DNA of 64,000 nt from a virus (Duplodnaviria; Heunggongvirae; Uroviricota; Caudoviricetes), in the IMG/VR virus record IMGVR_UViG_3300020109_000007, positions 47,463 through 111,462 of that record; one strand, given 5' to 3'. Shown in pieces: positions 1 through 64,000 of the stretch. The position numbers were made by a program, and so were the translations under genes. Positions within the stretch are counted from its first letter, which is position 1. Each line of letters opens with the position of its first letter. Below the pieces are notes generated by a model. The model saw only the letters and a list, made by a program, of their open reading frames with translations. It ran no database searches and had not been told where the DNA came from.

Positions 1-617
1 TGGGTTCCAAAAGCACAAACTACGTTCTTTAGCCCTTTGTCCCATAGGTTTAGCATATCAAATATGCCTTCAACCAAAATTACTTTACCTTGAGTAGGGG
101 TAACTCTAGCAGGAAAAAGAGGAAGGGAGGCCCCATTAGGTTTAATTAAATATTTAGGTGTCTTCTCAGGCGTGAGCGCTCTTCCGTTGAAAGCGACGAT
201 TTTTCCGGAAATGCTTCGGATAGGAAACACAAGCCTGCCAACATAATCAGGGTGATTGTGTTCAAACGCCTCAAATTCTTCGAAAGTCTTTCCATTTATG
301 TTCCTCCAATTTCTATTAAACTTAACAGCGTTAGTAGGAATATCCAAACCGATATTTTCAGCTAACTTTAATCCTAACTTCTTCTGAAATAATTCTCTCT
401 GTCTTTGTAGATAGTTTACTTTCTCCTCAAACAGAGAGAATATATCTCCTTTAAATCCACATGAAAAACAGTTAAAGATACCAGTTATCTTATCAATTCT
501 CATGCTAGGATTATTGTCATCGTGATCTGGATTTAGACAATGAACTTTATAGTCTTGTCCTTGAAGCTGATAAGGAATTTTTCTCTTCTCTAAAACCTGT
601 TGCACATCAGTCATCAT
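1..617 (-). CDS. DNA primase (DnaG-like zinc ribbon + TOPRIM), N-terminal ~205 aa; gene continues beyond window start
   Basis: Own translation of the reverse complement gives MMTDVQQVLEKRKIPYQLQGQDYKVHCLNPDHDDNNPSMRIDKITGIFNCFSCGFKGDIFS... with a Cys/His zinc motif and a TOPRIM-like VILVEGIFDMLNLWDKG. The ATG at 615-617 overlaps the helicase stop. Confidence 0.7.
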   Translation of the reverse strand, partial: MMTDVQQVLEKRKIPYQLQGQDYKVHCLNPDHDDNNPSMRIDKITGIFNCFSCGFKGDIFSLFEEKVNYLQRQRELFQKKLGLKLAENIGLDIPTNAVKFNRNWRNINGKTFEEFEAFEHNHPDYVGRLVFPIRSISGKIVAFNGRALTPEKTPKYLIKPNGASLPLFPARVTPTQGKVILVEGIFDMLNLWDKGLKNVVCAFGT

Positions 618-1983
618 AGATCCCCGAAGTCTTTATACTAATGTCTCCGCCCGAATTACTCTTTGAAGATTTCTTCGTATCTTGCGGTGGTTCGACCGAA
701 TGAGGTCCGATAACAAGAGTCATCCAATCTACAGCAGAGGTAAAGACTTCTGAGTCATCTCCGCTTCGCATCTTATCAGTAAAGAACGACATACCGGAAA
801 CTTCTCCCTTGTGTGCCTTAAGGTGAAAAGCTGCGTCACACGCGTCGAGCAGACCTTGCCCCAAACGAACCGATCCGTCCTCTTTAGTCTGAAATGGAGA
901 CAGAATAGGGACTTTTCTATCCTGAGCAATTCTCTTTAAACCGTTGGAAACGAGAATCTGCTCTTTCCAGTCTAAGTTATCTACAGTGAACCCGCCACCG
1001 ACTCGGCTTACTTTATTTACGTAGTCTACTACTATAATTCCAATATCTTCACCGGCAGCTATTCTTTTGTCTACTTCAGCATTAATTCTACCTAGAGTAA
1101 GCCCAGGATCATAGACAATATCCAAATGTGCAGGCACGAGTGGATGCTTGGAAATAGCGGCGTGATATTTCTCAAATGAGCGGTGCTCTAGGTATTTACG
1201 ATAGGCTTCCTCTCCGTCTTGGAATCTAGTAGACCACCACTTGGCCACTCTTTCCCACTCGTCAACGGACATATTCTTGTTTTTAATTTTTGTAAAAGGT
1301 ATCTTAGTAGAGATAGCACAATCTCTCTGCAACACCTCTCGCGGCAACATTTCGATAGAGAAGTATAACGCCTTCTTCTTTTTCTTCTCAACTACATTGT
1401 TACAGGTATTGGAGCATACTAGAGATTTACCTGTTCCTCTATATCCGCCCATCAGAATGTAGTCTGTAGATAGAAAAGTAAATCGACTATCGAAGTCGTC
1501 ATTAAGTCCTAAAGTAATTCTACTAGCCATCTCTTCCTCCGACTCAAACAGATTAATTCGCTGCATTGTCTCTTCTGGCGGAGATAACTCTACTTTGTTC
1601 TCTAGGTCTACACCTATCTGCTGAATGTGTCGTACAACTTCTTCGGCTGTCTCGAATGCAATGGAGCTATCCACCCACTTAGACATTTGGTAGATAGCTT
1701 CTCTCTGCACATACTCGTTCTTAACATATTCTAGTAAGACATGAGCTTCAGTGTCTACTTCAATTGTTTCAAGTGCATAAACTTTTTCGAGAGTAGGCTC
1801 GTCTCGAACCTCTAGCTTTAACTCTTCCAAGCTAGGTAGCTTGTGAAAAGTTTCAGTGTGCTTCTCAATAACTTCAAAAAGAGTCTGATATTCGGTAGCT
1901 AGATAGTGCTTACGCACGTTTGCCCACGTATCAAAGTCTTCCGATTCTAACACGCGGTATATCAAGGCACCGGCCAAATTCAT
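607..1983 (-). CDS. Replicative DNA helicase, DnaB/gp41-like
   Basis: 458-aa ORF with a Walker A-like GGYRGTGKS and a RecA-like C-terminal domain (IVVDYVNKV..., ...FHLKAHKGE). Helicase and primase are adjacent and overlap, as in T4 genes 41 and 61. Confidence 0.75.
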   Translation of the reverse strand: MNLAGALIYRVLESEDFDTWANVRKHYLATEYQTLFEVIEKHTETFHKLPSLEELKLEVRDEPTLEKVYALETIEVDTEAHVLLEYVKNEYVQREAIYQMSKWVDSSIAFETAEEVVRHIQQIGVDLENKVELSPPEETMQRINLFESEEEMASRITLGLNDDFDSRFTFLSTDYILMGGYRGTGKSLVCSNTCNNVVEKKKKKALYFSIEMLPREVLQRDCAISTKIPFTKIKNKNMSVDEWERVAKWWSTRFQDGEEAYRKYLEHRSFEKYHAAISKHPLVPAHLDIVYDPGLTLGRINAEVDKRIAAGEDIGIIVVDYVNKVSRVGGGFTVDNLDWKEQILVSNGLKRIAQDRKVPILSPFQTKEDGSVRLGQGLLDACDAAFHLKAHKGEVSGMSFFTDKMRSGDDSEVFTSAVDWMTLVIGPHSVEPPQDTKKSSKSNSGGDISIKTSGIYDD

Positions 1984-2699
1984 AATCTAACCTCCCTGAT
2001 ATAGTTACCTAATAATTCTTTACAATTTAAACTTAAAAGTTCTCTATGCCCGTCAAAGACTTTCGAACTGGTATACTTATAGTCTATGAAATCTCGAAGT
2101 ATGTCTTGCTCTATTTCATAAGCGTTCTCTAACGTAGAGCTTATTTTGTGTAATAGCTTTGTTTTGAAAGGAATCTTACTCAGTCTGCCACACAAGTTAA
2201 CGTCTGTAGTTACCCCTACTTTGATACATATAGGTATAGTATTATATAACTCTACAATATATAGAGTAGCTACCGCACTTTTTTGGTCGGGAAAGCGTTC
2301 AAAATATCCTTTAGAGTACCTACCTCTGTTATTGCACTTTACACAACCATAGCCTCTCAGTACTAAATCTGGGCGTAAGGAACTAATATGACCTTTAGTA
2401 CATGTATAATTAAGAGGCGTTTTATTATTAATGTATGTTTCGCCATCTACTAACGAAAAATGTTTATTTAACTTGTGCAGATCGGCTACGTGTTGCTCAG
2501 TGTTTTTCTTTTTAGTAAACTTTCTTAAGCACTCAGGGCAGCCTCTACCTCTAAGTATATTTACTGGTTGTGCGTACCATTTATGGCCGTTTAAGCATTC
2601 ATGTAGTATTTTGTCATGAGCTCTCGTATACTCTTCTAAAGGCCAGTAATCTATCTGTTTCTCGAAGAGTTCACTCTCATACTGCTCATGCGTCTTCAC
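1980..2699 (-). CDS. Putative homing endonuclease, Zn-ribbon repeats + GIY-YIG-like (T5orf172-type) domain
   Basis: Repeated GH.W......LRGRGCPEC zinc ribbons. The C-terminus LYIVELYN...IKVGVT...FDGHRELL resembles the T5orf172/GIY-YIG fold shared with five other ORFs in the window. Confidence 0.5.
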   Translation of the reverse strand: MKTHEQYESELFEKQIDYWPLEEYTRAHDKILHECLNGHKWYAQPVNILRGRGCPECLRKFTKKKNTEQHVADLHKLNKHFSLVDGETYINNKTPLNYTCTKGHISSLRPDLVLRGYGCVKCNNRGRYSKGYFERFPDQKSAVATLYIVELYNTIPICIKVGVTTDVNLCGRLSKIPFKTKLLHKISSTLENAYEIEQDILRDFIDYKYTSSKVFDGHRELLSLNCKELLGNYIREVRL

Positions 2700-2771
2700 T
2701 AATCCTCCTAAGACAAGATTAGGCGAGGCAGCTTGTAGCCACCCCGCCTTATTCTCAATTAAGAAGGTTAC

Positions 2772-3494
2772 TTACTCAGCAGCCTTCTTCTGCTTTGCAG
2801 CACCGTCATAGTCCTTGGCGGTAAGACCACGGCGTGTAAGAATGGTCTTAATACCACGCTCAGTCTTGCCAGTCTCCTGAACTAGCTCGGCTACAGTCAT
2901 ACCGGATACCCTATCGCCGAGAGCGGTGATCGCGTCCTGTGCCTGACCCTTAACTTCGCGCTGCTTAGGCATTTCAGAGATCTGCTCGGCACGAAGCAGG
3001 CTTAGAGCCTTACCACGAACGCTGGCCTGCGTCTTGCCCAGCTTGTCGGCAATATCCTCAAGGAAAGCACCGTCATTGACCATGCTGACAATCAGAGCAG
3101 CCTCTTCATCAGTGTAAGTCTTAGTAGACTCAGCCTTAGGAGTTGGACGAACAGCGTTCGTTAGCTGCATGCTTAGGATCTTACCCTGAACAGCGCGAGC
3201 AGTAAACTTACCACCAGCAAAGTTTTCCGCAATCTCAGCATAAGTGTATTCACCGTCATGCTCCTCAACAAAGTCACGAAGCTCTTCAGCCTCGTCGTCG
3301 CTGAAAGCCTTAGGAGCTTCAGAAGCCTTCTCTACTTCATAGTCAAGCTTACGCAGCTTGCTGGAGATAGAACGAGCAGTCGTGCCCAGTTCTTCAGCCA
3401 ATTCATTTACGCGAGCCTTAGTAACAGTCTCGCCCTTAGTCACACCAGCAACAAGCTGGTCAGTACGTTCTTCAGTCCACTTAGGAACAGTCAT
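2772..3494 (-). CDS. Hypothetical protein with four ~35-aa HeH/Rho-N-like repeats
   Basis: Internal repeats ELAEELGTTARSISSKLRKL, IAENFAGGKFTARAVQGKI, DIADKLGKTQASVRGKALSL and TVAELVQETGKTERGIKTILTRRGL. Confidence 0.35.
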   Translation of the reverse strand: MTVPKWTEERTDQLVAGVTKGETVTKARVNELAEELGTTARSISSKLRKLDYEVEKASEAPKAFSDDEAEELRDFVEEHDGEYTYAEIAENFAGGKFTARAVQGKILSMQLTNAVRPTPKAESTKTYTDEEAALIVSMVNDGAFLEDIADKLGKTQASVRGKALSLLRAEQISEMPKQREVKGQAQDAITALGDRVSGMTVAELVQETGKTERGIKTILTRRGLTAKDYDGAAKQKKAAE

Positions 3495-4234
3495 TAAAAA
3501 TTCTCCAAATATTCTTTTAGGTTTGATACAATAGTTACGCCGTCATCGACGGCCTTCTTGGTTTTTGCGGTTTCTACTCCGCTTTCGTTAACTAGAATAG
3601 TCACATCTTTGGTGAGGCTACTCTTCACAGTAAATCCCAGACTTTCCAGAGCTTCTGTAGCTGCTGCTTTAGTAGGAAAGCTCTTCAACTTTCCACTAAT
3701 GCAAACTACTTCAGAAGTCCTCGGTCCTTGTTGTTTATTGGAAAACTCAAAACTGAAGGGCAGATGATAAATCTCATTATGCTCTAACCAATTCAGCAGG
3801 TTTTCGGTCGCTTTTGGCCCCAGTCCCGCAGATTTACATGCCTGCGCGTCAATATCCTCAATACAAGAAACTACATTAGATAGCTTGTCAGAGGCAGTCT
3901 TTCCTACTAGCGGAATACCGAAAGCAGGCAAAACTGTATTTAGAGGCTCTGATTTTGACCTCTCAATCTCTTCGATAAGCTTTCCAGCGAGCTTTTCCGA
4001 TTTTAGCTGCATCGCTGCAAATTCTTCGGTTATCTCGTAAATATCGTCGATGCTAGAGAGCCCTAACTTCTCGATAGTGCTAGGTCCTAGTCCTTTGATC
4101 TTGAGCGTCTTAGAAAAATGCTCAATCTGCTTAAAACTCTTAGCAGGACAGGAGGTGTTTTTACAATAGAGTTGGTCCTTGACCCAAACAAGGTCAGAGT
4201 CACAACTCGGGCAATTTGTAGGTGCTTCGATCAA
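3494..4234 (-). CDS. NAD-dependent DNA ligase, C-terminal fragment (Zn finger, HhH, BRCT)
   Basis: Cys4 motif CPSCDSDLVWVKDQLYCKNTSCPAK, HhH-like IKGLGPSTIEKLGL and a BRCT-like tail VCISGKL...LESLGFTV. Confidence 0.75.
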   Translation of the reverse strand: MIEAPTNCPSCDSDLVWVKDQLYCKNTSCPAKSFKQIEHFSKTLKIKGLGPSTIEKLGLSSIDDIYEITEEFAAMQLKSEKLAGKLIEEIERSKSEPLNTVLPAFGIPLVGKTASDKLSNVVSCIEDIDAQACKSAGLGPKATENLLNWLEHNEIYHLPFSFEFSNKQQGPRTSEVVCISGKLKSFPTKAAATEALESLGFTVKSSLTKDVTILVNESGVETAKTKKAVDDGVTIVSNLKEYLENF

Positions 4235-4308
4235 GGTTGTCTCTCTGCTCTTGATGTTGCCATTATAACTTGTTGGAACCTGCGAGTCAAGAACTAATTT
4301 TTGGCTGC

Positions 4309-4680
4309 TTAAGGCTCTTTAGGAATTGACTTTAAGATTGGACGGAGCTGCTCAATTTTAAACAGCTCAGTGTGACCTCCAAACTTACGAGAGGCTGTAT
4401 ACTTGTAATCGCCCCATAACTCATGAAGATATTGCTCTAAATAGTATATATCTTCCAGTCTACCTGTAACTGTCTTTTGAATTCGTATGTCGTACCCAGT
4501 AAATCCGTTAGCACGTTTAATTACATGCCGCCAATCTTTACCCTTGGCAATTCCAATCTTAATACATTCTCTCTTGCTGGTCTTAACATCTACCAAGACT
4601 ACACAATAAAGAACAGCCTCAACATCTCGCTCTTCTGGGTTATTTTTGAAATATGTCTCGTTATAGATTCCCAGACTCAT
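4309..4680 (-). CDS. Small GIY-YIG-like (T5orf172-type) putative endonuclease
   Basis: VLYCVVLVDV...IKIGIAKG...R then KFGGHTELF, the same C-terminal signature as the other T5orf172-like ORFs. It is inserted between the two ligase fragments. Confidence 0.45.
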   Translation of the reverse strand: MSLGIYNETYFKNNPEERDVEAVLYCVVLVDVKTSKRECIKIGIAKGKDWRHVIKRANGFTGYDIRIQKTVTGRLEDIYYLEQYLHELWGDYKYTASRKFGGHTELFKIEQLRPILKSIPKEP

Positions 4681-4933
4681 TCGTGATCCAATCCTTTAGC
4701 TCGGATGCAGAACAAGAACCAATTTTACGAGAAACCTCCTCTGTACCCTTTAATAACACAAAACTGGGAATAGAGCGAATTCCATATTCGGCCCTTAATT
4801 GAGGGTTATCATCAATATTAACTTCTGATAGCACTACCTCGTCCTGCAGCTCTTCTACCACTTGGATAACAGTAGGAGCCATCGCCTTGCACGGACCGCA
4901 CCAATCTGCATAAAATTTAAGTAATGTTAACAA
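4661..4933 (-). CDS. Thioredoxin
   Basis: 90 aa with the canonical WCGPCK active site and a thioredoxin-fold C-terminus (IRSIPSFVLLK). Confidence 0.85.
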   Translation of the reverse strand: MLTLLKFYADWCGPCKAMAPTVIQVVEELQDEVVLSEVNIDDNPQLRAEYGIRSIPSFVLLKGTEEVSRKIGSCSASELKDWITNESGNL

Positions 4934-5862
4934 TCTATTCTCCTTACTACTCGCGGAATAATCTCGCCAGATCGAATGACTTCAACATTGCAGCCGATCT
5001 CTAGACCTAATTCGCGAATATAGCCTATATTGTGCAGAGTCGCCCTCTGCACTTGAGCATCACCGATCATTACAGGTTCTAGAATCGCTACCGGGGCCAC
5101 CACTCCAGAACGTCCCACCTGCCATTGAACAGCATTGAGAGTAGTAATTACACCCTGCTGCACCTCTTTAAGCGCGTAAGCGCCTCGGGGGTGCTTGTCG
5201 GTGAAGCCTAGCTTATTAAAATCGTAAGTGCTATTTACACGAAATACGCGTCCATCGTGAGGGAACTGCTCCCACTCACCAGCCGTGATAACGTTAAATC
5301 CGTCCTCTACCAACCAATTCATTGAGTCAGTATAAGAGGCGAAAATACAATTGTCACTCTGTACACCGTATGCTACAAAAGTAAGCTTACGACTAGCAAA
5401 TTCATCCAGATTTTTAAGTCCAAGAGCACCAGCTGCGTAGTTTCTAGAGTTAGGTATTGACTTCTCAGCGACTACCTCCCCAGTAACTTGCATAACGTCT
5501 CCGCCATAACAGTTAGGAGGAGCAATCAAACGCATCTTGTCAGTAATATCTAGCCCAGCTTTACCGTCACCGCGCGTAAGCGCGAGAACCAGGTTTCCAT
5601 CTACATAGAGTAGTGATACTGCTGCACCATCTAATTTAGGCGTCTCGATAACCTCACCTGGAAGTTCGATTTGCTTTCCACCAACAAAACACTTTTGCAA
5701 AGAGTACATTCTATGAGCGTGAGGAATTGCTCGACTCAAGTCTACAGGAGCCCCAAGCTGCTCAAACCCATGTAGCTCTGCCAGACGATCAAACTCGGTA
5801 TCACTGATAACAGGCTCGCCAGCATAATACTTAGCAGCTGCGTACTCTAGGAAAGCTTTCAC
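4927..5862 (-). CDS. NAD-dependent DNA ligase, N-terminal fragment (adenylation + OB domains)
   Basis: KxDG adenylation motif KLDGAAVSL. The OB-domain pattern AVQWQVGRSGVVAPVAILEPV...RATLHN ends just before the position of the Zn finger in LigA. Confidence 0.8.
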   Translation of the reverse strand: MKAFLEYAAAKYYAGEPVISDTEFDRLAELHGFEQLGAPVDLSRAIPHAHRMYSLQKCFVGGKQIELPGEVIETPKLDGAAVSLLYVDGNLVLALTRGDGKAGLDITDKMRLIAPPNCYGGDVMQVTGEVVAEKSIPNSRNYAAGALGLKNLDEFASRKLTFVAYGVQSDNCIFASYTDSMNWLVEDGFNVITAGEWEQFPHDGRVFRVNSTYDFNKLGFTDKHPRGAYALKEVQQGVITTLNAVQWQVGRSGVVAPVAILEPVMIGDAQVQRATLHNIGYIRELGLEIGCNVEVIRSGEIIPRVVRRIDC

Positions 5863-6146
5863 GGATACATATGCTCCACTAATTCTTTAAATTCTTGAAC
5901 TATAACTTCTTTTTGCTCTGCTAGTGACAAAATCTCACACAAACCAGCAAAAAGCTCTTTGCTATTTTCGATACCTAAAGGCATGGATACTCCCTCATTA
6001 GAATGGCACCATTCGCCCTCAAAGTCTCTGTAAAATTTACGAAGATACAGATATTCTACACCTCGAAACTCGTTAATGCCGAGTCGAATTTGAATATCTT
6101 TTTCTTCGTCATAATGTACTATTCTACTATATATCTCATCGGCCAC
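5859..6146 (-). CDS. Hypothetical protein
   Basis: 95-aa ORF in the minus-strand operon context. Confidence 0.3.
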   Translation of the reverse strand: MADEIYSRIVHYDEEKDIQIRLGINEFRGVEYLYLRKFYRDFEGEWCHSNEGVSMPLGIENSKELFAGLCEILSLAEQKEVIVQEFKELVEHMYP

Positions 6147-6411
6147 TCTTGCCTTCCTTTAGCGAGTGACTTAAAGCCACAACGCTGGTAACATTAGCAA
6201 CCTTCATGAGCCTGTATGCGTCAACGTCCCAGCACCACATAAGCACTGTGTCGTCAGTCTCTCTAGCTCTATTCTCCTTGTCACGAATATACGGGTTGTC
6301 AAAGTCTAGAGTGCATACATTATACTTCAGCTTGTTGGACTCGGCACTTCTATAGTTAATGATAGCTTCGCCGCACTCCTTAACAGAGCTAATTAGTTCT
6401 TCTTTTGTCAT
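6136..6411 (-). CDS. Hypothetical protein
   Basis: 91-aa ORF. Confidence 0.3.
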   Translation of the reverse strand: MTKEELISSVKECGEAIINYRSAESNKLKYNVCTLDFDNPYIRDKENRARETDDTVLMWCWDVDAYRLMKVANVTSVVALSHSLKEGKSGR

Positions 6412-6496
6412 TATTATCCTCGTCCGGCAGATTGGCTATTTGTTGCGGGCACGAGCAAGCATCAGGCTAGAAAAAATCTAGCCTGATGCAGTACGC

Positions 6497-6871
6497 TTAC
6501 TTGTTGTTTACAGCTTCGATGATCTCTGCAAAATGCAGAGCAGCCTTACCTGTCAGCTTGCTCACGATCTCGGAGTCAGCTTCCTGCCCCGCAGCCTCGA
6601 TAGCTGCATTGAGGCGTGCATGAGCCTCATCCTTGCTCACTCGTGTAGAAGCCTTCTTCTCACCGCCAGAACTGGATGAGGAAGACTTAGTGGCTGGAGT
6701 CTTCTTAACGTAGACGTCCGCCTGGCTGAGAATACGACGAACGCCATTTGGCGACTTACCGATTTCTTCAGCAATATCGTTAACAATGTCCATAGAGTTA
6801 TCGGCATTAGGCTCAGCGTCCTTATAACGCTTAATAACGTCTGCCTTAAGCTCCTCGGTCCATTCACTCAT
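6497..6871 (-). CDS. Hypothetical protein with two HeH/Rho-N-like motifs flanking a Ser/Lys-rich linker
   Basis: DIAEEIGKSPNGVRRIL and KLTGKAALHFAEII, related to the repeats in 2772..3494. Confidence 0.35.
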   Translation of the reverse strand: MSEWTEELKADVIKRYKDAEPNADNSMDIVNDIAEEIGKSPNGVRRILSQADVYVKKTPATKSSSSSSGGEKKASTRVSKDEAHARLNAAIEAAGQEADSEIVSKLTGKAALHFAEIIEAVNNK

Positions 6872-6936
6872 TTAGATTACCTCTTTCTCTGTTGTTAGAT
6901 ACGCATTATAGGTTACTGGAACCATGAAGTCAAGAA

Positions 6937-7143
6937 CTAAATTAATTGATCCTCATTGAGATCTCGTGCCAGTACACAGAAAGATTCTCGCCTCAGTTCC
7001 GGAGGAACCCGCACAGCGTTATTCACTTGCTGACTAGCTTCGATACATTGTTGCATAGTATCATAACTTTTATGTACTAGTCGCGTCGGAATACCTGAGT
7101 CAGGTACCATCGTCATTAGAACGATAATCAATATAGTCTTCAA
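6937..7143 (-). CDS. Small secreted/membrane protein
   Basis: N-terminal hydrophobic signal-like MKTILIIVLMTMV. Confidence 0.3.
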   Translation of the reverse strand: MKTILIIVLMTMVPDSGIPTRLVHKSYDTMQQCIEASQQVNNAVRVPPELRRESFCVLARDLNEDQLI

Positions 7144-7932
7144 TTAAATCTCCAAAATTAGGTTGGGGTTAAACTCTTCATTTTCTGGGTTAGAGCCGTC
7201 AGGCTTAGCATAGCCTCTGGGATTTGCAATAATTCGAGTGCCTCCAATATGATAATCAAAACTGGAATGTACATGTCCATGAGTCCAGAGCTTAATTTCT
7301 GGGTGTGCTTCGATAAAGCTATCCATGTGGCTGGCGTAGCCAGCATTTAGTGGTCCGTACTTCTCGTACTTAGGATGAATACTCTTGTAGCTGGGAGCAT
7401 GGTGACCTACGAACACAGTTGCTCCTGTTCCATGGAAGGCTTGCTTTGCTTTTGTATGGTAACTATACGTCTCCGCAGGAACAAGCTTACGATAAGTTCT
7501 ACCTGTAATAAGCTTGTAATCGTTCATGCCACTACGAACGACTTCCTGCTTATACATAGAACCATCAAAGTCGGTCCACAAGGTAGAGCCAAAGAACTTA
7601 ACTCCATCGAGTAGCACAGTCTCGTTATCAAGAATGTGCAGATTTGGAATATGCTCTAGAACTCGCTTTAGAAGATCAGCGGTCTCATAAAAGTTATACT
7701 TATAATGCTCGTGATTTCCAAGAACGTAGACTACGTGGTTGTACTGAGCACACAAGTCCTCAAACCAGCGAATCCAAGCTCTGGCAACGAGCGCATAGGG
7801 AGATGCCTTACTACGGTGAAAATACTCCGCAGTAAGAATATCACCAGACAGAATAAGAGTATCAGCACCTGGATTAGTTAGCTCAATAGGAGCAAACTCC
7901 ATGTGAAGATCACTGACTAGATGGATTTTCAT
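7144..7932 (-). CDS. Calcineurin-like metallophosphoesterase
   Basis: Motifs DLHMEF, LILSGDI, GNHEHY, GHHAPS and THGHVHSS. Confidence 0.75.
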   Translation of the reverse strand: MKIHLVSDLHMEFAPIELTNPGADTLILSGDILTAEYFHRSKASPYALVARAWIRWFEDLCAQYNHVVYVLGNHEHYKYNFYETADLLKRVLEHIPNLHILDNETVLLDGVKFFGSTLWTDFDGSMYKQEVVRSGMNDYKLITGRTYRKLVPAETYSYHTKAKQAFHGTGATVFVGHHAPSYKSIHPKYEKYGPLNAGYASHMDSFIEAHPEIKLWTHGHVHSSFDYHIGGTRIIANPRGYAKPDGSNPENEEFNPNLILEI

Positions 7933-7936
7933 ACAT

Positions 7937-8149
7937 TTATCCTACTGCAAATTTGTGCCCACGATCAGACTTAATTTCTCGCTGAAAAGCCTCTACTAGT
8001 CGTTCGGCCGAGCCAGTAGGTCCGATGTAGAGAGTCACGTCATTGAACTTAGACTTAACAGAGAGTTGAAGCAACTTTGCTATCCTGCTCATGGTGGCCG
8101 CCGTGTGCTCTATATGATCGCCCGCTACCCCCTCAAGTTTCAGGTACAT
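7937..8149 (-). CDS. Hypothetical protein
   Basis: 70-aa ORF. Confidence 0.25.
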   Translation of the reverse strand: MYLKLEGVAGDHIEHTAATMSRIAKLLQLSVKSKFNDVTLYIGPTGSAERLVEAFQREIKSDRGHKFAVG

Positions 8150-8357
8150 AAGTCACTCCTTCTGTCTGTGCGTTATTTGAGAGAAGTCCCTTAAACTTAC
8201 CACGGTTGCAACTAAACTCTCCCCAGACAAGCTCTTGGCCGTATACATTTCGCACAAGAATAGCCGGAACATCATGTTCAAGTACCGAGGCTCGTCCGTA
8301 CCCCAGAACTGTAGCTGACGAGTGTAGATCTTTTACAAAGTTATCTAACAGTGTCAT
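8133..8357 (-). CDS. Hypothetical protein
   Basis: 74-aa ORF. Confidence 0.25.
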   Translation of the reverse strand: MTLLDNFVKDLHSSATVLGYGRASVLEHDVPAILVRNVYGQELVWGEFSCNRGKFKGLLSNNAQTEGVTYVPET

Positions 8358-8563
8358 AGTCCTGACCTAACAATATCAGTAATCTCATGAACTTTATGCG
8401 AGACTATCTCAAGTCTAGGAAAGTCCTTTTTACACTTCGAGATAGCACTACCTAAAGACTCATACTCATTAGTGTGCCAACCACCAAAGGTTTCCACTCT
8501 AACCCCCTCATTAAGGTTCTTAAGAATTACAATAGTTACGTAAAACTTAATATCTAAACTCAT
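8354..8563 (-). CDS. Hypothetical protein
   Basis: 69-aa ORF. Confidence 0.25.
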   Translation of the reverse strand: MSLDIKFYVTIVILKNLNEGVRVETFGGWHTNEYESLGSAISKCKKDFPRLEIVSHKVHEITDIVRSGL

Positions 8564-8705
8564 ATTTCGCCAGCCCTGTAATTACTTACTCAGGTTAATG
8601 TTGTTACGCACCATCGTAGAGATTAGTTCTGGGGAAATTGTCCAGTCAGGCTTACCACACATTTCGGCTATTGCAAGATCCATCTTACGCATTGCTTCGT
8701 GTAGA

Positions 8706-8882
8706 TCATTCATTTGTTTCATTCCTTAGTAGGCGGGCTAGTTGCACATATTCGTTACGCTGGTTTAGTACTTTGTCGTGACTAAGCTCAATATAGTCAT
8801 TTGCTACCCAGTGAACAAAGGCTTCGTACTTTTCTTCTACTGTCTTTAGATGACCAAAGAGACTATTGTATAATCCTTGCAT
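8706..8882 (-). CDS. Hypothetical protein (probable start at the internal Met)
   Basis: The listed ORF 8706..8966 overlaps the next gene by 100 nt. An internal ATG at ~8882 gives a plausible 58-aa product. Confidence 0.25.
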   Translation of the reverse strand: MQGLYNSLFGHLKTVEEKYEAFVHWVANDYIELSHDKVLNQRNEYVQLARLLRNETNE

Positions 8883-9411
8883 TGATCTCTTCCAGTGAAA
8901 TAGGAGTATAGTTGATCTGCTCGACGCAAACGTTGATATAGCGCTGGTCGGGGTACTCTGAGTCAAAACCCTGCTCTCGCACCTTCAGCATCATTAAGTT
9001 ATTGTGAGTATGACCGTGCACGTTACGATGCCAACGCTGACTGATGCAGTCAGGATGCACCGGCACATGTGTCGCAACAAAGCGATCAAACTTGCGAAAC
9101 GAGTGCAGATCCTCAAAACCTGCGTTGTAATAATCCTTATTCTTGAAAATATCATGATTTCCAAGAATGAGACGCTTGCGCCCGTTAAATCGCTTCACCA
9201 GTTCTAGATAACGTCGATTAATCACGACGTCGCCGAGAAACCAGATTGTATCCTTTTCACGAACGACGCTGTTGTGTCGCTCGATGATAGCCTCGTTCAT
9301 CTCGTCTACGTCTGTAAACGGTCGGCACGGAGTTACACCATCGGCCTGCTTGAACACGAGGATGTTTGCGTGGCCAAGGTGATGGTCACTTGCAAAGAAA
9401 GTATTGCTCAT
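8863..9411 (-). CDS. PPP-family (lambda phosphatase/ApaH-like) metallophosphoesterase
   Basis: Motifs DHHLGH, GDVVINRR and GNHD. Confidence 0.6.
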   Translation of the reverse strand: MSNTFFASDHHLGHANILVFKQADGVTPCRPFTDVDEMNEAIIERHNSVVREKDTIWFLGDVVINRRYLELVKRFNGRKRLILGNHDIFKNKDYYNAGFEDLHSFRKFDRFVATHVPVHPDCISQRWHRNVHGHTHNNLMMLKVREQGFDSEYPDQRYINVCVEQINYTPISLEEINARIIQ

Positions 9412-9544
9412 ATTTGTTCCTTTATTGACTCATTATAAGCCGAATCAACGCACAAGGCAACACGTAACTTTAAGATTGCTAAATTTAGTAGTTCGGCGCA
9501 ACGAAAAAGGGATCGCTCCATAAAGAAGCGACCCCCTTAAATCT

Positions 9545-9769
9545 TTAGTATGCAGGCTCGGGTGAGCTCAATACAACTTCCTCAGTAGCCTGATAACGGA
9601 ACAGACCCGCTAACGCAAATAGCGCTGCAGATACACCGTTAACTAGCGTACCGGCGTCAGTAGGAACTACTACTCCGAATAGCGCAAAAACCTGAAGTAG
9701 AACACCTAGAATGGCAGTCCAGATTGTCTTAGACTTGTACCATCCCTTCTCAGTGTAAAATGCTGGCAT
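9545..9769 (-). CDS. Small membrane protein with two TM helices (holin-like topology)
   Basis: Two hydrophobic segments, AILGVLLQVFALFGVVV and AALFALAGLF. Confidence 0.35.
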   Translation of the reverse strand: MPAFYTEKGWYKSKTIWTAILGVLLQVFALFGVVVPTDAGTLVNGVSAALFALAGLFRYQATEEVVLSSPEPAY

Positions 9770-9876
9770 TAGTTCTCCTAATATGGAGGAGGGCTACGGT
9801 CTCGATCCGTATCCGTGGTATTAGCACGAACCTTTTCTTTAGCAAAGAAAGACAGGTCCCACCTGCTTAACCCTCC

Positions 9877-10140
9877 TTACTTCTTGCCTTTATCGGCAAG
9901 TTTATATAATCCTTCAAATACTGCCTTCTCCATATGAGACAGTGATCCGTCAGCGTTCTTAACTACATAATCCCCCGACTTTAGATACTTAGCGCCCTCT
10001 CTAGTATATACGATCCATGAAGATCGAGGATCTACTTTGGGAGAACGAGGACCATCGGAGGTAACTCCCTTGGGAATCTTGTCCTCGTCGGGAAGAAATT
10101 GCTCTGCGTCAATTTCTAGAGTGGCAACATATTTAGCCAT
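9877..10140 (-). CDS. Hypothetical protein
   Basis: 87-aa ORF. Confidence 0.3.
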   Translation of the reverse strand: MAKYVATLEIDAEQFLPDEDKIPKGVTSDGPRSPKVDPRSSWIVYTREGAKYLKSGDYVVKNADGSLSHMEKAVFEGLYKLADKGKK

Positions 10141-10586
10141 TAAAAGGGCACCTCATCATTTAAAATATATACTACAGGTTGAAAGTTGATGGCTTCTTCT
10201 TCTAAGATAGCGGAGACTATCTTCCACTCTCCGCCAGCTAAACCACATCCGATTAGCGGAAAAGCTACCTCACCTCGCACATTCTTGTTAATTAAGCTAA
10301 AACCCTTACGAAGGGCTCGATAGTCGACGTGAACTCGATCAGTTCCGTAGAATTCTTGCCCAACTAAATTAAGAATAATATGACTCTCGCAGTCTGCTCC
10401 AATAACAGAGCCTAGCGTGAGTCGATTTTCCTCATATGCTTCTCTGTAGATCTCAAATGCTCTAGGATACTTCAGTCGAATCGCCTTAGCAACTTCAGAG
10501 CCCATTACTCCTTGAGCATTCACACAATGGCAGATGTACTTAGCTTCTGTATTCAATAGATCACCGTATCGGTAGTCAATTTGCAT
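10140..10586 (-). CDS. Macro domain (ADP-ribose binding/processing) protein
   Basis: HCVNAQGVMGSEVAKAI and PLIGCGLAGG motifs. The likely start is at the internal Met near 10586. Confidence 0.55.
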   Translation of the reverse strand: MQIDYRYGDLLNTEAKYICHCVNAQGVMGSEVAKAIRLKYPRAFEIYREAYEENRLTLGSVIGADCESHIILNLVGQEFYGTDRVHVDYRALRKGFSLINKNVRGEVAFPLIGCGLAGGEWKIVSAILEEEAINFQPVVYILNDEVPF

Positions 10587-11019
10587 TGAGTAAATCCTGC
10601 CTATACAGAGCTTGTAATTTGAGATGCTCATTCGTAGGTGTTAGATTTTGATTCCTACAAATATCTAGTTCTTCTTGGTACTTATCTTTCCACAGAGACG
10701 TACCGTAAACCGCTTCTAATATCATCCATTGACTAGTTACAGAGGCTAACTGAACGTCGAAACCCAAGAACTTTCTTGGCTCATTATCAGTCATTGCTAT
10801 TAGCTGCAATCTACCAGGGGTCTGAAAAGCATCATAATCTATCTTAGTCCCATAGACCCAAGCATAGAAGCTATTAGCTGTTTCTACATAATTTTCAACA
10901 GGAAGATTTATATGTGCTACAAAATCATAAAAGCTCTTCTTAGAGCCAATAAAGTCATAGTCCGTGTCTCTACTAATTAATCCGTGTGCTTGCAGAGACT
11001 TTGATCCGTATAAAATCAT
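10576..11019 (-). CDS. Hypothetical protein
   Basis: 147-aa ORF. Confidence 0.3.
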   Translation of the reverse strand: MILYGSKSLQAHGLISRDTDYDFIGSKKSFYDFVAHINLPVENYVETANSFYAWVYGTKIDYDAFQTPGRLQLIAMTDNEPRKFLGFDVQLASVTSQWMILEAVYGTSLWKDKYQEELDICRNQNLTPTNEHLKLQALYRQDLLNAN

Positions 11020-11702
11020 AAATTAGTAACGTCCACGAAATAAGTCGGAAAGAAGGTATAGCTTGGACCAATCCATCCAGTATTACCGCCGGACGTTCCT
11101 GTGCCCGAAGAAGCATATACTGGAAAATTATCGTGAATGTAAGAACTACCGAGAACTCTCAATCCTGCAAATCTAATTTCTTCACGATAGAAGTAGTCTC
11201 CTCGTGTATCTACTTCTACGTCTAGAGTTCTATCGTATCCCGCCATACTCCAAAAAGCATATTGCTTACCTGGGGGCAACTGATCCGCACTAATAGGTCT
11301 TACCACTTGCATTATCGGAACATTACTATCAAATATACAGGTTCCTGTTTCCGAAAATACTTGCAGTCCTGCGTTATTATTGCTAAAGCTGGGGTTGTCA
11401 AATATGTAATATTCGACAGAACCCGTAAACGCAAGAGTCGAGTCTCTCAGTAGCAAAACTGTCGCCGTATATGTGTTGCCATTTTTAGTAAAGTTACCGA
11501 TACCCGCAAGACTATAAGATCCGTTCACCTTAATAGCAGGAATAGGATTAGTTCCTGTAAAACTGAATGTACCTTCTGATATACGAGCGTAATTTCCCTG
11601 TACTAAGGGAGCATAGCCTTTTTGAGTTAGCGATAGTACGGGAGTTACTCCGTCTATTTGAAAGACGTTATCGTCATTTAACACCTGCATACCTACTGGC
11701 AT
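11016..11702 (-). CDS. Hypothetical protein
   Basis: 228-aa ORF, Gly/Ser/Thr-rich. Confidence 0.3.
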   Translation of the reverse strand: MPVGMQVLNDDNVFQIDGVTPVLSLTQKGYAPLVQGNYARISEGTFSFTGTNPIPAIKVNGSYSLAGIGNFTKNGNTYTATVLLLRDSTLAFTGSVEYYIFDNPSFSNNNAGLQVFSETGTCIFDSNVPIMQVVRPISADQLPPGKQYAFWSMAGYDRTLDVEVDTRGDYFYREEIRFAGLRVLGSSYIHDNFPVYASSGTGTSGGNTGWIGPSYTFFPTYFVDVTNL

Positions 11703-12004
11703 TATTGTACTCCGTACACTACTCTATACTCCCCTGAAAAGGGAGGAGGCTGAGCCTCGCCACCAAATGTGGCCGTGCCAATAAATAGTCGGGTATCTCC
11801 GTCTGTGAACTGAGCGTCTACTCGCCTGTTGGAAAAGTTATAAACTATAACCCAAGGTTTTTGAGTCCCTGATAAGGGAGGCAGATTTATATAGGTATTC
11901 TGTTCATATGTATAAGTAACATCTGAAAGAACTCTAGATGTATAAGTAGAAGTATCTAATATTAGAACTCCCGACTCGTTCCAAACCTGAAGTCCTTGTG
12001 GCAC
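11702..12004 (-). CDS. Hypothetical protein
   Basis: 100-aa ORF whose stop and start overlap its neighbours. Confidence 0.3.
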   Translation of the reverse strand: MPQGLQVWNESGVLILDTSTYTSRVLSDVTYTYEQNTYINLPPLSGTQKPWVIVYNFSNRRVDAQFTDGDTRLFIGTATFGGEAQPPPFSGEYRVVYGVQ

Positions 12005-12199
12005 TTAACTCCTAGAGACTTTATCCCTTAGAAGAGATATACCGTACCAAATAGCCCAGAACGGCCAGATGATAGCTACAAAAACGTGATTGAATTGAAA
12101 TGGGGAAACTCCATGACGCGGAGCCTCACGATAAATCTGAATTAGAAACACCGTTAGCCCAATCAGATAGGTCGCGAGAATAATCCAAAAAGCAGTCAT
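12005..12199 (-). CDS. Small membrane protein
   Basis: The start is reassigned to the internal Met MTAFWII, which has an AGGAG RBS. The longer ORF would overlap the tRNA at 12216-12289. Confidence 0.4.
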   Translation of the reverse strand: MTAFWIILATYLIGLTVFLIQIYREAPRHGVSPFQFNHVFVAIIWPFWAIWYGISLLRDKVSRS

Positions 12200-12215
12200 G
12201 TAAGCTCCTATAAAG

Positions 12216-12289
12216 TGGAGCCCCCGAAGGGAGTCGAACCCTAGCACTTAAGATTAGAAGTCTCAATGCCGAAATCCGTCGGCGGGGGC
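12216..12289 (-). tRNA. tRNA (anticodon loop CTTCTAA suggests UCU, Arg)
   Basis: Acceptor GCCCCCG/CGGGGGC plus an encoded CCA. T-arm AGGGTTCGACTCCCT. Confidence 0.6.
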
Positions 12290-12295
12290 AATAAA

Positions 12296-12742
12296 TTACT
12301 TATTCAACTCGCGCTCAATTTCAGTAAAGAAAATCATATAACGACCCATTCTCTTTACATCCTTCTCAGTAATACCCTTAAGGCGAGTAATATCACTGTT
12401 ATGCTTTAAATCGCTACGTTTTACTTTCATGGCGTCACGATTAGCTAGAACCTTTGACTTGTAAGTATTATAGCTCTCACCATTTTGTTTAGTGAGTGCC
12501 ATGATACCTTCAATGATGCGAGAGGTAGCCCCTAGTTCGATGAGGTCTTCTACAGTAGCGGAAGTATCCTCAAAGAGATCGTGCCCTACAGCTATGCATT
12601 GAACCTCCTCATCCTCTAGGCGAACTCCGTGGAGCACTTCTAGTACGTGAAGAATATAAGGTTCCCCAGCTTTATCAAACTGCCCAGCATGAGCATTAGT
12701 AGCAAATACAATAAATTTTCCTAGAAGCTCGCCTTTATTCAT
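12296..12742 (-). CDS. HD-domain (p)ppGpp hydrolase, SpoT/RelA-hydrolase-like (small alarmone hydrolase)
   Basis: NAHAGQFDKAGEPYILHVLEV followed by AVGHDLFED matches the RelA/SpoT HD hydrolase signature. Confidence 0.65.
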   Translation of the reverse strand: MNKGELLGKFIVFATNAHAGQFDKAGEPYILHVLEVLHGVRLEDEEVQCIAVGHDLFEDTSATVEDLIELGATSRIIEGIMALTKQNGESYNTYKSKVLANRDAMKVKRSDLKHNSDITRLKGITEKDVKRMGRYMIFFTEIERELNK

Positions 12743-12759
12743 TATTACTTCCTTTCTAG

Positions 12760-12800
12760 GACTAGAGTAGCAAAACTAAGATAGCGAGTCAAGAAATAAA
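12760..12800 (-). promoter_or_regulatory. sigma70-like promoter (TTGACT-N17-TACTCT) for 12296..12742
   Basis: Reverse-complement reading gives TTGACTcgctatcttagttttgcTACTCT. Confidence 0.4.
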
Positions 12801-13000
12801 TCTCAACTCGCTATCTAAACGAACGGGTCCCCGCTGCTCCCGATTACGCCGTGCTCGATGGGGTTTCACAGGGTCGACCCTGTCTCTTCTCTATACTACG
12901 GCAACGCATGTCGCTCGGGCTACACTTTAAGGTCGCATCACGCGTCCAGCAGATTGGCCGGTGAGTAGGTAGGTTACACCCGATCCCCTACTTCTTATAA

Positions 13001-13081
13001 TGGAGCCCTCGACAAGACTCGAACTTGCATGTGATCCAATTAACCTTTCAACTGGTTCGTAGCCAGAGGGTTTACGAGGGC
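13001..13081 (-). ncRNA. Non-canonical tRNA-like RNA (acceptor, T-arm and CCA; no standard D/anticodon arrangement)
   Basis: GCCCTCG...CGAGGGC-T-CCA acceptor. T-arm GCAAGTTCGAGTCTTGT. Internal hairpins CTGGCTACGAACCAG and AACC...GGTT. Confidence 0.4.
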
Positions 13082-13086
13082 AGTTA

Positions 13087-13536
13087 TTAGTGAGCAAAAG
13101 TCTTACAACGAACAGCGTGATCTGCTGCGTGAGTAGCAGCCCAGCCGTCTGGCTTAATAACAGGCTTGAAACCCATTCCAGTTACATAGCCCATAGCTTC
13201 CTTCAAAGCGATGTTAGACTTGTGCTTAGGGTCGCTGTTTAGATCGAGGTGAACTTCAAGTGGCCTATCACCGAGAACTTCTACGATCTCAGAAGCTGCG
13301 GCGAGTGCGTATCCTGCCTCATTCATGAGGCGTTCACGCAAGTTGCCGAAGTCTCGCATAGTCTGCGTATCGTAGAAGATCTTACAGCCATGACGTCCGT
13401 CCTTATGCAGGACGATTACGGTAGAGTATCGTGCATACCAGACGCCCAACTTCTTAAGGCGAATGGAGTCACAGCCGATATAGACTTTCGACTCCTTAGA
13501 AGAGTCTGCGACAGCTTGTTTTGCTTCTTCCCACAT
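13087..13536 (-). CDS. Hypothetical protein (possibly RNase H-like fold)
   Basis: 149 aa with conserved acidic and His residues (VYIGCDS..., HLDLNSD, AATHAADHAVR). No firm family assignment. Confidence 0.3.
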   Translation of the reverse strand: MWEEAKQAVADSSKESKVYIGCDSIRLKKLGVWYARYSTVIVLHKDGRHGCKIFYDTQTMRDFGNLRERLMNEAGYALAAASEIVEVLGDRPLEVHLDLNSDPKHKSNIALKEAMGYVTGMGFKPVIKPDGWAATHAADHAVRCKTFAH

Positions 13537-14108
13537 TAGACTATCCTATTATATTTCTTGATATTATCTTCTGGAGATAAATATTGTAAATTATTTTCTA
13601 CATGTAACCCACATACTTCTACACCTTGAAGTGGTATAATATGATCTACATGAAAGCCTTTTGGACAATTAGCGTATATGCGAGCAATTTCTTTCAAATT
13701 TGCCCATTTGGGTATACTACCTAACCTTGCACTTTTGTATTTAGCAGTTCTAGCTGTTTGAGTAACATAGCTTCTGCTATAGTGACAAGTCTTACAATAA
13801 GCATTGTGACCATCTGAACGGTTTTTATTTAAAGCAAAAGAAGAAATCTGTAAAGTTTCTTTACAGGAAGAACAATTTTTTAATCCTGCTAATTTTAGTA
13901 GCCAAGTTGATAACTTTTCTTTTCCTACTTTATCGGGAAAATAACTTGCTAGTATACTTAGCCGCAGTATGTCCGTACTCTTCTCTTAAATTGTAAGAAC
14001 TTTTACTCAATATATCTAGTAATCTATTGTAGGAGTAGCCCTTGTTATCTAACAAATAAGGGATTTCTCTATTATAAGATATTATAATGCTATCTAATAG
14101 ATCTTTCA
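13537..14108 (-). pseudogene. HNH homing endonuclease pseudogene (frameshifted)
   Basis: Own translation: frame A reads MKDLLDSIIISYNREIPYLLDNKGYSYNRLLDILSKSSYNLREEYGHTAAKYTSKLFSR*. A second frame continues through RLSILASYFPDKVGKEKL...NCSSCKETLQ...PKWANLKEIARIYANCPKGFHVDHIIPLQGVEVCGLHVENNLQYL. That frame has no Met, which explains its absence from the ORF track. Confidence 0.6.
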
Positions 14109-14192
14109 TAGTTGGTTGCGGGAGTAGCGCTCGAATCTACCAGATTGCCAGGATATGAGCCTGGTGACTAACCATCTTGTCCTTCCCGACAT
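14104..14192 (-). tRNA. tRNA-like / degenerate tRNA (acceptor does not close)
   Basis: CCA, a T-arm with TTCGAGC loop and a D-arm-like segment, but 5'/3' acceptor complementarity is poor. Confidence 0.3.
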
Positions 14193-14331
14193 AATGAATT
14201 ATAGAAGCCTCTTATTAGGCTGAGGTCGAACAGAAGGAGCTGTAGGAGTATTAGCTACGTCCTTTGACTTCTGAAAGAAGCGCCCAAATAGAAATGCGAA
14301 GATTGTCTTAAACATAATAATCTCCTTAAAT

Positions 14332-14406
14332 TGGCATGGGTCCAGGGACTCGAACCCTGCTCGGCGGCTTTGGAGACCGCTGCCATCCCTGATCGGCCTG
14401 ACCCAT
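14332..14406 (-). tRNA. tRNA-Trp(CCA)
   Basis: Acceptor ATGGGTC/GACCCAT, T-arm CAGGGTTCGAGTCCCTG, anticodon arm GCGGT-CTCCAAA-GCCGC. Confidence 0.7.
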
Positions 14407-14561
14407 ATGATACTAGCAACGCATGTTTGTTGCGGACTTATTCGCATTATCCAATGAAGCTAGTTTTTCTCGAATCTTGTCATGTTGTTCCTTGGTTAGT
14501 GTATCGTTCATATCTAGAACGCCCTGCAACCATAGGGCAAAACTCTTGTAAGTATCCATAA

Positions 14562-14803
14562 TTAACACTCCACCATGGGTGATCTAGAGTAGGTTGTATT
14601 GCTTTCGATATTGAAAGCACTACCTTCGTGCGCTCTTGAAAGCGGTTCTTGCTGCTCATCCGGAAAGCTAGGGTCGATCTCGTGGATAAACACCATGTTG
14701 AGGTGTCGCTTAATTAGATCAGCTTCTCGATCTCCAATATAAAGATCATCTCCTGACAACTCGAAGAAGCCTTGCAGCCAATAACAGAAATCCCTAGAAG
14801 TCA
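14562..14803 (-). CDS. Hypothetical protein (start reassigned to avoid tRNA overlap)
   Basis: Internal Met MTSRDFCYWLQGFF.... Confidence 0.3.
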
Positions 14804-14818
14804 TACTAACCTTTCTAA

Positions 14819-14895
14819 TGGTACTAGCGGTGGGACTCGAACCCACAAACGCGAACTTTTGAGGAACGCAGGTTTGCCCTTTCCGTCACGCTAGC
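14819..14895 (-). tRNA. tRNA (anticodon loop CTCAAAA; anticodon stem has two T-T mismatches)
   Basis: Acceptor GCTAGCG/CGCTAGT, T-arm GTGGGTTCGAGTCCCAC. Confidence 0.5.
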
Positions 14896-14901
14896 ATGAA
14901 T

Positions 14902-14975
14902 TGGTTGTCCTACGAAGATTCGAACTTCGATACTACGGTTATCGGCCGATTGCTCTACCATTGAGCTATAGGACA
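14902..14975 (-). tRNA. tRNA (type undetermined)
   Basis: Acceptor TGTCCTA/TAGGACA, D-arm GCTCAATGGTAGAGC, T-arm CGAAGTTCGAATCTTCG. Perfect hairpin CGATA-ACCGTAG-TATCG in the anticodon region. Confidence 0.55.
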
Positions 14976-14982
14976 GTGAAAT

Positions 14983-15060
14983 TGGTGGACTCGGTGAGAA
15001 TCGAACTCACAACACGCGCCGTGCAAAGGCGCATCGCTATCCCTTAGTACATGCGAGCCC
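14983..15060 (-). tRNA. tRNA-Ala(TGC)
   Basis: Anticodon arm GCGCC-TTTGCAC-GGCGC and a G3-U70 pair in acceptor GGGCTCG/CGAGTCC. Confidence 0.65.
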
Positions 15061-15321
15061 GTTAAGTGGTGAAGACAGAGAGGTTCCAACTCTCCTGCGC
15101 TATGCTGCCAGCATTGCCTGGACACCAAGCCCTGCCCCCATTAACTATATTTCGTAGGCACATGGCCCTTATAATTGTTGATGTAGAACTCTTGCTCTTC
15201 TTCGTGCAAACAGCTCCACACGTATTCTAGAAACTTGATCTGCTCGTCCATAAGATGGAACTTAGCAATCAGACGTGCTTTCGCCTCTTTGTAATGCACC
15301 TTAGTCTCCTCGTTGAGGAGC

Positions 15322-15981
15322 CTAATAAGGAAACTTATTTCCTTTTTTTAGGTTTTCCTCTGCTGTAAGATATTGTAAGTTAGTTTCGACATGTAGTCCA
15401 CAAACATTATCTCCTTGCAAAGGGATCACGTGATCTACGTGATAGCCTTCAGGACAGTTTAAATAAATGTCTCTAATTGCAGCCACGTCGGCCCAACTAG
15501 GACAAGCTCTAAGTTTTGCCGCTCTTCTTTTAGCGTCAATAGCTCTTTTTACCTCAGGATTATCTTTGGCCCATCGCATAGAAGCTAGACTAGACTTCTC
15601 CGCATTGGATGCGTAATAAGCTCTAGATTTATTAACTAAGCAAATTGAGCAAGAACTACTTAATTCATCAGAGTTAGATTTATCTAGCCCAAACTCTGAT
15701 CGAGGTTTTATGCAATTACATTTAGCACAATACTTATTTTCTGTGAGTCTAAGCAACTGTTGTTTAGCAGTAAGTTTTCCTAAAGCTTTTTCAGGTGTAA
15801 GCATCTTCATATATTTATAAAACGTATCTCGCTTTATAAGAAGTAGACTCATGGCTTCTAAGCTAGAATTTGAGCCTAATACTGCTAATATAAAAGACCG
15901 ATAAGTTATTGCTTTACGGTCTTTCCATTTAGGAATTAAAATAGCATCAGGTTTATCCGTTATCTGGGCTACTAAGTCCAT
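15322..15981 (-). CDS. HNH homing endonuclease
   Basis: C-terminal YHVDHVIPLQGDNVCGLHVETNLQYLTAEEN..N. Confidence 0.75.
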   Translation of the reverse strand: MDLVAQITDKPDAILIPKWKDRKAITYRSFILAVLGSNSSLEAMSLLLIKRDTFYKYMKMLTPEKALGKLTAKQQLLRLTENKYCAKCNCIKPRSEFGLDKSNSDELSSSCSICLVNKSRAYYASNAEKSSLASMRWAKDNPEVKRAIDAKRRAAKLRACPSWADVAAIRDIYLNCPEGYHVDHVIPLQGDNVCGLHVETNLQYLTAEENLKKGNKFPY

Positions 15982-16399
15982 TCTTTATATGCTCTCGTGC
16001 AACCTTTTGCATCTTTGCTGTAGTCTCAGAGTTATTCCAATATCTATTAACACCAGAAGTATGTGGAATTAATAGAACATTATCTAAAATCTCTCCAAAA
16101 GACATTTTGCGATATTTGGCCGGCATGGCCTTGATCGCCGATTTGCCTAAAACTATAAAAGGCTTAGAACCGGCCTTCGCTAGAAAGGAAGCTACTCTAG
16201 ACCGGGATTCAAGACTAGCGGAACTGGCAGAGCCCCTCTCAACCGCATTTAGTCTGGTTGTGACCGCTAAGTAATCCTCTTTATTATTAAAGTTCAGCAG
16301 CCGCATTAAACGAGCAGCTGCTCCAGTATCAGTATGAGGGTACAGCGGTCTATCTGGATCAGTATTTGGACCTGGGCGTTCGCCCAGAATGAAGATCAT
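15953..16399 (-). CDS. Hypothetical protein, weak UDG-superfamily-like motifs
   Basis: ILGERPGP...G.......G..L..LL and a late IPHTSG. Confidence 0.3.
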   Translation of the reverse strand: MIFILGERPGPNTDPDRPLYPHTDTGAAARLMRLLNFNNKEDYLAVTTRLNAVERGSASSASLESRSRVASFLAKAGSKPFIVLGKSAIKAMPAKYRKMSFGEILDNVLLIPHTSGVNRYWNNSETTAKMQKVAREHIKNGLSSPDNG

Positions 16400-16731
16400 T
16401 CTTTACTCGATTGAATCGTAATTAGCTTGGAAGGCTTAAAAGCACGCCAGGCTTGCTCTTCTAGGTCAAATACTGGAATATAGTCATTATAATGACGATC
16501 CTCAGCAGGCTTCGTAGCCGATACGTGAGGTAGATAGTCTTCCTTCAAAGTGCAAATCATGACTCGCTCAGAGCCATCGCGCTTCTCGAAGGTAATTTCG
16601 CAGATTTCGTTCTTGAGTCGATCAATCAACTGTTCGTTATTCATTCTGAAATCCTTAAATGGAGCGCCCGGAGGTATTCGAAACCTCTTTCCATGGCTTT
16701 GCAGGCCAGGCAGCAACCTATGCGCGGACAC
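16396..16731 (-). CDS. Hypothetical protein
   Basis: 111-aa ORF. Confidence 0.3.
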   Translation of the reverse strand: MSAHRLLPGLQSHGKRFRIPPGAPFKDFRMNNEQLIDRLKNEICEITFEKRDGSERVMICTLKEDYLPHVSATKPAEDRHYNDYIPVFDLEEQAWRAFKPSKLITIQSSKE

Positions 16732-16738
16732 ATTAAAC

Positions 16739-16816
16739 TGGAGCCTCCACGAGGAATCGAACCCCGACTACCGCAGTACAAAAGCGGTGTGCTAAAACCG
16801 TTATCACTATGAAGGC
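16739..16816 (-). tRNA. tRNA-Thr(TGT), provisional
   Basis: Acceptor GCCTTCA/TGGAGGC, T-arm CGGGGTTCGATTCCTCG, anticodon region ACCGC-TTTTGTACT-GCGGT. Confidence 0.55.
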
Positions 16817-17077
16817 ATTAAATTGGCGAGCGCGACGGGTAACGATCCCGCTTTGTAGGATTGACAATCCTATGTGTTTACCATAATCACCACGCGCCCA
16901 TTAAATCTTAAATGCGGGGAAAATCTCATTGTGACCGAGAGCCTTTCGGGCTTCATCATAAATCTGACGCAGCTCATTCTCAAAGCGCTTCGTAACGGCG
17001 GCCTTCTGAGCCTCTTCCTCACGAGCCTTGGCAAGATCGGCTACAATCTGTTCAACGGTTCGCATTTGCTTCCTTTC

Positions 17078-17125
17078 GTCTTGATGCGATCATTATATTC
17101 AAAACTAGGACCAAAGTCAAGAACT
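17078..17125 (-). promoter_or_regulatory. Conserved sigma70-type promoter (TTGACT-N17-TATAAT ... ATCAAGAC)
   Basis: Reverse-complement reading gives agTTGACTttggtcctagttttgaaTATAATgatcgcATCAAGACG. Confidence 0.5.
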
Positions 17126-17752
17126 AAATTAAGAGTGGCTTTTCGAAAAGCTCTGTATTACCTCCTGACTTAAGATAATCTTTGACAGTTACTCTCTTTA
17201 CAGAGGCTAGTAACTTCTGCTCCAAAGTTAGGGCCTCTGCTCCCGTAGCAAAACTCCAAATCTTAAGTATCTCTAATAATTTATCAGAATCTTTAGCGAA
17301 GCGTTCTTTCACGGTTCTATTAGTAACCCCCACTTTATAATAGTTACCTATTTTACGTAATAGGTTAGAGCTGGTTTATCTAATTTAAACCTTGAAGTAT
17401 TACAAATGGGACAACCGTTTCCATGTAAAATAGAGTCAGGAGAAACTAGATATTTATGGTCACAATTTAAATTATGATGCAAAATCTTAGTAGTCGTATT
17501 AACGTACTTTTCTAATACGTTAAACCTGTCTTTAACTTGCTCAACGTACAAGTCGTGGGATTTAAAATTACCGGCACATAAAGGACACCCACTTCCATTT
17601 AGAAGATGAGCAGGCCTGACTCTCCATTTAAAACCACACTTATGTCTATGTAAAACAGGAGTTTTATTTGTCTGATAATTTTCCAAACGAGTATAATCGC
17701 TAGCTTTAGCAGCTAACTCAATATCATATTCTTCGTTTGTCTTTCTTTTCAT
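17124..17752 (-). pseudogene. Split GIY-YIG/T5orf172-like endonuclease gene (two ORFs, 17348..17752 and 17124..17333)
   Basis: The upstream ORF carries the Zn-ribbons (GFKWRVRPAHLLNGSGCPLC). The downstream ORF carries the family C-terminus (ITVKDYLKSGGNTELFE). Both parts are contiguous in intact paralogues such as 40082..40702. Confidence 0.45.
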
Positions 17753-17937
17753 ATGTCATTTAGTCTGCAAATATACTATATCCGTGTACTCTCCGAATTG
17801 TCCAGCATCCAGCCTTATCGCTAAACATGATACCCAGACCTTCCACAGCATTCGCCTCTTGAATGTTACGACGAAGTTTCTCGCCTGTAGCAGACTCAAG
17901 ATCACAGATACGATAGTACATTTATATTCCTATATTG

Positions 17938-18013
17938 TGGTGCGCCCCCAGGGAATCGAACCCTGATCCTCCGCTCTTCAGGCGGGTGCATGAACCACCA
18001 CTGCCAGAGACGC
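17938..18013 (-). tRNA. tRNA-Phe(GAA)
   Basis: T-arm CAGGGTTCGATTCCCTG and anticodon loop CTGAAGA. Confidence 0.6.
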
Positions 18014-18014
18014 A

Positions 18015-18221
18015 TTAGTTAATCTTACAAGTCCTACCTGATTGCTTATCACTAGGAATTACATACTCTATATGCCCACCGCGGCTAAGACAATTCGTCT
18101 TGTACTCGCTGTCAAGCTTACTATCATTAGAAACACAGCTAGTAATTAAGAAAATTACTACTACACCAGCCATAAGAACCATCGCCCATACTAGGCTGAA
18201 CATACGATCACTGGAGTTCAT
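18015..18221 (-). CDS. Small membrane protein
   Basis: TM segment FSLVWAMVLMAGVVVIFLI. Confidence 0.3.
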   Translation of the reverse strand: MNSSDRMFSLVWAMVLMAGVVVIFLITSCVSNDSKLDSEYKTNCLSRGGHIEYVIPSDKQSGRTCKIN

Positions 18222-18436
18222 TAACGCTGCCCCTTCACGGCCTGGTAAGATTGAGAGAGCTCAAACATAGAGCCTACGATATAATTAGACTTAGAAACTG
18301 GAATTACCGGAGGTCTAAAAGCAGGACTACCACAAGATAGACAAGTTCGGTATCCTAGTTCACGACGACGTGGATCGTAGTCGTCTCCACACTTAATACA
18401 AAAAGGCACAACATTCTCCGTCTTTGTTGTGTCCAT
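18221..18436 (-). CDS. Zn-ribbon protein
   Basis: CIKCGDDYDP...CLSCGS. Confidence 0.3.
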   Translation of the reverse strand: MDTTKTENVVPFCIKCGDDYDPRRRELGYRTCLSCGSPAFRPPVIPVSKSNYIVGSMFELSQSYQAVKGQR

Positions 18437-18479
18437 TATAGTACAATAAGCTTATAAAGTCAATAAGTATTTTAATTAA

Positions 18480-18554
18480 TGGTGCTCCTGAGAGGGATCG
18501 AACCTCTTCTGACCCCATACCAAAGGGTCGTGCTGCCATTATCACTACAGAAGC
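18480..18554 (-). tRNA. tRNA-Thr(GGT)
   Basis: Acceptor GCTTCTG/CAGGAGC, anticodon arm ACCCT-TTGGTAT-GGGGT. Confidence 0.6.
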
Positions 18555-18555
18555 A

Positions 18556-18627
18556 TGGAGCCCCTCCGTGGACTCGAACCGCGTCAGTCGGGGTAGAAAC
18601 CCAACGTCTCATCCAGTGAGGAGGGGC
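18556..18627 (-). tRNA. tRNA-Arg(TCT)
   Basis: Perfect acceptor GCCCCTC/GAGGGGC, anticodon arm TTGGG-TTTCTAC-CCCGA. Confidence 0.6.
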
Positions 18628-18795
18628 GTTTTATATAGCTGTTTTTAATATCTAAAGAAGAAAAGAATCCATTCTTTAAGCGAAGATCATTTACAGATAC
18701 TTTCCCACTTTTTAAGTCTTCCTCATCTTTAAGACGAGTTTTTTCTTTTTCTAGAGCTCTTTCTCTAGGATCATAATATTCCATGTTAAATTCCT

Positions 18796-26886: not shown

Positions 26887-27068
26887 GTGTAATCTCCGTT
26901 GTTACGGAGTTCGAAATAAAAATCTAATTCTGCTTCTACGTCGGCTAGTTCCTCATAAACTAGCTGCCAAGCTGTAGAGTCTTCGTCATACTCACGAAGT
27001 TCTTCTGTAAGTCCATGGACATGACGTTCTGCCACGTCAATGCTATACATGAGGTCATCGTAAGTCAT
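26877..27068 (-). CDS. Hypothetical acidic protein
   Basis: 63-aa ORF. Confidence 0.3.
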   Translation of the reverse strand: MTYDDLMYSIDVAERHVHGLTEELREYDEDSTAWQLVYEELADVEAELDFYFELRNNGDYTDS

Positions 27069-27080
27069 ATACTGCTCTCC

Positions 27081-27128
27081 GTCTTGATGAACTCAGTATA
27101 TAAATATTAAGCTTCAAAGTCAATATAA
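27081..27128 (-). promoter_or_regulatory. Conserved sigma70-type promoter
   Basis: Reverse-complement reading gives TTGACTttgaagcttaatatttaTATACTgagttcATCAAGACGG. Confidence 0.5.
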
Positions 27129-27313
27129 TTTTTAAATGCCACTTCAAAAGCCTCTTCAAAGCTTACTTCTTCCCAAGACATTCCCATCAAAACTTCCCAG
27201 TCTCTAGGTCCATTACGTCTAAAATGCGTCCAAGGATAGTAGTCGGTGTTCTCGATAGTCATGTAGAAACATGTTACTTCGTCTAGTTCAGTGATCTGCA
27301 TAACTATTTCCAA
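27107..27313 (-). CDS. Hypothetical protein
   Basis: 68-aa ORF. Confidence 0.3.
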   Translation of the reverse strand: MEIVMQITELDEVTCFYMTIENTDYYPWTHFRRNGPRDWEVLMGMSWEEVSFEEAFEVAFKNYIDFEA

Positions 27314-27314
27314 A

Positions 27315-27391
27315 ATGGAGGACCGCCCGGGTCTCGAACCCGGATCGCATGGATTAAGAGTCCAGCTATTAGCCTATTATTAAGAACGGTC
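27315..27391 (-). tRNA. tRNA-Lys(CTT)
   Basis: Loop CTCTTAA on a TGGA/TCCA stem, T-arm CCGGGTTCGAGACCCGG. Confidence 0.55.
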
Positions 27392-27586
27392 CAAAAGAAA
27401 AGCCACGGAAGTCCTGTGACAACCGTGGCGCATATGGTAGCAGCTATGAGTTACGATCTCATCAAAGGAGCCTTATGAGAGCCCCCTGGACACCAGTCCA
27501 GCTGCCATGCGCGCACTTCTACCCTTGTGTGGGTTCCCTTTATTCAGAAGAAGTGACGGTAAATAAAACGACATGATTTCCTTAAA

Positions 27587-27681
27587 TGGAGGAAGGCTGG
27601 CAGTGTCGATCTCCAACCGGGCTACTAACCCGATCCACCCGCTTTCAAGGCGGAGCCCGAGGCCGCTCGGGATAACCTTCC
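27587..27681 (-). tRNA. tRNA-Ser(TGA), type II
   Basis: Anticodon arm TCCGC-CTTGAAA-GCGGG, variable hairpin CGGGTTAGTAGCCCG, ATCGACA T-loop as in Ser(GGA). Confidence 0.55.
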
Positions 27682-27687
27682 ATTATA

Positions 27688-27764
27688 TGGATCCCCGCGT
27701 CAGACTCGAACTGACACACATGTGGGTCAAAGCCACACCGCCTTACCAGGTAGCGCAACGGGGA
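27688..27764 (-). tRNA. tRNA-Gln(TTG)
   Basis: Anticodon arm TGTGG-CTTTGAC-CCACA, T-arm GTCAGTTCGAGTCTGAC. Confidence 0.65.
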
Positions 27765-27769
27765 ATAAA

Positions 27770-28372
27770 TTAATATTTATTGTTTTTAGAATTATTTTCA
27801 TAAGGGGTTAAATATTGTAAATTAGTCTCTACATGAAGACCGCATACAGTATTTCCTCTTATGGGTATTATATGATCTACTTGATACCCTGGAGGACAAT
27901 CATCATATATTTCTCTAATCTTCTTCAGATTAGCATATGATGGAGTAGCTTGTTTAAGCGCTTTATCGTATTCAGCCCTATAGAGAGCATATCTGCCTTT
28001 ATTTTTAGAATAATACTTAGGCATATATTCTTTATAATATAAAGAATAGCACGACCTACAATAATCTTTAGAAAAGACTTCTAAGGGCAGAACTTGAGCA
28101 CATTTAGAGCAATACTTATGCTCAAATTTATTGAACAAATAAGTACAAAGCTTTTCATTTCCTTTATCGGGAAATAATTCCCTTGTAAATCTAAGCACTG
28201 CAGAAGCAGATGCTTCCATATCTCGGCCTAAATTGTAAGCCGGCTTAGCTAATGTAGTTTTGAGTTCTTCTAAGCTTAATTTAGAGCCTTTGCTCCTTTT
28301 AAACTTAATAATATCTGCTATATTTGGAACAGCAGATAGCAAAAATTTATCTATAGCTTCTTTTCTAGTCAT
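27770..28372 (-). CDS. HNH homing endonuclease
   Basis: YQVDHIIPIRGNTVCGLHVETNLQYLTPYEN. Confidence 0.75.
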   Translation of the reverse strand: MTRKEAIDKFLLSAVPNIADIIKFKRSKGSKLSLEELKTTLAKPAYNLGRDMEASASAVLRFTRELFPDKGNEKLCTYLFNKFEHKYCSKCAQVLPLEVFSKDYCRSCYSLYYKEYMPKYYSKNKGRYALYRAEYDKALKQATPSYANLKKIREIYDDCPPGYQVDHIIPIRGNTVCGLHVETNLQYLTPYENNSKNNKY

Positions 28373-28446
28373 TGGTACCCAGTAGCAGAATTGAACTGCT
28401 TCATTCGCTATGTAAAAGCGACAGGCTAACCATTACATCAACCGGG

Positions 28447-28495
28447 CTCTTGATGTAGTCATTATATTCAAAATGACCCTAGAAGTCAAGAACTT
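28447..28495 (-). promoter_or_regulatory. Conserved sigma70-type promoter
   Basis: ctcttgatg...cattata...agtcaagaact. Confidence 0.5.
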
Positions 28496-28863
28496 TTTTC
28501 AATTACGGTTATGAACTTCGTTTCTCTGTCTAGTAACTTATAGTCGATGTGAGTTGGCTCGAACTCCTCCATCGCCTTCCAGATAACATCTGGATTCAGT
28601 TCGCCACAAGTATAAACATCTAGCTGTAGCATGGCGGGGTCTTCCTCATCCCACGCATGAAGCACTATGTGACTAGTCTCAATAACTACTGCTGCCGTTA
28701 ATCCACGATTTCCAACTACAGGAGAATATCCTGCAATCGGTCCCATCATGATCTTCATTCCCAGATCGGCTACAAGCTTCTTCAGCCATTCACCGATCTG
28801 GGTTTCGTCAAAAGGGGGATTGTTTACTTCCGCTCTTACAATCAAGTGCTTGTGTTGTAGCAA
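28486..28863 (-). CDS. S-adenosylmethionine decarboxylase-like (small pyruvoyl AdoMetDC/SpeD family) protein
   Basis: HLIVRAEV....DE..I..WL..L....GMKI.......Y.P....G.TA.VVIETSHIVLHAW.E. Confidence 0.5.
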   Translation of the reverse strand: MLQHKHLIVRAEVNNPPFDETQIGEWLKKLVADLGMKIMMGPIAGYSPVVGNRGLTAAVVIETSHIVLHAWDEEDPAMLQLDVYTCGELNPDVIWKAMEEFEPTHIDYKLLDRETKFITVIEKSS

Positions 28864-29604
28864 TTAAGTCTCCATGCCAATAGCTTTGCGAACAGCTAGA
28901 GGAAAATGCGGCGCGTACGTCTTGTGGAGGTCGATACCGTATTGTTTAAGGTGTTCCAGAGACGCAATCTCTGAAGCGCGATAATTAGCGTAGCGACCAG
29001 CATAGTCGCCCACGTTACAGTTACGAAAGAACTTTTGTTCTCTACCCTCCTTATCAGAGAGCTTCTCAATACGTTCAAACTCGTAAACCTGATAGACGTT
29101 TTCCTCTCCGCTAGAAGGGAACAACGATGGACAAATCACTGCAATAGCATTACGCTTTGCGGTCCAAACGATCTGTCCAACCTCAAAAGTGTCACTTACA
29201 CACTGTTCAGGAATAAGAGCAGGCTTGAAATAAGACTCGCTCTTTTCAGGGATACCAATAACTTCAATTGTACGATTTACAGAGGCATTAGAACGATAAA
29301 GACGCTTACCAATTTCAGTAACGCTCTCTCCATCTAGAACAGCTTCGATAATTGCTTGTTTCTCAAAGTCGTCGAAAGACTTTCCTCGATTTGCAGCACG
29401 ACGACGAGCGTCCTCTGCTTTGTTTTGCTCATGCTCGTCGATAATCTTGCCTAGGCGAGTCGTGTTGTACGAGATATTTAGGATCTCGCACGCTTCTTTC
29501 TTAGAGATAGGAGGCGTGGCAGCTAGTAGACCGATGACTCTCTCGATGTTCTCAGGAGTGAGATTCTCATGCTCCTTCTTCTTAACACCCTTCTTAACTG
29601 CCAA
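28864..29604 (-). CDS. Hypothetical protein with N-terminal HTH
   Basis: KKEACEILNISYNTTRLGKII. Confidence 0.35.
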   Translation of the reverse strand: MAVKKGVKKKEHENLTPENIERVIGLLAATPPISKKEACEILNISYNTTRLGKIIDEHEQNKAEDARRRAANRGKSFDDFEKQAIIEAVLDGESVTEIGKRLYRSNASVNRTIEVIGIPEKSESYFKPALIPEQCVSDTFEVGQIVWTAKRNAIAVICPSLFPSSGEENVYQVYEFERIEKLSDKEGREQKFFRNCNVGDYAGRYANYRASEIASLEHLKQYGIDLHKTYAPHFPLAVRKAIGMET

Positions 29605-29970
29605 GGTGGCCTCCTATCGTTTCGTGAAGATCAATATAGGGAAATTTGACCTAGAAGTCAAGAACTAAATTAAGGAAAGGTGATTGCCACAAAGCCGTCA
29701 TCAATCTCCCACAAAATCTGATCGCCTTCCTCTAGAGAATACTCGTCCATAATATCCTCAGGAATCTGAACAATAAACTCACCCAACTCATTCACTTCAA
29801 TTCTAGTCTTCACTTCTCTACAACCTCATATTCTGTAATTCCAGTCATACCTGCGGCCGGAATAGCATCGCTATCGTAGAGCGTTAGCGCAAAACCAGTT
29901 TCTAGAAGTTCTACTTCAAAAGCTGCACAAGTGAGTTCCCCTTCACTATCTTCTCGAATATATCTAATTC

Positions 29971-30186
29971 TCATGCAAATGTCCTCAGAAAAGCTTTGCG
30001 CTCTTCTTCTTGCTTAAAGTTAAAGTCTTCGATCAGTCTTTGCTCTGTAGGAGTCAGCTCTCGAAATGACTCATCTTCCATATGTTCGGTCTTCCATACA
30101 AGAAAAGCTTTTAGAAAACCGAGATAAACTACGTCAAACCACTCGTTAGTCATTATTCCATCCGTGATAGTGAGCAAATACAGCAT
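29971..30186 (-). CDS. Hypothetical protein
   Basis: 71-aa ORF. Confidence 0.25.
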   Translation of the reverse strand: MLYLLTITDGIMTNEWFDVVYLGFLKAFLVWKTEHMEDESFRELTPTEQRLIEDFNFKQEEERKAFLRTFA

Positions 30187-31006
30187 ATCCAGCTGCGTCT
30201 AGAGGATCTTCTTCAGCCGCGGATTCTGTCATCTTATCGAAGCAAGCTTCGCGCCAATCATCCTCCTGCCAGCCATACTTTCCTTCGCGCTCACGCACGC
30301 GAAGACGTGCTAGCAGGGCGTCACGGAACTTGTTTACGGCCTCTTCGAGGTCGTCCGGCGCAAAGACGTCTGCGATTGAAGGAAACTCGGCTGCGATGAT
30401 GTTCCAGCAAGCCTGAGCAATTTCCTTGTGCTCCTTCTGCGTTCCATTGGCCATACGAAGCTGACAATAGTGAATCCAGGAACGTAGAGTTCCTGCCATG
30501 TAGAGTCGGCTACTAGTTAGTCCCTCTGGAAGAACAGAGCGCGCCACTTCTTTTGCAATACCTGCGTTGAGAGCTCTCTTATACGCCCCCTCCGCTACAT
30601 CAATTACCTGATTCTGATCGTAGTGCCAGTCAGAGTTAAGAGCGCGATCCTCAGTCTCAATAGAGTTCTGACGATTCTTAGAGTCTTGCAAACGAGCTTC
30701 GCGAGGTTCTGCAAAATCAACTACTTCTGCGTAGCGCTGCGAGAACTCTTGAAACGAAAAGCTGCGATGACGCAGAATCTGCCGTGCAATGTCTCTAGTC
30801 GTCTCAATCTCGATTACCACGTGAACCATCTCTAGCGGAGACCAGTGGTCATTCTTGATGAGGTATCGTATCAGCTTAGAAGCGGTGTCGTGCGACGCCT
30901 GATTAGCAGGATTGGACACACGAGCACAATATGCTACCAGTTCTTCTGCTGTGTTCGCGTCTACATGCTCGCTTGGCTTACTTGCTGCTATCAGCTGGCA
31001 CTTCAT
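30146..31006 (-). CDS. thyX: FAD-dependent thymidylate synthase ThyX
   Basis: ThyX signature RHRSFSFQEFSQRY (RHR-X7-S). Confidence 0.85.
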   Translation of the reverse strand: MKCQLIAASKPSEHVDANTAEELVAYCARVSNPANQASHDTASKLIRYLIKNDHWSPLEMVHVVIEIETTRDIARQILRHRSFSFQEFSQRYAEVVDFAEPREARLQDSKNRQNSIETEDRALNSDWHYDQNQVIDVAEGAYKRALNAGIAKEVARSVLPEGLTSSRLYMAGTLRSWIHYCQLRMANGTQKEHKEIAQACWNIIAAEFPSIADVFAPDDLEEAVNKFRDALLARLRVREREGKYGWQEDDWREACFDKMTESAAEEDPLDAAGYAVFAHYHGWNND

Positions 31007-31316
31007 GCACTTCTCTCCATACTCCGGAATTAAAACTTGCTACACAACTAGAGCCTTTAAATATATTTACAATACCTTGAGAATCTATCTCGTAATGGTC
31101 TGCGTTTTCAAGATTTGCTGTTCTAGTGCAGTATCCGTCATCGTACGATACCCGAATCATTTCTCAACCACCTCAGTCTCTTTTTCCCAAACTGCTTCGT
31201 CATGGTCGGGGACGACTTCTTCGTCTTCCGGAGGAAGCTTATCAATTGTACGAAGGACTCCCTGCAAGTAAGCGGGTCCATTCTTGTCATACTTCTCACG
31301 GAAGTAGTCTCTTACT

Positions 31317-31523
31317 TTAGCCATTATACTCCCACATTCTAGCTTGACAAAAGTCTTTTAGTTCTTCTAACTTTTGCTCAAACTTTCTATTACCATTAAA
31401 CTTAATAGCTCTTAGAGCATTTAACGTAGCAATCCATTCTTCGAGCTTTTTACGTCGCTCTTTAGCCTTCTGAGTTTTCTCATAAGGAGTATCCTCATGA
31501 TCGTAATATTCACTTCCTGGCAT
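31317..31523 (-). CDS. Hypothetical protein
   Basis: 68-aa ORF. Confidence 0.3.
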   Translation of the reverse strand: MPGSEYYDHEDTPYEKTQKAKERRKKLEEWIATLNALRAIKFNGNRKFEQKLEELKDFCQARMWEYNG

Positions 31524-32149
31524 TATTCTAAGTAGCCTGTGGCTCTCCTCTCTTCTGGATTTAAGGCTGTATACCGGCGATCATACATGGCAATGTCTTC
31601 CCTCCACCAGTGAGGTTTTTCTCGATTTTTCCAACTAGCAAAAGCGGCTTTATCAAGCATATAGAATAGTCGATAATCTTCGATTACATTGCCAGTTTTA
31701 AGCTCATCTGGCATTGCCTCATAAAAAGGTGTAAAGCCTTTGTCAGACATGTGTTTAGGGTCAGGAAGCTTATTGCACTCTATACAACTTGCATGACTAT
31801 TTTTATAGCCACGAGCTAATCGTTCGGATTCTAAAGCATTTACATAGTTGTACGTCCACCAAAAATTTTCTAAAGAAGAACGAACCCATATGGCTGATCC
31901 ATGATTGTGGTGGCAGGGTAAATAGCGGGTAAAAGAACGTTCTTCAATAGAGGGTTCTTTAAGTTTAGCTTCCTTAATAACAGCCCATTCTTCTGGAGTT
32001 AGCGCCCTAGGTATAAACCCTAAGTATTTGTCTACCCAAAGTGCTGTAGAAAGTAACTGAACTGCTTCTAGCTGTATCTTGCCCACGTGCTTGTCTATAT
32101 GATATAGAGCGCATTCATCTAGATCATTAGCTAAATAGAATAGATTCAT
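31523..32149 (-). CDS. Hypothetical protein
   Basis: 208 aa. The N-terminus [16 protein letters not shown] loosely resembles DenV-type glycosylases. Not assigned. Confidence 0.3.
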
Positions 32150-32732
32150 TAAGTAACCTTTCTTCTACTTCTTCCGCCCCATAAGCAGATAAATTAGGGT
32201 AAATAGCTCTAGACATTATGTCTTCACACTCGTCTGGCATTTTATTGCTTTTGCTCAAGTTATCTGCAGCTTCTAAGTAGCATAAATTATATTCGCTATG
32301 TAAGCCACCTCTAGATAATGGGACTATATGGTCTACATGGTAGCCTTCTAAACAGTCAGCATAAATAGCAGTGACTATAGCTAAACTATCACTACTAACT
32401 TTTTGATTATTTATTCTACTTCGATACTTAGCTTTAAAAGGTTTATTATAAGCAAGCTCACATGCTCTACAAGCAAATTGAACTCCTTGAAATTTATTAG
32501 ATCTAAACACTGACACATCTAGAATTTGATTACATATATTGCACTTCTTCTGGTTACTTAGACCACAAATATAATTTATCCAAGATACTTTACTTGGTTT
32601 ATCTGGGTAGAAAGTTTGCATAAGCTTCGTTAATTTAGTTCTGGGTATTTTTAGATCTCTACTTATCGCCTCTAAAGTCTTAAGTTCTAAGACTTTAGAG
32701 GTTAGATAGTCTAAGGATAAATTGCTAGGCAT
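32127..32732 (-). CDS. HNH homing endonuclease
   Basis: [29 protein letters not shown]. Confidence 0.7.
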
Positions 32733-32743
32733 AAACTAATCTA

Positions 32744-33184
32744 TCACATTGAGTATAAATTGTCAAGATCTATTTTATCACATACTTCTCTTAGTTGCTG
32801 GACCTTTCGGTCAAGTCCTAATAGCTGAACTACGTTGTAAGGATCATTTTCACCTGTTCGCATAAGCTTTTGCAAGTGATTCACGATATGCTCCTCCCAA
32901 GCAATGTGCTCAGGCATAGCATCTACAGGATAATGGATATTGTCATGAACGGCCCAGGACCAACGCCAGCCTAGATTATCTGCTACGAAGTGATGCGTTA
33001 GCTCATGCTCTAAAGCATAAAGTTTAAAATCCTCGCCGTAGCCTTTATCCTGAGCAATTTCTCTATACTCCGGACGATCTAGCCAATGAGTGTTGAATTC
33101 ATTTATAGCCCCATCAGCAAAAGTGGCCGTGATAATCCCTCGCGAGATTACCACGGCCGCAGTTCTAAAGTTAATTGTTTGCAT
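32744..33184 (-). CDS. Hypothetical protein with HExxH motif
   Basis: YALEHELTHHF. Confidence 0.3.
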   Translation of the reverse strand: MQTINFRTAAVVISRGIITATFADGAINEFNTHWLDRPEYREIAQDKGYGEDFKLYALEHELTHHFVADNLGWRWSWAVHDNIHYPVDAMPEHIAWEEHIVNHLQKLMRTGENDPYNVVQLLGLDRKVQQLREVCDKIDLDNLYSM

Positions 33185-33578
33185 TAATTACAGAAAGGAA
33201 GCTAGGCGCTCCCTGGCCAGGCTGAATATCTACAAATCCAGGAGACTCTAGAAGTACGGACCCCTCCGGAAGACCATATTTACGAGCGTCTTCGGGTGCA
33301 TAAAGTTCTGCAGGCTCGTTATCTAGCATATTGATTCGATCTAATACTAAAGTAGCATAACCGATTATATCTACCCAATTATCTGCATAAAAGGGATCTC
33401 CATTACCCATACGAGCAATTTTATCAGTAATAACTACTAGTGCTTGCCTCATATCGAAATCCATAGTAGGCCAATTAGGCATCTTATGTAAGACTTCTTG
33501 TAGTCCTTGAGCAATACGAGCATGGTCTGCAAACTTGCCATATCTCGCTCCTCGCTCTGCTAATACTTTATTAATCAA
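33171..33578 (-). CDS. Hypothetical protein
   Basis: 135-aa ORF. Confidence 0.3.
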   Translation of the reverse strand: MINKVLAERGARYGKFADHARIAQGLQEVLHKMPNWPTMDFDMRQALVVITDKIARMGNGDPFYADNWVDIIGYATLVLDRINMLDNEPAELYAPEDARKYGLPEGSVLLESPGFVDIQPGQGAPSFLSVINANN

Positions 33579-34225
33579 AGATACTTCTCCACTAATTTGT
33601 TTGACTTTCTACAATTATCTGACTTTGTAAGATACTGCAAGTTATTTTCTACATGAAGGCCACAAACTTCTTTACCTTGTAGAGGTATAATGTGGTCAAC
33701 CTGGTAATCTTTAGGACAATTTATGTAAATTTGCCTAATCTTATCCATATCAGCCCATTTAGGAATAGCTTGCTTCTTTCTAGCACGAGTTCTCGCAGTG
33801 CTAGCTTTATGCAAATCTGGTCTGTTTGTTACATGTTGCTTTCTATTTGCATTACTGCATTCTTTACATATAGAATCCTTGCCGACTAATCCTCTAGTAG
33901 TAAGATTATAAAATGACTCTTTATTCTTAATAAGACTACACTGATTACAACTTCTATAGTTTAGCAGATCTAGAAAATAGTACTTCCAAGTTCTATAGCC
34001 TAGAAGCTTAACGTCAGGGAAGTTAATTCTCAGAATTCTATTTATAGTCTGAATAGATACACCGAAACTAGCAGCTATATTAGGTATAGTTTCAAACTCA
34101 TATACAGCTTCTAAGAATTCAGCTAAAGTAATGTTAGGTACTTTACCGTGCTTTTTCTTTACTAAATCAAACTTGCGTTTATGTAAGTAAGAGCAGACTT
34201 GCTCTACAAAAATTAACTTATCCAT
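33575..34225 (-). CDS. HNH homing endonuclease
   Basis: YQVDHIIPLQGKEVCGLHVENNLQYLTKSDN. Promoter TTGACAaactatgccaaatttatTATAAT lies immediately upstream with a very short leader. Confidence 0.75.
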   Translation of the reverse strand: MDKLIFVEQVCSYLHKRKFDLVKKKHGKVPNITLAEFLEAVYEFETIPNIAASFGVSIQTINRILRINFPDVKLLGYRTWKYYFLDLLNYRSCNQCSLIKNKESFYNLTTRGLVGKDSICKECSNANRKQHVTNRPDLHKASTARTRARKKQAIPKWADMDKIRQIYINCPKDYQVDHIIPLQGKEVCGLHVENNLQYLTKSDNCRKSNKLVEKYL

Positions 34226-34262
34226 GCCAAATTATAATAAATTTGGCATAGTTTGTCAAGGG

Positions 34263-34402
34263 TTAATTTTTGTTGGGTATCTCCTGCATTTGTCTTGGGG
34301 GTGCCATCAATTCGGCTGGTGGCACGGGATATTCTAGTCGTGGATCTGCGATGGTCGGCGCAGAGCAAGCGGCAAGAGCCGCCAAAATACTAGTTGCTAT
34401 TA
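34263..34402 (-). CDS. Putative o-spanin (outer-membrane lipoprotein), GTG start
   Basis: Own translation: VKKLIATSILAALAACSAPTIADPRLEYPVPP... with lipobox LAAC. It overlaps the 3' end of the i-spanin candidate. Confidence 0.35.
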
Positions 34403-34989
34403 ACTTCTTCACGAACAGCCTCCGTTTCTCTAATCCATTGCTGAAGACTATTTAGCTGAGCCGTATTTGCCAGACAAACTCCGTTATTTGGAGCAATAGT
34501 ACCCGCCAAAGCTCTCATTTCTGAGACTGACGAAGGTGTATTATCCGACGCAAGACTAGGATCCAACTCAAGTCCGCGAATAGACTGATTATAGGCATAA
34601 ATCCATCCCTTAGATAGGGTAAATTGTTCTGGGACTCTCTCTACTACAACTTCGGTTGTTTTTTCAACAACTCTATCGACAAATTGCACTCTGTCGGTGT
34701 AATCCCGCCTAATCTTGACGTCTACTTGAGCTTGAGCTGCAATAACCTGCTCTCTAAGCTCGCTTAGTCGCTTCTCATATTGTGCAACAATAAGTTCTGA
34801 CTTATTAAGTCCTTTGTTATACGCCACATAATACATAGAGCCGCCAGCTACTCCGATAACGAGTAAAATTGCGGCAATCCAGCCTAGCTTTAACTTCCAG
34901 CTTAAAAGCTTGAAAGCAGCTAACATTAATCGGTCCAACCTTCTACAAGGTACGCCATATGTGCTCCTTATATTCTTCTTCGGATTCAA
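34390..34989 (-). CDS. Putative i-spanin (type II membrane protein with periplasmic coiled coil)
   Basis: N-terminal TM WIAAILLVIGVAGGSMYYVAY, then an EKRLSELREQVIAAQAQVDVK coiled coil. Confidence 0.35.
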   Translation of the reverse strand: MNPKKNIRSTYGVPCRRLDRLMLAAFKLLSWKLKLGWIAAILLVIGVAGGSMYYVAYNKGLNKSELIVAQYEKRLSELREQVIAAQAQVDVKIRRDYTDRVQFVDRVVEKTTEVVVERVPEQFTLSKGWIYAYNQSIRGLELDPSLASDNTPSSVSEMRALAGTIAPNNGVCLANTAQLNSLQQWIRETEAVREEVNSN

Positions 34990-35286
34990 ATCCGTAATAA
35001 GTCGTTTTTCTAGGCTTTATCTTAGAAAACATAGGTATATAGTCCCTAAGACTACAAAAGCCAGCGTAAAATAACCCCATAAAGGGCACCTTCCATATCT
35101 CATTCATAAATCCTTGCCGAGTCTTGGATGACGAGGTCACTCGGCGAACCTCGGGAAGTCAAGCCGCTTGGGCTACTTCCATGTCGTTATCGTTGACACT
35201 TACGTTTTTGATCTCTAAGCGGATCACACTATAGTCTCTTACCTAACTTTCATAACTAATCGAACCCAGTTCTACCCCTCATAGTT

Positions 35287-35325
35287 TTGGTGGAGTAGGA
35301 GGGAGTCGAACCCTCGTGTTAGCTT
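35287..35325 (-). ncRNA. tRNA 3'-half remnant (CCA, acceptor 3' strand, T-arm only)
   Basis: tgg-t-ggagtag-gaggg-agtcgaa-ccctc. No complementary 5' acceptor strand exists. It overlaps the 3' end of HNH gene 35330..35719. Confidence 0.4.
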
Positions 35326-35329
35326 ACTA

Positions 35330-35719
35330 TTATAGGTCGTCCTCAACTATTCTTAAATGAGGGTAGTGTACTTCCATATGACAATTATGACATAGTAAAT
35401 CACACTTGGCTATTTCGACCCTCAAGGACTCTCTGGACCTAGTTACACCTTGCGATATTTCAAAGTCTTTTTCTTCAGAGTTTTTATGGTGAAAAGTCAG
35501 AGCAGCTAAGTTATTTTTATATCCGCAAATTTCACACGCTAATAACCTACCAGACTCCTGCAAAATGTCTTTTATAGTACTAGTCTTAGCAGCTTTCTTT
35601 ACTGCATGGTAGCAATATCTACAATGTGCTTTATACTTTTTAGTACCTTTAGGGGTGTATCCATTGGAGTAAAACTCTTCTAACGGTCTAGGTACTTTAC
35701 AAGTCGCACATACTTTCAT
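35330..35719 (-). CDS. HNH endonuclease (zinc-binding type)
   Basis: CRYCYH...CEICGY...HHKN....CDLLCHNCH. Confidence 0.55.
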   Translation of the reverse strand: MKVCATCKVPRPLEEFYSNGYTPKGTKKYKAHCRYCYHAVKKAAKTSTIKDILQESGRLLACEICGYKNNLAALTFHHKNSEEKDFEISQGVTRSRESLRVEIAKCDLLCHNCHMEVHYPHLRIVEDDL

Positions 35720-35749
35720 GAATTCTTATACCAAAATTCAACCTAAGAG

Positions 35750-35968
35750 TCAAGAACCGTTTTTTCGTGCCTCATGCTCGCTAGGTGTATCACCATAATC
35801 CGGATGATTCTTGCTCAGGTTAGCAAAGATAAAACTGCGGTCACGAGAATGAATCGCATTATGAGCCCGCTGCATTTCTCGCATTTCTAGCTCAATTCGA
35901 TGTGCCTCAGCACGTTCCGCCTTAGTAGAATGATTACCCAGTTTCTTGCACTTATTAGACATTTCCAA
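35750..35968 (-). CDS. Hypothetical protein
   Basis: 72-aa ORF. Confidence 0.3.
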   Translation of the reverse strand: MEMSNKCKKLGNHSTKAERAEAHRIELEMREMQRAHNAIHSRDRSFIFANLSKNHPDYGDTPSEHEARKNGS

Positions 35969-36164
35969 TTTCCTCTAGATCATGCATGGGAATAGTAAAG
36001 AAGGGGTTGTTACCTGAGGGATCAGTAGTTATACTAATGTGCTTTAGTTGAGTAAAAAAGCTGTCCATTGAGGCCATGCCATAATCATTATACATGTACT
36101 CATAAACTTCACTACCCGCTTTGTGCCCAAAGCGATCTCGAACTAATCTGAATACTCTCATCAC
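35955..36164 (-). CDS. Hypothetical protein
   Basis: 69-aa ORF. Confidence 0.3.
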   Translation of the reverse strand: MMRVFRLVRDRFGHKAGSEVYEYMYNDYGMASMDSFFTQLKHISITTDPSGNNPFFTIPMHDLEEIGNV

Positions 36165-36556
36165 TCTTTATCTTCCAGACCCAAGAATTCTGCTGCTCGC
36201 GTATATCCTTCAGGGTCTCCTGCCATAATCTGACGAAGAATTGCTCGAAGTCCACCGTTACGAGCAGTTCGCTTTGCAAATTCAGCTCGCATATCTACGA
36301 CGTCTTCGGACGCCTCAATAGCTTCGCTTCGTTGCTCTTCTGTCAGCTCTGCCATCTCGTCAGCAGCAACTACGCCCTTTTTGCGAGGCGGAAATACCTT
36401 TTCAGCCTGCTCGATAAGTGCCTGCACACCGGGGGACCGAACCCGCTTCTGATTCTTTACATCAAAGTCATCCAGAATGTCGTACTTATATACATAGTCG
36501 AGAAACCTAGTAACAAACTTCTCTGCATCGCTACGCATTTTCTCGGAAGTCCTCAT
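36161..36556 (-). CDS. Hypothetical protein
   Basis: 131-aa ORF. Confidence 0.3.
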   Translation of the reverse strand: MRTSEKMRSDAEKFVTRFLDYVYKYDILDDFDVKNQKRVRSPGVQALIEQAEKVFPPRKKGVVAADEMAELTEEQRSEAIEASEDVVDMRAEFAKRTARNGGLRAILRQIMAGDPEGYTRAAEFLGLEDKE

Positions 36557-36798
36557 AAAGTCGAATCCAATCCTCTAGAGTGTAATCTTCGTAGTCACTC
36601 GGGTGAGCGGCCACATCTTTCCAAGCCCATTTGTCAAAAGACCGTACGCTATTAATCATATAGTCTCTAAACTGTTGACAGGTCATTCTTTCTTCGTTCA
36701 TGATGCATATTACGCTTTTTGAGCGTCAAAGTCAAGAACTATTTAAGAACTCCCTAGCAGTGTCGGCTCAAACAGTGTTAAAAATTTCTCTTGACTAG

Positions 36799-36987
36799 AT
36801 GCTATGGTTCGTGTATATTATCAAGATGCCGAGAAAGGTTTGGACAACGGAAGAAAGGCATATACTAAAACGGCATTATGCTCATTTAGAAATGTCTGAG
36901 CTATTAGTATTACTACCTGATCGAACACCTTCTAGCGTCTACTCTCAGGTAGCTTATTTAAAAAGACGCGGTTGGAGATTTTATTAA
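36799..36987 (+). CDS. Small SANT/Myb-like DNA-binding protein
   Basis: VWTTEERHILKRHY...LLPDRTPSSVYSQ matches the N-terminal module of endonuclease ORFs 37973..38806, 40082..40702 and 54278..55099. Confidence 0.3.
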   Translation: MLWFVYIIKMPRKVWTTEERHILKRHYAHLEMSELLVLLPDRTPSSVYSQVAYLKRRGWRFY

Positions 36988-37191
36988 TGAGTAACGTAGT
37001 GCCTTTGTTTAAGGCCACGACTAAAGAAGATAAGAGTGCGACTCCCGTAGATATTAGGGAGCTTATTTCTAATATCCTTGATTGGACGGAGAAGCAAGGA
37101 GTAGAAGTAAAAGACAACGATCTAGAGTTTATGATAAAGTGTCGCGATTTAGTCGCTCACATTCAATCTCTAGCCTTAAAGAGGGTTGCTT

Positions 37192-37744
37192 GATGAGCAG
37201 AGCATCAGAAATTGCGGCAGAACTGCTAGAAAGCCGACCCGCCTTAAAGGCGAGTCTAACAGGCTCTAGAGCTGAACAGGTATACGCTTTTCATACTCTC
37301 TACGACTGTCCTATTCATAAAGGACGAGTCACTAGACAGATAGAGCATATGTCTGATGATAGAATTGCACTTCGATTAGGTCTAATTGTAGAGGAGCTAA
37401 AGGAGCTTCTCGAAGATGGATTTGGTATCAAGACTGAAATGCGATTCTACAACAACAAGAATCTAATCGGGTGGTCTGATACAAGCAAAATGATGCAGCT
37501 CTCTACTAAGAGAGACATTGTAGGGGCGAGCGATGCTCTTGCAGATTTATCCTACGTCATTGACGGATTTGCATTAGAAATGGGCGTAAATCTGGACGAA
37601 GTAATCAACGAGGTTCATGCTAGCAACATGACGAAGCCCGACGAGAACGGGCAGCCTATCTACAGGGCAGACGGTAAGGTTCTAAAGGGGCCTAGCTATG
37701 TAGAACCAAATATTGAAGACTGTATCTTTAAGAAAGACAATTAA
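37192..37744 (+). CDS. MazG-like nucleoside triphosphate pyrophosphohydrolase
   Basis: RLGLIVEELKELLED....E..D..D..YV....A...G..L..VINEVHASNMTK. The start is taken at MSRASEIAAELL. Confidence 0.5.
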
Positions 37745-37935
37745 TGTACGTTGAAGTAAGAAACAATAATGTTGATCGAGCCATTAGACTTCTGAAGAAG
37801 AAGATGGCAGATGAAGGAATCTTTCAAGAGTTGAGAGAGCGCCAGCATTATGAAAAGCCATCTGATCGCAAGAGAAGACTGAAGAGAGCCGCAATTGTAA
37901 GACACGCTAAGGCTCAGCGAGAGAGGCAGGAATAA
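37744..37935 (+). CDS. rpsU: Ribosomal protein bS21 homologue
   Basis: MYVEVRNNNVDRAIRLLKKK....G...ELRERQHYEKPSDRKRRLKRAAIVRHAK aligns along the whole length with bacterial S21 (VKVREN..DVALRRFKR...YEKPT.ERKR....AV.RHAK). An intrinsic terminator follows. Confidence 0.75.
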   Translation: MYVEVRNNNVDRAIRLLKKKMADEGIFQELRERQHYEKPSDRKRRLKRAAIVRHAKAQRERQE

Positions 37936-37939
37936 AAGA

Positions 37940-37978
37940 AAAGAGCCAAGCTTTCTAGCTTGGCTCTTATTTTTATTT
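37940..37978 (+). terminator. Rho-independent terminator
   Basis: agagccaagctttctagcttggctctt followed by attttt. Confidence 0.6.
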
Positions 37979-38806
37979 ATCCATGTTAAGAACATCTTTT
38001 TCAAATACTTCAGTATTGCCACTTGATATAAAATCACAATAGGATCTATTTTCGATATACTTTTCTAGTATTATCTTTTCTTCATTTTTAGCTTCTCTTC
38101 CTGTGTCAAAATACTTCTCTAATAAAACTTTGACTAAAAACCTACGATCATGGCTGAATCTTTTCAACACAGTTCTACCTGTTATACCCACTTTATAATA
38201 AGTAGATATGCCGTCTGATAATTTTACATAGTATAAAATTGTAGGTTTATCTAAGTTTAAAGTATAGTCGGCACATTCAGGGCAACCTGTATTAGAGGTT
38301 AATATTTGATGAGGTTTTACCTTCCATGTATGACCTTTAGGGCACTCATGTAATATAGGAGTCCTGGAGTTTATATAAGTTTCAATAGGGAAGGCTTCAC
38401 TTTGTAACTCAAATAACATACTTTCATATGTTTTATGACTTAATTCCAACTTAGGAGCTTTTAAATTTAAAAAACCCGCTTTAGCTGTTATAGCTTTATA
38501 GGTTCTACCATGTAACAATTTTATACACTCTTTGGGGCCTAAACTAGAGTAATTAGCTATCAGTAAAGCGATTTCTTTCTCAGACCAACTTTGAGAATTA
38601 GGGTTGATCATTTTTAACCCTAATTTACTAGCTTTGACTGCTACAGCTTTATTACTCCTGTTTAATACCTTAGCGCAGTATTCCACACCCTTGAGCGGGT
38701 AGTTTGTGATGAAAAACTCTAAATCTTCTGTGGACCATAACTTAGACATAAAGTGTATTATAACAGAAAGTTTCACTGTTGTCAAGAGTTTTCGATAGGA
38801 AACCAA
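37973..38806 (-). CDS. GIY-YIG-like (T5orf172-type) putative homing endonuclease with SANT-like N-domain and Zn-ribbon
   Basis: HECPKGHTWKVKPHQILTSNTGCPEC, ILYYVKL...YYKVGITGR and SSGNTEVFE. Confidence 0.5.
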   Translation of the reverse strand: MVSYRKLLTTVKLSVIIHFMSKLWSTEDLEFFITNYPLKGVEYCAKVLNRSNKAVAVKASKLGLKMINPNSQSWSEKEIALLIANYSSLGPKECIKLLHGRTYKAITAKAGFLNLKAPKLELSHKTYESMLFELQSEAFPIETYINSRTPILHECPKGHTWKVKPHQILTSNTGCPECADYTLNLDKPTILYYVKLSDGISTYYKVGITGRTVLKRFSHDRRFLVKVLLEKYFDTGREAKNEEKIILEKYIENRSYCDFISSGNTEVFEKDVLNMDK

Positions 38807-38814
38807 AATTAATA

Positions 38815-39147
38815 ATGACTGACTTACCTCCCCAACAAGTTCAATGTATAGCTGAAGTAATATATGCTGAGGCCAGAGGTGAATCTATAATTGGCCAAAG
38901 AGCTGTCGGACACGTTATTTTGAATAGAAGTAGACGTAATGGCAGAACCCCTTGTCAAGTAATAGCTAGACCTAATCAATTTCATAGAGTCAGAGTTAAC
39001 TATGCTTCTGAAGCTTGGAGAGTTGCTCAAAGGTTAGCTAGAAACTTAGGCGAAGATATAACACTAGGAGCCTTGTACTTTAACCCCGGATCAGTCCGAA
39101 GGTACACGTACACAGTTACAATTGGAAACCATAGGTTCTATAAGTAA
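38815..39147 (+). CDS. SleB/CwlJ-like cell-wall hydrolase
   Basis: IAEVIYAEARGES..GQ.AV.HVILNR hydrolase_2-type motif. The start is taken at MTDLPP. Confidence 0.6.
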   Translation: MTDLPPQQVQCIAEVIYAEARGESIIGQRAVGHVILNRSRRNGRTPCQVIARPNQFHRVRVNYASEAWRVAQRLARNLGEDITLGALYFNPGSVRRYTYTVTIGNHRFYK

Positions 39148-39181
39148 AGGGAGGGAGTCAGTAGACTCCCTCCCTTTTTAG
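39147..39181. terminator. Bidirectional intrinsic terminator
   Basis: gggagggagtcagtagactccctccc flanked by A/T runs, between convergent genes. Confidence 0.55.
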
Positions 39182-39667
39182 TAGGTTAACAACTTCAGAC
39201 CCAGTCATTTCATCTAGATCCACTGGAGATTGAAAACCTCCTAGACTCTGAGCGAACTTAGCGCCCGCGGCGTCAGCGTCTCCGATTGCTGTTATCGGTC
39301 GTTGTAACAAACCTAACTGTCCTTTGTGTTGACGAGTTTCCGAGCCCATTAACGAGATAGCAGATAGACCAAGAGAGTGTAGCTTAGTAGCCTTAAACAC
39401 ACCTTCGACCAGATAAACTCGCTTAGTCCAGTGAAGAGAATTAAGTCCAAAATATCCAGTGACTTTTCTAGGTAGATATGTAAAATATCGCGCCATCTTT
39501 ACATTCTTATGGTTTCTCTCTGCAAACGGACGATAGTTCTGATAGCCGACCAGCTTACCTGAAAAGTCTCGCAACATAAACACGACCATTTCATCAGAGA
39601 CTACAATATCTCTATCATTCCAGTATAAGCATCCCCTATCTAGAAGATGCAACTCATTCTCAGTCAT
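39158..39667 (-). CDS. Hypothetical protein (possible TOPRIM-like)
   Basis: VYLVEGVFKATKL...AISLMGSE. Confidence 0.3.
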   Translation of the reverse strand: MTENELHLLDRGCLYWNDRDIVVSDEMVVFMLRDFSGKLVGYQNYRPFAERNHKNVKMARYFTYLPRKVTGYFGLNSLHWTKRVYLVEGVFKATKLHSLGLSAISLMGSETRQHKGQLGLLQRPITAIGDADAAGAKFAQSLGGFQSPVDLDEMTGSEVVNLLKREGVY

Positions 39668-40081
39668 AACATTCTCCTAAATAGAAAAGGGCTGACACGA
39701 ATGCCAGCCCTAACGCTAGTGAGTCAAATGATTACTCACCTCTTTTCTTAGTTTCCGCGACCCGCCAGCGTTTTCTAGTGCTGTACCAAGAGACTTGGCT
39801 TGGACTCTTCACACGTCCACATCTAGCGCACTTAAGCTGATGTTGCCAATCCCTTCCGCCAAGGTAAACAAAATCTCGCTTGTAATCATGAATACCTAGC
39901 AGACAAAGCAACTTCTTCATATTATTCCTTAATTGGTGGCAGTCCCTTCCTACTGCTACCTTACCGGCCTGTACACAGCCGCCTATCCGATCACTAACGT
40001 GGCTTGACTCGGTGACACACCTCGCTGTTCACTACGCCAGACCTTATCGTTGTCTTTAGCCAATAGGCCCACGTTTAGCCG

Positions 40082-40702
40082 CTAAGCCAAATTTAGCACA
40101 TCCGTCTCAAATAACTCAGTGTTTCCTCCTGATTTAAGGAAGTCTTTAATAGTTATTCTTGGATATGACTTTAATATTTCTCTTTCTAGTATAAGAGCAT
40201 CATAACCTAAATCAAACTTTATTTGTCTTATGGACTCAATCAGTTTATCTCTGTCTGCATGGAAGCGTTCATCTACAGAGTTATTAGTAACCCCTATTTT
40301 ATAATAGGTCAGGTTTTCATGAGTTATTTTAATATAGTATAGAATTGCAGGTTTATTTGGATCAAATCCGTTTTTAGAGCAGGTTGGACAACCTCTACCT
40401 TCCAAAACATGTTTTGGTCTAACTAACCATCTATGGGAGCGACTACATTCATGTAATATAGGTGTTTTGTTATTTACATAACGCTCCATAGGGAAACATT
40501 CGGACTGTATTTCATCTAATTTATTCTCATAATCTTCATGAGATAATAGAGTCCCTGGGCCCACTAACCCTAGTACTTCTGCTTTTCTAGCAATAGACTT
40601 TTGTGTTCTGTTTAGAACTTCTGAACATTGTTTATAACCTACAATAGGATAGTGTTGTGTCAAGTATGAGATTTCTTCTTGGGACCATAATTTTCTTGTC
40701 AT
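40082..40702 (-). CDS. GIY-YIG-like (T5orf172-type) putative homing endonuclease with SANT-like N-domain
   Basis: RKLWSQEEISYL, HECSRSHRWLVRPKHVLEGRGCPTC, ILYYIKI...YYKIGVT and KSGGNTELFE. Confidence 0.5.
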   Translation of the reverse strand: MTRKLWSQEEISYLTQHYPIVGYKQCSEVLNRTQKSIARKAEVLGLVGPGTLLSHEDYENKLDEIQSECFPMERYVNNKTPILHECSRSHRWLVRPKHVLEGRGCPTCSKNGFDPNKPAILYYIKITHENLTYYKIGVTNNSVDERFHADRDKLIESIRQIKFDLGYDALILEREILKSYPRITIKDFLKSGGNTELFETDVLNLA

Positions 40703-41290
40703 AAATAATTATAACAAAATTTATGGGGCATGTCAACCAAAAACTATACCTACAAGTATTTTTATCGCGCCCACACACCCCGTCCTCCGTGTGTAAGTAT
40801 CCCTGACGATGCCCAGGGCCATTCCGATATGAAGGTGGAGCGCATCTTTTCTAGTAATTAAAAAATTATAGGGCGTCTCTCTACACGCTGCCGCCACAGC
40901 AGCGAACCCGATTTTTCGCGTGGCGAACACTTTAATCCGGCTAAACGGTCACGCGCACCTTTTAACGAGCAGGCTATTACGCTTGGTTCTACCCTAAACC
41001 AAGAAGATGGGCTGGATGCTCCTTTTCGTGTCAAATCCAGCAACACTAGAACCCAATAGGGTTCTGACCAACTGAGTCGATGGGCAGCGAGAACAAATTA
41101 TCGCCACACTTTTTCTCGCTCAGAGGTATCGCTCTACCAGCTCGTCGATCAGGACGGCTTCCTCATCAGAGATAAAAGCCTTAGTGCCGTGTCGAAGATA
41201 CTGCTCAACTTCTTCTGCAGAAAGATCAGAAGAACCATAATCTCGGTTCATCACTCGTGCAATCTTGTCGTACATGAAAGACTCCTTTCC

Positions 41291-41340
41291 GCTCTTGATA
41301 CAGTCATTATATAAAAAGAAAGGCTAGAAGTCAAGATCTA
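41291..41340 (-). promoter_or_regulatory. Conserved sigma70-type promoter
   Basis: gctcttgat...cattata...agtcaagatct. Confidence 0.5.
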
Positions 41341-41651
41341 AATTCAGTCTTGGTTCCACTCATCGCGCAAAAGATTGATGAAGTCGACTAGAGCATTATC
41401 CGCCCAGGCATCGTCTCCGGCTAGGATTCGTGCAACTCCTTCGTCTGAAAGATAGAACTCCTCGTTATGGAGTTCTTGCTTAATCCAGTTTAGCTGTTCC
41501 ACGCTTATACTTCTCATTATATTCATCAAAATACATCTCTACCTCTGATACGAGGCTCTCGGGCTTTGTAATATTGCCCAGTAATACGTCATACACGTCA
41601 TCGGGATTCAGGTCAGCCTGCTTTGCAATCCACAGCGCAGCCTCTCCTAAC

Positions 41652-41972
41652 TTAACCATTGAGTCCCTCCATTAAGTCCTGAATACCATCGCGAAGCTTC
41701 TTTAGGTCCTGTTTTCCACTCTTAGCGAGAGTTGGCACGTCGATGCCAAGCCATGCGCTAATCTGAAGGACCATCTCTTCTTTCTTCTCGACAGGTTCCC
41801 CTGTTTTGGTCAATCGTTCCGGCGTCTTGTAAACGCCTTCACTAGAAAGCTTTGCGATGATGGACTTTACGCTTTTACCAGTACGCTCTGCGATTGCAGC
41901 TACTGTATCTTTAGAAGGGTTAGCTTCATACTCGGCTACAATGGATTCTGTTAACTCATCTGTGTAATTCAC
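41652..41972 (-). CDS. Hypothetical protein with HeH-like motif
   Basis: IAERTGKSVKSIIAKL. Confidence 0.3.
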   Translation of the reverse strand: MNYTDELTESIVAEYEANPSKDTVAAIAERTGKSVKSIIAKLSSEGVYKTPERLTKTGEPVEKKEEMVLQISAWLGIDVPTLAKSGKQDLKKLRDGIQDLMEGLNG

Positions 41973-42391
41973 CTCTTATTCTCCCACATATAGGTTATAT
42001 AACCTTCCATTGCGCGAGCCTCCATCTCCCACGGAGATAGGAAATATTTTTCGTCATACTCGTCAGAATTATCAAACAATTCTCCCTTCCACAGTCTCTT
42101 TCCAAGCTGCGAAACATCCACGAGTTCGCCATGCTTAAACTGTCGAAGATGAGTCATCTCATGAGCTACATGAGTTATTAGATCCTGCTTAGGGAGACCT
42201 TTTTGAATTTCGAGTATGAAGCAGCCATTATTATATTTCTGACAATTACTTGCTTGTTCAGTCCATCGCATATAAGCTGTAAAGCACTCCACATGCAGTA
42301 AGCGCGCCGAAAACTCAGCGCGCTTTACTAACTTTCGAGGACCCTTAATCAGCATCGTCGTCATAGAACTTAATAGGCGAATGACTATCAA
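41969..42391 (-). CDS. Hypothetical protein with HExxH zinc-metallopeptidase-like motif
   Basis: HVAHEMTHLRQF. Confidence 0.3.
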   Translation of the reverse strand: MIVIRLLSSMTTMLIKGPRKLVKRAEFSARLLHVECFTAYMRWTEQASNCQKYNNGCFILEIQKGLPKQDLITHVAHEMTHLRQFKHGELVDVSQLGKRLWKGELFDNSDEYDEKYFLSPWEMEARAMEGYITYMWENKR

Positions 42392-42717
42392 TGGCCTCGA
42401 TTAGATCACCCAAAAGCTCATCCTCTTCACCATCTAGAGTACGAATCTCGTAAATCTTGCGAAGAAGTACTCCCAAATACTCTGCCTCATCAAACGAAAA
42501 GAGTGTAGGATCAATTACAGTCTGTACAGGCACGTTAAAATCTCCTTTTCTTGAGGTCACATTATAAAGTAGATCAGAAGGTCAGTCAACAACTTAATTT
42601 AACAGAGCTAAAATCACCATCGCGATAAGTAGTCCTACAATAGGATAGTAAATATAGTCGTCTGTTGCTGTCCAGCGAGGTGAGAAGTCAATATTGCAGA
42701 TAGTGTCAATCATACGA

Positions 42718-43197
42718 TTAATCATTTTTAGTCTCCTTCTGTGCGAGAGCGGCGCGGTTCCTGAATTGCACGTCGGCGATATATCCGAGTGTCCCAAACC
42801 GACCGATCCGTGCCCGGCTTTCTTCTACGTGCGTCTCGCCACAAAGGTCATGAGCATAGACGTGAAGCCAATCATCCAACGCTGTGACCGAGCACTCCAA
42901 CGCCTCCCGCAGCCGCACATTCTCCCGCTCCACCTCATCGACCGATCGCGCGGGATGGGGCGGGGTTGTGCGGCGGTTCCAGGTTTCCGCTAGCAGCGGG
43001 CGCGGATCATCGCCGCAAGCATAGCGAAGACCAGTTGATGCCCCGCAAAGCTGGTGAGGGCATTGGATAAAATGTCCACCATGATCTGGACTGTCGGGAT
43101 CGTCGACATATCCAAACACCGGGTCGTCCCCGCCACAGAACGGACACGGCTTCAGCGTTTTCTGTTCATTATTCAGTGTCATTTCAATCTCCAGGCC
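42718..43197 (-). CDS. Lar-family restriction alleviation-like protein, GC-rich insert
   Basis: LKPCPFCGGDDP...C..C....G...A...AETWNRRTT matches the Lar Zn-ribbon N-terminus. The C-terminal two-thirds is markedly GC-rich. The start is reassigned to MTLNNEQ, which has a GGAG RBS. Confidence 0.5.
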   Translation of the reverse strand, partial: GLEIEMTLNNEQKTLKPCPFCGGDDPVFGYVDDPDSPDHGGHFIQCPHQLCGASTGLRYACGDDPRPLLAETWNRRTTPPHPARSVDEVERENVRLREALECSVTALDDWLHVYAHDLCGETHVEESRARIGRFGTLGYIADVQFRNRAALAQKETKND

Positions 43198-43225
43198 CTC
43201 AGTATATTGCAACTGAGGGCTTATA

Positions 43226-44020
43226 TTAATTTGAGAGAAACGGAATAGGAGCCTGACTCCCCAGATATTGAGGTAGTTCGCCGTTCCACGTTTCAATAGC
43301 ACGCTGCTTTAGAATCTCAGGGTTGGCACGAAGTGCCGCAGCTTCAATTTCAGTTGCTTCAGCAAGACCCCGGGCCTCGGCAATACGAGCACGTGAGTTT
43401 GCCTCTACCGTAGCGACGTTAGCCTCAGCTGCAAGAGCCTCCTGCTCGTTCTTAATCTTCATGTTAATCTGATTGAGAATGGTCTCTGGAATCTGAATAG
43501 AGCCTGCCCAATAAAGTTGCTCAACGTGAAGACCAAAAGGCTCAAAGTAAGCACGAACCGTTTGCAGAGCCTTATTAATCAGGACCGTCTTACCTGGCCC
43601 GTAGATTTCCTCTACAGTCATGTTGGAAGCAGCCTCTACGAGAGCAGATCGAACTGCGTTGCGAAGGGGTCCATTAACGATTCCCTCCATATCTGTTCGG
43701 TATTTCTGAAACAGAACAGGAGCCTTTACTGGGTCCACTCGATAGGCAACAGAGACGTCCCCAGACACGATCAAACCACTGCGATCCTGAAAGCTGAAGG
43801 TCTCTTCGCCTGCCCAAGCATGAGTGCTAGTATAGATGGGATACTCATAAATATCCACGCCGAACATAGTCTGATAAGTGCCTACGCCTAGCGCCTGCTC
43901 CTGCACACCAGCACCGGAACCGTAACGGTTCACCTTAACACCGACGTGACCAGGGTCAACTCGTGTACACGCTCCCAGAGCCAGAGCGGACAGGGCAAGT
44001 AGAATAACCTTGTTCTTCAA
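43226..44020 (-). CDS. SPFH/band-7 family lipoprotein
   Basis: Lipobox LALGAC, band-7 core and a C-terminal coiled coil rich in A/E. Confidence 0.65.
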   Translation of the reverse strand: MKNKVILLALSALALGACTRVDPGHVGVKVNRYGSGAGVQEQALGVGTYQTMFGVDIYEYPIYTSTHAWAGEETFSFQDRSGLIVSGDVSVAYRVDPVKAPVLFQKYRTDMEGIVNGPLRNAVRSALVEAASNMTVEEIYGPGKTVLINKALQTVRAYFEPFGLHVEQLYWAGSIQIPETILNQINMKIKNEQEALAAEANVATVEANSRARIAEARGLAEATEIEAAALRANPEILKQRAIETWNGELPQYLGSQAPIPFLSN

Positions 44021-44347
44021 TTCAAATACTCCTTAAATACAATGTAGTCAAAAGTTGCTAGTAGGCCCGCACCGATGAAAACTCCAATCAGTGCTAGGTC
44101 ATTTTGCAAGTTAATCAAATAGGGTACACCAAAAAAGGTCAACAATACATTAATTACGATAGTTACGTATAAAATCCAAGCTTTACTCATTTACCTTCCC
44201 ATTCTATCTGGATTGGTGATCCAGCTATAATCTAATGCGATCTTACTTAGTTTTTCATTTTCTTTTTGAAGCTCTTTGATGAACTTTACGATCTGCTCAA
44301 CGTCCGTTAGTTCTTTGCCTGGGTGCCAAGGCTGCTCATAATCCTCC

Positions 44348-44800
44348 TTAGCTTGCCGAAACAGTCTTGTCAAAGCGTCGTTCACTCTTAGTCTCCAACG
44401 GAGGAATAGTGCTAATAGTAACGGCGTAAACTGCAAATAGAAGTAGCATATGGCCTACAAGAAAGAAAATATTCGTTACAGGATCGACAATTGTTGCCAA
44501 AATCTGCAGCCAAGCCAAGAAGAAGAACACTAACCTAACTATAAGATCAAAAGTACTATCAGCAGGTATAAACATAGACTGAAAATAATGTGCTTGAGCT
44601 AGTGTAAACACGAACATACCTGCAGCCACTATCAACCAAATAGTACCCCCCGAGACAACAGCATCTGCAAAGCAGAAGAGCCACCCTAAAGATAAGGCTT
44701 CTCGGGCAAACTTATACTGATTCCAGTTTAGCGCCTGACACGCTCGAATAATAAGAGGATGAAACAGTGTTTTCCCTACCCAGGCGTCAAAGGATCTCAT
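44348..44800 (-). CDS. Multi-pass membrane protein
   Basis: Four hydrophobic segments. Confidence 0.35.
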   Translation of the reverse strand: MRSFDAWVGKTLFHPLIIRACQALNWNQYKFAREALSLGWLFCFADAVVSGGTIWLIVAAGMFVFTLAQAHYFQSMFIPADSTFDLIVRLVFFFLAWLQILATIVDPVTNIFFLVGHMLLLFAVYAVTISTIPPLETKSERRFDKTVSAS

Positions 44801-45206
44801 TTTTAAGTGTCTCCAAAGCTTTGAGTTCGCTACCCTGCAAGAACTCGTCGTCGATCGGACCTAGCCCAACAGCCGTAGTAGTAGTGCAATCAAAAACTGT
44901 ATATCCGCAGTCATCTACGATAGTAGCTCCCATATATGGGAGGTACTTCTCGTAAAGCCGCTCTAGGTCCTGCACCGTATCTACGACTAGCGTAATCTTA
45001 CGAGCGTCATTTCCTCTACGGTAATCGTGCATAAGCTGGCAATACGCCTCATCGCCCCACCAGTTTCTATCAGTATCCCAGCCGAAACGATCCTCGGCGT
45101 CCCACCAAGCATGAAGAAAAGCGTGTCCCGCCTGAGCAGCCAGCTTTCCCTCATACTTCATCTTTCGAAGAGTCTCGCGACAAAAGATAGCGTACATCTT
45201 AATCAT
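44787..45206 (-). CDS. Peptidyl-tRNA hydrolase PTH2-like
   Basis: GKLAAQAGHAFLHAW and C-terminal LVVDT...G.T..TAVGLGP. Confidence 0.5.
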   Translation of the reverse strand: MIKMYAIFCRETLRKMKYEGKLAAQAGHAFLHAWWDAEDRFGWDTDRNWWGDEAYCQLMHDYRRGNDARKITLVVDTVQDLERLYEKYLPYMGATIVDDCGYTVFDCTTTTAVGLGPIDDEFLQGSELKALETLKNEIL

Positions 45207-45472
45207 CTAGTAACTCCTGCAGGACGCTTTGGGCCAACTTCACTGATTTCGACGACTCCATCGAGAGGTTGTCCCGTCTCGTCATAGAAGGTAAGTCCAT
45301 AGGCTCGCGCATCCAGAAGGGTCTTCCGCCGTCTCTCATATGGACGCTGTCCCAAGATGGCCTGAGCCATATCGCTGTCGGAACCGTAAGCGCTAATGAT
45401 GCTTCGTGCGAGGTCACTAGTGATGCCCTTTAGTTGCTTTTCATTCTGAAGTCGAATCTTGGCGTTTTCTGC

Positions 45473-45886
45473 CTATTGAAGCTTAGTGATTACAGCCTTA
45501 GCAAAAACTTCTACTTCTTTGAGTTCAGTATAGCTAGACTGACCGTCGATGTAATAAATCACAGTATTCTTGATATGTGTTCTACCACCATCAATAGGAG
45601 TTCTAAAATATTGAGTGATAGCTAGACGTATACCGAGCTTCTTATTTTGAATAGTATATCTATCCTGACTGGAATACAGGCTTCCCGTCCTAATATTTCT
45701 ATGAGTCTGCATAGACCAGTCATCTGGATAATCTTCAATACTACTTAGAATAAGTTGTTGAAGATCAGTGAACTCAGGCTTTTTAATGAAATTCTCCTGC
45801 ACAACGTCGGAGTCGTCGAAAAGGTAATATTTACCTAGCAGACCAAATAGGCAAGCGGCCCCCGCAAAGCCGATCTCAAAAAGCAT
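45473..45886 (-). CDS. Hypothetical protein
   Basis: 137-aa ORF. Confidence 0.3.
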   Translation of the reverse strand: MLFEIGFAGAACLFGLLGKYYLFDDSDVVQENFIKKPEFTDLQQLILSSIEDYPDDWSMQTHRNIRTGSLYSSQDRYTIQNKKLGIRLAITQYFRTPIDGGRTHIKNTVIYYIDGQSSYTELKEVEVFAKAVITKLQ

Positions 45887-45965
45887 AGATAGATTTCCTT
45901 CTTTGTTGGCTCATTATACAAAGAAAAGGCGACTGAGTCAACAGTCGCCTTCAAGAATGCTAAAA

Positions 45966-46477
45966 TTACTTGGTGAATTTCTTAGCTATGGCTGTTGTAG
46001 ACTTGTCTACTCCACTCATAAATAGAGTGAGCGCTAAGATACCTAGAAGGGTAGGAACAGAAATAGGCCAAAAGGCAGAAATCCAAAAAATATAGCCTCC
46101 CTCATTCACAACATAGCCATTACCTCTTTCATGTTGATCGTGCTTTTCAAAAATAATGGATACAAAAGCGGTCAGACACGCCATACACACATAAGAAGTA
46201 ATATAGAGCCACATTATGAGATTCTCTTTGCCAAAGTAAAAGCGAGGTTATCCATTCTGCTGCACAGAAAAGAAAAACCATAGACTACGACCATACCCGG
46301 AATAATTATAGGCCACATAATTGCAGGAAACAGTACATCTGGGTCAGTCCAATCGGAAGACTGAGACGCGCAACTTTCTCCATGCCGAGCCAACGTCTTC
46401 TTCTTTTGAAGAACTACAGCCATAAAGGCTGTAAGCATGGCCATAGAGAAGTAAGAAATTATAATAAGCAAAATCAT
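45966..46477 (-). CDS. Two adjacent small membrane proteins (45966..46214 and 46214..46477)
   Basis: Each has two TM segments and similar topology. Confidence 0.3.
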
Positions 46478-46896
46478 GTCAGCAACCTCACGTCTAGATC
46501 GGGGTAAAAGGACCGCAGCAAAGATCGAGTCTTACGAGCCGCCATTTCGGCTCCTACAAAGCTAGAGATTTCCTGGGAGAAATGCGGACCTGCAGAGGCA
46601 TATCGGGAGTCAAAACCGTCAATATAATACTTCCACTCTCCCTCGTCATACTCCAGAGCAATCTTCTTCGCACCCTTTGCCGGAAAGTGAGCAGTAGTAT
46701 CACTGATACTCCACTCATCTGGCTGATTTCGAAGATAGTCTAGAATGAGGTTAAGATTGGTTGCGTCTACACGACGCTGTCCCTTAGTGTAAAGCTCCCA
46801 GCGGTTACGAACGAAGTTCGTTGGCAGGAGAATTATAGTCATGATAATAGACCATAGAACGATAGGAATTAGTAGTAGCAAACTAATCGAAAACAC
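46474..46896 (-). CDS. Membrane-anchored hypothetical protein
   Basis: N-terminal TM, 140 aa. Confidence 0.3.
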   Translation of the reverse strand: MFSISLLLLIPIVLWSIIMTIILLPTNFVRNRWELYTKGQRRVDATNLNLILDYLRNQPDEWSISDTTAHFPAKGAKKIALEYDEGEWKYYIDGFDSRYASAGPHFSQEISSFVGAEMAARKTRSLLRSFYPDLDVRLLT

Positions 46897-47380
46897 TCTT
46901 TGATCTCCTCATCATTTCATCTTCTATTGCTTCTAGCACTTCTAGCGGCGTCATATCTTGAGAGATAATTTGTTTGTCAATCTCAAGACGATATGCAGCC
47001 TTTCGCCAAAAGTCAAGACCATTGGCAATGGGTCTCAGATAAATCTGTATCTTCATCGCTTGACTGAATTAAGAATAATCCACGATCCAGATACTAGAGC
47101 TAGGACGATCGCCGGAATAGGCTGAACCGTAACAGGCACACTAAATACTAGCAGACATACTAGTAGAAAGAGTACGAGAGTGGCAACGAACCCGAAAGCC
47201 TGAGCAGAAAAGTAAAAGAACTCGTTCATAGAACACCCACTACAATATATTCACTCTTGATAGAAGCACCTCGAAGATATACGAGGTCCTGACGAAGTTT
47301 CCACAGCTTATCGTCTACGCAATGAACGGCCCAGTCTAGATCGCTCGAAGAAGTTTTAGAACGATAAAGAATCATATACA

Positions 47381-47641
47381 TTATTCATCGTCCTCCGAGT
47401 AAAAACTACTCGTCACTTCATCGTAACCTTCCCAGTTATCCACGCCACACATTTCAAGCTGTGTAAGAAACTTATCACGCTCCTGAAGACGATAAAACTC
47501 TTCCAGAAGGGTTCGGGCTCCGGGGTGTTTTGCGCTGGCAGTTTGAATAAGTTCCTGCAAATCTTTCAGCTCGCCTGGCAGAATGACTGCGAGAGTTCCA
47601 TTCTTAAACTCCCACATAGCAAGTGCTTGAAGAATATTCAT
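47381..47641 (-). CDS. Hypothetical protein
   Basis: 86-aa ORF. Confidence 0.3.
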   Translation of the reverse strand: MNILQALAMWEFKNGTLAVILPGELKDLQELIQTASAKHPGARTLLEEFYRLQERDKFLTQLEMCGVDNWEGYDEVTSSFYSEDDE

Positions 47642-47687
47642 GATTTCTCCTCTTGATAAGTCATATTAAGCCAAACGAGCCGACGAG

Positions 47688-48032
47688 TCAAGAGCTAATT
47701 TCAATCTTAGTCGTGACTCTCAGCTCAGTATACTTAATTAGAGTATATTTGGAGTCATAGCGAGCTTCTACCCAATCTAGCATGTCTTGCTTGCTCTTAA
47801 ACTTATGCAAGTTCTCGACAGTCTCATCGTAAGCAGGATAACCATGTCCTGGATTTGTACGGCTGCGCTCATCACCGGGATGATGAATAGTATGTGTGAT
47901 GATAGCCGCGTACTTTTCATCTTGCGGAAAAGCGCAAGGGCCTAGACCACAAAAACGACAAGTCCTGGGATAGGTTTTTCCATCTGCCTTCAGCTTTTGG
48001 TTACACAAGTTGGGTCCGTCATAGTCGTTCAT
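47688..48032 (-). CDS. Hypothetical Cys/His-rich protein
   Basis: 114-aa ORF. Confidence 0.3.
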   Translation of the reverse strand: MNDYDGPNLCNQKLKADGKTYPRTCRFCGLGPCAFPQDEKYAAIITHTIHHPGDERSRTNPGHGYPAYDETVENLHKFKSKQDMLDWVEARYDSKYTLIKYTELRVTTKIEISS

Positions 48033-48727
48033 CTAGTATATTCCTTGCAATAATGCCTACTTCCGGCCAAAGTATCTCCGTATCTAGGATCAAGCTTAGA
48101 TACTAAATATCTCCACTTACGATCAATATGCCAGTATAGAGGGTACTCACCGCAATACTTACAAGTCGTCGGAGTCTTCGACATAAGGCCAGTTTCCCTG
48201 AATTTGCCCACAATCGAGACAGAAGATAAAAGACATGTCGTCCCCGCAACCTAGCGGAATATTCTCGGGATAATATCCCGAGTGTTCTTCTCCATCAGCA
48301 AAGACGGCATCAAAACAATCTCGAGCATGAGCGGAGATCTGCACGAGTCTCTCGCTCTTACAGGTTTGACATGACATAAGTAGCAATTCCTACATAAGTT
48401 AGAGAGTGAATAAGCTGATCTAGGCCTGTGAGTTGCCAAAACTCACTGTGAGTTGTTGCACCCCACCCATAATGAGCATTAATGTTCATCTTTGCCCAGT
48501 CCGTGTGATAGTGCACGATTGCTTCAACTGCTAGCACGACCACGATAATTGGCACGGAGATGCCAAACAGTAGGAGAATGATGGCGGTCAATAATACATG
48601 CTGACCTGTATGGACGAGTCCTCCAAGATGCCCATAGAGGTCCCTTTATTTTGCCGCTGAAAAGGTGGTTGATAAAGAAAATCTGCTACGAAGTGCTTTA
48701 CAAAAAGAGCAGCCAGCAACCAGAAGA

Positions 48728-49307
48728 TCATCGGTTGTTCTTCCAATCGTAAAAGGATTCGCCTATATCAGCGAGTTCTTCTTCAAGAAGAGCTACTACA
48801 AAGACTAACACTAGAATAACTACGCTAACTTGCCAAGGCACAAACGCTACAACTAGCACAACTCCTGCGATCATTGCAAGAACTAGAGTTGCGACCAGAA
48901 ATAGACCCGTAAGTAGATTCTTCATCGGTCGTTCTTCCAAGTATAAAAAGCTTCTCCGACAATTGGGCTAAGCATAAAGAATCCTACTAACACTAGAATA
49001 GCTAGTGGTAATACAGCCAGAGCCTTAGCTCCTAACGTAGCTACCACTAGCGCACCTAGAGCTATAATTATAGCTAATGCGGTGAGGATGAGAAACATCC
49101 CTGTAAGCATGTTCTTCATTACTTAATCCTTATCAAACTGTATACAAAAGCTACCATTACCGTAAAAATAATAATAACAAGTAGAATCTGCGCTAGGATA
49201 TATCCTTTTGTCGCCAACATGAGAACCAGCATAATTAGGATGGATACTGTAACGACAGCCATAACGATACGAATAGCCTTAAGTAGGTCTTGCCTATCAA
49301 TAGTCAT
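48728..49307 (-). CDS. Three tandem small membrane proteins; the first two are paralogues
   Basis: 48728..48940 and 48922..49119 share MKN.LTG.FL..T........ALV..VL.....FY.WKN.R. 49119..49307 is a third TM peptide. Confidence 0.35.
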
Positions 49308-49417
49308 AACGCAATTCTTTCTCCAGGATGAAGGCGGCTTCTTGTAGATAGCGATCTCGCATCGTTCGAAGATGCGCTACGATTTCATCATATGCTTGGT
49401 TAATAGCAGCTTCATTA

Positions 49418-49816
49418 TTAGTCAATTGAATACACCTTTTGAACAAAACGACGACGAGCGGGATGCACGTCTGCGGAAGCGTGAGCCTCTTGATCGAGAA
49501 CCATGCCATTACGAACGGTCAGCACGTGACCCGAGACGAATACTAGAAAAGTACCGGAGCCTGAAGTTGAGACCCACTTGCGAACAGTCTGACGTTCGAC
49601 GGGCACCTCTTGCGTCAGATAACCGAAATCCTGAATAGACTTAATGATCTGCTCGTCATAGGTACGACGAACGTGACGCTTCTGGTGAGGCATCTTGTTA
49701 CGCTCGCAAGCAGCATGTGCTTGAGCCATCGTGACGTTGCTGGAGACAGCAATGGCAAGAACACCGCAGATGCCCATGCGACGCATATCTTCTGTGAAGT
49801 CGATCGGATAGTTCAC
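49418..49816 (-). CDS. Hypothetical protein
   Basis: 132-aa ORF. Confidence 0.3.
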   Translation of the reverse strand: MNYPIDFTEDMRRMGICGVLAIAVSSNVTMAQAHAACERNKMPHQKRHVRRTYDEQIIKSIQDFGYLTQEVPVERQTVRKWVSTSGSGTFLVFVSGHVLTVRNGMVLDQEAHASADVHPARRRFVQKVYSID

Positions 49817-49872
49817 GCTGTCTCTCCTTCTGATGTACTCATTATATGCAAAAACAGCAGCTCAGTCAACTG

Positions 49873-50226
49873 CTAGTTTCGACACTGGCGAATGAGACAG
49901 CGTCTCTCCACGAGTTGAGCCTGATCTAGGTCAAACACGCACTGGTTCTCGTCTGCGATTACTGCTTCTGTGTCGTATACAGAGATAGCAGCACCATACT
50001 GAGCAAGGTGAGTTCGAGCACGTGCACTGAACCAGCGACGCAGCTGGGCTAGAGACGTACAGCCAAATCGAGCATCTTCGAACGAGCTAAGATCGGGATT
50101 TTTCATGAAGGGATGGCGATCATAGTCGTTATAATCGCCCATCACATATTCAAAGTACTCGGTCTCATCGGCCACAATATTAAAAGCACCAACGCAATCT
50201 ACAGTCTCAACTCGATAGACTAGCAC
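49873..50226 (-). CDS. Hypothetical protein
   Basis: 117-aa ORF. Confidence 0.3.
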   Translation of the reverse strand: MLVYRVETVDCVGAFNIVADETEYFEYVMGDYNDYDRHPFMKNPDLSSFEDARFGCTSLAQLRRWFSARARTHLAQYGAAISVYDTEAVIADENQCVFDLDQAQLVERRCLIRQCRN

Positions 50227-50230
50227 GAGA

Positions 50231-51278
50231 TTACTCCCTAGTTACAGTGGTAAAAGTCGCACCCTTTAGTACTAGATAGCTATAACCGTAACCGTCATCT
50301 TCCTCACTTACGGTAAACATGATATTGACGGGCTTAGCGTCTGGAACACCGTTTTGATTAAGATAGTCGGCTACGAGCCTCGCAATAACTTCACGACTGA
50401 TCGTGCACGTCGTGGTAGTTACGATTTCTTTATCAATTTCCATATCATTCCTCTGAAAAGTCTAGTGGCCGAAATAGAGGCCGAGTCCAGTCGCGTTCAG
50501 CCTCTACCGAGGTATACCCACGCTCAATCAAACATCCCTGAATATATCCAAGCCAGCGATTAAGTTTCATTAGTGGAAGTTGATCTCGACAGCTGAACAT
50601 AAATTGCATTACGAATACCCATAGAGGGTCATCAGCCTCTACAGCTGGATCATCTAGAAGCATGTCACGGTAGCGCTCTGCACACTTATGCAGAGCGTGG
50701 TAATACTTACTTTCGCTCATCGGGACCTCCGCAGTACTCACAATACTCATCATCATAGTCCGTATAAACACACACGCCTACGGGACTCTCGTTGCACCTG
50801 TGACCGTGTTCTAGGTCAAAACCTGCTTTGGGGTCTTGAATAAGACTTCGTGCTTGCTCGTACAGCTTACGCACCCACTCTTGGCGATCAGCAGAAAGCT
50901 TGGCTAGATATTCACGAGCATGCTTGATCGCAAAGTCGTGCTTCTCAATTTGCTCTACGATGCCGACAGGCATCCAATTTTGCTTCTTCATGACCTCTTA
51001 ATCCTAATAGAGTTCTTCTTCTGTCCCAGAGTTTCCGCTAGACGATGTGCAAATGAAATTGCTTCTTGAAAGATGTACTTCTCACCTGCGGAGTCTTGAC
51101 TATATCTGCCTGAATTTGTAAAAAGAGTCATAGCATCATTCAGCGTAACCATAGCACTGTACCTAGGAGCATAACCACCAGGGCCCATAGTCATCGTTCG
51201 GTTTAGAACTACTTGGATCTTGTGCACAGTTCGTCTCCTTTTCGCACTCATTATACGCAAAAAGGCCGCCAAAGTCAA
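50231..51278 (-). CDS. Run of four small hypothetical genes (50231..50443, 50445..50771, 50707..50991, 50988..51278)
   Basis: Tightly packed minus-strand ORFs with overlapping stops and starts. Confidence 0.3.
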
Positions 51279-51304
51279 CGACTAAAGCGGCCTTTTCTTA
51301 ATTT

Positions 51305-51730
51305 TTAATCTTCGTATCTTGTAAGCTCTGGGTCATCATTCTCTAATATTAACATATCTCCGAAAGTACGACTAAGGGGCCCTTTGACGGCTTGATTTGC
51401 ATCGCTATAACTGGCGAAAGTAATACCTGAAAAATACCAGCGATCTTGGTCGTCCTGCAGATATAGAGAGAACTTTCCAGCGTCTTTTCCGTCTAGTTTG
51501 CTTTTAAATATAGTTCTCACCCTGCCCACATCGTAAGGTAGCTCTTCTGGATTATGATCGTCTACAAAATATTCTCCGATATTTTCACCTTGAAGATGTA
51601 GCTCTGCCCCAAAAGGAATACCTCCATATTGCCGAGCCTGTTTCTCACTTACATAACTAGTTGTAATATCATACTTTTCAGTTTTAGTCTCTACATAGTA
51701 CACTAGGTTTTCTCCTTTAATACAAATCAT
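51305..51730 (-). CDS. Hypothetical protein
   Basis: 141-aa ORF. Confidence 0.3.
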   Translation of the reverse strand: MICIKGENLVYYVETKTEKYDITTSYVSEKQARQYGGIPFGAELHLQGENIGEYFVDDHNPEELPYDVGRVRTIFKSKLDGKDAGKFSLYLQDDQDRWYFSGITFASYSDANQAVKGPLSRTFGDMLILENDDPELTRYED

Positions 51731-51772
51731 TTTCGATTTGTAAACATATCATAGTATGTTTTAGGCCAAATG

Positions 51773-52648
51773 TCAAGAATTATTTTCATCTAGGAGTAAT
51801 ATGTCGCAGTTAAATAACTCGGTTGCTCCACCAGTTCGTAAAAATTGGGGTGCGTATACCTTACAATCTTTATACTCTTCTAGAATCATTTGTTCTGCTG
51901 CTTCGGCTTCAGCCCCTATCACATACTCTTTCTCTAGAAGAATCTTGTAGCTCTTGCCACAGTTTGCTAGTCTTCTACTTGCGGATTTGTTAGTAATTCC
52001 AATCTTGTATAAGGTTTGAGTATTATCCCATATTCTAGCATAATATAGAATAGCGGGGCGACCGCGATTAAATCCAAATTTAGCGCAGCTAGGGCACCCT
52101 GATCCGTTTAGAATATCGTGGGGTTTGGGACTCCATTTATGGTCACATTCAGGACACTGATGTTCTAGGTGCTTCATCATGCCATCATATTGACCTAGAA
52201 CTACAAATTGTATTCCTTTGTCTAGTAACTCCTGCTTGTAGCTTTCTGTAGTTTTCTTTGCCATACCACTACAAACGGGACACGATCTAGGATTTTTTAA
52301 CACAGAGCTGGGTTGAATTTTATATTGATGCCCTTCCTCACATTCGTGAAGAATTTTTGTGTGTACTCCCGCGTATACTTCTAACGGAAGAAAGGTAGAG
52401 TTTAATTTCTCTAAGTCAGCTAAATAACCTTCATGAGTACGCCTTCTCTGACCTCCTGAACAGCTAGAGCATTTTACTTTGCCAGCCATCATACGTCCAC
52501 GATCAGCTTCAAACTCGTGGCCTGAGGCACAACGATATATTTGTCTAGGCGAGTTCGCTAAAGTATCGTACTTTCCAATTGCAGTAAAGGGTATATTCTT
52601 TGCTGTGAGTTTCTCATTATGTATGCGTAATAGTTCTGCGGCTTTCAT
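51773..52648 (-). CDS. GIY-YIG-like (T5orf172-type) putative homing endonuclease with three Zn-ribbons
   Basis: CASGHEF...CSSC, HECEEGHQYKIQPSSVL...CPVC, CPECDHKWSPKPHDILNGSGCPSC, ILYYARIW...YKIGIT and GGATELF. Confidence 0.5.
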   Translation of the reverse strand: MKAAELLRIHNEKLTAKNIPFTAIGKYDTLANSPRQIYRCASGHEFEADRGRMMAGKVKCSSCSGGQRRRTHEGYLADLEKLNSTFLPLEVYAGVHTKILHECEEGHQYKIQPSSVLKNPRSCPVCSGMAKKTTESYKQELLDKGIQFVVLGQYDGMMKHLEHQCPECDHKWSPKPHDILNGSGCPSCAKFGFNRGRPAILYYARIWDNTQTLYKIGITNKSASRRLANCGKSYKILLEKEYVIGAEAEAAEQMILEEYKDCKVYAPQFLRTGGATELFNCDILLLDENNS

Positions 52649-53475
52649 GATAACTTTATAGCATGTTTAAGAGCTTATGTCAAGGATTGACTTTTGGTTA
52701 GCAAAAATAGAATATTTAGATTTTTGGTTTAAAGAAAAGCACTTTCTACAGTTTATAATAATACCCTAGGATAAAATTATCCTATTGACTTTATGTGATA
52801 AGTGTGATACTATGTAACAAGTTACTGATTAGAGATTATGTTATTCAAATCCTCTGTGAGACGAAGCGTCTCACTTACACAGAATAAAGATGTTTACTGA
52901 CGACTGGTAGGCTTCGCCGATAAAGAGTCACGTCTTTATCTTCAGTGTTTATTGAGACCCTTCGTCTCACTTATTGATAAAACTTCTAAAAGCAGATAAG
53001 AAGTTACATAGTATTTCACTTTTGGCTACGAGTGTATCTTTTCAAGATCAATATCTACGGAAGCTAAAATCAATTCGTGTATAATTCGGGCTAAGAGGCT
53101 CCAATTCTGTGCAAGGGTCCCGCCGCCCCGTCTCTTTCTCTAGCTCTCTTTCAATAGAGGCCCGCGGCTGTTCGCAGCTAGCTGGGCCATTTTCACGTCT
53201 ACGACGTGGGGTTGCCCGAAGTGCTGCAGTTGGGTTTCACTGGTAGAAGGAGCAATTTCTCTAGGTTGTCTCAATCGTCGTGTCGCTAGCTTCTTGCGGT
53301 TTCAGCCACCTGCGCGCGAAGCGCGGTAATTAGGCTGCAGCACCGCAGCAAATTTTTTAAAATTTCCTCAAATTTTGTGAAATCACGGCGCAGGAAACGC
53401 AATTTGAGCGCTTCTTTACAAATTAAGTCGAACAATAGCGATTTACCTTAGTTTTCACCAATTTTAAAAATTTCT

Positions 53476-53510
53476 CTTGACAACGCGTTGTCGACGCACT
53501 ACTGTCGGCG
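53476..53510 (+). promoter_or_regulatory. Plus-strand promoter-like module (variant: TTGACA-N17-TACTGT-CGGCGC)
   Basis: First member of the GC-region module family. The normal promoter TTGACTcgcgagctgattctagaTATAAT (53524-53552) follows, driving 53576..54197. Confidence 0.45.
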
Positions 53511-53575
53511 CAGGTGAATTTATCTGTTGACTCGCGAGCTGATTCTAGATATAATGAACGCACAAAGGAGAGATT

Positions 53576-53800
53576 ATGGGTCTGTTTAGTACTTTTCTAG
53601 TAGTAGAAGACGAGAATGACACTTTTGGCATCGGTCAGTACTTTCACGAGGAAGACTTGCCAGAAACCGTTGAGGGTTACCACTCTAGAGATATTCAATT
53701 TGATAGAGCACCAGATCTTGCGATTGGAGGCATTACACTGCTCGAACTAAAGCATCAGCTTCGCCAGCTTCTGGATCAGGTGGAGGCCTATGAGCGTTAA
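53576..53800 (+). CDS. Hypothetical protein
   Basis: AAGGAG RBS; 74 aa. Confidence 0.4.
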   Translation: MGLFSTFLVVEDENDTFGIGQYFHEEDLPETVEGYHSRDIQFDRAPDLAIGGITLLELKHQLRQLLDQVEAYER

Positions 53801-54197
53801 CTGGAACGAGCCAATCGAGGCCGTAAATCGTGTGACTGGTGAGGTCGTGCCTATGGAGCTAGCACGAGGACCCGAGAAAGACTATTGGGGCGGTCAGTCC
53901 TACTATACTAAAACAAGTCCTAGTACTTCGACAAGTAATAACGGCTGGCACGAGGATGGGGGAGACCATTGTAGTCATAATCAGTGGTACATTCGAAATG
54001 TGCCGAATTCCGGCGTAGCCGATGAGTTGGCACAACTGCGTCAATTTCGGGAAATAGCGCTACTCGTTGCTCCGGAACTCGCGCAGATGCCCAAATCCGA
54101 CGAGGAGATGGTCGAGTTTCTAGCAAACGCGTACTATGAGAGCGACGACGCGGATTTGCCCGCAATTATTCTAGCTGCCATGAAGTGGGCAAAATAA
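53790..54197 (+). CDS. Hypothetical protein, paralogue of 62511..63119
   Basis: PIEAVNRVTGEVVPM...YTKTSP...NGWHEDGGDHC..NQWYIRN corresponds to PLEAVEKATGRVVPV...HTKESP...DNWYLDGRDYC..DKWLIRN. Confidence 0.45.
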   Translation: MSVNWNEPIEAVNRVTGEVVPMELARGPEKDYWGGQSYYTKTSPSTSTSNNGWHEDGGDHCSHNQWYIRNVPNSGVADELAQLRQFREIALLVAPELAQMPKSDEEMVEFLANAYYESDDADLPAIILAAMKWAK

Positions 54198-54199
54198 TT

Positions 54200-54232
54200 A
54201 AGGCCGGGAATTGCTCCCGGCCTTTTTTATTT
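54200..54232 (+). terminator. Rho-independent terminator
   Basis: aggccgggaattgctcccggcct + tttttat. Confidence 0.65.
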
Positions 54233-54277
54233 GTCAAAAATTTTGACCGATGGTGAATAATTGACTTGACACTATTT

Positions 54278-55099
54278 TTATTCGGCGCTTAATAGTGAGG
54301 TTCTAGCACCTTTAAAACATTCAGTTTTACCATTTCTTTCAAACCAAGAATCTTCTGGTATGAACTGACTAACTTCCTTTTTAATATCTCGTTCAATATT
54401 TAAAGCCTCTACCAGCGTCGTACTAATTGAGTCTAGTATTCTATATTTCGGAGCACCGTTAAGGCGAAGTTTTATTGTCTGTTGTGTTATACCAAACTTT
54501 TTAAAGCTGCCAAAATCAACTAAGTATACTATAGTTTCTTTATTAGGATCAAACTTACCTCCAATATTAGGAGGTAGACCATTAGCTTCTAGCGCTGCGG
54601 ACCAAGACCCATATTGACGTATAATCCTAGAGCTATAAGGTTGTGGACAGCGCTCTTTTACTAAATAATTGAGCACGTACTGATTTAGTTCTTGTACTGA
54701 TGATTTCGGCGCTAGATTTTGGTGAGAATAACTTCCTGTAGGACTAGATTGATGACCTTGAGCTTCCAATACTCCTTTTTTAATCAACCTACTTATCTTT
54801 TGTTTAACTTTATCGTAGTTGCGATTCATCTTACTAGCTATTTCAGGTATAGATAATTTATACGTGTCTCTATATTCTATTAAATCTAACTCATCATCTA
54901 GAGACCAAGTATCTTTAGAAATGGTTGAACCAACTAATTTATTCCCCTGTACCGCAACAGCTCTATAAGTTCTATCTGGGAGTAAGGTTGTAATTTCTTT
55001 ATAGTTTAAACCTTGAAGTAGACTGTCTTTAATAAGTTGATTTTCTTCTTCAGTCCAAAATTTTCGTTGTGCCATGTTGATAGTACACTGAGTTGACAT
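54278..55099 (-). CDS. GIY-YIG-like (T5orf172-type) putative homing endonuclease with SANT-like N-domain; AT-rich gene inside the GC-rich segment
   Basis: RKFWTEEENQLIK...LLPDRTYRAV and IVYLVDFGSFKKFGITQQ. Confidence 0.45.
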   Translation of the reverse strand: MSTQCTINMAQRKFWTEEENQLIKDSLLQGLNYKEITTLLPDRTYRAVAVQGNKLVGSTISKDTWSLDDELDLIEYRDTYKLSIPEIASKMNRNYDKVKQKISRLIKKGVLEAQGHQSSPTGSYSHQNLAPKSSVQELNQYVLNYLVKERCPQPYSSRIIRQYGSWSAALEANGLPPNIGGKFDPNKETIVYLVDFGSFKKFGITQQTIKLRLNGAPKYRILDSISTTLVEALNIERDIKKEVSQFIPEDSWFERNGKTECFKGARTSLLSAE

Positions 55100-55233
55100 G
55101 CTACTGTCAAAAGTTAAATATTTCGAGGTCGTATGTAGCTTATAGTTGCATTACTACTGCACTGGTCGGCGCTTAGTCATGGAGACGATATATCAGAAAG
55201 GTGATGATATAACATATCAGAAAAATTTTTCTC

Positions 55234-55276
55234 TTGACAAAATCGCGTTAGTCCGTCAAAATCGGCGCCACGAAAA
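55234..55276 (+). promoter_or_regulatory. Plus-strand promoter-like module followed by hairpin + T-tract (55290-55330)
   Basis: tcTTGACAaaatcgcgttagtccGTCAAAATCGGCGCC, then aaagccgcca...tggcggcttt-ctctc. Confidence 0.5.
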
Positions 55277-55593
55277 AAGCCGCCAGAGGGCGTCCCCCGT
55301 GGCGGCTTTCTCTCGCTTTGCGTCTTTCGCAATCTCCCCGGCTCTTATCTGCAACAGGTTGAAAGGGGAGTGGAAAGGTTCGCGATTTAATGGTGCCCTT
55401 TTCCGCTTGCCGCGACACCTGCCGGTCAAAACCCCGGACGGACGATCCGTTTCGGGGACCGATACCTAGGCAGCTAATTTTAACGTGTCCGTGCCGACAC
55501 GGTAATCAAGAGCCGATTTGGCATCTATTTGCCGCCTCCCGCTCTTGATAACTCTCTTATATCAAACTTTCACTTGCCTGTCAACAACTATTT

Positions 55594-55860
55594 TTAACCG
55601 CCCGTAATTCGTCGCGCATAGTCGCTTACAGTCTCCCCCGGAAGCGGAGCTGGAATGAAGTGATTCGTTAGAGTAACAGACGGGTCCGTAATTGTAAAGG
55701 GGATTTCTTCGCCTAGAGCAAAAATCTGCTGCCGTTGTGCACGATAAGAGTCGCCATCATTTTCAACAAACTCTTGAATCACGTCAAGAGCTTCTTCAAT
55801 AGTGTCACAAACCCTAAGCTCATAGTCATAGTTAGGGTCAATCACAACAAACTTTGCCAC
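55594..55860 (-). CDS. Hypothetical protein
   Basis: 88 aa. A minus-strand promoter ...ttgatgaaaccattatagg...gtcaac lies upstream at 55873-55920. Confidence 0.35.
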   Translation of the reverse strand: MAKFVVIDPNYDYELRVCDTIEEALDVIQEFVENDGDSYRAQRQQIFALGEEIPFTITDPSVTLTNHFIPAPLPGETVSDYARRITGG

Positions 55861-55943
55861 TTGCTATCTCCTGTCTTGATGAAACCATTATAGGAGAGTT
55901 GAGCCGGACTGTCAACTACTATTTTCAGTCCGGCTCAATTTCT

Positions 55944-56357
55944 TTAGGCTGCCAGCGCCTCGACCGCCTCGGCAAGCGCCGTAAGCTGGCCCTTGCTGCC
56001 CTTGTCCAGCGTATCAAGCGAGCCATCGTCAAGGCCGACAGCGCGAGCGATACGGTCCACAAGATCGCTCTTGCGCGTTACCGGCGAGCCATCCTTAGAC
56101 GTGGGAACCTTGCGCGCATAATTGACATTCATGCGCGCCATCTTCGCCACGATCATGCGAGGGGTTCGCTCGCCCTTTTCAGGATGATTCATGCGTTCAT
56201 CGGCGGCTAGCCCCTTGGCAACCTCCAGGTTGCCGACGCCGCCGTTCGCTTCCACCGCTTCGCGGATAAGCTGCTCTTGCGCTTCCGTGTAATTCTTGTC
56301 CTGTTCCTTAGCCATTTTAAGAGTCCTTCTAAGTTTGTCTCTATCAAGGCGGCCCAT
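55944..56357 (-). CDS. Hypothetical protein, paralogue of 59831..60247 (probable start at internal MAKEQDKNYT)
   Basis: Shares DRDKLRRTLKMAKEQDKNYT and C-terminal DRIA...L........L..L..AVE.LAA. An AGAAGGA RBS precedes the internal Met. Confidence 0.4.
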   Translation of the reverse strand: MGRLDRDKLRRTLKMAKEQDKNYTEAQEQLIREAVEANGGVGNLEVAKGLAADERMNHPEKGERTPRMIVAKMARMNVNYARKVPTSKDGSPVTRKSDLVDRIARAVGLDDGSLDTLDKGSKGQLTALAEAVEALAA

Positions 56358-56359
56358 CC

Positions 56360-56405
56360 GCTCTTGATGTAACTGTTATAAGCTGTTTTGACTGTGCCGT
56401 CAACA
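56360..56405 (-). promoter_or_regulatory. Minus-strand sigma70-type promoter back-to-back with plus-strand module 56439-56473
   Basis: Reverse-complement reading gives TTGACGgcacagtcaaaacagctTATAACagttacATCAAGAGCGG. Confidence 0.5.
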
Positions 56406-56438
56406 GAAAAATGAAGCATCGGTGATTTTTATTTTCTC

Positions 56439-56473
56439 TTGACACGCGCTGAAAAATCTGCTAAAATCGGCGC
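56439..56473 (+). promoter_or_regulatory. Plus-strand promoter-like module + hairpin (56476-56506)
   Basis: tcTTGACAcgcgctgaaaaatctGCTAAAATCGGCGCG, then gcagcgcgcaactttattgcgcgctgc. Confidence 0.5.
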
Positions 56474-56946
56474 GAGCAGCGCGCAACTTTATTGCGCGCT
56501 GCCGGTAGTCAGGCGGGCTTAACCTCCGTAACCTCGCCTTGGAGGCATCGAACCCTAGGGCTATCTTCTAGAAAGAGGTCCATAGCCTCATCTTCGCTTT
56601 CAGCCTCAACCTCGTATGTCACTTCCTCGTAAATGTAAAATCGTGCCATGTCAATCCCTTTCTTCGTTTCTAGCTTCTAACCATCCCGCTCGCCAGCGCA
56701 TTGCACCAACGCTTCTAGCAGGGTAAGGATTCTGGTCGAGCAAATAACCCGTTACATATGCCTCCCTTCCACGTTTATACGGTCCCATTGCCGTTCCTCC
56801 GTTTGACAATTCACCCTAGCGCCGCTTCGCGCGCATGTCAACAAGTAAAATGCAGCGCAATAATATTTCAAAAATCGGCGCCTCCTTCCTCCACAGGATA
56901 GCATTTTTCTGTGCGCCTGTCAAGCCCTAAAACGCATAAAAAGAGA

Positions 56947-56972
56947 GGCGGGAAAATTAATTCCCGCCTCCC
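56947..56972 (-). terminator. Intrinsic terminator of the A1-like gene
   Basis: gaggcgggaaaattaattcccgcctc. A T-tract (TCTTTTTATGCGTTTT) follows on the minus sense. Confidence 0.6.
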
Positions 56973-56986
56973 AAGATTTAGCTTGA

Positions 56987-64000: not shown

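Follow-up and report, generated by a model that had tools for sequence, protein, structure and literature searches.

A T5-like tRNA block with putative free-standing homing-endonuclease genes in an uncultured phage genome

tRNA genes, promoters and backbone genes of the island

We analysed a 64-kb stretch of phage DNA (hereafter the window) with a tRNA island at positions 12200-27800; every feature given below with both end points lies on the minus strand. The comparison set consisted of eight metagenomic relatives (L064-L067, L069 and L148-L151), which have tRNA order and backbone gene order in common with the window.

With default settings, ARAGORN called 27 minus-strand tRNAs in the island, between 14332 and 27764, and, beyond it, tRNA-Val(tac) (28373-28447) and a tRNA-Ser(gct) at 9784. 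The gathering score of Rfam RF00005 was reached by 19 full-length island tRNAs in a scan of the whole window and by 2 additional ones in small-window scans. A covariance model built from 16 window tRNAs and run without filters (R1) added 18 full-length minus-strand matches at E < 1e-3; neither the plus strand nor the sequence beyond 9.7-28.5 kb gave anything comparable, a tmRNA excepted. In total, the island holds 33 tRNA genes (34 with tRNA-Val at 28373) and, besides these, several truncated or tRNA-like pieces. All 20 amino acids are covered if the tRNA-Ser(gct) at 9784 or weak Ser candidates are included.

The tRNA-Val, first after its promoter, was found by ARAGORN, Rfam and R1. Both ARAGORN and Rfam detected tRNA-Lys(ttt) (26810-26886), tRNA-Pro(tgg) (26220-26296), tRNA-Gly(gcc) (26139-26212), the 84-nt tRNA-Gly(tcc) (26048-26131; Rfam 33.3 bits), tRNA-Met(cat) a (25907-25982), tRNA-Leu(tag) (24533-24617), tRNA-Leu(taa) (24397-24490), tRNA-His(gtg) (23397-23472), tRNA-Glu(ttc) (19814-19890), tRNA-Val(gac) (19575-19649), tRNA-Glu(ctc) (19317-19394), tRNA-Thr(ggt) (18480-18554), tRNA-Phe(gaa) (17938-18013), tRNA-Asp(gtc) (16824-16899), tRNA-Thr(tgt) (16739-16816), tRNA-Ile(gat) (14902-14975), the 77-nt tRNA-Leu(caa) (14819-14895) and tRNA-Trp(cca) (14332-14406). 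ARAGORN and R1 gave tRNA-Gln(ttg) (27688-27764; 55.9 bits; 82-90% identity to the relatives' copies), tRNA-Met(cat) b (27435-27506; 27.8 bits), tRNA-Tyr(gta) (23698-23780; 37.6 bits), tRNA-Arg(tct) a (18556-18629; 32.5 bits), tRNA-Cys(gca) (16660-16731; 38.6 bits) and tRNA-Ala(tgc) (14983-15060; 46.3 bits).

At ps90, ARAGORN called tRNA-Lys(ctt) (27316-27392; R1 44.8 bits; 84-90% identity to the L066 and L069 copies), tRNA-Thr(cgt) (19235-19311; R1 35.5 bits; same position in L066 and L148), the class-II tRNA-Ser(gga) (18796-18887; same position in L066, L148, L150 and L151) and, as a weak call, tRNA-Ala(ggc) (15067-15139; R1 22 bits; same position in L066 and L150). At ps80 it called tRNA-Arg(tct) b (12217-12290; R1 35.6 bits; same position in L066 and L149) and tRNA-Met/Ile2(cat) c (14113-14191; R1 31.1 bits), which has an imperfect acceptor stem and stands where L149 and L151 carry a tRNA-Met(cat).

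The two tRNA-Asn genes are unusual in structure. tRNA-Asn(gtt) I (21075-21148; ARAGORN; Rfam 40.8 bits) is without an encoded CCA and has its acceptor stem lengthened to a duplex of ~21-23 bp, with a fold z-score of -7.3 and 3 compensatory changes relative to L065. The ARAGORN call tRNA-Asn(gtt) II (20964-21048; 85 nt) has a long variable arm and resembles annotated tRNA-Asn genes of Brevundimonas and Acinetobacter phages (matches of ~80 nt). As for the tRNA-like pieces, a degenerate class-II sequence similar to tRNA-Ser(tga) lies at 27587-27681, where relatives carry tRNA-Ser(tga); it was recognised by sequence inspection (anticodon loop CTTGAAA, poor T arm), and ARAGORN at ps80 was the sole tool to detect it. 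Another, at 13001-13081, has an 8-nt anticodon loop (R1 31.1 bits; ARAGORN at ps80, with a 4-base anticodon), occupies the position of tRNA-Arg(acg) in relatives and shares 88-97% identity with stretches of Streptomyces and Microbacterium phages that carry no annotation.

The tRNA clusters are headed by 9 copies of a sigma-70-type promoter with the consensus aATTTAGTTCTTGACTT-N17-TATAaTGA..ATCAAGA. Precisely, these are P28491 (28461-28491, upstream of tRNA-Val), P27125 (27095-27125), P26795 (26765-26795), P24696 (24666-24696, upstream of the Leu pair), P24382 (24352-24382), P21280 (21250-21280, upstream of the Asn pair), P18465 (18435-18465), P17122 (17092-17122) and P12794 (12764-12794), the last with a weaker -10 box and within an inverted repeat. 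Since further copies occur at 4292, 6935, 29663, 36737 and 41336, we considered the promoter as genome-wide and not tRNA-specific. An earlier note on this DNA had described about 30 minus-strand tRNAs in a 15.6-kb island, with a conserved promoter ahead of each cluster, and had proposed ARAGORN as a check; the default calls upheld the array, R1 raised the count to 33, and the promoters were found as described.

The backbone genes of the island encode Ro60-like, OMP, WYL_2, RNaseH-like and HD proteins. The divergent Ro60-like protein (21430-22926; DUF2828 and DUF7788 in Pfam; phrog_850) combines a helical-repeat ring with a vWA domain; its AlphaFold2 model has a pLDDT of 80.7, and the only full-length Foldseek matches were the Ro60 proteins 9KOP, 2NVO, 2I91 and 1YVP. 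The OMP gene (24841-25326; Pfam OMP_b-brl) encodes an outer-membrane beta-barrel protein with a signal peptide and is kept in L065, L066, L067, L069, L148, L150 and L151; the RNaseH-like gene (13087-13536; PF04308) is kept in L066, L149 and L151.

Five conserved Y-RNA-like modules, each closed by a helix and bearing the motif ACAGCAAACC, lie upstream of the Ro60-like gene at 22902-23693: U0 (23633-23693), U1 (23292-23385), U2 (23040-23148), U3 (22973-23030) and U4 (22902-22967), which encloses the ATG of that gene. The odd, truncated tRNA fragments at 23304-23360 and 23038-23093 are explained by the modules, as they lie in U1 and U2, respectively.

Nuclease genes and their junctions

Seven nuclease genes were counted in the island: 5 of HNH type (4 of one family, here family A, and 1 similar to T5 hegD) and 2 of T5orf172/MUG113 type, with one frameshifted gene in each type. 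The whole window holds 7 HNH and about 7 T5orf172-type genes, and the canonical GIY-YIG Pfam model gave 0 matches among them. Pfam matched family A weakly, with only one fragment at 20 bits, and these genes are putatively assigned from PHROG profiles and a visible motif.

Each island nuclease gene fills its spacer exactly, with the 3′ end of a tRNA or the -10 box of a promoter on one side and the next gene on the other. The family-A HNH gene at the island edge (27770-28372; phrog_1035, phrog_26577; phmmer paralogues), with the motif CPxGYQVDHIIP...NLQYL, has its ATG directly after the CCA of tRNA-Val (gap 0) and its stop 5 nt ahead of tRNA-Gln(ttg). In the family-A gene at 25344-25907 (PHROG profile, phmmer paralogues), the A of the ATG is shared with the CCA of tRNA-Met a (taCCATGtt; tRNA 3′ end at 25907), and the Shine-Dalgarno sequence AGGAG lies within the tRNA acceptor stem. 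The T5orf172/MUG113 gene, GIY-YIG-superfamily-like (23780-24346; Pfam PF13455 and PF10544; phrog_5032), starts 5 nt past the -10 box of P24382, which drives it and then tRNA-Tyr and tRNA-His; the G of its TAG stop is the first base of tRNA-Tyr. The HNH_3-type hegD counterpart (20344-20943; Pfam HNH_3; phrog_59) overlaps with its final 49 nt the 80-nt tRNA-Gln(ctg) (20313-20392; ARAGORN), whose 5′ part thus lies under the ORF and which scored 37.7 bits with R1, versus 56.8 bits for the nuclease-free copies of L064 and L066. The family-A gene at 15322-15981 (phrog_1035) has a 29-nt overlap with the 3′ end of a UDG-like gene. Finally, the family-A gene at 13537-14109 (Pfam, phmmer paralogues) starts 3 nt past tRNA-Met(cat) c and ends in a stop codon that overlaps the start codon (ATG) of the RNaseH-like gene. 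Ordinary small ORFs likewise abut or overlap tRNAs, so contact with a tRNA is not nuclease-specific.

The frameshifted genes are the latter HNH gene, with a +1 frameshift (one T too many, in a TTTT run near 13945), and the gene at 17124-17752, encoding a DUF4379 treble-clef zinc finger and a T5orf172-like endonuclease (Pfam, phmmer paralogues, PHROG), which is split by a -1 frameshift (an A missing from an A run near 17350). In a second assembly (Logan SRR7979709), the sequence spanning each of these sites is 100% identical, hence we considered the frameshifts as real.

The earlier note had both the taCCATGtt junction and the overlap of 20344-20943 with tRNA-Gln exactly right. Its counts for the island were too high: at least 7 HNH genes were claimed and 5 were found, 7 being the count for the whole window, and in place of at least 9 GIY-YIG-type genes there are 2 of T5orf172 type, with about 7 even window-wide. 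As for the two nuclease genes that it called decayed, the frameshifts are there, and the decay amounts to a single homopolymer frameshift in each of two otherwise open, conserved reading frames.

Presence and absence of nucleases among relatives

When gene order was compared, as the note had proposed, the backbone proved conserved and the nuclease insertions variable: for each of the 7 island nucleases, most or all of the relatives whose sequence spans the slot lack the gene there, and counterparts were found for two of the seven (HNH 27770 and the T5orf172 gene at 23780). The HNH 27770 slot is without an HNH gene in L066, L067, L069, L148, L149 and L150, and in L151 it holds a 63%-identical copy. 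Vertical descent with repeated losses explains this shared gene as well as horizontal homing does, as an identity of 63% is close to that of the backbone (67% for the Ro60-like protein).

At the slot of HNH 25344 in L066 and L065, the OMP gene follows tRNA-Met after a spacer of 42 nt. L067 and L069 have no T5orf172 gene between Leu(taa) and Tyr and keep P24382 at the same place, and L149 carries a 45%-identical copy of the 23780 gene in a different slot. In L064, L150 and L151, Asn adjoins Gln(ctg) with no nuclease gene between them; L066 has an HNH-like ORF of 140 aa in the slot of 17124-17752; and the interval from WYL_2 to orf15141 is without both the UDG-like gene and HNH 15322 in L066, L149, L150 and L151. 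A nuclease hot spot lies upstream of the RNaseH-like gene: three phages have three unrelated families in this slot (the window a family-A HNH, L066 a hegD-like HNH, L151 a T5orf172-type gene with a zinc finger), and a fourth (L149) has no nuclease there.

The patchy presence of the nucleases and the re-use of slots support gain and loss of these genes. Hence the turnover of homing endonucleases in a tRNA array, as read by the earlier note, is supported slot by slot; whether a change was a gain or a loss, and homing itself, we infer. Orthologous tRNAs of the relatives are mostly 65-75% identical, near the level of unrelated tRNAs, so that a conserved tRNA sequence as homing target is supported for the invariant T-loop only.

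Proposed homing, and kinship with T5

We consider the island, with a probability of about 0.85, as a T5-like tRNA block with 7 putative free-standing homing-endonuclease genes that are gained and lost slot by slot. About 34 co-oriented tRNAs would be transcribed along with small ORFs and a few backbone genes from the repeated strong sigma-70-type promoters, and the nucleases, as they fill the spacers exactly, would ride on the tRNA transcripts. Their expression may be damped by start sites inside tRNA structure or at tRNA-processing sites. During co-infection, a putative nuclease would cut the DNA of a related phage whose allele lacks the nuclease gene, at the slot or close to it, and repair off the nuclease-carrying genome would copy in the nuclease gene and flanking DNA; such copies would later degenerate and then be lost. 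Homing, degeneration and loss would together produce both the patchy distribution in relatives and the two copies with frameshifts seen here. The mechanism, like the presumed nuclease activity and target sites, is proposed by analogy with the T4 SegB and T5 F-Tfl enzymes: SegB, which recognises the T-psi-C motif present in tRNA genes, drives the inheritance of the tRNA region of T4, and in T5 the F-Tfl nucleases are located in the tRNA cluster (PMC2330249).

The genome is that of an uncultured ~111-kb phage distantly related to T5, and the island its early-region tRNA block. Identity to the proteins of T5-like phages is 41-43% for the A1 DNA-transfer protein and ~30% for the DnaB helicase, and the genome also encodes D5-like proteins and an NAD-dependent ligase that is split. 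T5-like genomes differ from one another mainly in their homing-nuclease genes (PMC10644984), and T5 and T4 are known examples of nucleases coming and going in a tRNA array. The T5 tRNA region has the same design, with 25 minus-strand tRNAs, interleaved promoters, the HNH genes hegA, hegC, hegD and hegE, and tRNA-like stable RNAs. In T5, hegD and hegC overlap downstream tRNAs; the HNH protein of 20344-20943 is 41% identical to hegC and, over its full length, 49% identical to hegD, and both T5 hegD and this gene overlap a tRNA-Gln(CUG).

The tRNA array and its promoters

We searched the window for tRNA genes with ARAGORN, with the Rfam model RF00005 (curated gathering threshold of 29 bits) and with a covariance model of our own, trained on 16 Rfam-supported tRNAs of the window. 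With default settings ARAGORN gave 29 tRNAs, all on the minus strand, of which 27 fell within 14332-27764, one (Val-tac) at 28373-28447 and one (Ser-gct) at 9784. In the island, the minus-strand tRNA array at 12200-27800 with nuclease genes between the tRNAs, the gathering score was reached by 19 full-length tRNAs when the whole window was scanned and by two more when small stretches were scanned. Several divergent tRNAs were lost by the speed filters in the larger Rfam scans and, to remove this problem, our own model was run unfiltered over all 64 kb. Beyond its training set it returned 18 more full-length minus-strand matches with E < 1e-3, all within 12216-27764; on the plus strand and in the rest of the 64 kb it found nothing comparable, the tRNA-like part of the tmRNA excepted.

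Six minus-strand elements missed by default ARAGORN were found by both our model and relaxed ARAGORN, namely Lys-ctt at 27316, Thr-cgt at 19235, Ala-ggc at 15067, Met/Ile2-cat at 14113, Arg-tct at 12217 and an odd tRNA-like element at 13001. A Ser-gga at 18796 was found by relaxed ARAGORN, with just 15.8 bits (E 0.028) in our model. The relaxed setting (ps80) also produced obvious false positives in ORFs and on the plus strand, and its candidates were kept if they lay in gaps and were backed by either our model or a conserved position. We thus counted 33 tRNA genes in 12200-27800, or 34 including Val-tac; besides the Rfam-supported ones, the remaining 12 of the island are putative, with ARAGORN, our covariance model and conserved position as their basis. 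All 20 amino acids are covered if either the Ser-gct at 9784 or weak Ser candidates are counted, and a few truncated or degenerate tRNA-like pieces also lie in the island. The estimate of about 30 tRNA genes in an earlier note on this DNA is therefore borne out, and the rejection of most candidates, which would have refuted it, did not occur.

It could be asked whether many of these "tRNA genes" are non-functional relics or decoys, the island being a set of tRNA-like RNAs (e.g. against host anticodon nucleases, or for the Ro60-like protein described below) more than an aid to translation. About one third of the tRNA calls miss the Rfam default pipeline, several tRNAs have imperfect stems, are truncated or lack an encoded CCA, and U1 and U2, two modules upstream of the Ro60-like gene, are tRNA-like without being tRNAs; moreover, the T5 annotation includes tRNA-like stable RNAs and a pseudo tRNA-Gln, and counter-defence roles of phage tRNAs have been discussed (PMC10644984). 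We nevertheless regard this explanation as unlikely, in view of the at least 21 tRNAs at the Rfam curated threshold, the coverage of all 20 amino acids and the anticodon order, which is kept across relatives.

Some elements of the array (all on the minus strand) have unusual features. The tRNA-like element at 13001-13081 has a good acceptor stem and T arm and an 8-nt anticodon loop; relatives have a tRNA-Arg(acg) in this position, and unannotated DNA of Streptomyces and Microbacterium phages matches part of the element with 88-97% identity. The element at 20964-21048 (tRNA-Asn II, 85 nt, 45.5 bits with Rfam) combines a GTT anticodon with a long variable arm, a Leu/Ser-like D arm and G73. We set aside the idea of a mis-decoding tRNA, because similar elements are annotated as tRNA-Asn in other phages, with the longest matches of about 80 nt in Brevundimonas and Acinetobacter phages and matches of 72 nt in Pseudomonas phages. 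The neighbouring tRNA-Asn I (21060-21170) is without an encoded CCA and has an acceptor stem prolonged into a perfect duplex of about 21-23 bp, with a fold z-score of -7.3. The relative L065 keeps this extension through three compensatory changes and L064 and L066 lack it; it may be a processing signal. Finally, a 450-nt stretch at 26300-26750, with no convincing ORF and no Rfam match, lies directly after the strong promoter P26795 and before tRNA-Pro, and may correspond to a stable RNA like RNAX of T5.

The conserved promoter element, aATTTAGTTCTTGACTT-N17-TATAaTGA..ATCAAGA, occurs in nine copies in the island, with -35 boxes near 28491, 27125, 26795, 24696, 24382, 21280, 18465, 17122 and 12794, and the cluster that follows each copy consists of tRNAs, small ORFs or both. 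The same element is found at 4292, 6935, 29663, 36737, 41336 and elsewhere in the window, so we considered it as the general early-type promoter of the phage and not as a tRNA-specific one. Around the -35 region of the copy P12794, upstream of an HD-domain gene, there is a 16-bp inverted repeat, AGATAGCGAGT...ACTCGCTATCT (12779-12816, minus strand), which may act as an operator or mark the overlap of a terminator with the promoter.

Nuclease genes between the tRNAs

The nuclease genes of the island belong to three types. Four form one paralogous HNH group, here called family A, with the motif CPxG(Y/F)(H/Q)VDHIxP...GLHV..NLQYL; they are found at 27770-28372, 25344-25907 and 15322-15981 (intact) and at 13537-14109 (frameshifted), and they are supported by PHROG endonuclease VII/HNH profiles and by the visible HVDH...N...N motif, with weak support from Pfam. 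A fifth HNH gene, at 20344-20943, is intact and matches Pfam HNH_3. The remaining two are an intact gene at 23780-24346, matching Pfam T5orf172 and MUG113, and a frameshifted, split gene at 17124-17752 of the zinc-finger and T5orf172-like type, supported by PHROG endonuclease profiles. Outside the island, the window contains two further members of family A (32127-32732 and 33575-34225) and four or five further zinc-finger/T5orf172 members, at 1980, 37973, 40082, 51773 and, weakly, at the C-terminus of 54278.

These numbers are lower than those in the earlier note, where at least seven HNH and at least nine GIY-YIG-type genes had been placed in the island. Precisely, five HNH genes lie in the island, seven being the count for the whole window, and two T5orf172-type genes lie in the island out of about seven window-wide, so that nine is not reached. 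Furthermore, no gene of the window matches the canonical GIY-YIG Pfam model, PF01541; the matches are to T5orf172 and MUG113, which we take to be placed by Pfam in the GIY-YIG clan, and the term "GIY-YIG-type" is thus acceptable in the superfamily sense only.

The density of such genes is high over the whole early region, with about 14 homing-nuclease genes in the 64 kb (at 1980-5862, 31500-34300, 37900-40800 and 51700-55100). Several of them adjoin fragmented replication genes, such as the NAD-dependent ligase gene, which is divided between 4927-5862 and 3494-4234, and a primase fragment of 169 aa (39158-39667) has a T5orf172-type gene on either side.

The nuclease genes sit between complete genes and not within them, and group I introns, considered as their possible housing, gave no Rfam intron family at either the gathering score or E up to 1. 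The overlaps with tRNAs that had been quoted for tRNA-Met and for tRNA-Gln proved exact when the junctions were read. The tRNA-Met ends with ...CCAGGAGTACCA, the A of its CCA being the A of the HNH start codon at 25907, and the sole Shine-Dalgarno sequence (AGGAG) of this HNH gene (25344-25907) lies within the acceptor stem of the tRNA; the HNH_3 gene at 20344-20943 runs for 49 nt into tRNA-Gln(ctg). In the same way, the HNH gene at 28372 starts at the base right after the CCA of tRNA-Val, while the T5orf172 gene at 23780-24346 starts 5 nt past the promoter -10 box and shares the G of its TAG stop with the first base of tRNA-Tyr. Such tight packing is not nuclease-specific, as it is also seen in several ordinary small ORFs, whose overlap with tRNAs ranges from 0 (abutting) to 46 nt. 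These junctions, together with the proposals made for SegB and the F-Tfl enzymes (PMC2330249), suggest that nuclease expression could be damped by tRNA structure or processing.

Two of the nuclease genes had been described as decayed. Both are indeed frameshifted, each by one change in the length of a homopolymer: an extra T in AAG TTA TTT T CC near 13945 for the gene at 13537-14109, and a missing A in GTAAAATAGG near 17350 for the gene at 17124-17752. Apart from this, the frames are open and the conserved motifs are intact on either side, so that the decay consists of a single frameshift in each. Single-base length changes in 4-nt runs (T4 and A4) with no damage elsewhere would fit sequencing or assembly artefacts, the genes being intact in the real phage. 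A Logan assembly from SRR7979709 (97 kb), however, shows 100% identity across 10,450 nt in which both sites lie, which argues that the frameshifts are not assembler noise, although it may share its reads with the JGI contig; we consider an artefact rather improbable.

We obtained relatives by a metagenome scan and by exact-protein look-ups. Their Ro60-like proteins have the following identities to that of the window: 76% in L066 and in the fragments L064 and L065, 75% in L148, 71% in L067, 68% in L150, 67% in L151, 65% in L149 and 64% in L069. The order common to them is ThyX - D5-like - AdoMetDC - Val(tac) - Gln(ttg) - Met - Lys - Pro - Gly - OMP (outer-membrane protein) - Leu - Tyr - His - Ro60-like - Asn - Gln(ctg) - Glu - Val - Glu - Thr - orf - Ser - Arg - Thr - orf - Phe - Asp - Thr - Cys - WYL_2 - orf - Ala - Ile - Leu(caa) - Trp/Met - RNaseH-like - Arg, and so on. 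In these genomes (L064-L069 and L148-L151) we compared the presence or absence of a nuclease gene in all seven slots of the window, a slot being a spacer that may hold such a gene.

Between Val and Gln(ttg), where the window has a family A gene, L151 has a 63%-identical copy starting 3 nt after Val, and L066, L067, L069, L148, L149 and L150 are nuclease-free, with a small membrane ORF, a tRNA-Ile or both. In the slot between Met and OMP, also filled by family A in the window, L066 and L065 have just a 42-nt spacer and the other relatives are nuclease-free. The T5orf172 gene of the window lies between the promoter after Leu(taa) and Tyr; L067 and L069 keep the promoter, followed by about 100-150 nt only, and a gene 45% identical to that of the window is found in L149 in another slot, between the Ro60-like gene and Asn. 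Where the window has the HNH_3 gene, which is of the hegD type of phage T5, between Asn and Gln(ctg), 8-15 nt separate the two tRNAs in L064, L150 and L151. The slot between Phe and Asp, with the frameshifted zinc-finger T5orf172 gene, is empty in L149, L150 and L151, and in L066 it holds an ORF of 140 aa without a Pfam match, whose cysteine/histidine motifs resemble HNH on visual inspection. Between WYL_2 and orf15141 the window has a UDG-like gene and a family A gene, both absent in L066, L149, L150 and L151. Upstream of the RNaseH-like gene, finally, the frameshifted family A gene of the window is replaced by a hegD-type HNH_3/NUMOD4 gene in L066 and by a zinc-finger T5orf172-type gene in L151, and in L149 this slot is empty, tRNA-Met(cat) being directly followed by the RNaseH-like gene. 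Canonical GIY-YIG genes, with PF01541 matches, are present in L149 and L151 at slots that are empty in the window.

The presence/absence of these genes and the re-use of slots are the pattern expected of free-standing homing endonucleases, without telling gain from loss, and the gene-order comparison thus supports the homing-endonuclease turnover proposed in the earlier note. In homing, the nuclease-free allele is cleaved at a specific site and then undergoes gene conversion, and for the genes of the island this activity is predicted. If the nuclease genes were instead stable, vertically inherited and domesticated (e.g. for host-DNA degradation or competitor exclusion), the relatives would differ by ordinary loss. 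Such a history would suit the HNH pair of the window (27770) and L151, which is about as diverged as the backbone and for which ancient presence with several losses is an equally good account; it would also suit the five intact genes out of seven, and marker exclusion is in fact another role of the T4 seg and mob nucleases (PMC2330249). It is hard to reconcile, however, with one slot holding three unrelated nuclease families in three phages and nothing in a fourth, with the same T5orf172 lineage at different slots in the window and L149, with the hegD-type gene at different slots in the window and L066, with genes of a more distant relative that are missing from closer ones, and with two frameshifted copies, and we judge it very unlikely.

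We give equally little credence to the view that the insertions are "morons" with incidental nuclease domains, brought in where promoter and tRNA sequences are repeated, through illegitimate or promoter-mediated recombination. The repeated promoters and the tRNA T-loops do offer many short homologies, and non-nuclease cargo varies too (the UDG-like gene, small membrane ORFs, tRNAs); but the variable island genes of at least 500 nt are nearly all of nuclease families typical of homing elements, and the same pattern in T4 and T5 has been ascribed to homing (PMC2330249, PMC10644984).

Same-anticodon tRNAs of different relatives are mostly 65-75% identical, which is close to the level of unrelated tRNAs and supports a conserved-tRNA nuclease target for the invariant T-loop only (the element used by SegB); Gln-ttg, Lys-ctt and Thr-ggt are clear exceptions, with 82-90% identity between genomes. 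When nuclease-adjacent tRNAs were compared with the others for co-conversion, most tRNAs were already at this 65-75% background. The tRNA content varies as well, with extra Ile, Ser(tga) and Leu(gag/cag) in relatives, for example, and the tRNA genes themselves turn over quickly, with their anticodon order kept. The tRNA-Gln(ctg) overlapped by the hegD-type gene scores 37.7 bits in the window vs 56.8 bits for the nuclease-free copies; this divergence fits either import of the tRNA with the nuclease or remodelling by it, the latter meaning that a nuclease insertion is able to rewrite a neighbouring tRNA.

The eight collinear relatives with different nuclease content, including a spacer invaded by three nuclease families, represent a clean natural experiment, and their empty and filled alleles are ready-made substrates for cleavage-site mapping.

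A Ro60-like protein and the RNA modules upstream of its gene

The backbone gene at 21430-22926 (minus strand) encodes a protein of 498 aa that matches Pfam DUF2828 and DUF7788 and not TROVE. By sequence, phmmer found no match in the PDB and a profile search gave only 9KOP, with E = 1.1; with these searches negative, the fold comparison alone is decisive. An AlphaFold2 model built with 49 homologues (pLDDT of 80.7, pTM of 0.71) was compared with Foldseek, and its full-length matches were Ro60 structures only, with E-values between 6e-8 and 5e-6 and TM-scores between 0.34 and 0.58. They were phiRo60 of a Thermus phage (9KOP, E = 6e-8, TM 0.53/0.56), Deinococcus Rsr (2NVO) and Xenopus Ro60 (2I91 and 1YVP), and the identity to solved Ro60 proteins is 13-17%. 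The predicted structure thus has the Ro60 fold, i.e. a helical-repeat ring and a vWA domain.

The exact 10-mer ACAGCAAACC occurs in four copies, plus one variant, in the 790 nt upstream of this gene and nowhere else in the 64 kb. Each copy lies 9 nt past the start of a helix whose partner strand is 40-100 nt downstream, which defines five units (U0-U4) with the layout tttAGGNNNNnn-ACAGCAAACC-a...variable top, often tRNA-like...NNNNCCTGtt. The top of U1 is a tRNA-like body without acceptor stem (Rfam partial match at 23304-23360), that of U2 a permuted tRNA-like body (23038-23093), and the others are small hairpins, with U4 enclosing the ATG of the gene. The tRNA-like bodies of U1 and U2 explain the "undetermined" tRNAs that had been reported near 23000-23400.

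We looked for the motif at 74 loci encoding this protein family, many of which encode a protein only about 50% identical. With at most one mismatch, within 700 nt upstream and on the same strand, ACAGCAAACC was found at 30 of them, at a density of 0.72 copies per locus vs 0.03 expected. In 51 of the 91 distinct motif copies the fixed register holds a perfect helix of 7 bp or more, vs 2% of random positions; the helix positions show up to four pair types, of which the variety alone is informative because pairing was the selection criterion. At the DUF2828 genes of Aeromonas phage Aeh1 and Ochrobactrum phage OC, which have no non-coding space upstream, the motif is absent.

This arrangement resembles that of Ro60 and Y RNAs, both in bacteria (YrlA, PMC4201824) and in the Thermus phage phiLo, with phiRo60, Yrl1 and Yrl2 (PMC12135203): a ring-plus-vWA protein, tandem RNAs on the same strand immediately upstream, an end-to-end closing helix with a conserved motif beside it and, often, a tRNA-like module. 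It differs in that the protein is of the DUF2828/DUF7788 type and not Pfam TROVE, in that the modules carry ACAGCAAACC in place of GNCGAAN(0-1)G, and in that one of them encloses the start codon of the gene; Rfam YrlA (RF02553) gave no match in 22900-23720 even at E up to 10. The extended-stem tRNA-Asn I was also considered as the Y RNA and rejected, as it lacks the conserved motif and the extension is missing in L064 and L066.

We would put even odds on the following reading: instead of being tRNAs in decay, the "undetermined tRNAs" found directly upstream of 22926 belong to a previously undescribed Y-RNA-like family serving a divergent, DUF2828-type Ro60, which occurs in 2-5 tandem copies beside DUF2828 genes in many unrelated phage contigs, with the last copy around the start codon. 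The position of this last module suggests autorepression, whereby the protein would repress its own translation through the same RNA element that it binds in trans. As a lead, the Ro60-like protein and U0-U4 are a candidate RNA-protein pair. The gene and its conserved RNA modules are the most novel thing in the interval and could matter more than the main finding: a large uncharacterised family, DUF2828, would be linked to Ro60 by its modelled fold and would have a candidate RNA partner with a simple, searchable signature.

Kinship of the genome and comparison with known systems

By tblastn, T5-like phages have an A1 DNA-transfer protein that matches the 662-aa protein at 56987-58975 with 41-43% identity, and the DnaB-type helicase (607-1983) is about 30% identical to theirs; moreover, the NAD-dependent ligase is split as in T5 (halves at 4927-5862 and 3494-4234) and D5-like proteins are present. 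Among the 50,697 deposited phage records of INPHARED, megablast and blastn gave no relative at the nucleotide level, with tRNA-sized matches only. On these grounds we considered the source as an uncultured, distant T5-like phage. When three island proteins were used as queries against IMG/VR, two led to distant, non-collinear loci without tRNA arrays and one to none.

At 35068-35380 (minus strand) there is a permuted tmRNA of the two-piece type (Rfam RF04321, 90.6 bits) with the tag peptide VNDNDMEVAQAA, which default ARAGORN likewise called as a tmRNA. Permuted tmRNAs are found mainly in alphaproteobacteria. Such a tmRNA is unusual for a T5-like phage, and hints that the host's own tmRNA is of the permuted type. 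Within the tRNA island, a gene at 24841-25326 (minus strand) encodes an outer-membrane beta-barrel protein with a signal peptide; it is kept in place in seven relatives and is thus a backbone gene and not a recent add-on. Its matches are weak and confined to the alphaproteobacterial genomes Aureimonas, Sandaracinobacter and Bartonella, which together with the permuted tmRNA gives a hint of an alphaproteobacterial host.

The closest known counterpart of the island is the tRNA region of T5 (NC_005859, about 28.0-40.8 kb), with 25 minus-strand tRNAs over 12.8 kb, promoters P11 to P15 between the clusters, small ORFs, "tRNA-like stable RNAs" and the HNH genes hegA, hegC, hegD and hegE (the F-Tfl enzymes, whose location in the T5 tRNA cluster has been described; PMC2330249). 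In both phages a co-oriented array of the early region (about 25-34 tRNAs) is split into clusters by repeated strong promoters, with small ORFs and HNH genes between the tRNAs and with tRNA-like stable RNAs. Taking 20 or more co-oriented tRNAs in one block as the mark of a T5-type array, the window has 33-34 on the minus strand, with nine promoter copies and small ORFs. The HNH_3 protein of the window is 49% identical to hegD over its full length (E = 6e-64) and 41% to hegC. In T5, hegD and hegC overlap the downstream tRNA by 23 and 14 nt, respectively, and the 3′ end of the hegD-type gene runs into tRNA-Gln(CUG) in both phages, this tRNA-Gln being annotated as a pseudogene in T5. It has also been reported that T5-like genomes differ mainly by homing-nuclease genes (PMC10644984). 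Unlike T5, however, the window has a very distant backbone (A1 at 41-43%, DnaB at about 30%) and a higher nuclease load, with seven genes in about 16 kb that include a distinct HNH family (CPxGxHVDH) and, within the array, T5orf172-type genes. Its array further contains an OMP gene and a Ro60-like gene accompanied by Y-RNA-like modules, a permuted tmRNA lies 7 kb away, and the genome is known from metagenomes only.

A second comparison is with SegB, a GIY-YIG nuclease encoded in the tRNA cluster of T4, which recognises the T-psi-C motif and drives the inheritance of that region (PMC2330249). As in the window, its free-standing gene lies between tRNA genes and is missing in close relatives whose tRNA regions are otherwise homologous; adjacent tRNA genes travelling with the nuclease and an expression thought to be limited by the processing of the tRNA transcript would be likenesses too. 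SegB, however, is a canonical GIY-YIG enzyme with a 27-bp site mapped in the T-psi-C region and with homing demonstrated, whereas the genes of the window are of the HNH and T5orf172 types and their homing is predicted. More generally, the free-standing endonucleases of the seg/mob type in T-even and other large lytic phages ("intronless homing") are likewise intergenic, leave their neighbours undisrupted, are patchy among relatives and include degenerate copies; the nucleases of the window differ from them in being concentrated in one RNA-gene array and in the re-use of one slot by different families.

The main finding is of modest value, and extends the role of tRNA arrays as havens of homing endonucleases to a distant, uncultured T5-like lineage. 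The arrangement of the island follows the pattern known from T5 and T4, here in a lineage that is new and distant.

Follow-up and report, generated by a model that had tools for sequence, protein, structure and literature searches.

Genes and features at the locus

The stretch of DNA analysed here (the window) covers 64 kb of a metagenomic T5-like phage whose source contig measures approximately 111 kb. Within its early region, which is otherwise coded on the minus strand, we found a plus-strand island of short genes that ends in a homologue of the ribosomal protein bS21, with a large tRNA array on one side and the pre-early A1 gene on the other. The features that matter for the following account are, in window coordinates:

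9784..28447, minus strand: 29-gene tRNA array in which each of the 20 amino acids is represented (tRNA gene calls)
35159..35350, minus strand: permuted (two-piece) tmRNA with the tag VNDNDMEVAQAA (RF04321; ARAGORN)
36791..36819, plus strand: putative sigma-70-like promoter, TTGACT-17-TATATT (consensus match only)
36826..36987, plus strand: single-repeat Myb/SANT-like ORF of 53 aa, cistron 1, predicted leaderless (profile comparison)
36987..37193, plus strand: ORF of 68 aa, function unassigned, its start overlapping the preceding stop codon (gene call on the source contig)
37193..37744, plus strand: MazG-like nucleoside-triphosphate pyrophosphohydrolase, 183 aa (PRA-PH, 38.2 bits; phrog_671, 113.6 bits)
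37744..37935, plus strand: bS21 homologue, 63 aa, ATG start and TAA stop (profile matches)
37941..37968, either strand: bidirectional intrinsic terminator hairpin, stem of 12 bp, 6 of them G-C, leading into a T-rich tail
37973..38749, minus strand: free-standing homing-endonuclease-like gene, 258 aa (phrog_681, 100.9 bits; DUF4379)
38779..39147, plus strand: SleB-like cell-wall hydrolase (Hydrolase_2; Pfam, 50.9 bits)
44787..45206, minus strand: homologue of the PTH2-family (archaeal/eukaryotic-type) peptidyl-tRNA hydrolases, 139 aa (Pfam PTH2)

A gap of 6 nt separates the -10 hexamer of the candidate promoter from the ATG at 36826, and the same promoter with identical spacing was recovered in 10 out of 14 related phages. 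A profile made from 13 homologues of the Myb-like ORF aligned with repeat 3 of c-Myb (E 2e-7 to 3e-10), and the ORF also resembles the N-termini of the endonuclease-like genes of the window (hhalign probability 88-89%); in the relatives it is found directly upstream of S21 or nearby. The 68-aa ORF is without a Pfam match, and the slot of the MazG-like gene is taken by a dUTPase in relatives L065-L071. The bS21 start codon overlaps the stop of the MazG-like gene (TAATG), the internal junctions of the cassette carrying GGAG or AGAGG. From this arrangement we infer that bS21 is the final cistron of an operon made up of the Myb-like ORF, the 68-aa ORF, the MazG-like gene and bS21 itself. An S21 gene devoid of a Shine-Dalgarno (SD) sequence was also considered and turned out to be unsupported, GGAAGGA being present 8-13 nt 5' of the S21 start in the relatives.

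Downstream of bS21, the 61-nt terminator region folds with -26.5 kcal/mol (z = -5.7), a stability reached by none of 200 shuffled sequences. The sequence-only reading had credited S21 with a terminator of its own; a strong hairpin is indeed there, but it is bidirectional and common to the convergent endonuclease-like gene. The latter possesses a perfect promoter that ends 7 nt before its ATG, and it sits between the S21 and cell-wall hydrolase genes, which are adjacent in most relatives, the hydrolase gene lying there directly downstream of S21. The relatives L002, L023, L065-67 and L070-71 lack the endonuclease-like gene at this site; L068 has it. Several endonuclease-like genes are also predicted to begin with leaderless cistrons. 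As a separate observation, many of the phage messages share a 5' AUCAAGAS box just downstream of early promoters.

The terminal cistron encodes a full-length bS21

The Pfam profile search matched the 63-aa ORF to Ribosomal_S21 (PF01165) with 69.7 bits against a cut-off of 27 (E 1.6e-19) over profile positions 2-53 of 55, and TIGR00030 (S21p) matched it with 61.7 bits against 28.95, spanning positions 2-57 of 58. Both curated cut-offs are exceeded more than twofold, end to end, and PHROG 21469, annotated as 'ribosomal protein S21', scored 67 bits. The ORF had been taken previously for an end-to-end S21 homologue, a claim that would fall without a significant profile match; since the scores lie far above the cut-offs, this objection disappears. 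Sequence comparison confirms, therefore, that the phage encodes a genuine bS21 homologue of full length.

The predicted protein is small and basic (pI 10.68; 19 K+R versus 10 D+E). Its YEKPS...RKR core is invariant in 31 homologues, with Y36, E37, K38, P39 and S40 all fixed, and E37, K38 and P39 are invariant also with respect to the cellular bS21 proteins in the alignment; the residues that the lineage conserves make up the S21 motif common to the whole family. An AlphaFold2 model (pLDDT 83.8, fairly confident) predicts helices at residues 10-24, 26-34 and 41-62. A Foldseek search of the PDB with this isolated model retrieved four mitochondrial bS21m chains alone, at non-significant E values of 0.4-1.0, the fold being defined by rRNA contacts that are absent from the model.

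Related loci were selected through a neighbouring gene and not through S21 itself, and 23 of them had enough flanking sequence to be evaluated. All 23 contained S21 at the same locus, 22 as detected by tblastn and the remaining one as a divergent copy, the proteins spanning 42-86% identity. In comparisons with seven relatives, pS ranged from 0.44 to 0.98 (mostly saturated) and pN from 0.02 to 0.28, with dN/dS of 0.03-0.16 wherever it was computable. These alignments confirm bS21 as a core gene of the lineage, held under strong purifying selection, and its presence in every evaluable relative, together with saturated synonymous sites and low dN/dS, indicates that it is not a recent pick-up.

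A T5-like phage of a probable alphaproteobacterial host

The surrounding genes identify the genome that carries S21 as that of a genuine phage. The window encodes a homologue of T5 A1 (41-43% identity to T5-like phages), a T5-like replicative helicase (about 30% identity), T5orf172 and NAD-ligase domains, the tRNA array and many small ORFs that share one strand. The A1 gene, the T5-type replication genes, the large tRNA region and a genome in the range of 110-120 kb are the features expected of a T5-like phage. Syntenic IMG/VR viral contigs exist for the S21 locus; the contigs of the lineage measure 107-116 kb, and the 119 S21 homologues are all on contigs of 116 kb or less. Megablast of positions 36000-40000 against 50,697 phage records returned zero matches, which reveals no cultured close relative in that collection and places the phage outside described genera.

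Among named cellular bS21 proteins, the nearest come from Alphaproteobacteria, with 57-61% identity over the full length; these are accessory versions, encoded by plasmid-borne rpsU genes of Rhizobium and other members of the class. Their C-terminal tails are longer (the Rhizobium pRL10 copy has 78 aa versus 63 aa here), the tail of the phage protein being short and lineage-specific. We know of no phage link for these accessory paralogues. Two reports (PMC9578407, PMC13374519) provide a precedent for ribosomes whose composition is changed by additional bS21 copies. None of the cellular sequences among the matches listed was more than 61% identical to the phage protein, and a scan of species-representative genomes, by a pattern-based and biased method, gave cellular S21 of at most 56% identity among the matches listed. 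Several of these species-representative matches lie on short MAG contigs, which may be of phage origin, and one S21 homologue bears the label of a Hymenobacter MAG, although its contig measures 3.9 kb.

The phage protein scores 36-38 bits against proteobacterial bS21 and 24 bits against that of F. johnsoniae, and SD motifs precede 54% of the genes of the window versus 13% of the background (4-5x enrichment). A Bacteroidota host, with its link to anti-SD sequestration, was considered and rejected on account of this SD enrichment and of the much weaker F. johnsoniae match. The host is probably an alphaproteobacterium.

Other translation-related genes

The second translation gene named in the sequence-only reading, the PTH2-like hydrolase, also withstands closer inspection. 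It is above the Pfam threshold (PF01981, 42.7 bits against 23) and below the NCBIfam equivalog cut-offs (NF003314, 42.5 against 126; TIGR00283, 39.2 against 82), which characterizes the predicted protein as a divergent family member and not an equivalog of archaeal Pth2. Alignment with the Pth2 structure 2zv3 showed that the GK..AQ.GHA and D.G.T....T.TAV..GP motifs are kept, whose Lys, Asp and Thr we take to be the catalytic residues proposed in studies of Sulfolobus Pth2. The gene is conserved in L002, L023, L070 and L071. An IMG/VR search with the single PTH2 sequence found only one locus, and the co-occurrence of S21 and PTH2 rests consequently on these four relatives.

The tRNA set is as large as had been proposed, its 29 genes all lying on the minus strand and covering every amino-acid specificity. 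To these we can add the permuted tmRNA, which scored 90.6 bits over the full Rfam model RF04321 (1-213; gathering score, 47) and was also called, with the tag given above, by ARAGORN. It lies 2.4 kb from S21 and recurs at the equivalent position in L005, L070 and L071. Searched by blastn against phages, the tmRNA matched generic tRNA-like T-arm segments only, a result that is uninformative on the host. Neither SmpB nor other extra translation factors appeared in the 25 listed of the 34 Pfam families matched by the 96 ORFs of the window.

The earlier idea of a gene set aimed at translation is reasonable, and it gains strength from the nearby permuted tmRNA and from the fact that related phages have kept S21, PTH2 and tmRNA as well. 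The genes concerned are dispersed: PTH2 is 7 kb from S21 on the opposite strand, with no physical or transcriptional linkage, and the tRNA genes are kilobases away, also on the opposite strand. The operon partners of S21 are the Myb-like protein and the nucleotide pyrophosphatase, to which the relatives add the cell-wall hydrolase, none of them being a translation gene.

Discussion

Phage-encoded bS21 is a kind of gene that has already been described. The view that viral bS21 is uncommon holds for cultured phages, with S21 matches in 33 of the 50,697 records, but not for metagenomes, where viruses encode no other ribosomal protein as often as bS21, counted in 1,310 genomes or contigs (Mizuno et al. 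2019, PMC6375957). The bS21 of the Pelagibacter phage HTVC008M is 51.6% identical to ours over the full length and has in common with it the N-terminal motif V-x-V-[KR]-N-N-N-V; both phages are of lytic type, carry tRNAs and hold bS21 under purifying selection, and two-piece tmRNAs like the one reported here also occur in related pelagimyophages and in Melnitz (PMC9004378). The HTVC008M group consists, however, of T4-like myophages (Kyanoviridae), whereas our genome is T5-like, and bS21 neighbours a cobalt chelatase and a heat-shock protein in that group instead of the Myb-like ORF and pyrophosphatase. Incorporation into ribosomes has been observed for HTVC008M bS21 (PMC6375957); for the protein described here it is a prediction.

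The bS21 phages of freshwater Bacteroidetes (Chen et al. 2022, PMC9723584) resemble ours in the fixed context of the gene, which is oriented against its neighbours, and the same mechanism, i.e. substitution into host ribosomes, has been proposed for them. Their bS21 is Bacteroidetes-like and belongs to the late structural module, being co-expressed with capsid genes, in contrast to the proteobacterial-like, early-region gene of the present lineage. For the hydrolase, the comparison is with jumbo phages (Iyer et al. 2021, PMC7824862), which encode an archaeal/eukaryotic-type Pth2 domain of the same Pfam family that has been proposed to release peptidyl-tRNA in ribosome rescue. Unlike them our phage, at about 111 kb, is not jumbo, and its PTH2-like protein has an insertion of around 14 residues with respect to archaeal Pth2.

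In the ribosome, bS21 adjoins the 3' end of 16S rRNA, the site of the anti-SD sequence. Building on the homology, gene structure, conservation and purifying selection documented above, and reasoning from them to timing of expression, ribosome incorporation and selectivity, we favour, with somewhat more confidence than doubt, a functional phage bS21, core in this uncultured T5-like lineage, that would be made from an early operon, enter the host 30S subunit and sustain or bias initiation. The host-type sigma-70 promoter would drive the bS21 operon inside the early region and the hairpin would close the transcript. An early timing of the cassette is suggested by promoter type and map position only; in other bS21 phages the expression of bS21 is late (PMC9723584). 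The phage protein would most likely bind the platform of the host 30S, replacing or adding to the exchangeable host bS21, and the ribosomes would stay competent for initiation, possibly with a bias to phage mRNAs, while host gene expression is shut down by the phage, as may be supposed by analogy with T5. Thus conceived, bS21 would be one part of a phage translation kit together with the tRNAs for 20 amino acids, the two-piece tmRNA and the PTH2-type hydrolase.

A pelagiphage bS21 made in E. coli does enter 70S ribosomes (PMC6375957). In that experiment, the sole direct one on a viral bS21, the E. coli ribosomes carrying it retained approximately 5% of their normal in vitro activity (PMC6375957), so incorporation need not equal stimulation. 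As to selectivity, work on Francisella describes alternative bS21 paralogues that alter which mRNAs get translated. It is tempting to speculate further that the Myb-like ORF and bS21 form a conserved two-gene leaderless unit with bS21 as its effector and that an early specialised 30S favours phage mRNAs with the 5' AUCAAGAS box, but we regard this extension as decidedly unlikely.

A plainer alternative, possible but unlikely in our judgement, is that the phage protein is equivalent to that of the host and tops up an exchangeable component after host transcription stops, mRNA preference being unchanged. T5 degrades host DNA early in infection, and a T5-like phage that accompanies bS21 with translation 'spare parts' (the tRNAs, tmRNA and PTH2) and keeps its rRNA-binding core motif invariant would suit such replenishment; nonetheless, the distance to the nearest named cellular bS21 (57-61% identity) and the lineage-specific tail represent more divergence than equivalence predicts. 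The near-inactivity of E. coli ribosomes with viral bS21 (about 95% in vitro; PMC6375957) could instead be read as dominant-negative shut-off, in which phage bS21 fills the host site and disables host initiation while phage mRNAs escape via leaderless starts or particular leaders, and the predicted leaderless beginnings of the S21 operon and of several endonuclease-like genes are in line with it. The phage genes, however, mostly carry ordinary SD motifs and would need SD-competent ribosomes, and the published inactivity may reflect a mismatch between phage and host, as its authors point out (PMC6375957), so we find this reading very improbable.

The invariable pairing of bS21 with a Myb-like DNA-binding ORF and not with translation genes, as well as a bS21 reported in a non-ribosomal RNP (PMC12054373), would be compatible with an extraribosomal role as an RNA-binding or regulatory factor acting on phage transcripts, the tmRNA or its own operon. 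Against this role, the residues conserved in the lineage are those of the S21 family at large and the full-length profile coverage leaves no room for a new domain; we consider it highly doubtful. As for a neutral passenger, recently captured from a host and without a phage role, phages occasionally acquire ribosomal protein genes and bS21 adjoins a mobile endonuclease-like gene, but its occupation of one locus in 23/23 evaluable relatives at 42-86% protein identity, the saturated synonymous sites with dN/dS of at most 0.16 and the lack of any cellular bS21 above 61% identity among the matches listed leave this reading with next to no likelihood, conservation having effectively refuted it.

We found no report of bS21 in the T5-like phage group in the literature searched. 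Among bS21-encoding phages, this lineage offers a clean comparative case, in which the gene is core, has been present long enough for its synonymous sites to saturate, and occupies an early-region position in a T5-like genome and not a late structural module. It travels, moreover, with tRNAs for 20 amino acids, a two-piece tmRNA and a Pth2-type hydrolase. With its host found, the lineage could serve to separate the maintenance of ribosomes after host shut-off from reprogrammed mRNA initiation.

The bS21 homologue

The 63-aa plus-strand ORF that had been read from sequence as an S21 homologue lies exactly at 37744..37935 (+), with an ATG start and a TAA stop, and encodes MYVEVRNNNVDRAIRLLKKKMADEGIFQELRERQHYEKPSDRKRRLKRAAIVRHAKAQRERQE. 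Its identity was borne out by significant profile matches in Pfam (Ribosomal_S21, 69.7 bits against a gathering score of 27, E 1.6e-19, profile positions 2-53 of 55), NCBIfam (TIGR00030, 61.7 bits, cut-off 28.95, positions 2-57 of 58) and PHROG (21469, 'ribosomal protein S21', 67 bits). In size and charge it resembles other bS21 proteins, being small and basic (pI 10.7; 19 K+R versus 10 D+E). Structure prediction contributed little to the assignment: the AlphaFold model is confident and helical, but the PDB matches were bS21m chains only and non-significant. Relative to cellular bS21, the proteins of this phage lineage keep an invariant YEKPS...RKR core; the C-terminal tail, short and of mixed charge in the lineage but longer in cellular proteins, would be the obvious place for any change in specificity.

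Organization and expression of the S21 cassette

bS21 is the last cistron of a plus-strand cassette in which it follows a Myb-like ORF, a 68-aa ORF and a MazG-like pyrophosphohydrolase.

Features of the S21 cassette
Ending 6 nt upstream of the Myb-like ATG (36826), +: sigma-70-like promoter TTGACT-17-TATATT (consensus match)
36826..36987, +: first cistron, Myb/SANT-like single repeat, 53 aa (homologue profile)
37193..37744, +: MazG-like pyrophosphohydrolase
37941..37968: terminator, 12-bp stem followed by a T-rich tail

At each internal junction (36987, 37193 and 37744) the stop codon shares one base with the next start codon. In the window, cistrons 2 and 3 are preceded by GGAG and AGAGG, and S21 by no more than a weak run of purines, where relatives have GGAAGGA. 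The Myb-like profile, built from 13 homologues, matched c-Myb repeat 3 with E 2e-7 to 3e-10 and also the N-termini of the endonuclease-like genes of the window (hhalign probability 88-89%). The promoter recurs with identical 6-nt spacing in 10 of the 14 lineage members examined; this spacing puts the predicted transcription start at the A of the ATG, so that the cassette mRNA is predicted, from the consensus match, to be leaderless. Since its -35/-10 type is that of many minus-strand early-region promoters, the cassette would be expressed early or middle in infection by the unmodified host RNA polymerase. The terminator attributed to S21 alone is a real hairpin (-26.5 kcal/mol, z = -5.7 versus shuffles), but it is symmetrical and also terminates the convergent minus-strand gene, and is thus shared rather than private.

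Near-perfect TTGACA-17-TATAAT promoters also end 5-7 nt before the ATGs at 38749, 40702, 34225, 32732 and 24346 (all -). Genes behind promoters so spaced include several endonuclease-like or paralogous genes, besides the Myb-like ORF at 36826 (+), and leaderless mRNAs are likewise predicted for them.

Conservation of the gene in its lineage

Among 5.8 billion proteins searched, there were 119 S21 homologues at 40-100% identity, nearly all of 63-65 aa, whose longest contigs cluster at 80-116 kb with none longer, the size expected of phage genomes and not of chromosomes. Two contigs, one from JGI (111 kb) and one from Logan (97 kb), carry the exact protein of the window, and several homologues already bear the JGI pipeline label 'small subunit ribosomal protein S21'. 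Syntenic relatives drawn from IMG/VR and other assemblies share a conserved plus-strand island within the minus-strand early region, in the order small ORF, nucleotide pyrophosphatase, bS21, SleB-like cell-wall hydrolase. The slot upstream of S21, MazG-like in the window, is occupied by a dUTPase in the relatives L065-L071 and has no gene in the most divergent ones; the two enzymes apparently represent a non-orthologous swap of nucleotide-cleaning functions. In the window and in one relative (L068), S21 and the hydrolase gene are separated by a free-standing homing-endonuclease-like gene, an insertion on the opposite strand.

Whether S21 belongs to the core of the lineage was assessed without selecting on S21, in 38 IMG/VR loci fetched through a neighbouring 208-aa gene. 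tblastn found S21 in 22 of the 23 loci with enough S21-side sequence, and the 23rd (L102) carries a divergent copy directly 3' of the small ORF. In codon comparisons with seven relatives, pS was 0.44-0.98 (mostly saturated) and pN 0.02-0.28, with pairwise dN/dS of 0.03-0.16 wherever computable. Therefore, the gene is old in the lineage and under strong purifying selection, and the saturated synonymous sites and low dN/dS rule out a recent passenger.

Other translation-related genes

The PTH2-like hydrolase and the large tRNA set pointed out in the sequence-only reading are both present, together with a permuted tmRNA 2.4 kb from the S21 gene.

Translation-related features other than bS21
44787..45206, -: PTH2-like protein (Pfam PTH2, 42.7 bits versus threshold 23)
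35159..35350, -: permuted (two-piece) tmRNA (Rfam RF04321, 90.6 bits versus gathering score 47, full model)
9784-28447, all -: 29 tRNA genes (ARAGORN), covering all 20 amino acids

The PTH2-like protein scores well below the NCBIfam equivalog cut-offs for archaeal Pth2; compared with the archaeal Pth2 structure 2zv3 it keeps GK..AQ.GHA and D.G.T....T.TAV..GP and has an insertion of ~14 residues. The gene is conserved in the relatives L002, L023, L070 and L071 (62-69% identity). ARAGORN gives the tmRNA tag as VNDNDMEVAQAA; the tmRNA occupies the same place in L005, L070 and L071, and tags in relatives are ANDNDVAFALAA and ANDNNVLADERLAA. Neither SmpB nor any other translation factor was among the Pfam families listed for 96 window ORFs. 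bS21, the PTH2-like protein, the tmRNA and the tRNAs are spread over ~35 kb on both strands, and so form a common theme, not an operon.

Within the tRNA array, a 498-aa protein (21430..22926, -) with DUF2828 and DUF7788 domains shows 42-47% identity to proteins that carry the annotation 'RNA-binding protein', among them proteins of T4-like Aeromonas phages. Suppressor tRNAs with anticodons TTA (reading UAA) and CTA (reading UAG) are predicted in the relatives L002 (15306..15378, -) and L005 (16378..16452, -), and none was called in the window. Two weak or truncated tRNA-like Rfam matches that ARAGORN did not call (23304..23360, -, 36.0 bits; 23035..23093, -, 30.4 bits) may be degenerate tRNA remnants.

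The phage and its host

Long ORFs are nearly all on the minus strand. A 662-aa protein (56987..58975) has 41-43% identity to A1, the pre-early DNA-transfer protein of T5-like phages, and a 458-aa DnaB-like helicase (607..1983) has ~30% identity to helicases of T5-like Serratia and Vibrio phages; the Pfam sweep of the 96 ORFs added three T5orf172 domains, NAD-ligase domains, ThyX and an RNase H-like domain, among others. The gene order along the minus strand (A1, small ORFs, PTH2, S21 cassette, tmRNA, ThyX, tRNA array, helicase) corresponds to the pre-early to early layout of the T5 map. No nucleotide-level match was found among 50,697 deposited phage genomes; the phage is T5-like, uncultured and deeply divergent.

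The box ATCAAGAS occurs 20 times in the window against 5.9 expected, with 17 minus-strand sites (e.g. 4248, 17078, 21236, 24652, 26751, 27081, 28447, 41292, 55873 and 63132). Most copies sit 5-6 nt 3' of a -10 hexamer that belongs to a minus-strand early promoter, and many early transcripts would thus begin 5' (C)AUCAAGAS. Around the A1 gene, where GC content is higher, the plus-strand element CGCTTGACA-N17-(GC)TAAAATCGGCGC is present at least 8 times (55226..62491, +), in some cases with a hairpin after it. It may be a second type of promoter or a signal repeated through the pre-early region.

The closest named cellular bS21 proteins are those of plasmid-borne rpsU genes of Rhizobium and other Alphaproteobacteria (57-61% identity, full length), in a plasmid collection biased to taxa with plasmid-borne rpsU and a genome scan for cellular S21 limited by its pattern-based method.

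Identity to the window bS21 (single alignment, window protein as reference)
Rhizobium pRL10 rpsU: 57%
Pelagiphage HTVC008M bS21: 52%
Desulfobulbia bS21: 46%
Gammaproteobacterial MAG bS21: 43%
E. coli bS21: 37%

Among bS21 proteins of solved ribosomes, the proteobacterial ones score 33-38 bits against the window protein and that of Flavobacterium johnsoniae 24 bits. Shine-Dalgarno cores precede 54% of crude gene starts versus 13% of random sites, which argues against a Bacteroidota host. ANDN-type tmRNA tags resemble alphaproteobacterial ones. Literature cited in PMC9004378 places two-piece tmRNAs typically in Alphaproteobacteria, in Cyanobacteria and in one betaproteobacterial group. Taken together, bS21 similarity, Shine-Dalgarno use, the two-piece tmRNA and its tag type point, with moderate confidence, to an alphaproteobacterial host. 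One relative, L066 (ENA ERZ4559313), comes from a Hadza gut assembly, most of the others being environmental; its S21 cassette encodes a protein 86% identical to that of the window, and its human-gut origin bears on the host question.

Possible role of the phage bS21

bS21 binds the 30S platform adjoining the 3' end of 16S rRNA. According to Mizuno et al., ribosomes without it are unable to bind natural mRNAs, and the ribosomal proteins encoded by viruses are mostly ones readily exchanged between ribosomes (PMC6375957; PMC9723584). From this known biology we infer a mechanism for a gene whose homology, structure and selection were observed directly: the phage protein most likely enters host 30S subunits during infection, a precedent being the bS21 of a Pelagiphage, which becomes a stable component of E. 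coli 70S ribosomes (PMC6375957). There it would sustain initiation and possibly bias it toward phage mRNAs; that it merely replaces a labile ribosomal component after host shut-off is rather unlikely.

The E. coli ribosomes carrying the Pelagiphage protein were only ~5% active in vitro (PMC6375957). We regard a poisoning of host translation by the phage bS21 as very improbable. An extraribosomal role is less likely than entry into the ribosome and deserves equally little credence, and the conservation of S21 in the lineage effectively excludes a neutral passenger.

Relation to known viral bS21 genes

Viral bS21 is already well documented as a gene type, accounting for 88% of the ribosomal proteins that viruses encode, with 1,310 genomes or contigs that are mostly aquatic and lytic (PMC6375957), and its gene context has been surveyed in 900 published bS21 phages (PMC9723584). 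PTH2 has been described for jumbo phages (PMC7824862) and two-piece tmRNAs for marine phages (PMC9004378). No T5-like phage was among the 33 S21-matching deposited phage records, and full-text searches for T5-like or Demerecviridae phages together with S21 returned nothing relevant. In Bacteroidetes phages bS21 is expressed late, alongside structural genes (PMC9723584), whereas here it lies in an early-region cassette on the opposite strand. Therefore, what our analysis adds is modestly new: the T5-like phage group that carries bS21, the early-region, opposite-strand placement of its cassette, the invariant pairing of S21 with a Myb-like ORF, and the leaderless start predicted for the cassette.

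Follow-up and report, generated by a model that had tools for sequence, protein, structure and literature searches.

A probable transcriptional boundary between the pre-early and early modules of an uncultivated T5-like phage

Introduction

How phages of the T5 type interrupt DNA transfer and later resume it, and how they pass from one gene class to the next with host RNA polymerase only, has been a question for more than 50 years. The injection stop signal (iss) region of T5, Repeat Region 3 of the left terminal repeat, was reportedly treated by Heusterspreute and co-workers in 1987. Long hairpins of the RNase III type, and origins made up of a promoter and an AT-rich region, are features of the early regions of T7 and T4. 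In T5, the iss is annotated at 9,140–10,149 inside a 1.8 kb untranslated region (bioRxiv 10.1101/866236), and it is within this untranslated region that the long terminal repeat has its end. DnaA-box pairs were found by Davison in all 25 T5-like iss regions (bioRxiv 10.1101/866236), and no comparative model exists apart from that of Davison (2020), which builds on DnaA boxes present in all enterobacterial T5 relatives examined. Among the promoter classes of T5, the main difference lies in the discriminator (Klimuk et al., 2020; PMC7472727).

Here, we describe the corresponding region in a 64,000-nucleotide stretch of viral DNA (the window; IMG/VR record IMGVR_UViG_3300020109_000007). The clade to which it belongs keeps A1, dmp and a long untranslated boundary, but the boundary is without DnaA boxes and carries another conserved set instead: a covarying hairpin preceded by a promoter of its own, an operator-like box where that promoter would start, a 25-nt box (M2) and a module-restricted class of antisense promoters. 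We consider it rather probable that positions 52,649–53,575 are a transcriptional boundary or switch region of this T5-like clade, the positional counterpart of the iss-bearing untranslated region of T5.

Source phage, relatives and flanking modules

Judged by its sequence, the window comes from an uncultivated T5-like siphophage. It encodes 29 tRNAs and a tmRNA. The early module consists of small ORFs, homing-endonuclease-like genes and tRNAs, and the pre-early module of dmp, A1 and small genes. The two genes with T5 homologues are as follows.

56,987–58,660, − strand: T5 A1 homologue, pre-early DNA transfer protein (identity to T5 A1; PHROG 1745)
59,152–59,664, − strand: T5 dmp homologue, 5'-deoxyribonucleotidase (BLASTP; Pfam match in relatives)

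The A1 homologue shares 41% identity with T5 A1 over 459 aa (E = 3e-99) and matches PHROG 1745 (DNA transfer protein; E = 1e-146). The TTG start of a 662-aa A1 ORF was rejected as spurious; the real A1 has 556 aa. The dmp homologue was identified against T5 dmp by BLASTP (E = 4e-10), and its orthologues in relatives, at 71–73% identity, bear the Pfam domain Phage_T5_dNMPase (PF26880). Paralogues of 120 aa beside A1 and dmp have the size and position of T5 A2, but comparison with A2 gave no support for homology (BLASTP E = 0.71; hhalign probability 1.9%), and Pfam gave no match for them. The lack of a demonstrated A2 homologue weakens the transfer of T5 two-step biology to this phage.

Neither the region nor the 25 kb surrounding it was matched in 50,697 phage records by megablast or blastn, and a single-protein locus search of IMG/VR with A1 returned nothing. 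An alignment-based search was successful. Relatives are referred to by locus number, e.g. L004. Gene order is syntenic throughout the clade; the A1 proteins of the compared phages are only 53–70% identical. In the relatives, terminase and portal genes lie upstream in divergent orientation, and a T5-type nicking endonuclease is present in L028, L043 and L044.

Extent and composition of the spacer

An earlier, sequence-only reading of the window had drawn attention to a region of about 900 nt lacking any ORF of 60 aa or more. This was confirmed for 52,662–53,575, which at 914 nt is the longest such stretch of the window (the next has 659 nt). Two features describe the spacer as a whole.

52,649–53,575, unstranded: ORF-free spacer, early-gene-proximal part of the pre-early/early untranslated boundary (longest ORF-free stretch; position conserved)
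53,085–53,349, unstranded: GC-rich (0.57) non-coding stretch, possible filler (unconserved; structure not unusual)

A second untranslated piece of ~490 nt lies beyond the 914-nt ORF-free part, at 55,100–55,593. The position of the spacer is conserved: an ORF-free gap of 1.3–2.9 kb follows the dmp–A1 module in all six independent relatives in which it is visible whole, with lengths downstream of A1 of 1.5 kb in L004, 2.2 kb in L002, 2.9 kb in L026, 2.5 kb in L027, 1.9 kb in L028 and 1.3 kb in L041. Comparison of the spacer with those of the relatives by tblastx and sensitive blastn detected no coding signal and only short motif matches. Rfam gave no match in the region at gathering thresholds, nor any in five relatives; at permissive settings the best E value was at least 0.3, and these matches were noise, e.g. 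a miRNA-precursor model that fits any long hairpin.

The spacer had also been taken for the site of an abrupt change in composition. Such a GC step does exist (0.425 to 0.508), but it was misplaced at 52,650: the maximum-likelihood change point is 55,244, ~1.7–2.6 kb further right, and the GC-rich right-hand part measures ~8.8 kb instead of ~11 kb. Between the spacer and the step lie one block with a GC content of 0.49 (53,576–54,250) and one of 0.35 (54,251–55,150). The GC content is 0.32 over 52,649–53,084, and 52,975–53,084 is AT-rich by eye. Part of the spacer may be filler, because its middle 265 nt are neither conserved nor specially structured. The GC hairpins reported from this part do occur but are jointly unremarkable; 53,080–53,360 folds no better than its shuffles (z = −0.8 and −1.1) and was ruled out as a structured RNA with a fold z of about −1. 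The AT-rich runs described at 53,340–53,470 likewise exist, and correspond to the upstream parts of promoter copies.

The pre-early module exceeds the early module in GC content by 3–7 points in each of the five relatives measured, and T5 has an offset in the same direction (0.399 versus 0.356). The suggestion that the two modules differ in origin is not supported, given this offset, common to five relatives and T5, and the synteny of the clade. Nor is the region an assembly join, a possibility that had been raised, since an independent Logan contig is identical to window positions 41,773–56,328 with 0 mismatches. The end of this contig at 56,328 was considered as a genome terminus and rejected, because an 86-nt repeat between two paralogous genes accounts for the break.

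Promoters and hairpin of the early-gene side

All promoters and terminators given here are predicted, as consensus matches; such matches are not enriched in 52,300–53,900 (5, versus 2.7 ± 1.4 in shuffles). The elements next to the first early gene are as follows.

52,655–52,683, − strand: P_early, predicted sigma-70-type promoter of the first early gene, TTGACA-17-TATAAA, then 6 nt and ATG at 52,648 (sequence reading)
52,785–52,832, + strand: P_B, predicted divergent promoter, TTGACT-17 and TG-extended TACTAT (promoter proper 52,785–52,813), then a GTAAC-AA-GTTAC-TGATTAG box (promoter scan)
52,800–53,021, unstranded: imperfect palindrome at its full extent, 222 bp with nested arms (inverted repeats I1, I2 and I13)
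52,856–52,970, + strand: long hairpin of ~115 nt, paired 19-mers and inner palindrome (fold, covariation and covariance model R1)
53,334–53,358, + strand: GCTGC..GCAGC hairpin with T-run, predicted terminator-like end for P_B transcripts (terminator scan)

P_early aligns over three phages, with the layout TTGACA-17-TATAGT, 6 nt, ATG in L004, and the mRNA of the first early gene is probably leaderless. The palindromic GTAAC..GTTAC box overlaps the expected P_B transcription start and is probably an operator. The P_B hexamers and the box are also present in L004, L028, L041 and L030 (five lineages with the window), and P_B, box and hairpin together can be aligned in the window, L004, L028 and L041. 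For the terminator-like element, a block AAAAAATTTGCTG aligns in L004 and L002 and was recognised by eye in L028. The hairpin GCTGCAGCACCGCAGC with its T-run, already seen in the sequence-only reading, was found at 53,334–53,358. Its stem has only 5 bp, and it lies across the upstream element of the promoter copy that follows, for which it also serves as the A/T-rich flank.

The long hairpin begins ~36 nt downstream of the predicted P_B start. The self-palindromic 19-mer GTGAGACGAAGCGTCTCAC was located at 52,856–52,874 and the inner arms ATAAAGATGT and ACGTCTTTAT at 52,884–52,893 and 52,930–52,939, which confirms their presence; the inverted near-copy of the 19-mer also exists, but at 52,953–52,970 and not at 52,962–52,979. 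The 18-nt arms of this inverted pair are 94% complementary, with 79 nt between them. The palindrome is larger than first described, having outer 19-nt arms at 52,800–52,818 and 53,003–53,021 (z = −5.3 for the DNA fold). The hairpin folds at −48.5 kcal/mol with z scores of −6.1 (+ strand) and −5.0 (− strand), and none of 200 shuffles was as good.

Homologous hairpins with compensatory changes occur in L004, L028 and L041. The distance from the hairpin centre to the first early gene, which lies downstream of it, is 268–298 nt in four phages. Pairing extends to 93% of cells in the core of the hairpin (slid controls 25–40%), a fraction inflated by taking the structure from the sequences' own folds. 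Over the four lineages, double-sided pair changes in the core number 8, versus 3.1 ± 1.3 in shuffles (0 of 500 as high). RNAalifold run on a MAFFT alignment that included the non-homologous hairpin of L002 returned no pairs, as a result of misalignment, and was redone with the four alignable sequences. The L002 hairpin is found at the same place but is not alignable, and no clear hairpin was seen at the corresponding place in L026 and L027. The covariance model R1 gave scores of 143–168 bits; in 1.4 Mb of related loci it recovered only the same lineages and three short partial matches (L030 and L013/L017). The exact 19-mer had no match in IMG/VR, and no other copy of the 19-mers or the palindrome was found in 51.5–64 kb or the rest of the window. 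In four of four phages the strand that P_B would transcribe gives a more stable fold than the opposite strand, by a small 1–7 kcal/mol, and the L028 hairpin has four G-U pairs on the P_B strand versus none on the complement. The P_B leader with its hairpin is put forward as a candidate structured non-coding RNA, which would be a new RNA family.

Repeated promoters, conserved boxes and an insertion

The right-hand part of the spacer and the DNA beyond it contain the following elements.

53,355–53,400, + strand: degenerate copy of the P+ promoter family, ending in CGGCGCAGG and without a good −35 (direct repeats D5 and D6; by eye against 53,462–53,514)
53,462–53,514, + strand: innermost predicted P+-type promoter, TTGACA-17-TACTGT-CGGCGC, fused to M2
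53,527–53,555, + strand: near-consensus predicted promoter TTGACT-17-TATAAT (11/12) for 74-aa and 135-aa ORFs (promoter scan)
53,576–55,141, unstranded: probable insertion of ~1.5 kb with the 74-aa and 135-aa ORFs (+ strand), a predicted bidirectional terminator (54,192–54,232) and a 273-aa ORF
54,278–55,099, − strand: the 273-aa homing-endonuclease-like ORF (PHROG endonuclease match)
55,142–55,276, unstranded: conserved spacer core of the pre-early side, with M2b (55,142–55,172), M3 GATATGTTATATCATC (55,203–55,218) and a predicted P+ promoter (55,226–55,276)

The P+ family (TTGACA-17-TAAAAT-CGGCGC) is module-specific. In the window it occurs only from 53,477 rightwards, it is also present in 18 IMG/VR contigs bearing dmp-type modules, and the class is antisense to the genes among which its copies lie. 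Interpretation as a sense-strand terminator tail was rejected, the exact TTGACA-17-TAAAAT geometry and the unconserved spacer favouring a promoter. Since T5 nicks expose 5'-GCGC, a T5-type nick site was also considered; the same geometry would again favour a promoter.

The M2 copy fused to the innermost P+-type promoter, M2a, spans 53,487–53,511 and reads GCGCCGACAGTAGTGCGTCGACAAC on the − strand. M2 is also found in L004 (twice), L002, L027, L030 (twice) and L032, and is kept in spacers that are otherwise unalignable. A scan of IMG/VR with M2 returned 12 loci, ~9 of them chance matches in unrelated coding DNA; only L030, L032 and L033 were genuine. The core on the pre-early side gives an 82% match to L004 13,850–13,897, and the GC change point at 55,244 falls within it.

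The distance between the two M2 copies is 65 nt in L004 and 1.6 kb in the window. The segment from 53,576 to ~55,141 is probably an insertion that split the ancestral spacer, and by cutting the spacer in two it would account for the GC step and the gene-free stretch no longer coinciding. Its PHROG matches are to an endonuclease and a D5-like regulator, and the GC content over the endonuclease-like gene is 0.35. Downstream of the promoter at 53,527–53,555 there is a ribosome-binding site, AAGGAGAG, followed by ATG at 53,576.

Functional assignment

A regulatory switch between two genome modules was among the functions offered for the region in the sequence-only reading, and is the one that fared best: the spacer sits between the dmp–A1 and early modules, and it combines divergent and module-specific promoters with conserved cis elements. 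In the mechanism that we propose, pre-early transcription would stop at terminators on the far side (55,270–55,310) and the first early gene would start from its own promoter, P_early. P_B, ~100 bp from P_early, would fire the opposite way under the probable control of the box over its start site. Its transcript would be non-coding, with the hairpin close to the 5' end and a probable end at 53,334–53,358, and would run counter to read-through from the pre-early side. The right-hand third (53,355–53,555) would provide the innermost P+ copies, one of them fused to M2, followed by a strong promoter from which the inserted ORFs would be expressed. We infer from sequence that these promoters are active, that the hairpin functions as RNA and not as DNA, and what the switch does. 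A more specific form of this proposal is speculative and, in our view, unlikely: the palindrome would be the core of an undescribed operator-controlled antisense RNA and, with the P+ class and M2/M3, would make up a DnaA-independent boundary or injection-stop apparatus of the T5 type, in which counter-transcription, not DnaA binding, governs the switch from the first to the second step in expression or DNA entry.

By analogy with T5, the spacer might alternatively be the functional equivalent of the injection stop signal and/or hold the inner end of a long terminal repeat, which we regard as possible though less than probable. The ~8.5–10.5 kb from ~63.7 kb down to the spacer would then be first-step-transfer DNA present at both genome ends, and the palindrome or M2/M3 would act as DNA, pausing ejection or defining the repeat end; such a role overlaps with that of a switch and does not exclude it. 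The spacer has the same position as the T5 iss and the end of the T5 left terminal repeat, in a large untranslated region downstream of the A1 pre-early module and upstream of the early genes, with a GC step between pre-early and early DNA. The T5 iss region is likewise dense in repeats, inverted repeats and palindromes (bioRxiv 10.1101/866236), direct repeats included, and both regions are better conserved than the small ORFs that flank them. The length of the candidate module, of which the window has one copy, fits the 8–12.9 kb repeats of T5, window positions 63,671–63,706 give a 94% match to the intergenic region next to the terminase in L004, the candidate repeat block coincides exactly with the range of the P+ family and of the higher GC content, and conservation of M2 as DNA is seen whichever way its context is oriented. 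Relatives from other samples have contigs that stop within the spacer (L042, and L005 and L006, whose ends are no more than 155 bp apart), but polymorphic insertions of homing-endonuclease genes there explain these ends equally well. The DnaA-box pairs of the 25 T5-like iss regions are absent here, as are the IRD'-52 bp-IRC' unit, the DRD/DRE repeats and a distant inverted partner (IRC-spacer-IRD type), no second inverted copy of the palindrome being present elsewhere in the window. No sequence similarity to the iss region was found, and the conserved parts are instead promoters, the GTAAC..GTTAC box, the covarying hairpin and M2/M3. Gene order and orientation also differ from T5, with dmp and then A1 reading toward the spacer and the early genes away from it, and the doubtful status of the A2-like paralogues counts against the analogy as well.

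A replication origin at the palindrome and P_B, transcription-primed as in T7 and T4 or initiated at the hairpin, had been suggested too. The order of promoter, stable hairpin and AT-rich stretch (within the low-GC segment 52,649–53,084) and the conserved position of the hairpin are compatible with it, but the palindrome is accompanied by no DnaA boxes, iterons or turning point of the cumulative GC skew, and an origin here is very improbable. The DnaA consensus (TTWTNCACA) occurs 0 times in the 64 kb window versus 4.7 expected, no one-mismatch match to TTATCCACA falls in 52–56 kb, and the region has no iterons, only short repeats in two or three copies. The skew is monotonic across the region, its only local change being a positive patch over the + strand ORFs. 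No replication initiator gene adjoins the palindrome, whose neighbours are homing-endonuclease-like and small ORFs, and the origins of T5 lie near the genome centre and not in the corresponding region (bioRxiv 10.1101/866236). The resemblance to the early hairpins of T7 and T4 consists in an imperfect hairpin of ~100 nt in a non-coding early-region transcript near strong host-type promoters; the present hairpin differs from them in showing no sequence or Rfam relationship and in lying in a predicted antisense non-coding transcript, not between the genes of a polycistronic mRNA. Hardly credible, finally, is a functionless junction, be it decayed genes, the line along which modules with separate evolutionary origins meet or an artefact of assembly, with a palindrome that is due to chance or is selfish (MITE-like). 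The central 265 nt, without special structure, unconserved and GC-rich like the pre-early module, and the homing-endonuclease-like genes flanking the region would suit such a junction. It conflicts with the identical independent assembly, with the synteny and GC offset common to the five relatives and T5, and with the lack of a second palindrome copy in the window or IMG/VR. The conservation of P_early, P_B, the box, the hairpin and M2 between phages with such divergent A1 proteins has already largely refuted this explanation.

Two-step DNA injection in this clade would rule out DnaA boxes as the universal stop signal. The elements defined here are concrete candidates for mutagenesis and binding assays. 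If the clade does not inject in two steps, the region is a well-defined boundary between temporal classes with a candidate new phage non-coding RNA.

Promoter classes and the pre-early side

The promoters of this phage resemble those of T5 in having canonical −35 and −10 elements of the sigma-70 type, with classes that differ just downstream of the −10. The discriminators are GAG.. in sense pre-early promoters, A/T-rich in early promoters, CGGCGC in P+ and GTAAC in P_B, which fits the finding that the T5 classes are distinguished mainly at this point (PMC7472727), although the sequences differ from the ATATT of T5. Nothing in the T5 terminal repeat corresponds to the P+ class: 43 promoter-like sites were counted there versus 32.5 ± 6.9 expected, with no repeated family. 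One further element lies on the pre-early side.

55,270–55,585, − strand: candidate ncRNA A, consisting of a predicted promoter (TTGACA..TATAAG), a conserved non-coding stretch of ~270 nt and a predicted terminator (L002/L004 alignment)

It sits at the end of the pre-early gene block, and the boxes ACCTTTCCACTCC and GCGAAAGACGCAA within it are common to L002 and L004.

Assignment of the region

The sequence-only reading had singled out 52,650–53,575 as an ORF-free, palindrome-rich compositional junction. This feature is real and non-random, and the region is the spacer at the pre-early/early boundary of an uncultivated T5-like phage. The sequence of 52,300–53,900 and the ORF list reveal a divergent intergenic region, and in a six-frame scan 52,662–53,575 was confirmed to lack any ORF of at least 60 aa. 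This 914-nt stretch is the longest of its kind in the 64-kb window (runner-up 659 nt).

Features of the spacer and its surroundings (coordinates, strand, description)
52,648 (start), −, 291-aa ORF, left flank of the gap
52,678–52,683 and 52,655–52,660, −, predicted promoter P_early: TTGACA, 17-nt spacer, TATAAA, then 6 nt to the ATG at 52,648
52,785–52,813, +, predicted promoter P_B: TTGACT-17-TACTAT with an extended −10 TG
53,085–53,349, GC-rich filler, unconserved
53,334–53,358, short hairpin and T-run
53,355–53,514, two copies of the P+ promoter family, one of them good and the other degenerate
53,487–53,511 and 55,142–55,172, copies of the conserved box M2
53,527–53,555, predicted promoter (11/12 consensus) for the inserted + strand ORFs
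53,576 (start), +, 74-aa ORF, right flank of the gap
56,987–58,660, −, large ORF, homologue of the T5 pre-early protein A1

The A1 homologue shares 41% identity with T5 A1 (E = 3e-99) and matches PHROG 1745 (E = 1e-146); a tblastn search with it matched 1,134 phage records, the top-ranking ones being those of T5-like phages. The 170-aa ORF upstream of A1 is a dmp homologue, and its orthologue in relatives belongs to Pfam Phage_T5_dNMPase. The phage collection held no close isolate (best A1 identities about 41–43%) and no DNA-level match was found in it; metagenomic relatives exist with A1 identities of 52–70%.

These relatives, metagenomic loci designated by L numbers, were compared after orienting A1 to the + strand. 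They share a gene order in which terminase and portal (− strand) are followed by small + strand genes, dmp and A1, and then by a gene of about 130 aa, a long stretch without a called gene and numerous small early genes on the + strand. This ORF-free gap is shortest in L041 (1.3 kb) and longest in L026 (2.9 kb), and measures 1.5 kb in L004, 1.9 kb in L028, 2.2 kb in L002 and 2.5 kb in L027. The first gene after the gap in L004 is the orthologue of the 291-aa ORF of the window (55% identity).

Predicted promoters and hairpin

The P_early block can be aligned in three phages. Its L004 counterpart (15,044–15,081) has identical geometry (TTGACA-17-TATAGT, 6 nt, ATG); since the ATG lies 6 nt past the −10 element in both the window and L004, the mRNA of the first early gene is predicted to be leaderless. 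P_B is followed directly by a palindromic box (GTAAC-AA-GTTAC-TGATTAG) that covers the expected start site. The P_B hexamers and this box recur in L004, L028, L041 and L030, in each case on the opposite strand from the early genes.

A long hairpin starts some 36 nt past the predicted P_B start. The paired 19-mers reported earlier were recovered at 52,856–52,874 and 52,953–52,970 (18-nt arms, 94% complementary), as was the inner palindrome between them. The unit folds with −48.5 kcal/mol (z = −6.1; 0 of 200 shuffles fold as well; opposite strand z = −5.0), and outer arms at 52,800–52,818 and 53,003–53,021 extend the imperfect palindrome to 222 bp. Further GC-rich hairpins had been noted to its right; the structure of the GC-rich segment 53,080–53,360 is not unusual (z of −0.8 and −1.1), and 53,085–53,349 carries no coding signal. 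The block AAAAAATTTGCTG at 53,334–53,358 aligns in L004 and L002 and was seen by eye in L028.

The hairpin can be aligned among the window, L004, L028 and L041, which have its internal boxes TAATTACAC and GTGTCTATTA in common; around these boxes the stem sequences diverge while pairing is kept. Of the cells in the 22-pair core, 93% are paired, falling to 25–40% when partners are slid by 1–3 columns, and eight pairs have changes on both sides (3.1 ± 1.3 in shuffles; 0 of 500). A covariance model of the hairpin gave 143–168 bits for these four phages. When searched over about 1.4 Mb of A1-bearing loci it found nothing comparable besides L046 (L028 lineage, one mismatch), with short partial matches in L030 and L013/L017. 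In the window, L004, L002 and L028 the hairpin is centred 268–298 nt upstream of the first early gene. RNA from the P_B strand folds better than its complement in four of four cases tested, which weakly suggests that the hairpin may act as RNA; known RNA families were excluded for the region at Rfam thresholds.

Probable insertion in the spacer

Window 55,221–55,268 matches the L004 spacer at 13,850–13,897 (82%). M2 is a conserved box of 25–31 nt, GCGCCGAC(N0–3)AGTAGTRCGTCRACAAC, and its two copies in L004 (14,005 and 14,070) are 65 nt apart. The two window copies enclose two + strand ORFs, one of 74 aa and one of 135 aa that is paralogous to a pre-early gene, as well as a 273-aa ORF whose PHROG matches are to an endonuclease and a D5-like regulator. 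From this arrangement, an insertion of about 1.5 kb appears to have divided an ancestral spacer that measured about 1.4 kb; the stretch first noticed would then be the early-proximal piece, and 55,100–55,593 the pre-early-proximal piece. Contigs of relatives from independent samples stop within the spacer beside P+ and M2 elements (L005 and L006 at the equivalents of L004 14,008 and 13,853; L042 794 nt into the gap). The homing-endonuclease-like insertion of the window lies at the same place, and the contig ends would fit a physical genome end just as well as polymorphic insertions at one site.

Endonuclease-like genes flank the spacer on both sides. The gene at 51,773–52,648 (291 aa, the first early gene) has DUF4379 zinc-ribbon, CapR and T5orf172 domains, and in that at 54,278–55,099 the N-terminus is of the D5-like regulator type and the C-terminus is endonuclease-like. 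Each gene sits in a patch of low GC (0.34–0.41), consistent with mobile homing-endonuclease genes. The 135-aa ORF (53,790–54,197) duplicates the N-terminus of a 202-aa ORF (62,511–63,119).

M2 is kept in spacers that are otherwise unalignable, with further sites in L002 (13,862), L027 (14,894), L030 (2,468 and 2,502) and L032 (3,255). Adjoining M2 in the window is the palindrome M3 (GATATGTTATATCATC; 55,203–55,218), also present in L041 and L030 and, as a diverged copy, in L002. M2 and M3 are probably protein-binding sites. Directly after the last pre-early gene lies a candidate ncRNA (window 55,270–55,585, −; L002 12,837–13,170; L004 about 12,330–12,640), consisting of a conserved promoter (AAAATAGTTGTTGAC-17-TATAAT/G), a non-coding stretch of about 270 nt with invariant boxes ACCTTTCCACTCC and GCGAAAGACGCAA, and a terminator. 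Window 55,270–55,585 has no Rfam match.

The P+ promoter family

Nine to ten P+ copies lie on the + strand within 53,477–62,491; the early DNA on the left (52 kb) has none.

Positions of P+ copies (all + strand)
53,477; 55,234; 56,439; 58,776; 59,755; 60,322; 60,748; 61,669; 62,448

Each comprises an A/T-rich upstream flank, TTGACA, an unconserved 17-nt spacer, TAAAAT and an invariant CGGCGC, usually followed by a hairpin. All copies sit in intergenic spacers of minus-strand pre-early genes, and thus run antisense to these genes but in the same direction as the terminase and late genes that lie past the module. The motif is common to 18 IMG/VR contigs bearing dmp and other pre-early homologues, and is antisense to dmp in 47 of 50 instances (hand count from hit lists). 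Promoter-like sites are enriched in the pre-early module (32 versus 8.7 ± 2.7); in the T5 terminal repeat they are not (43 versus 32.5 ± 6.9). The temporal promoter classes of T5 reportedly differ mainly in the discriminator (PMC7472727). Discriminators in the window are likewise class-specific: GAG.. for sense pre-early promoters, A/T-rich for early promoters, CGGCGC for P+ and GTAAC for P_B. Given the positions of the innermost P+ members, the P+-defined module boundary falls at about 53,350–53,480, inside the stretch first flagged.

Alternative explanations

One alternative is a junction with foreign DNA, or mere junk. The GC step itself is real (0.425 to 0.508), but binomial change-point analysis places it at 55,244 and not at 52,650; between these positions lie one block of 0.49 GC and one of 0.35. 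Gap and step would have been displaced from each other by the insertion. Pre-early DNA exceeds early DNA by 3–7 GC points in all five relatives measured, and T5 itself has 0.399 in pre-early and 0.356 in early DNA, so the offset is characteristic of these phages and not a sign of foreign DNA. The junk or foreign-junction explanation is also contradicted by five separate elements conserved across phages with 53–70% A1 identity. Nor is the region an assembly join, since window 41,773–56,328 is reproduced with 0 mismatches in an independent Logan contig (97,203 bp).

A replication origin, also proposed, is not supported: the region has no initiator boxes, iterons or skew inflection, and no initiator gene adjoins it. 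The suggestion that the region is a regulatory switch between modules held up.

Comparison with the T5 injection stop signal

T5 has a 1.8-kb untranslated region between its pre-early and early genes; within it fall both the annotated injection stop signal (iss; 9,140–10,149) and the point at which the left terminal repeat ends (10,219). Since the layout of pre-early genes, untranslated region and early genes matches, the window gap lies in the positional counterpart of the iss region. Davison, who compared 25 T5-like phages (bioRxiv 10.1101/866236), defines the iss by four traits: it sits where the terminal repeat has its inner end, it contains paired DnaA boxes within an IRD'-52 bp-IRC' unit, it has an inverted partner at a distance, and it carries DRE and DRD repeats. 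The window spacer shares with T5 iss only position and general palindrome richness. DnaA boxes are absent from the region (TTWTNCACA is depleted in the whole window, 0 versus 4.7 expected), the palindrome has no partner copy in the window, sequence similarity to T5 iss is lacking, gene orientation differs and no homologue of T5 A2 is demonstrable in the window. On these grounds the spacer is best described as a positional analogue, not a member of the T5 iss family. One-mismatch occurrences of TTATCCACA are also depleted in the whole window (5 versus 13.9 ± 3.6 expected).

Boundary regions of this kind are known, and the present one is not categorically new. What appears to be new is a boundary with a conserved unit of predicted promoter, putative operator and hairpin, M2 and a module-restricted antisense promoter class in place of DnaA boxes. 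The spacer supplies specific cis elements that can be tested, and these bear on the old question of how T5-type phages keep first-step and second-step events apart.

Additional features of the window

The stop of the Logan contig at 56,328 was rejected as a genome end; its cause is an 86-nt repeat (56,260–56,345 and 60,138–60,223) in two paralogous genes, which covers the 5' UTR and N-terminus of paralogues of about 120 aa and breaks the Logan assembly. The paralogues of this size in the module begin MAKEQDKNYT; no T5 A2 homology is detectable in the family, though it occupies the position of A2. The window has 29 tRNA genes (9,784–28,447) and a permuted tmRNA, every one of them encoded on the minus strand. 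A permuted tmRNA points to a host among the alpha- or beta-proteobacteria or the cyanobacteria. The two-piece tmRNA lies at 35,068–35,380 (Rfam RF04321, 90.6 bits) and encodes the tag VNDNDMEVAQAA.
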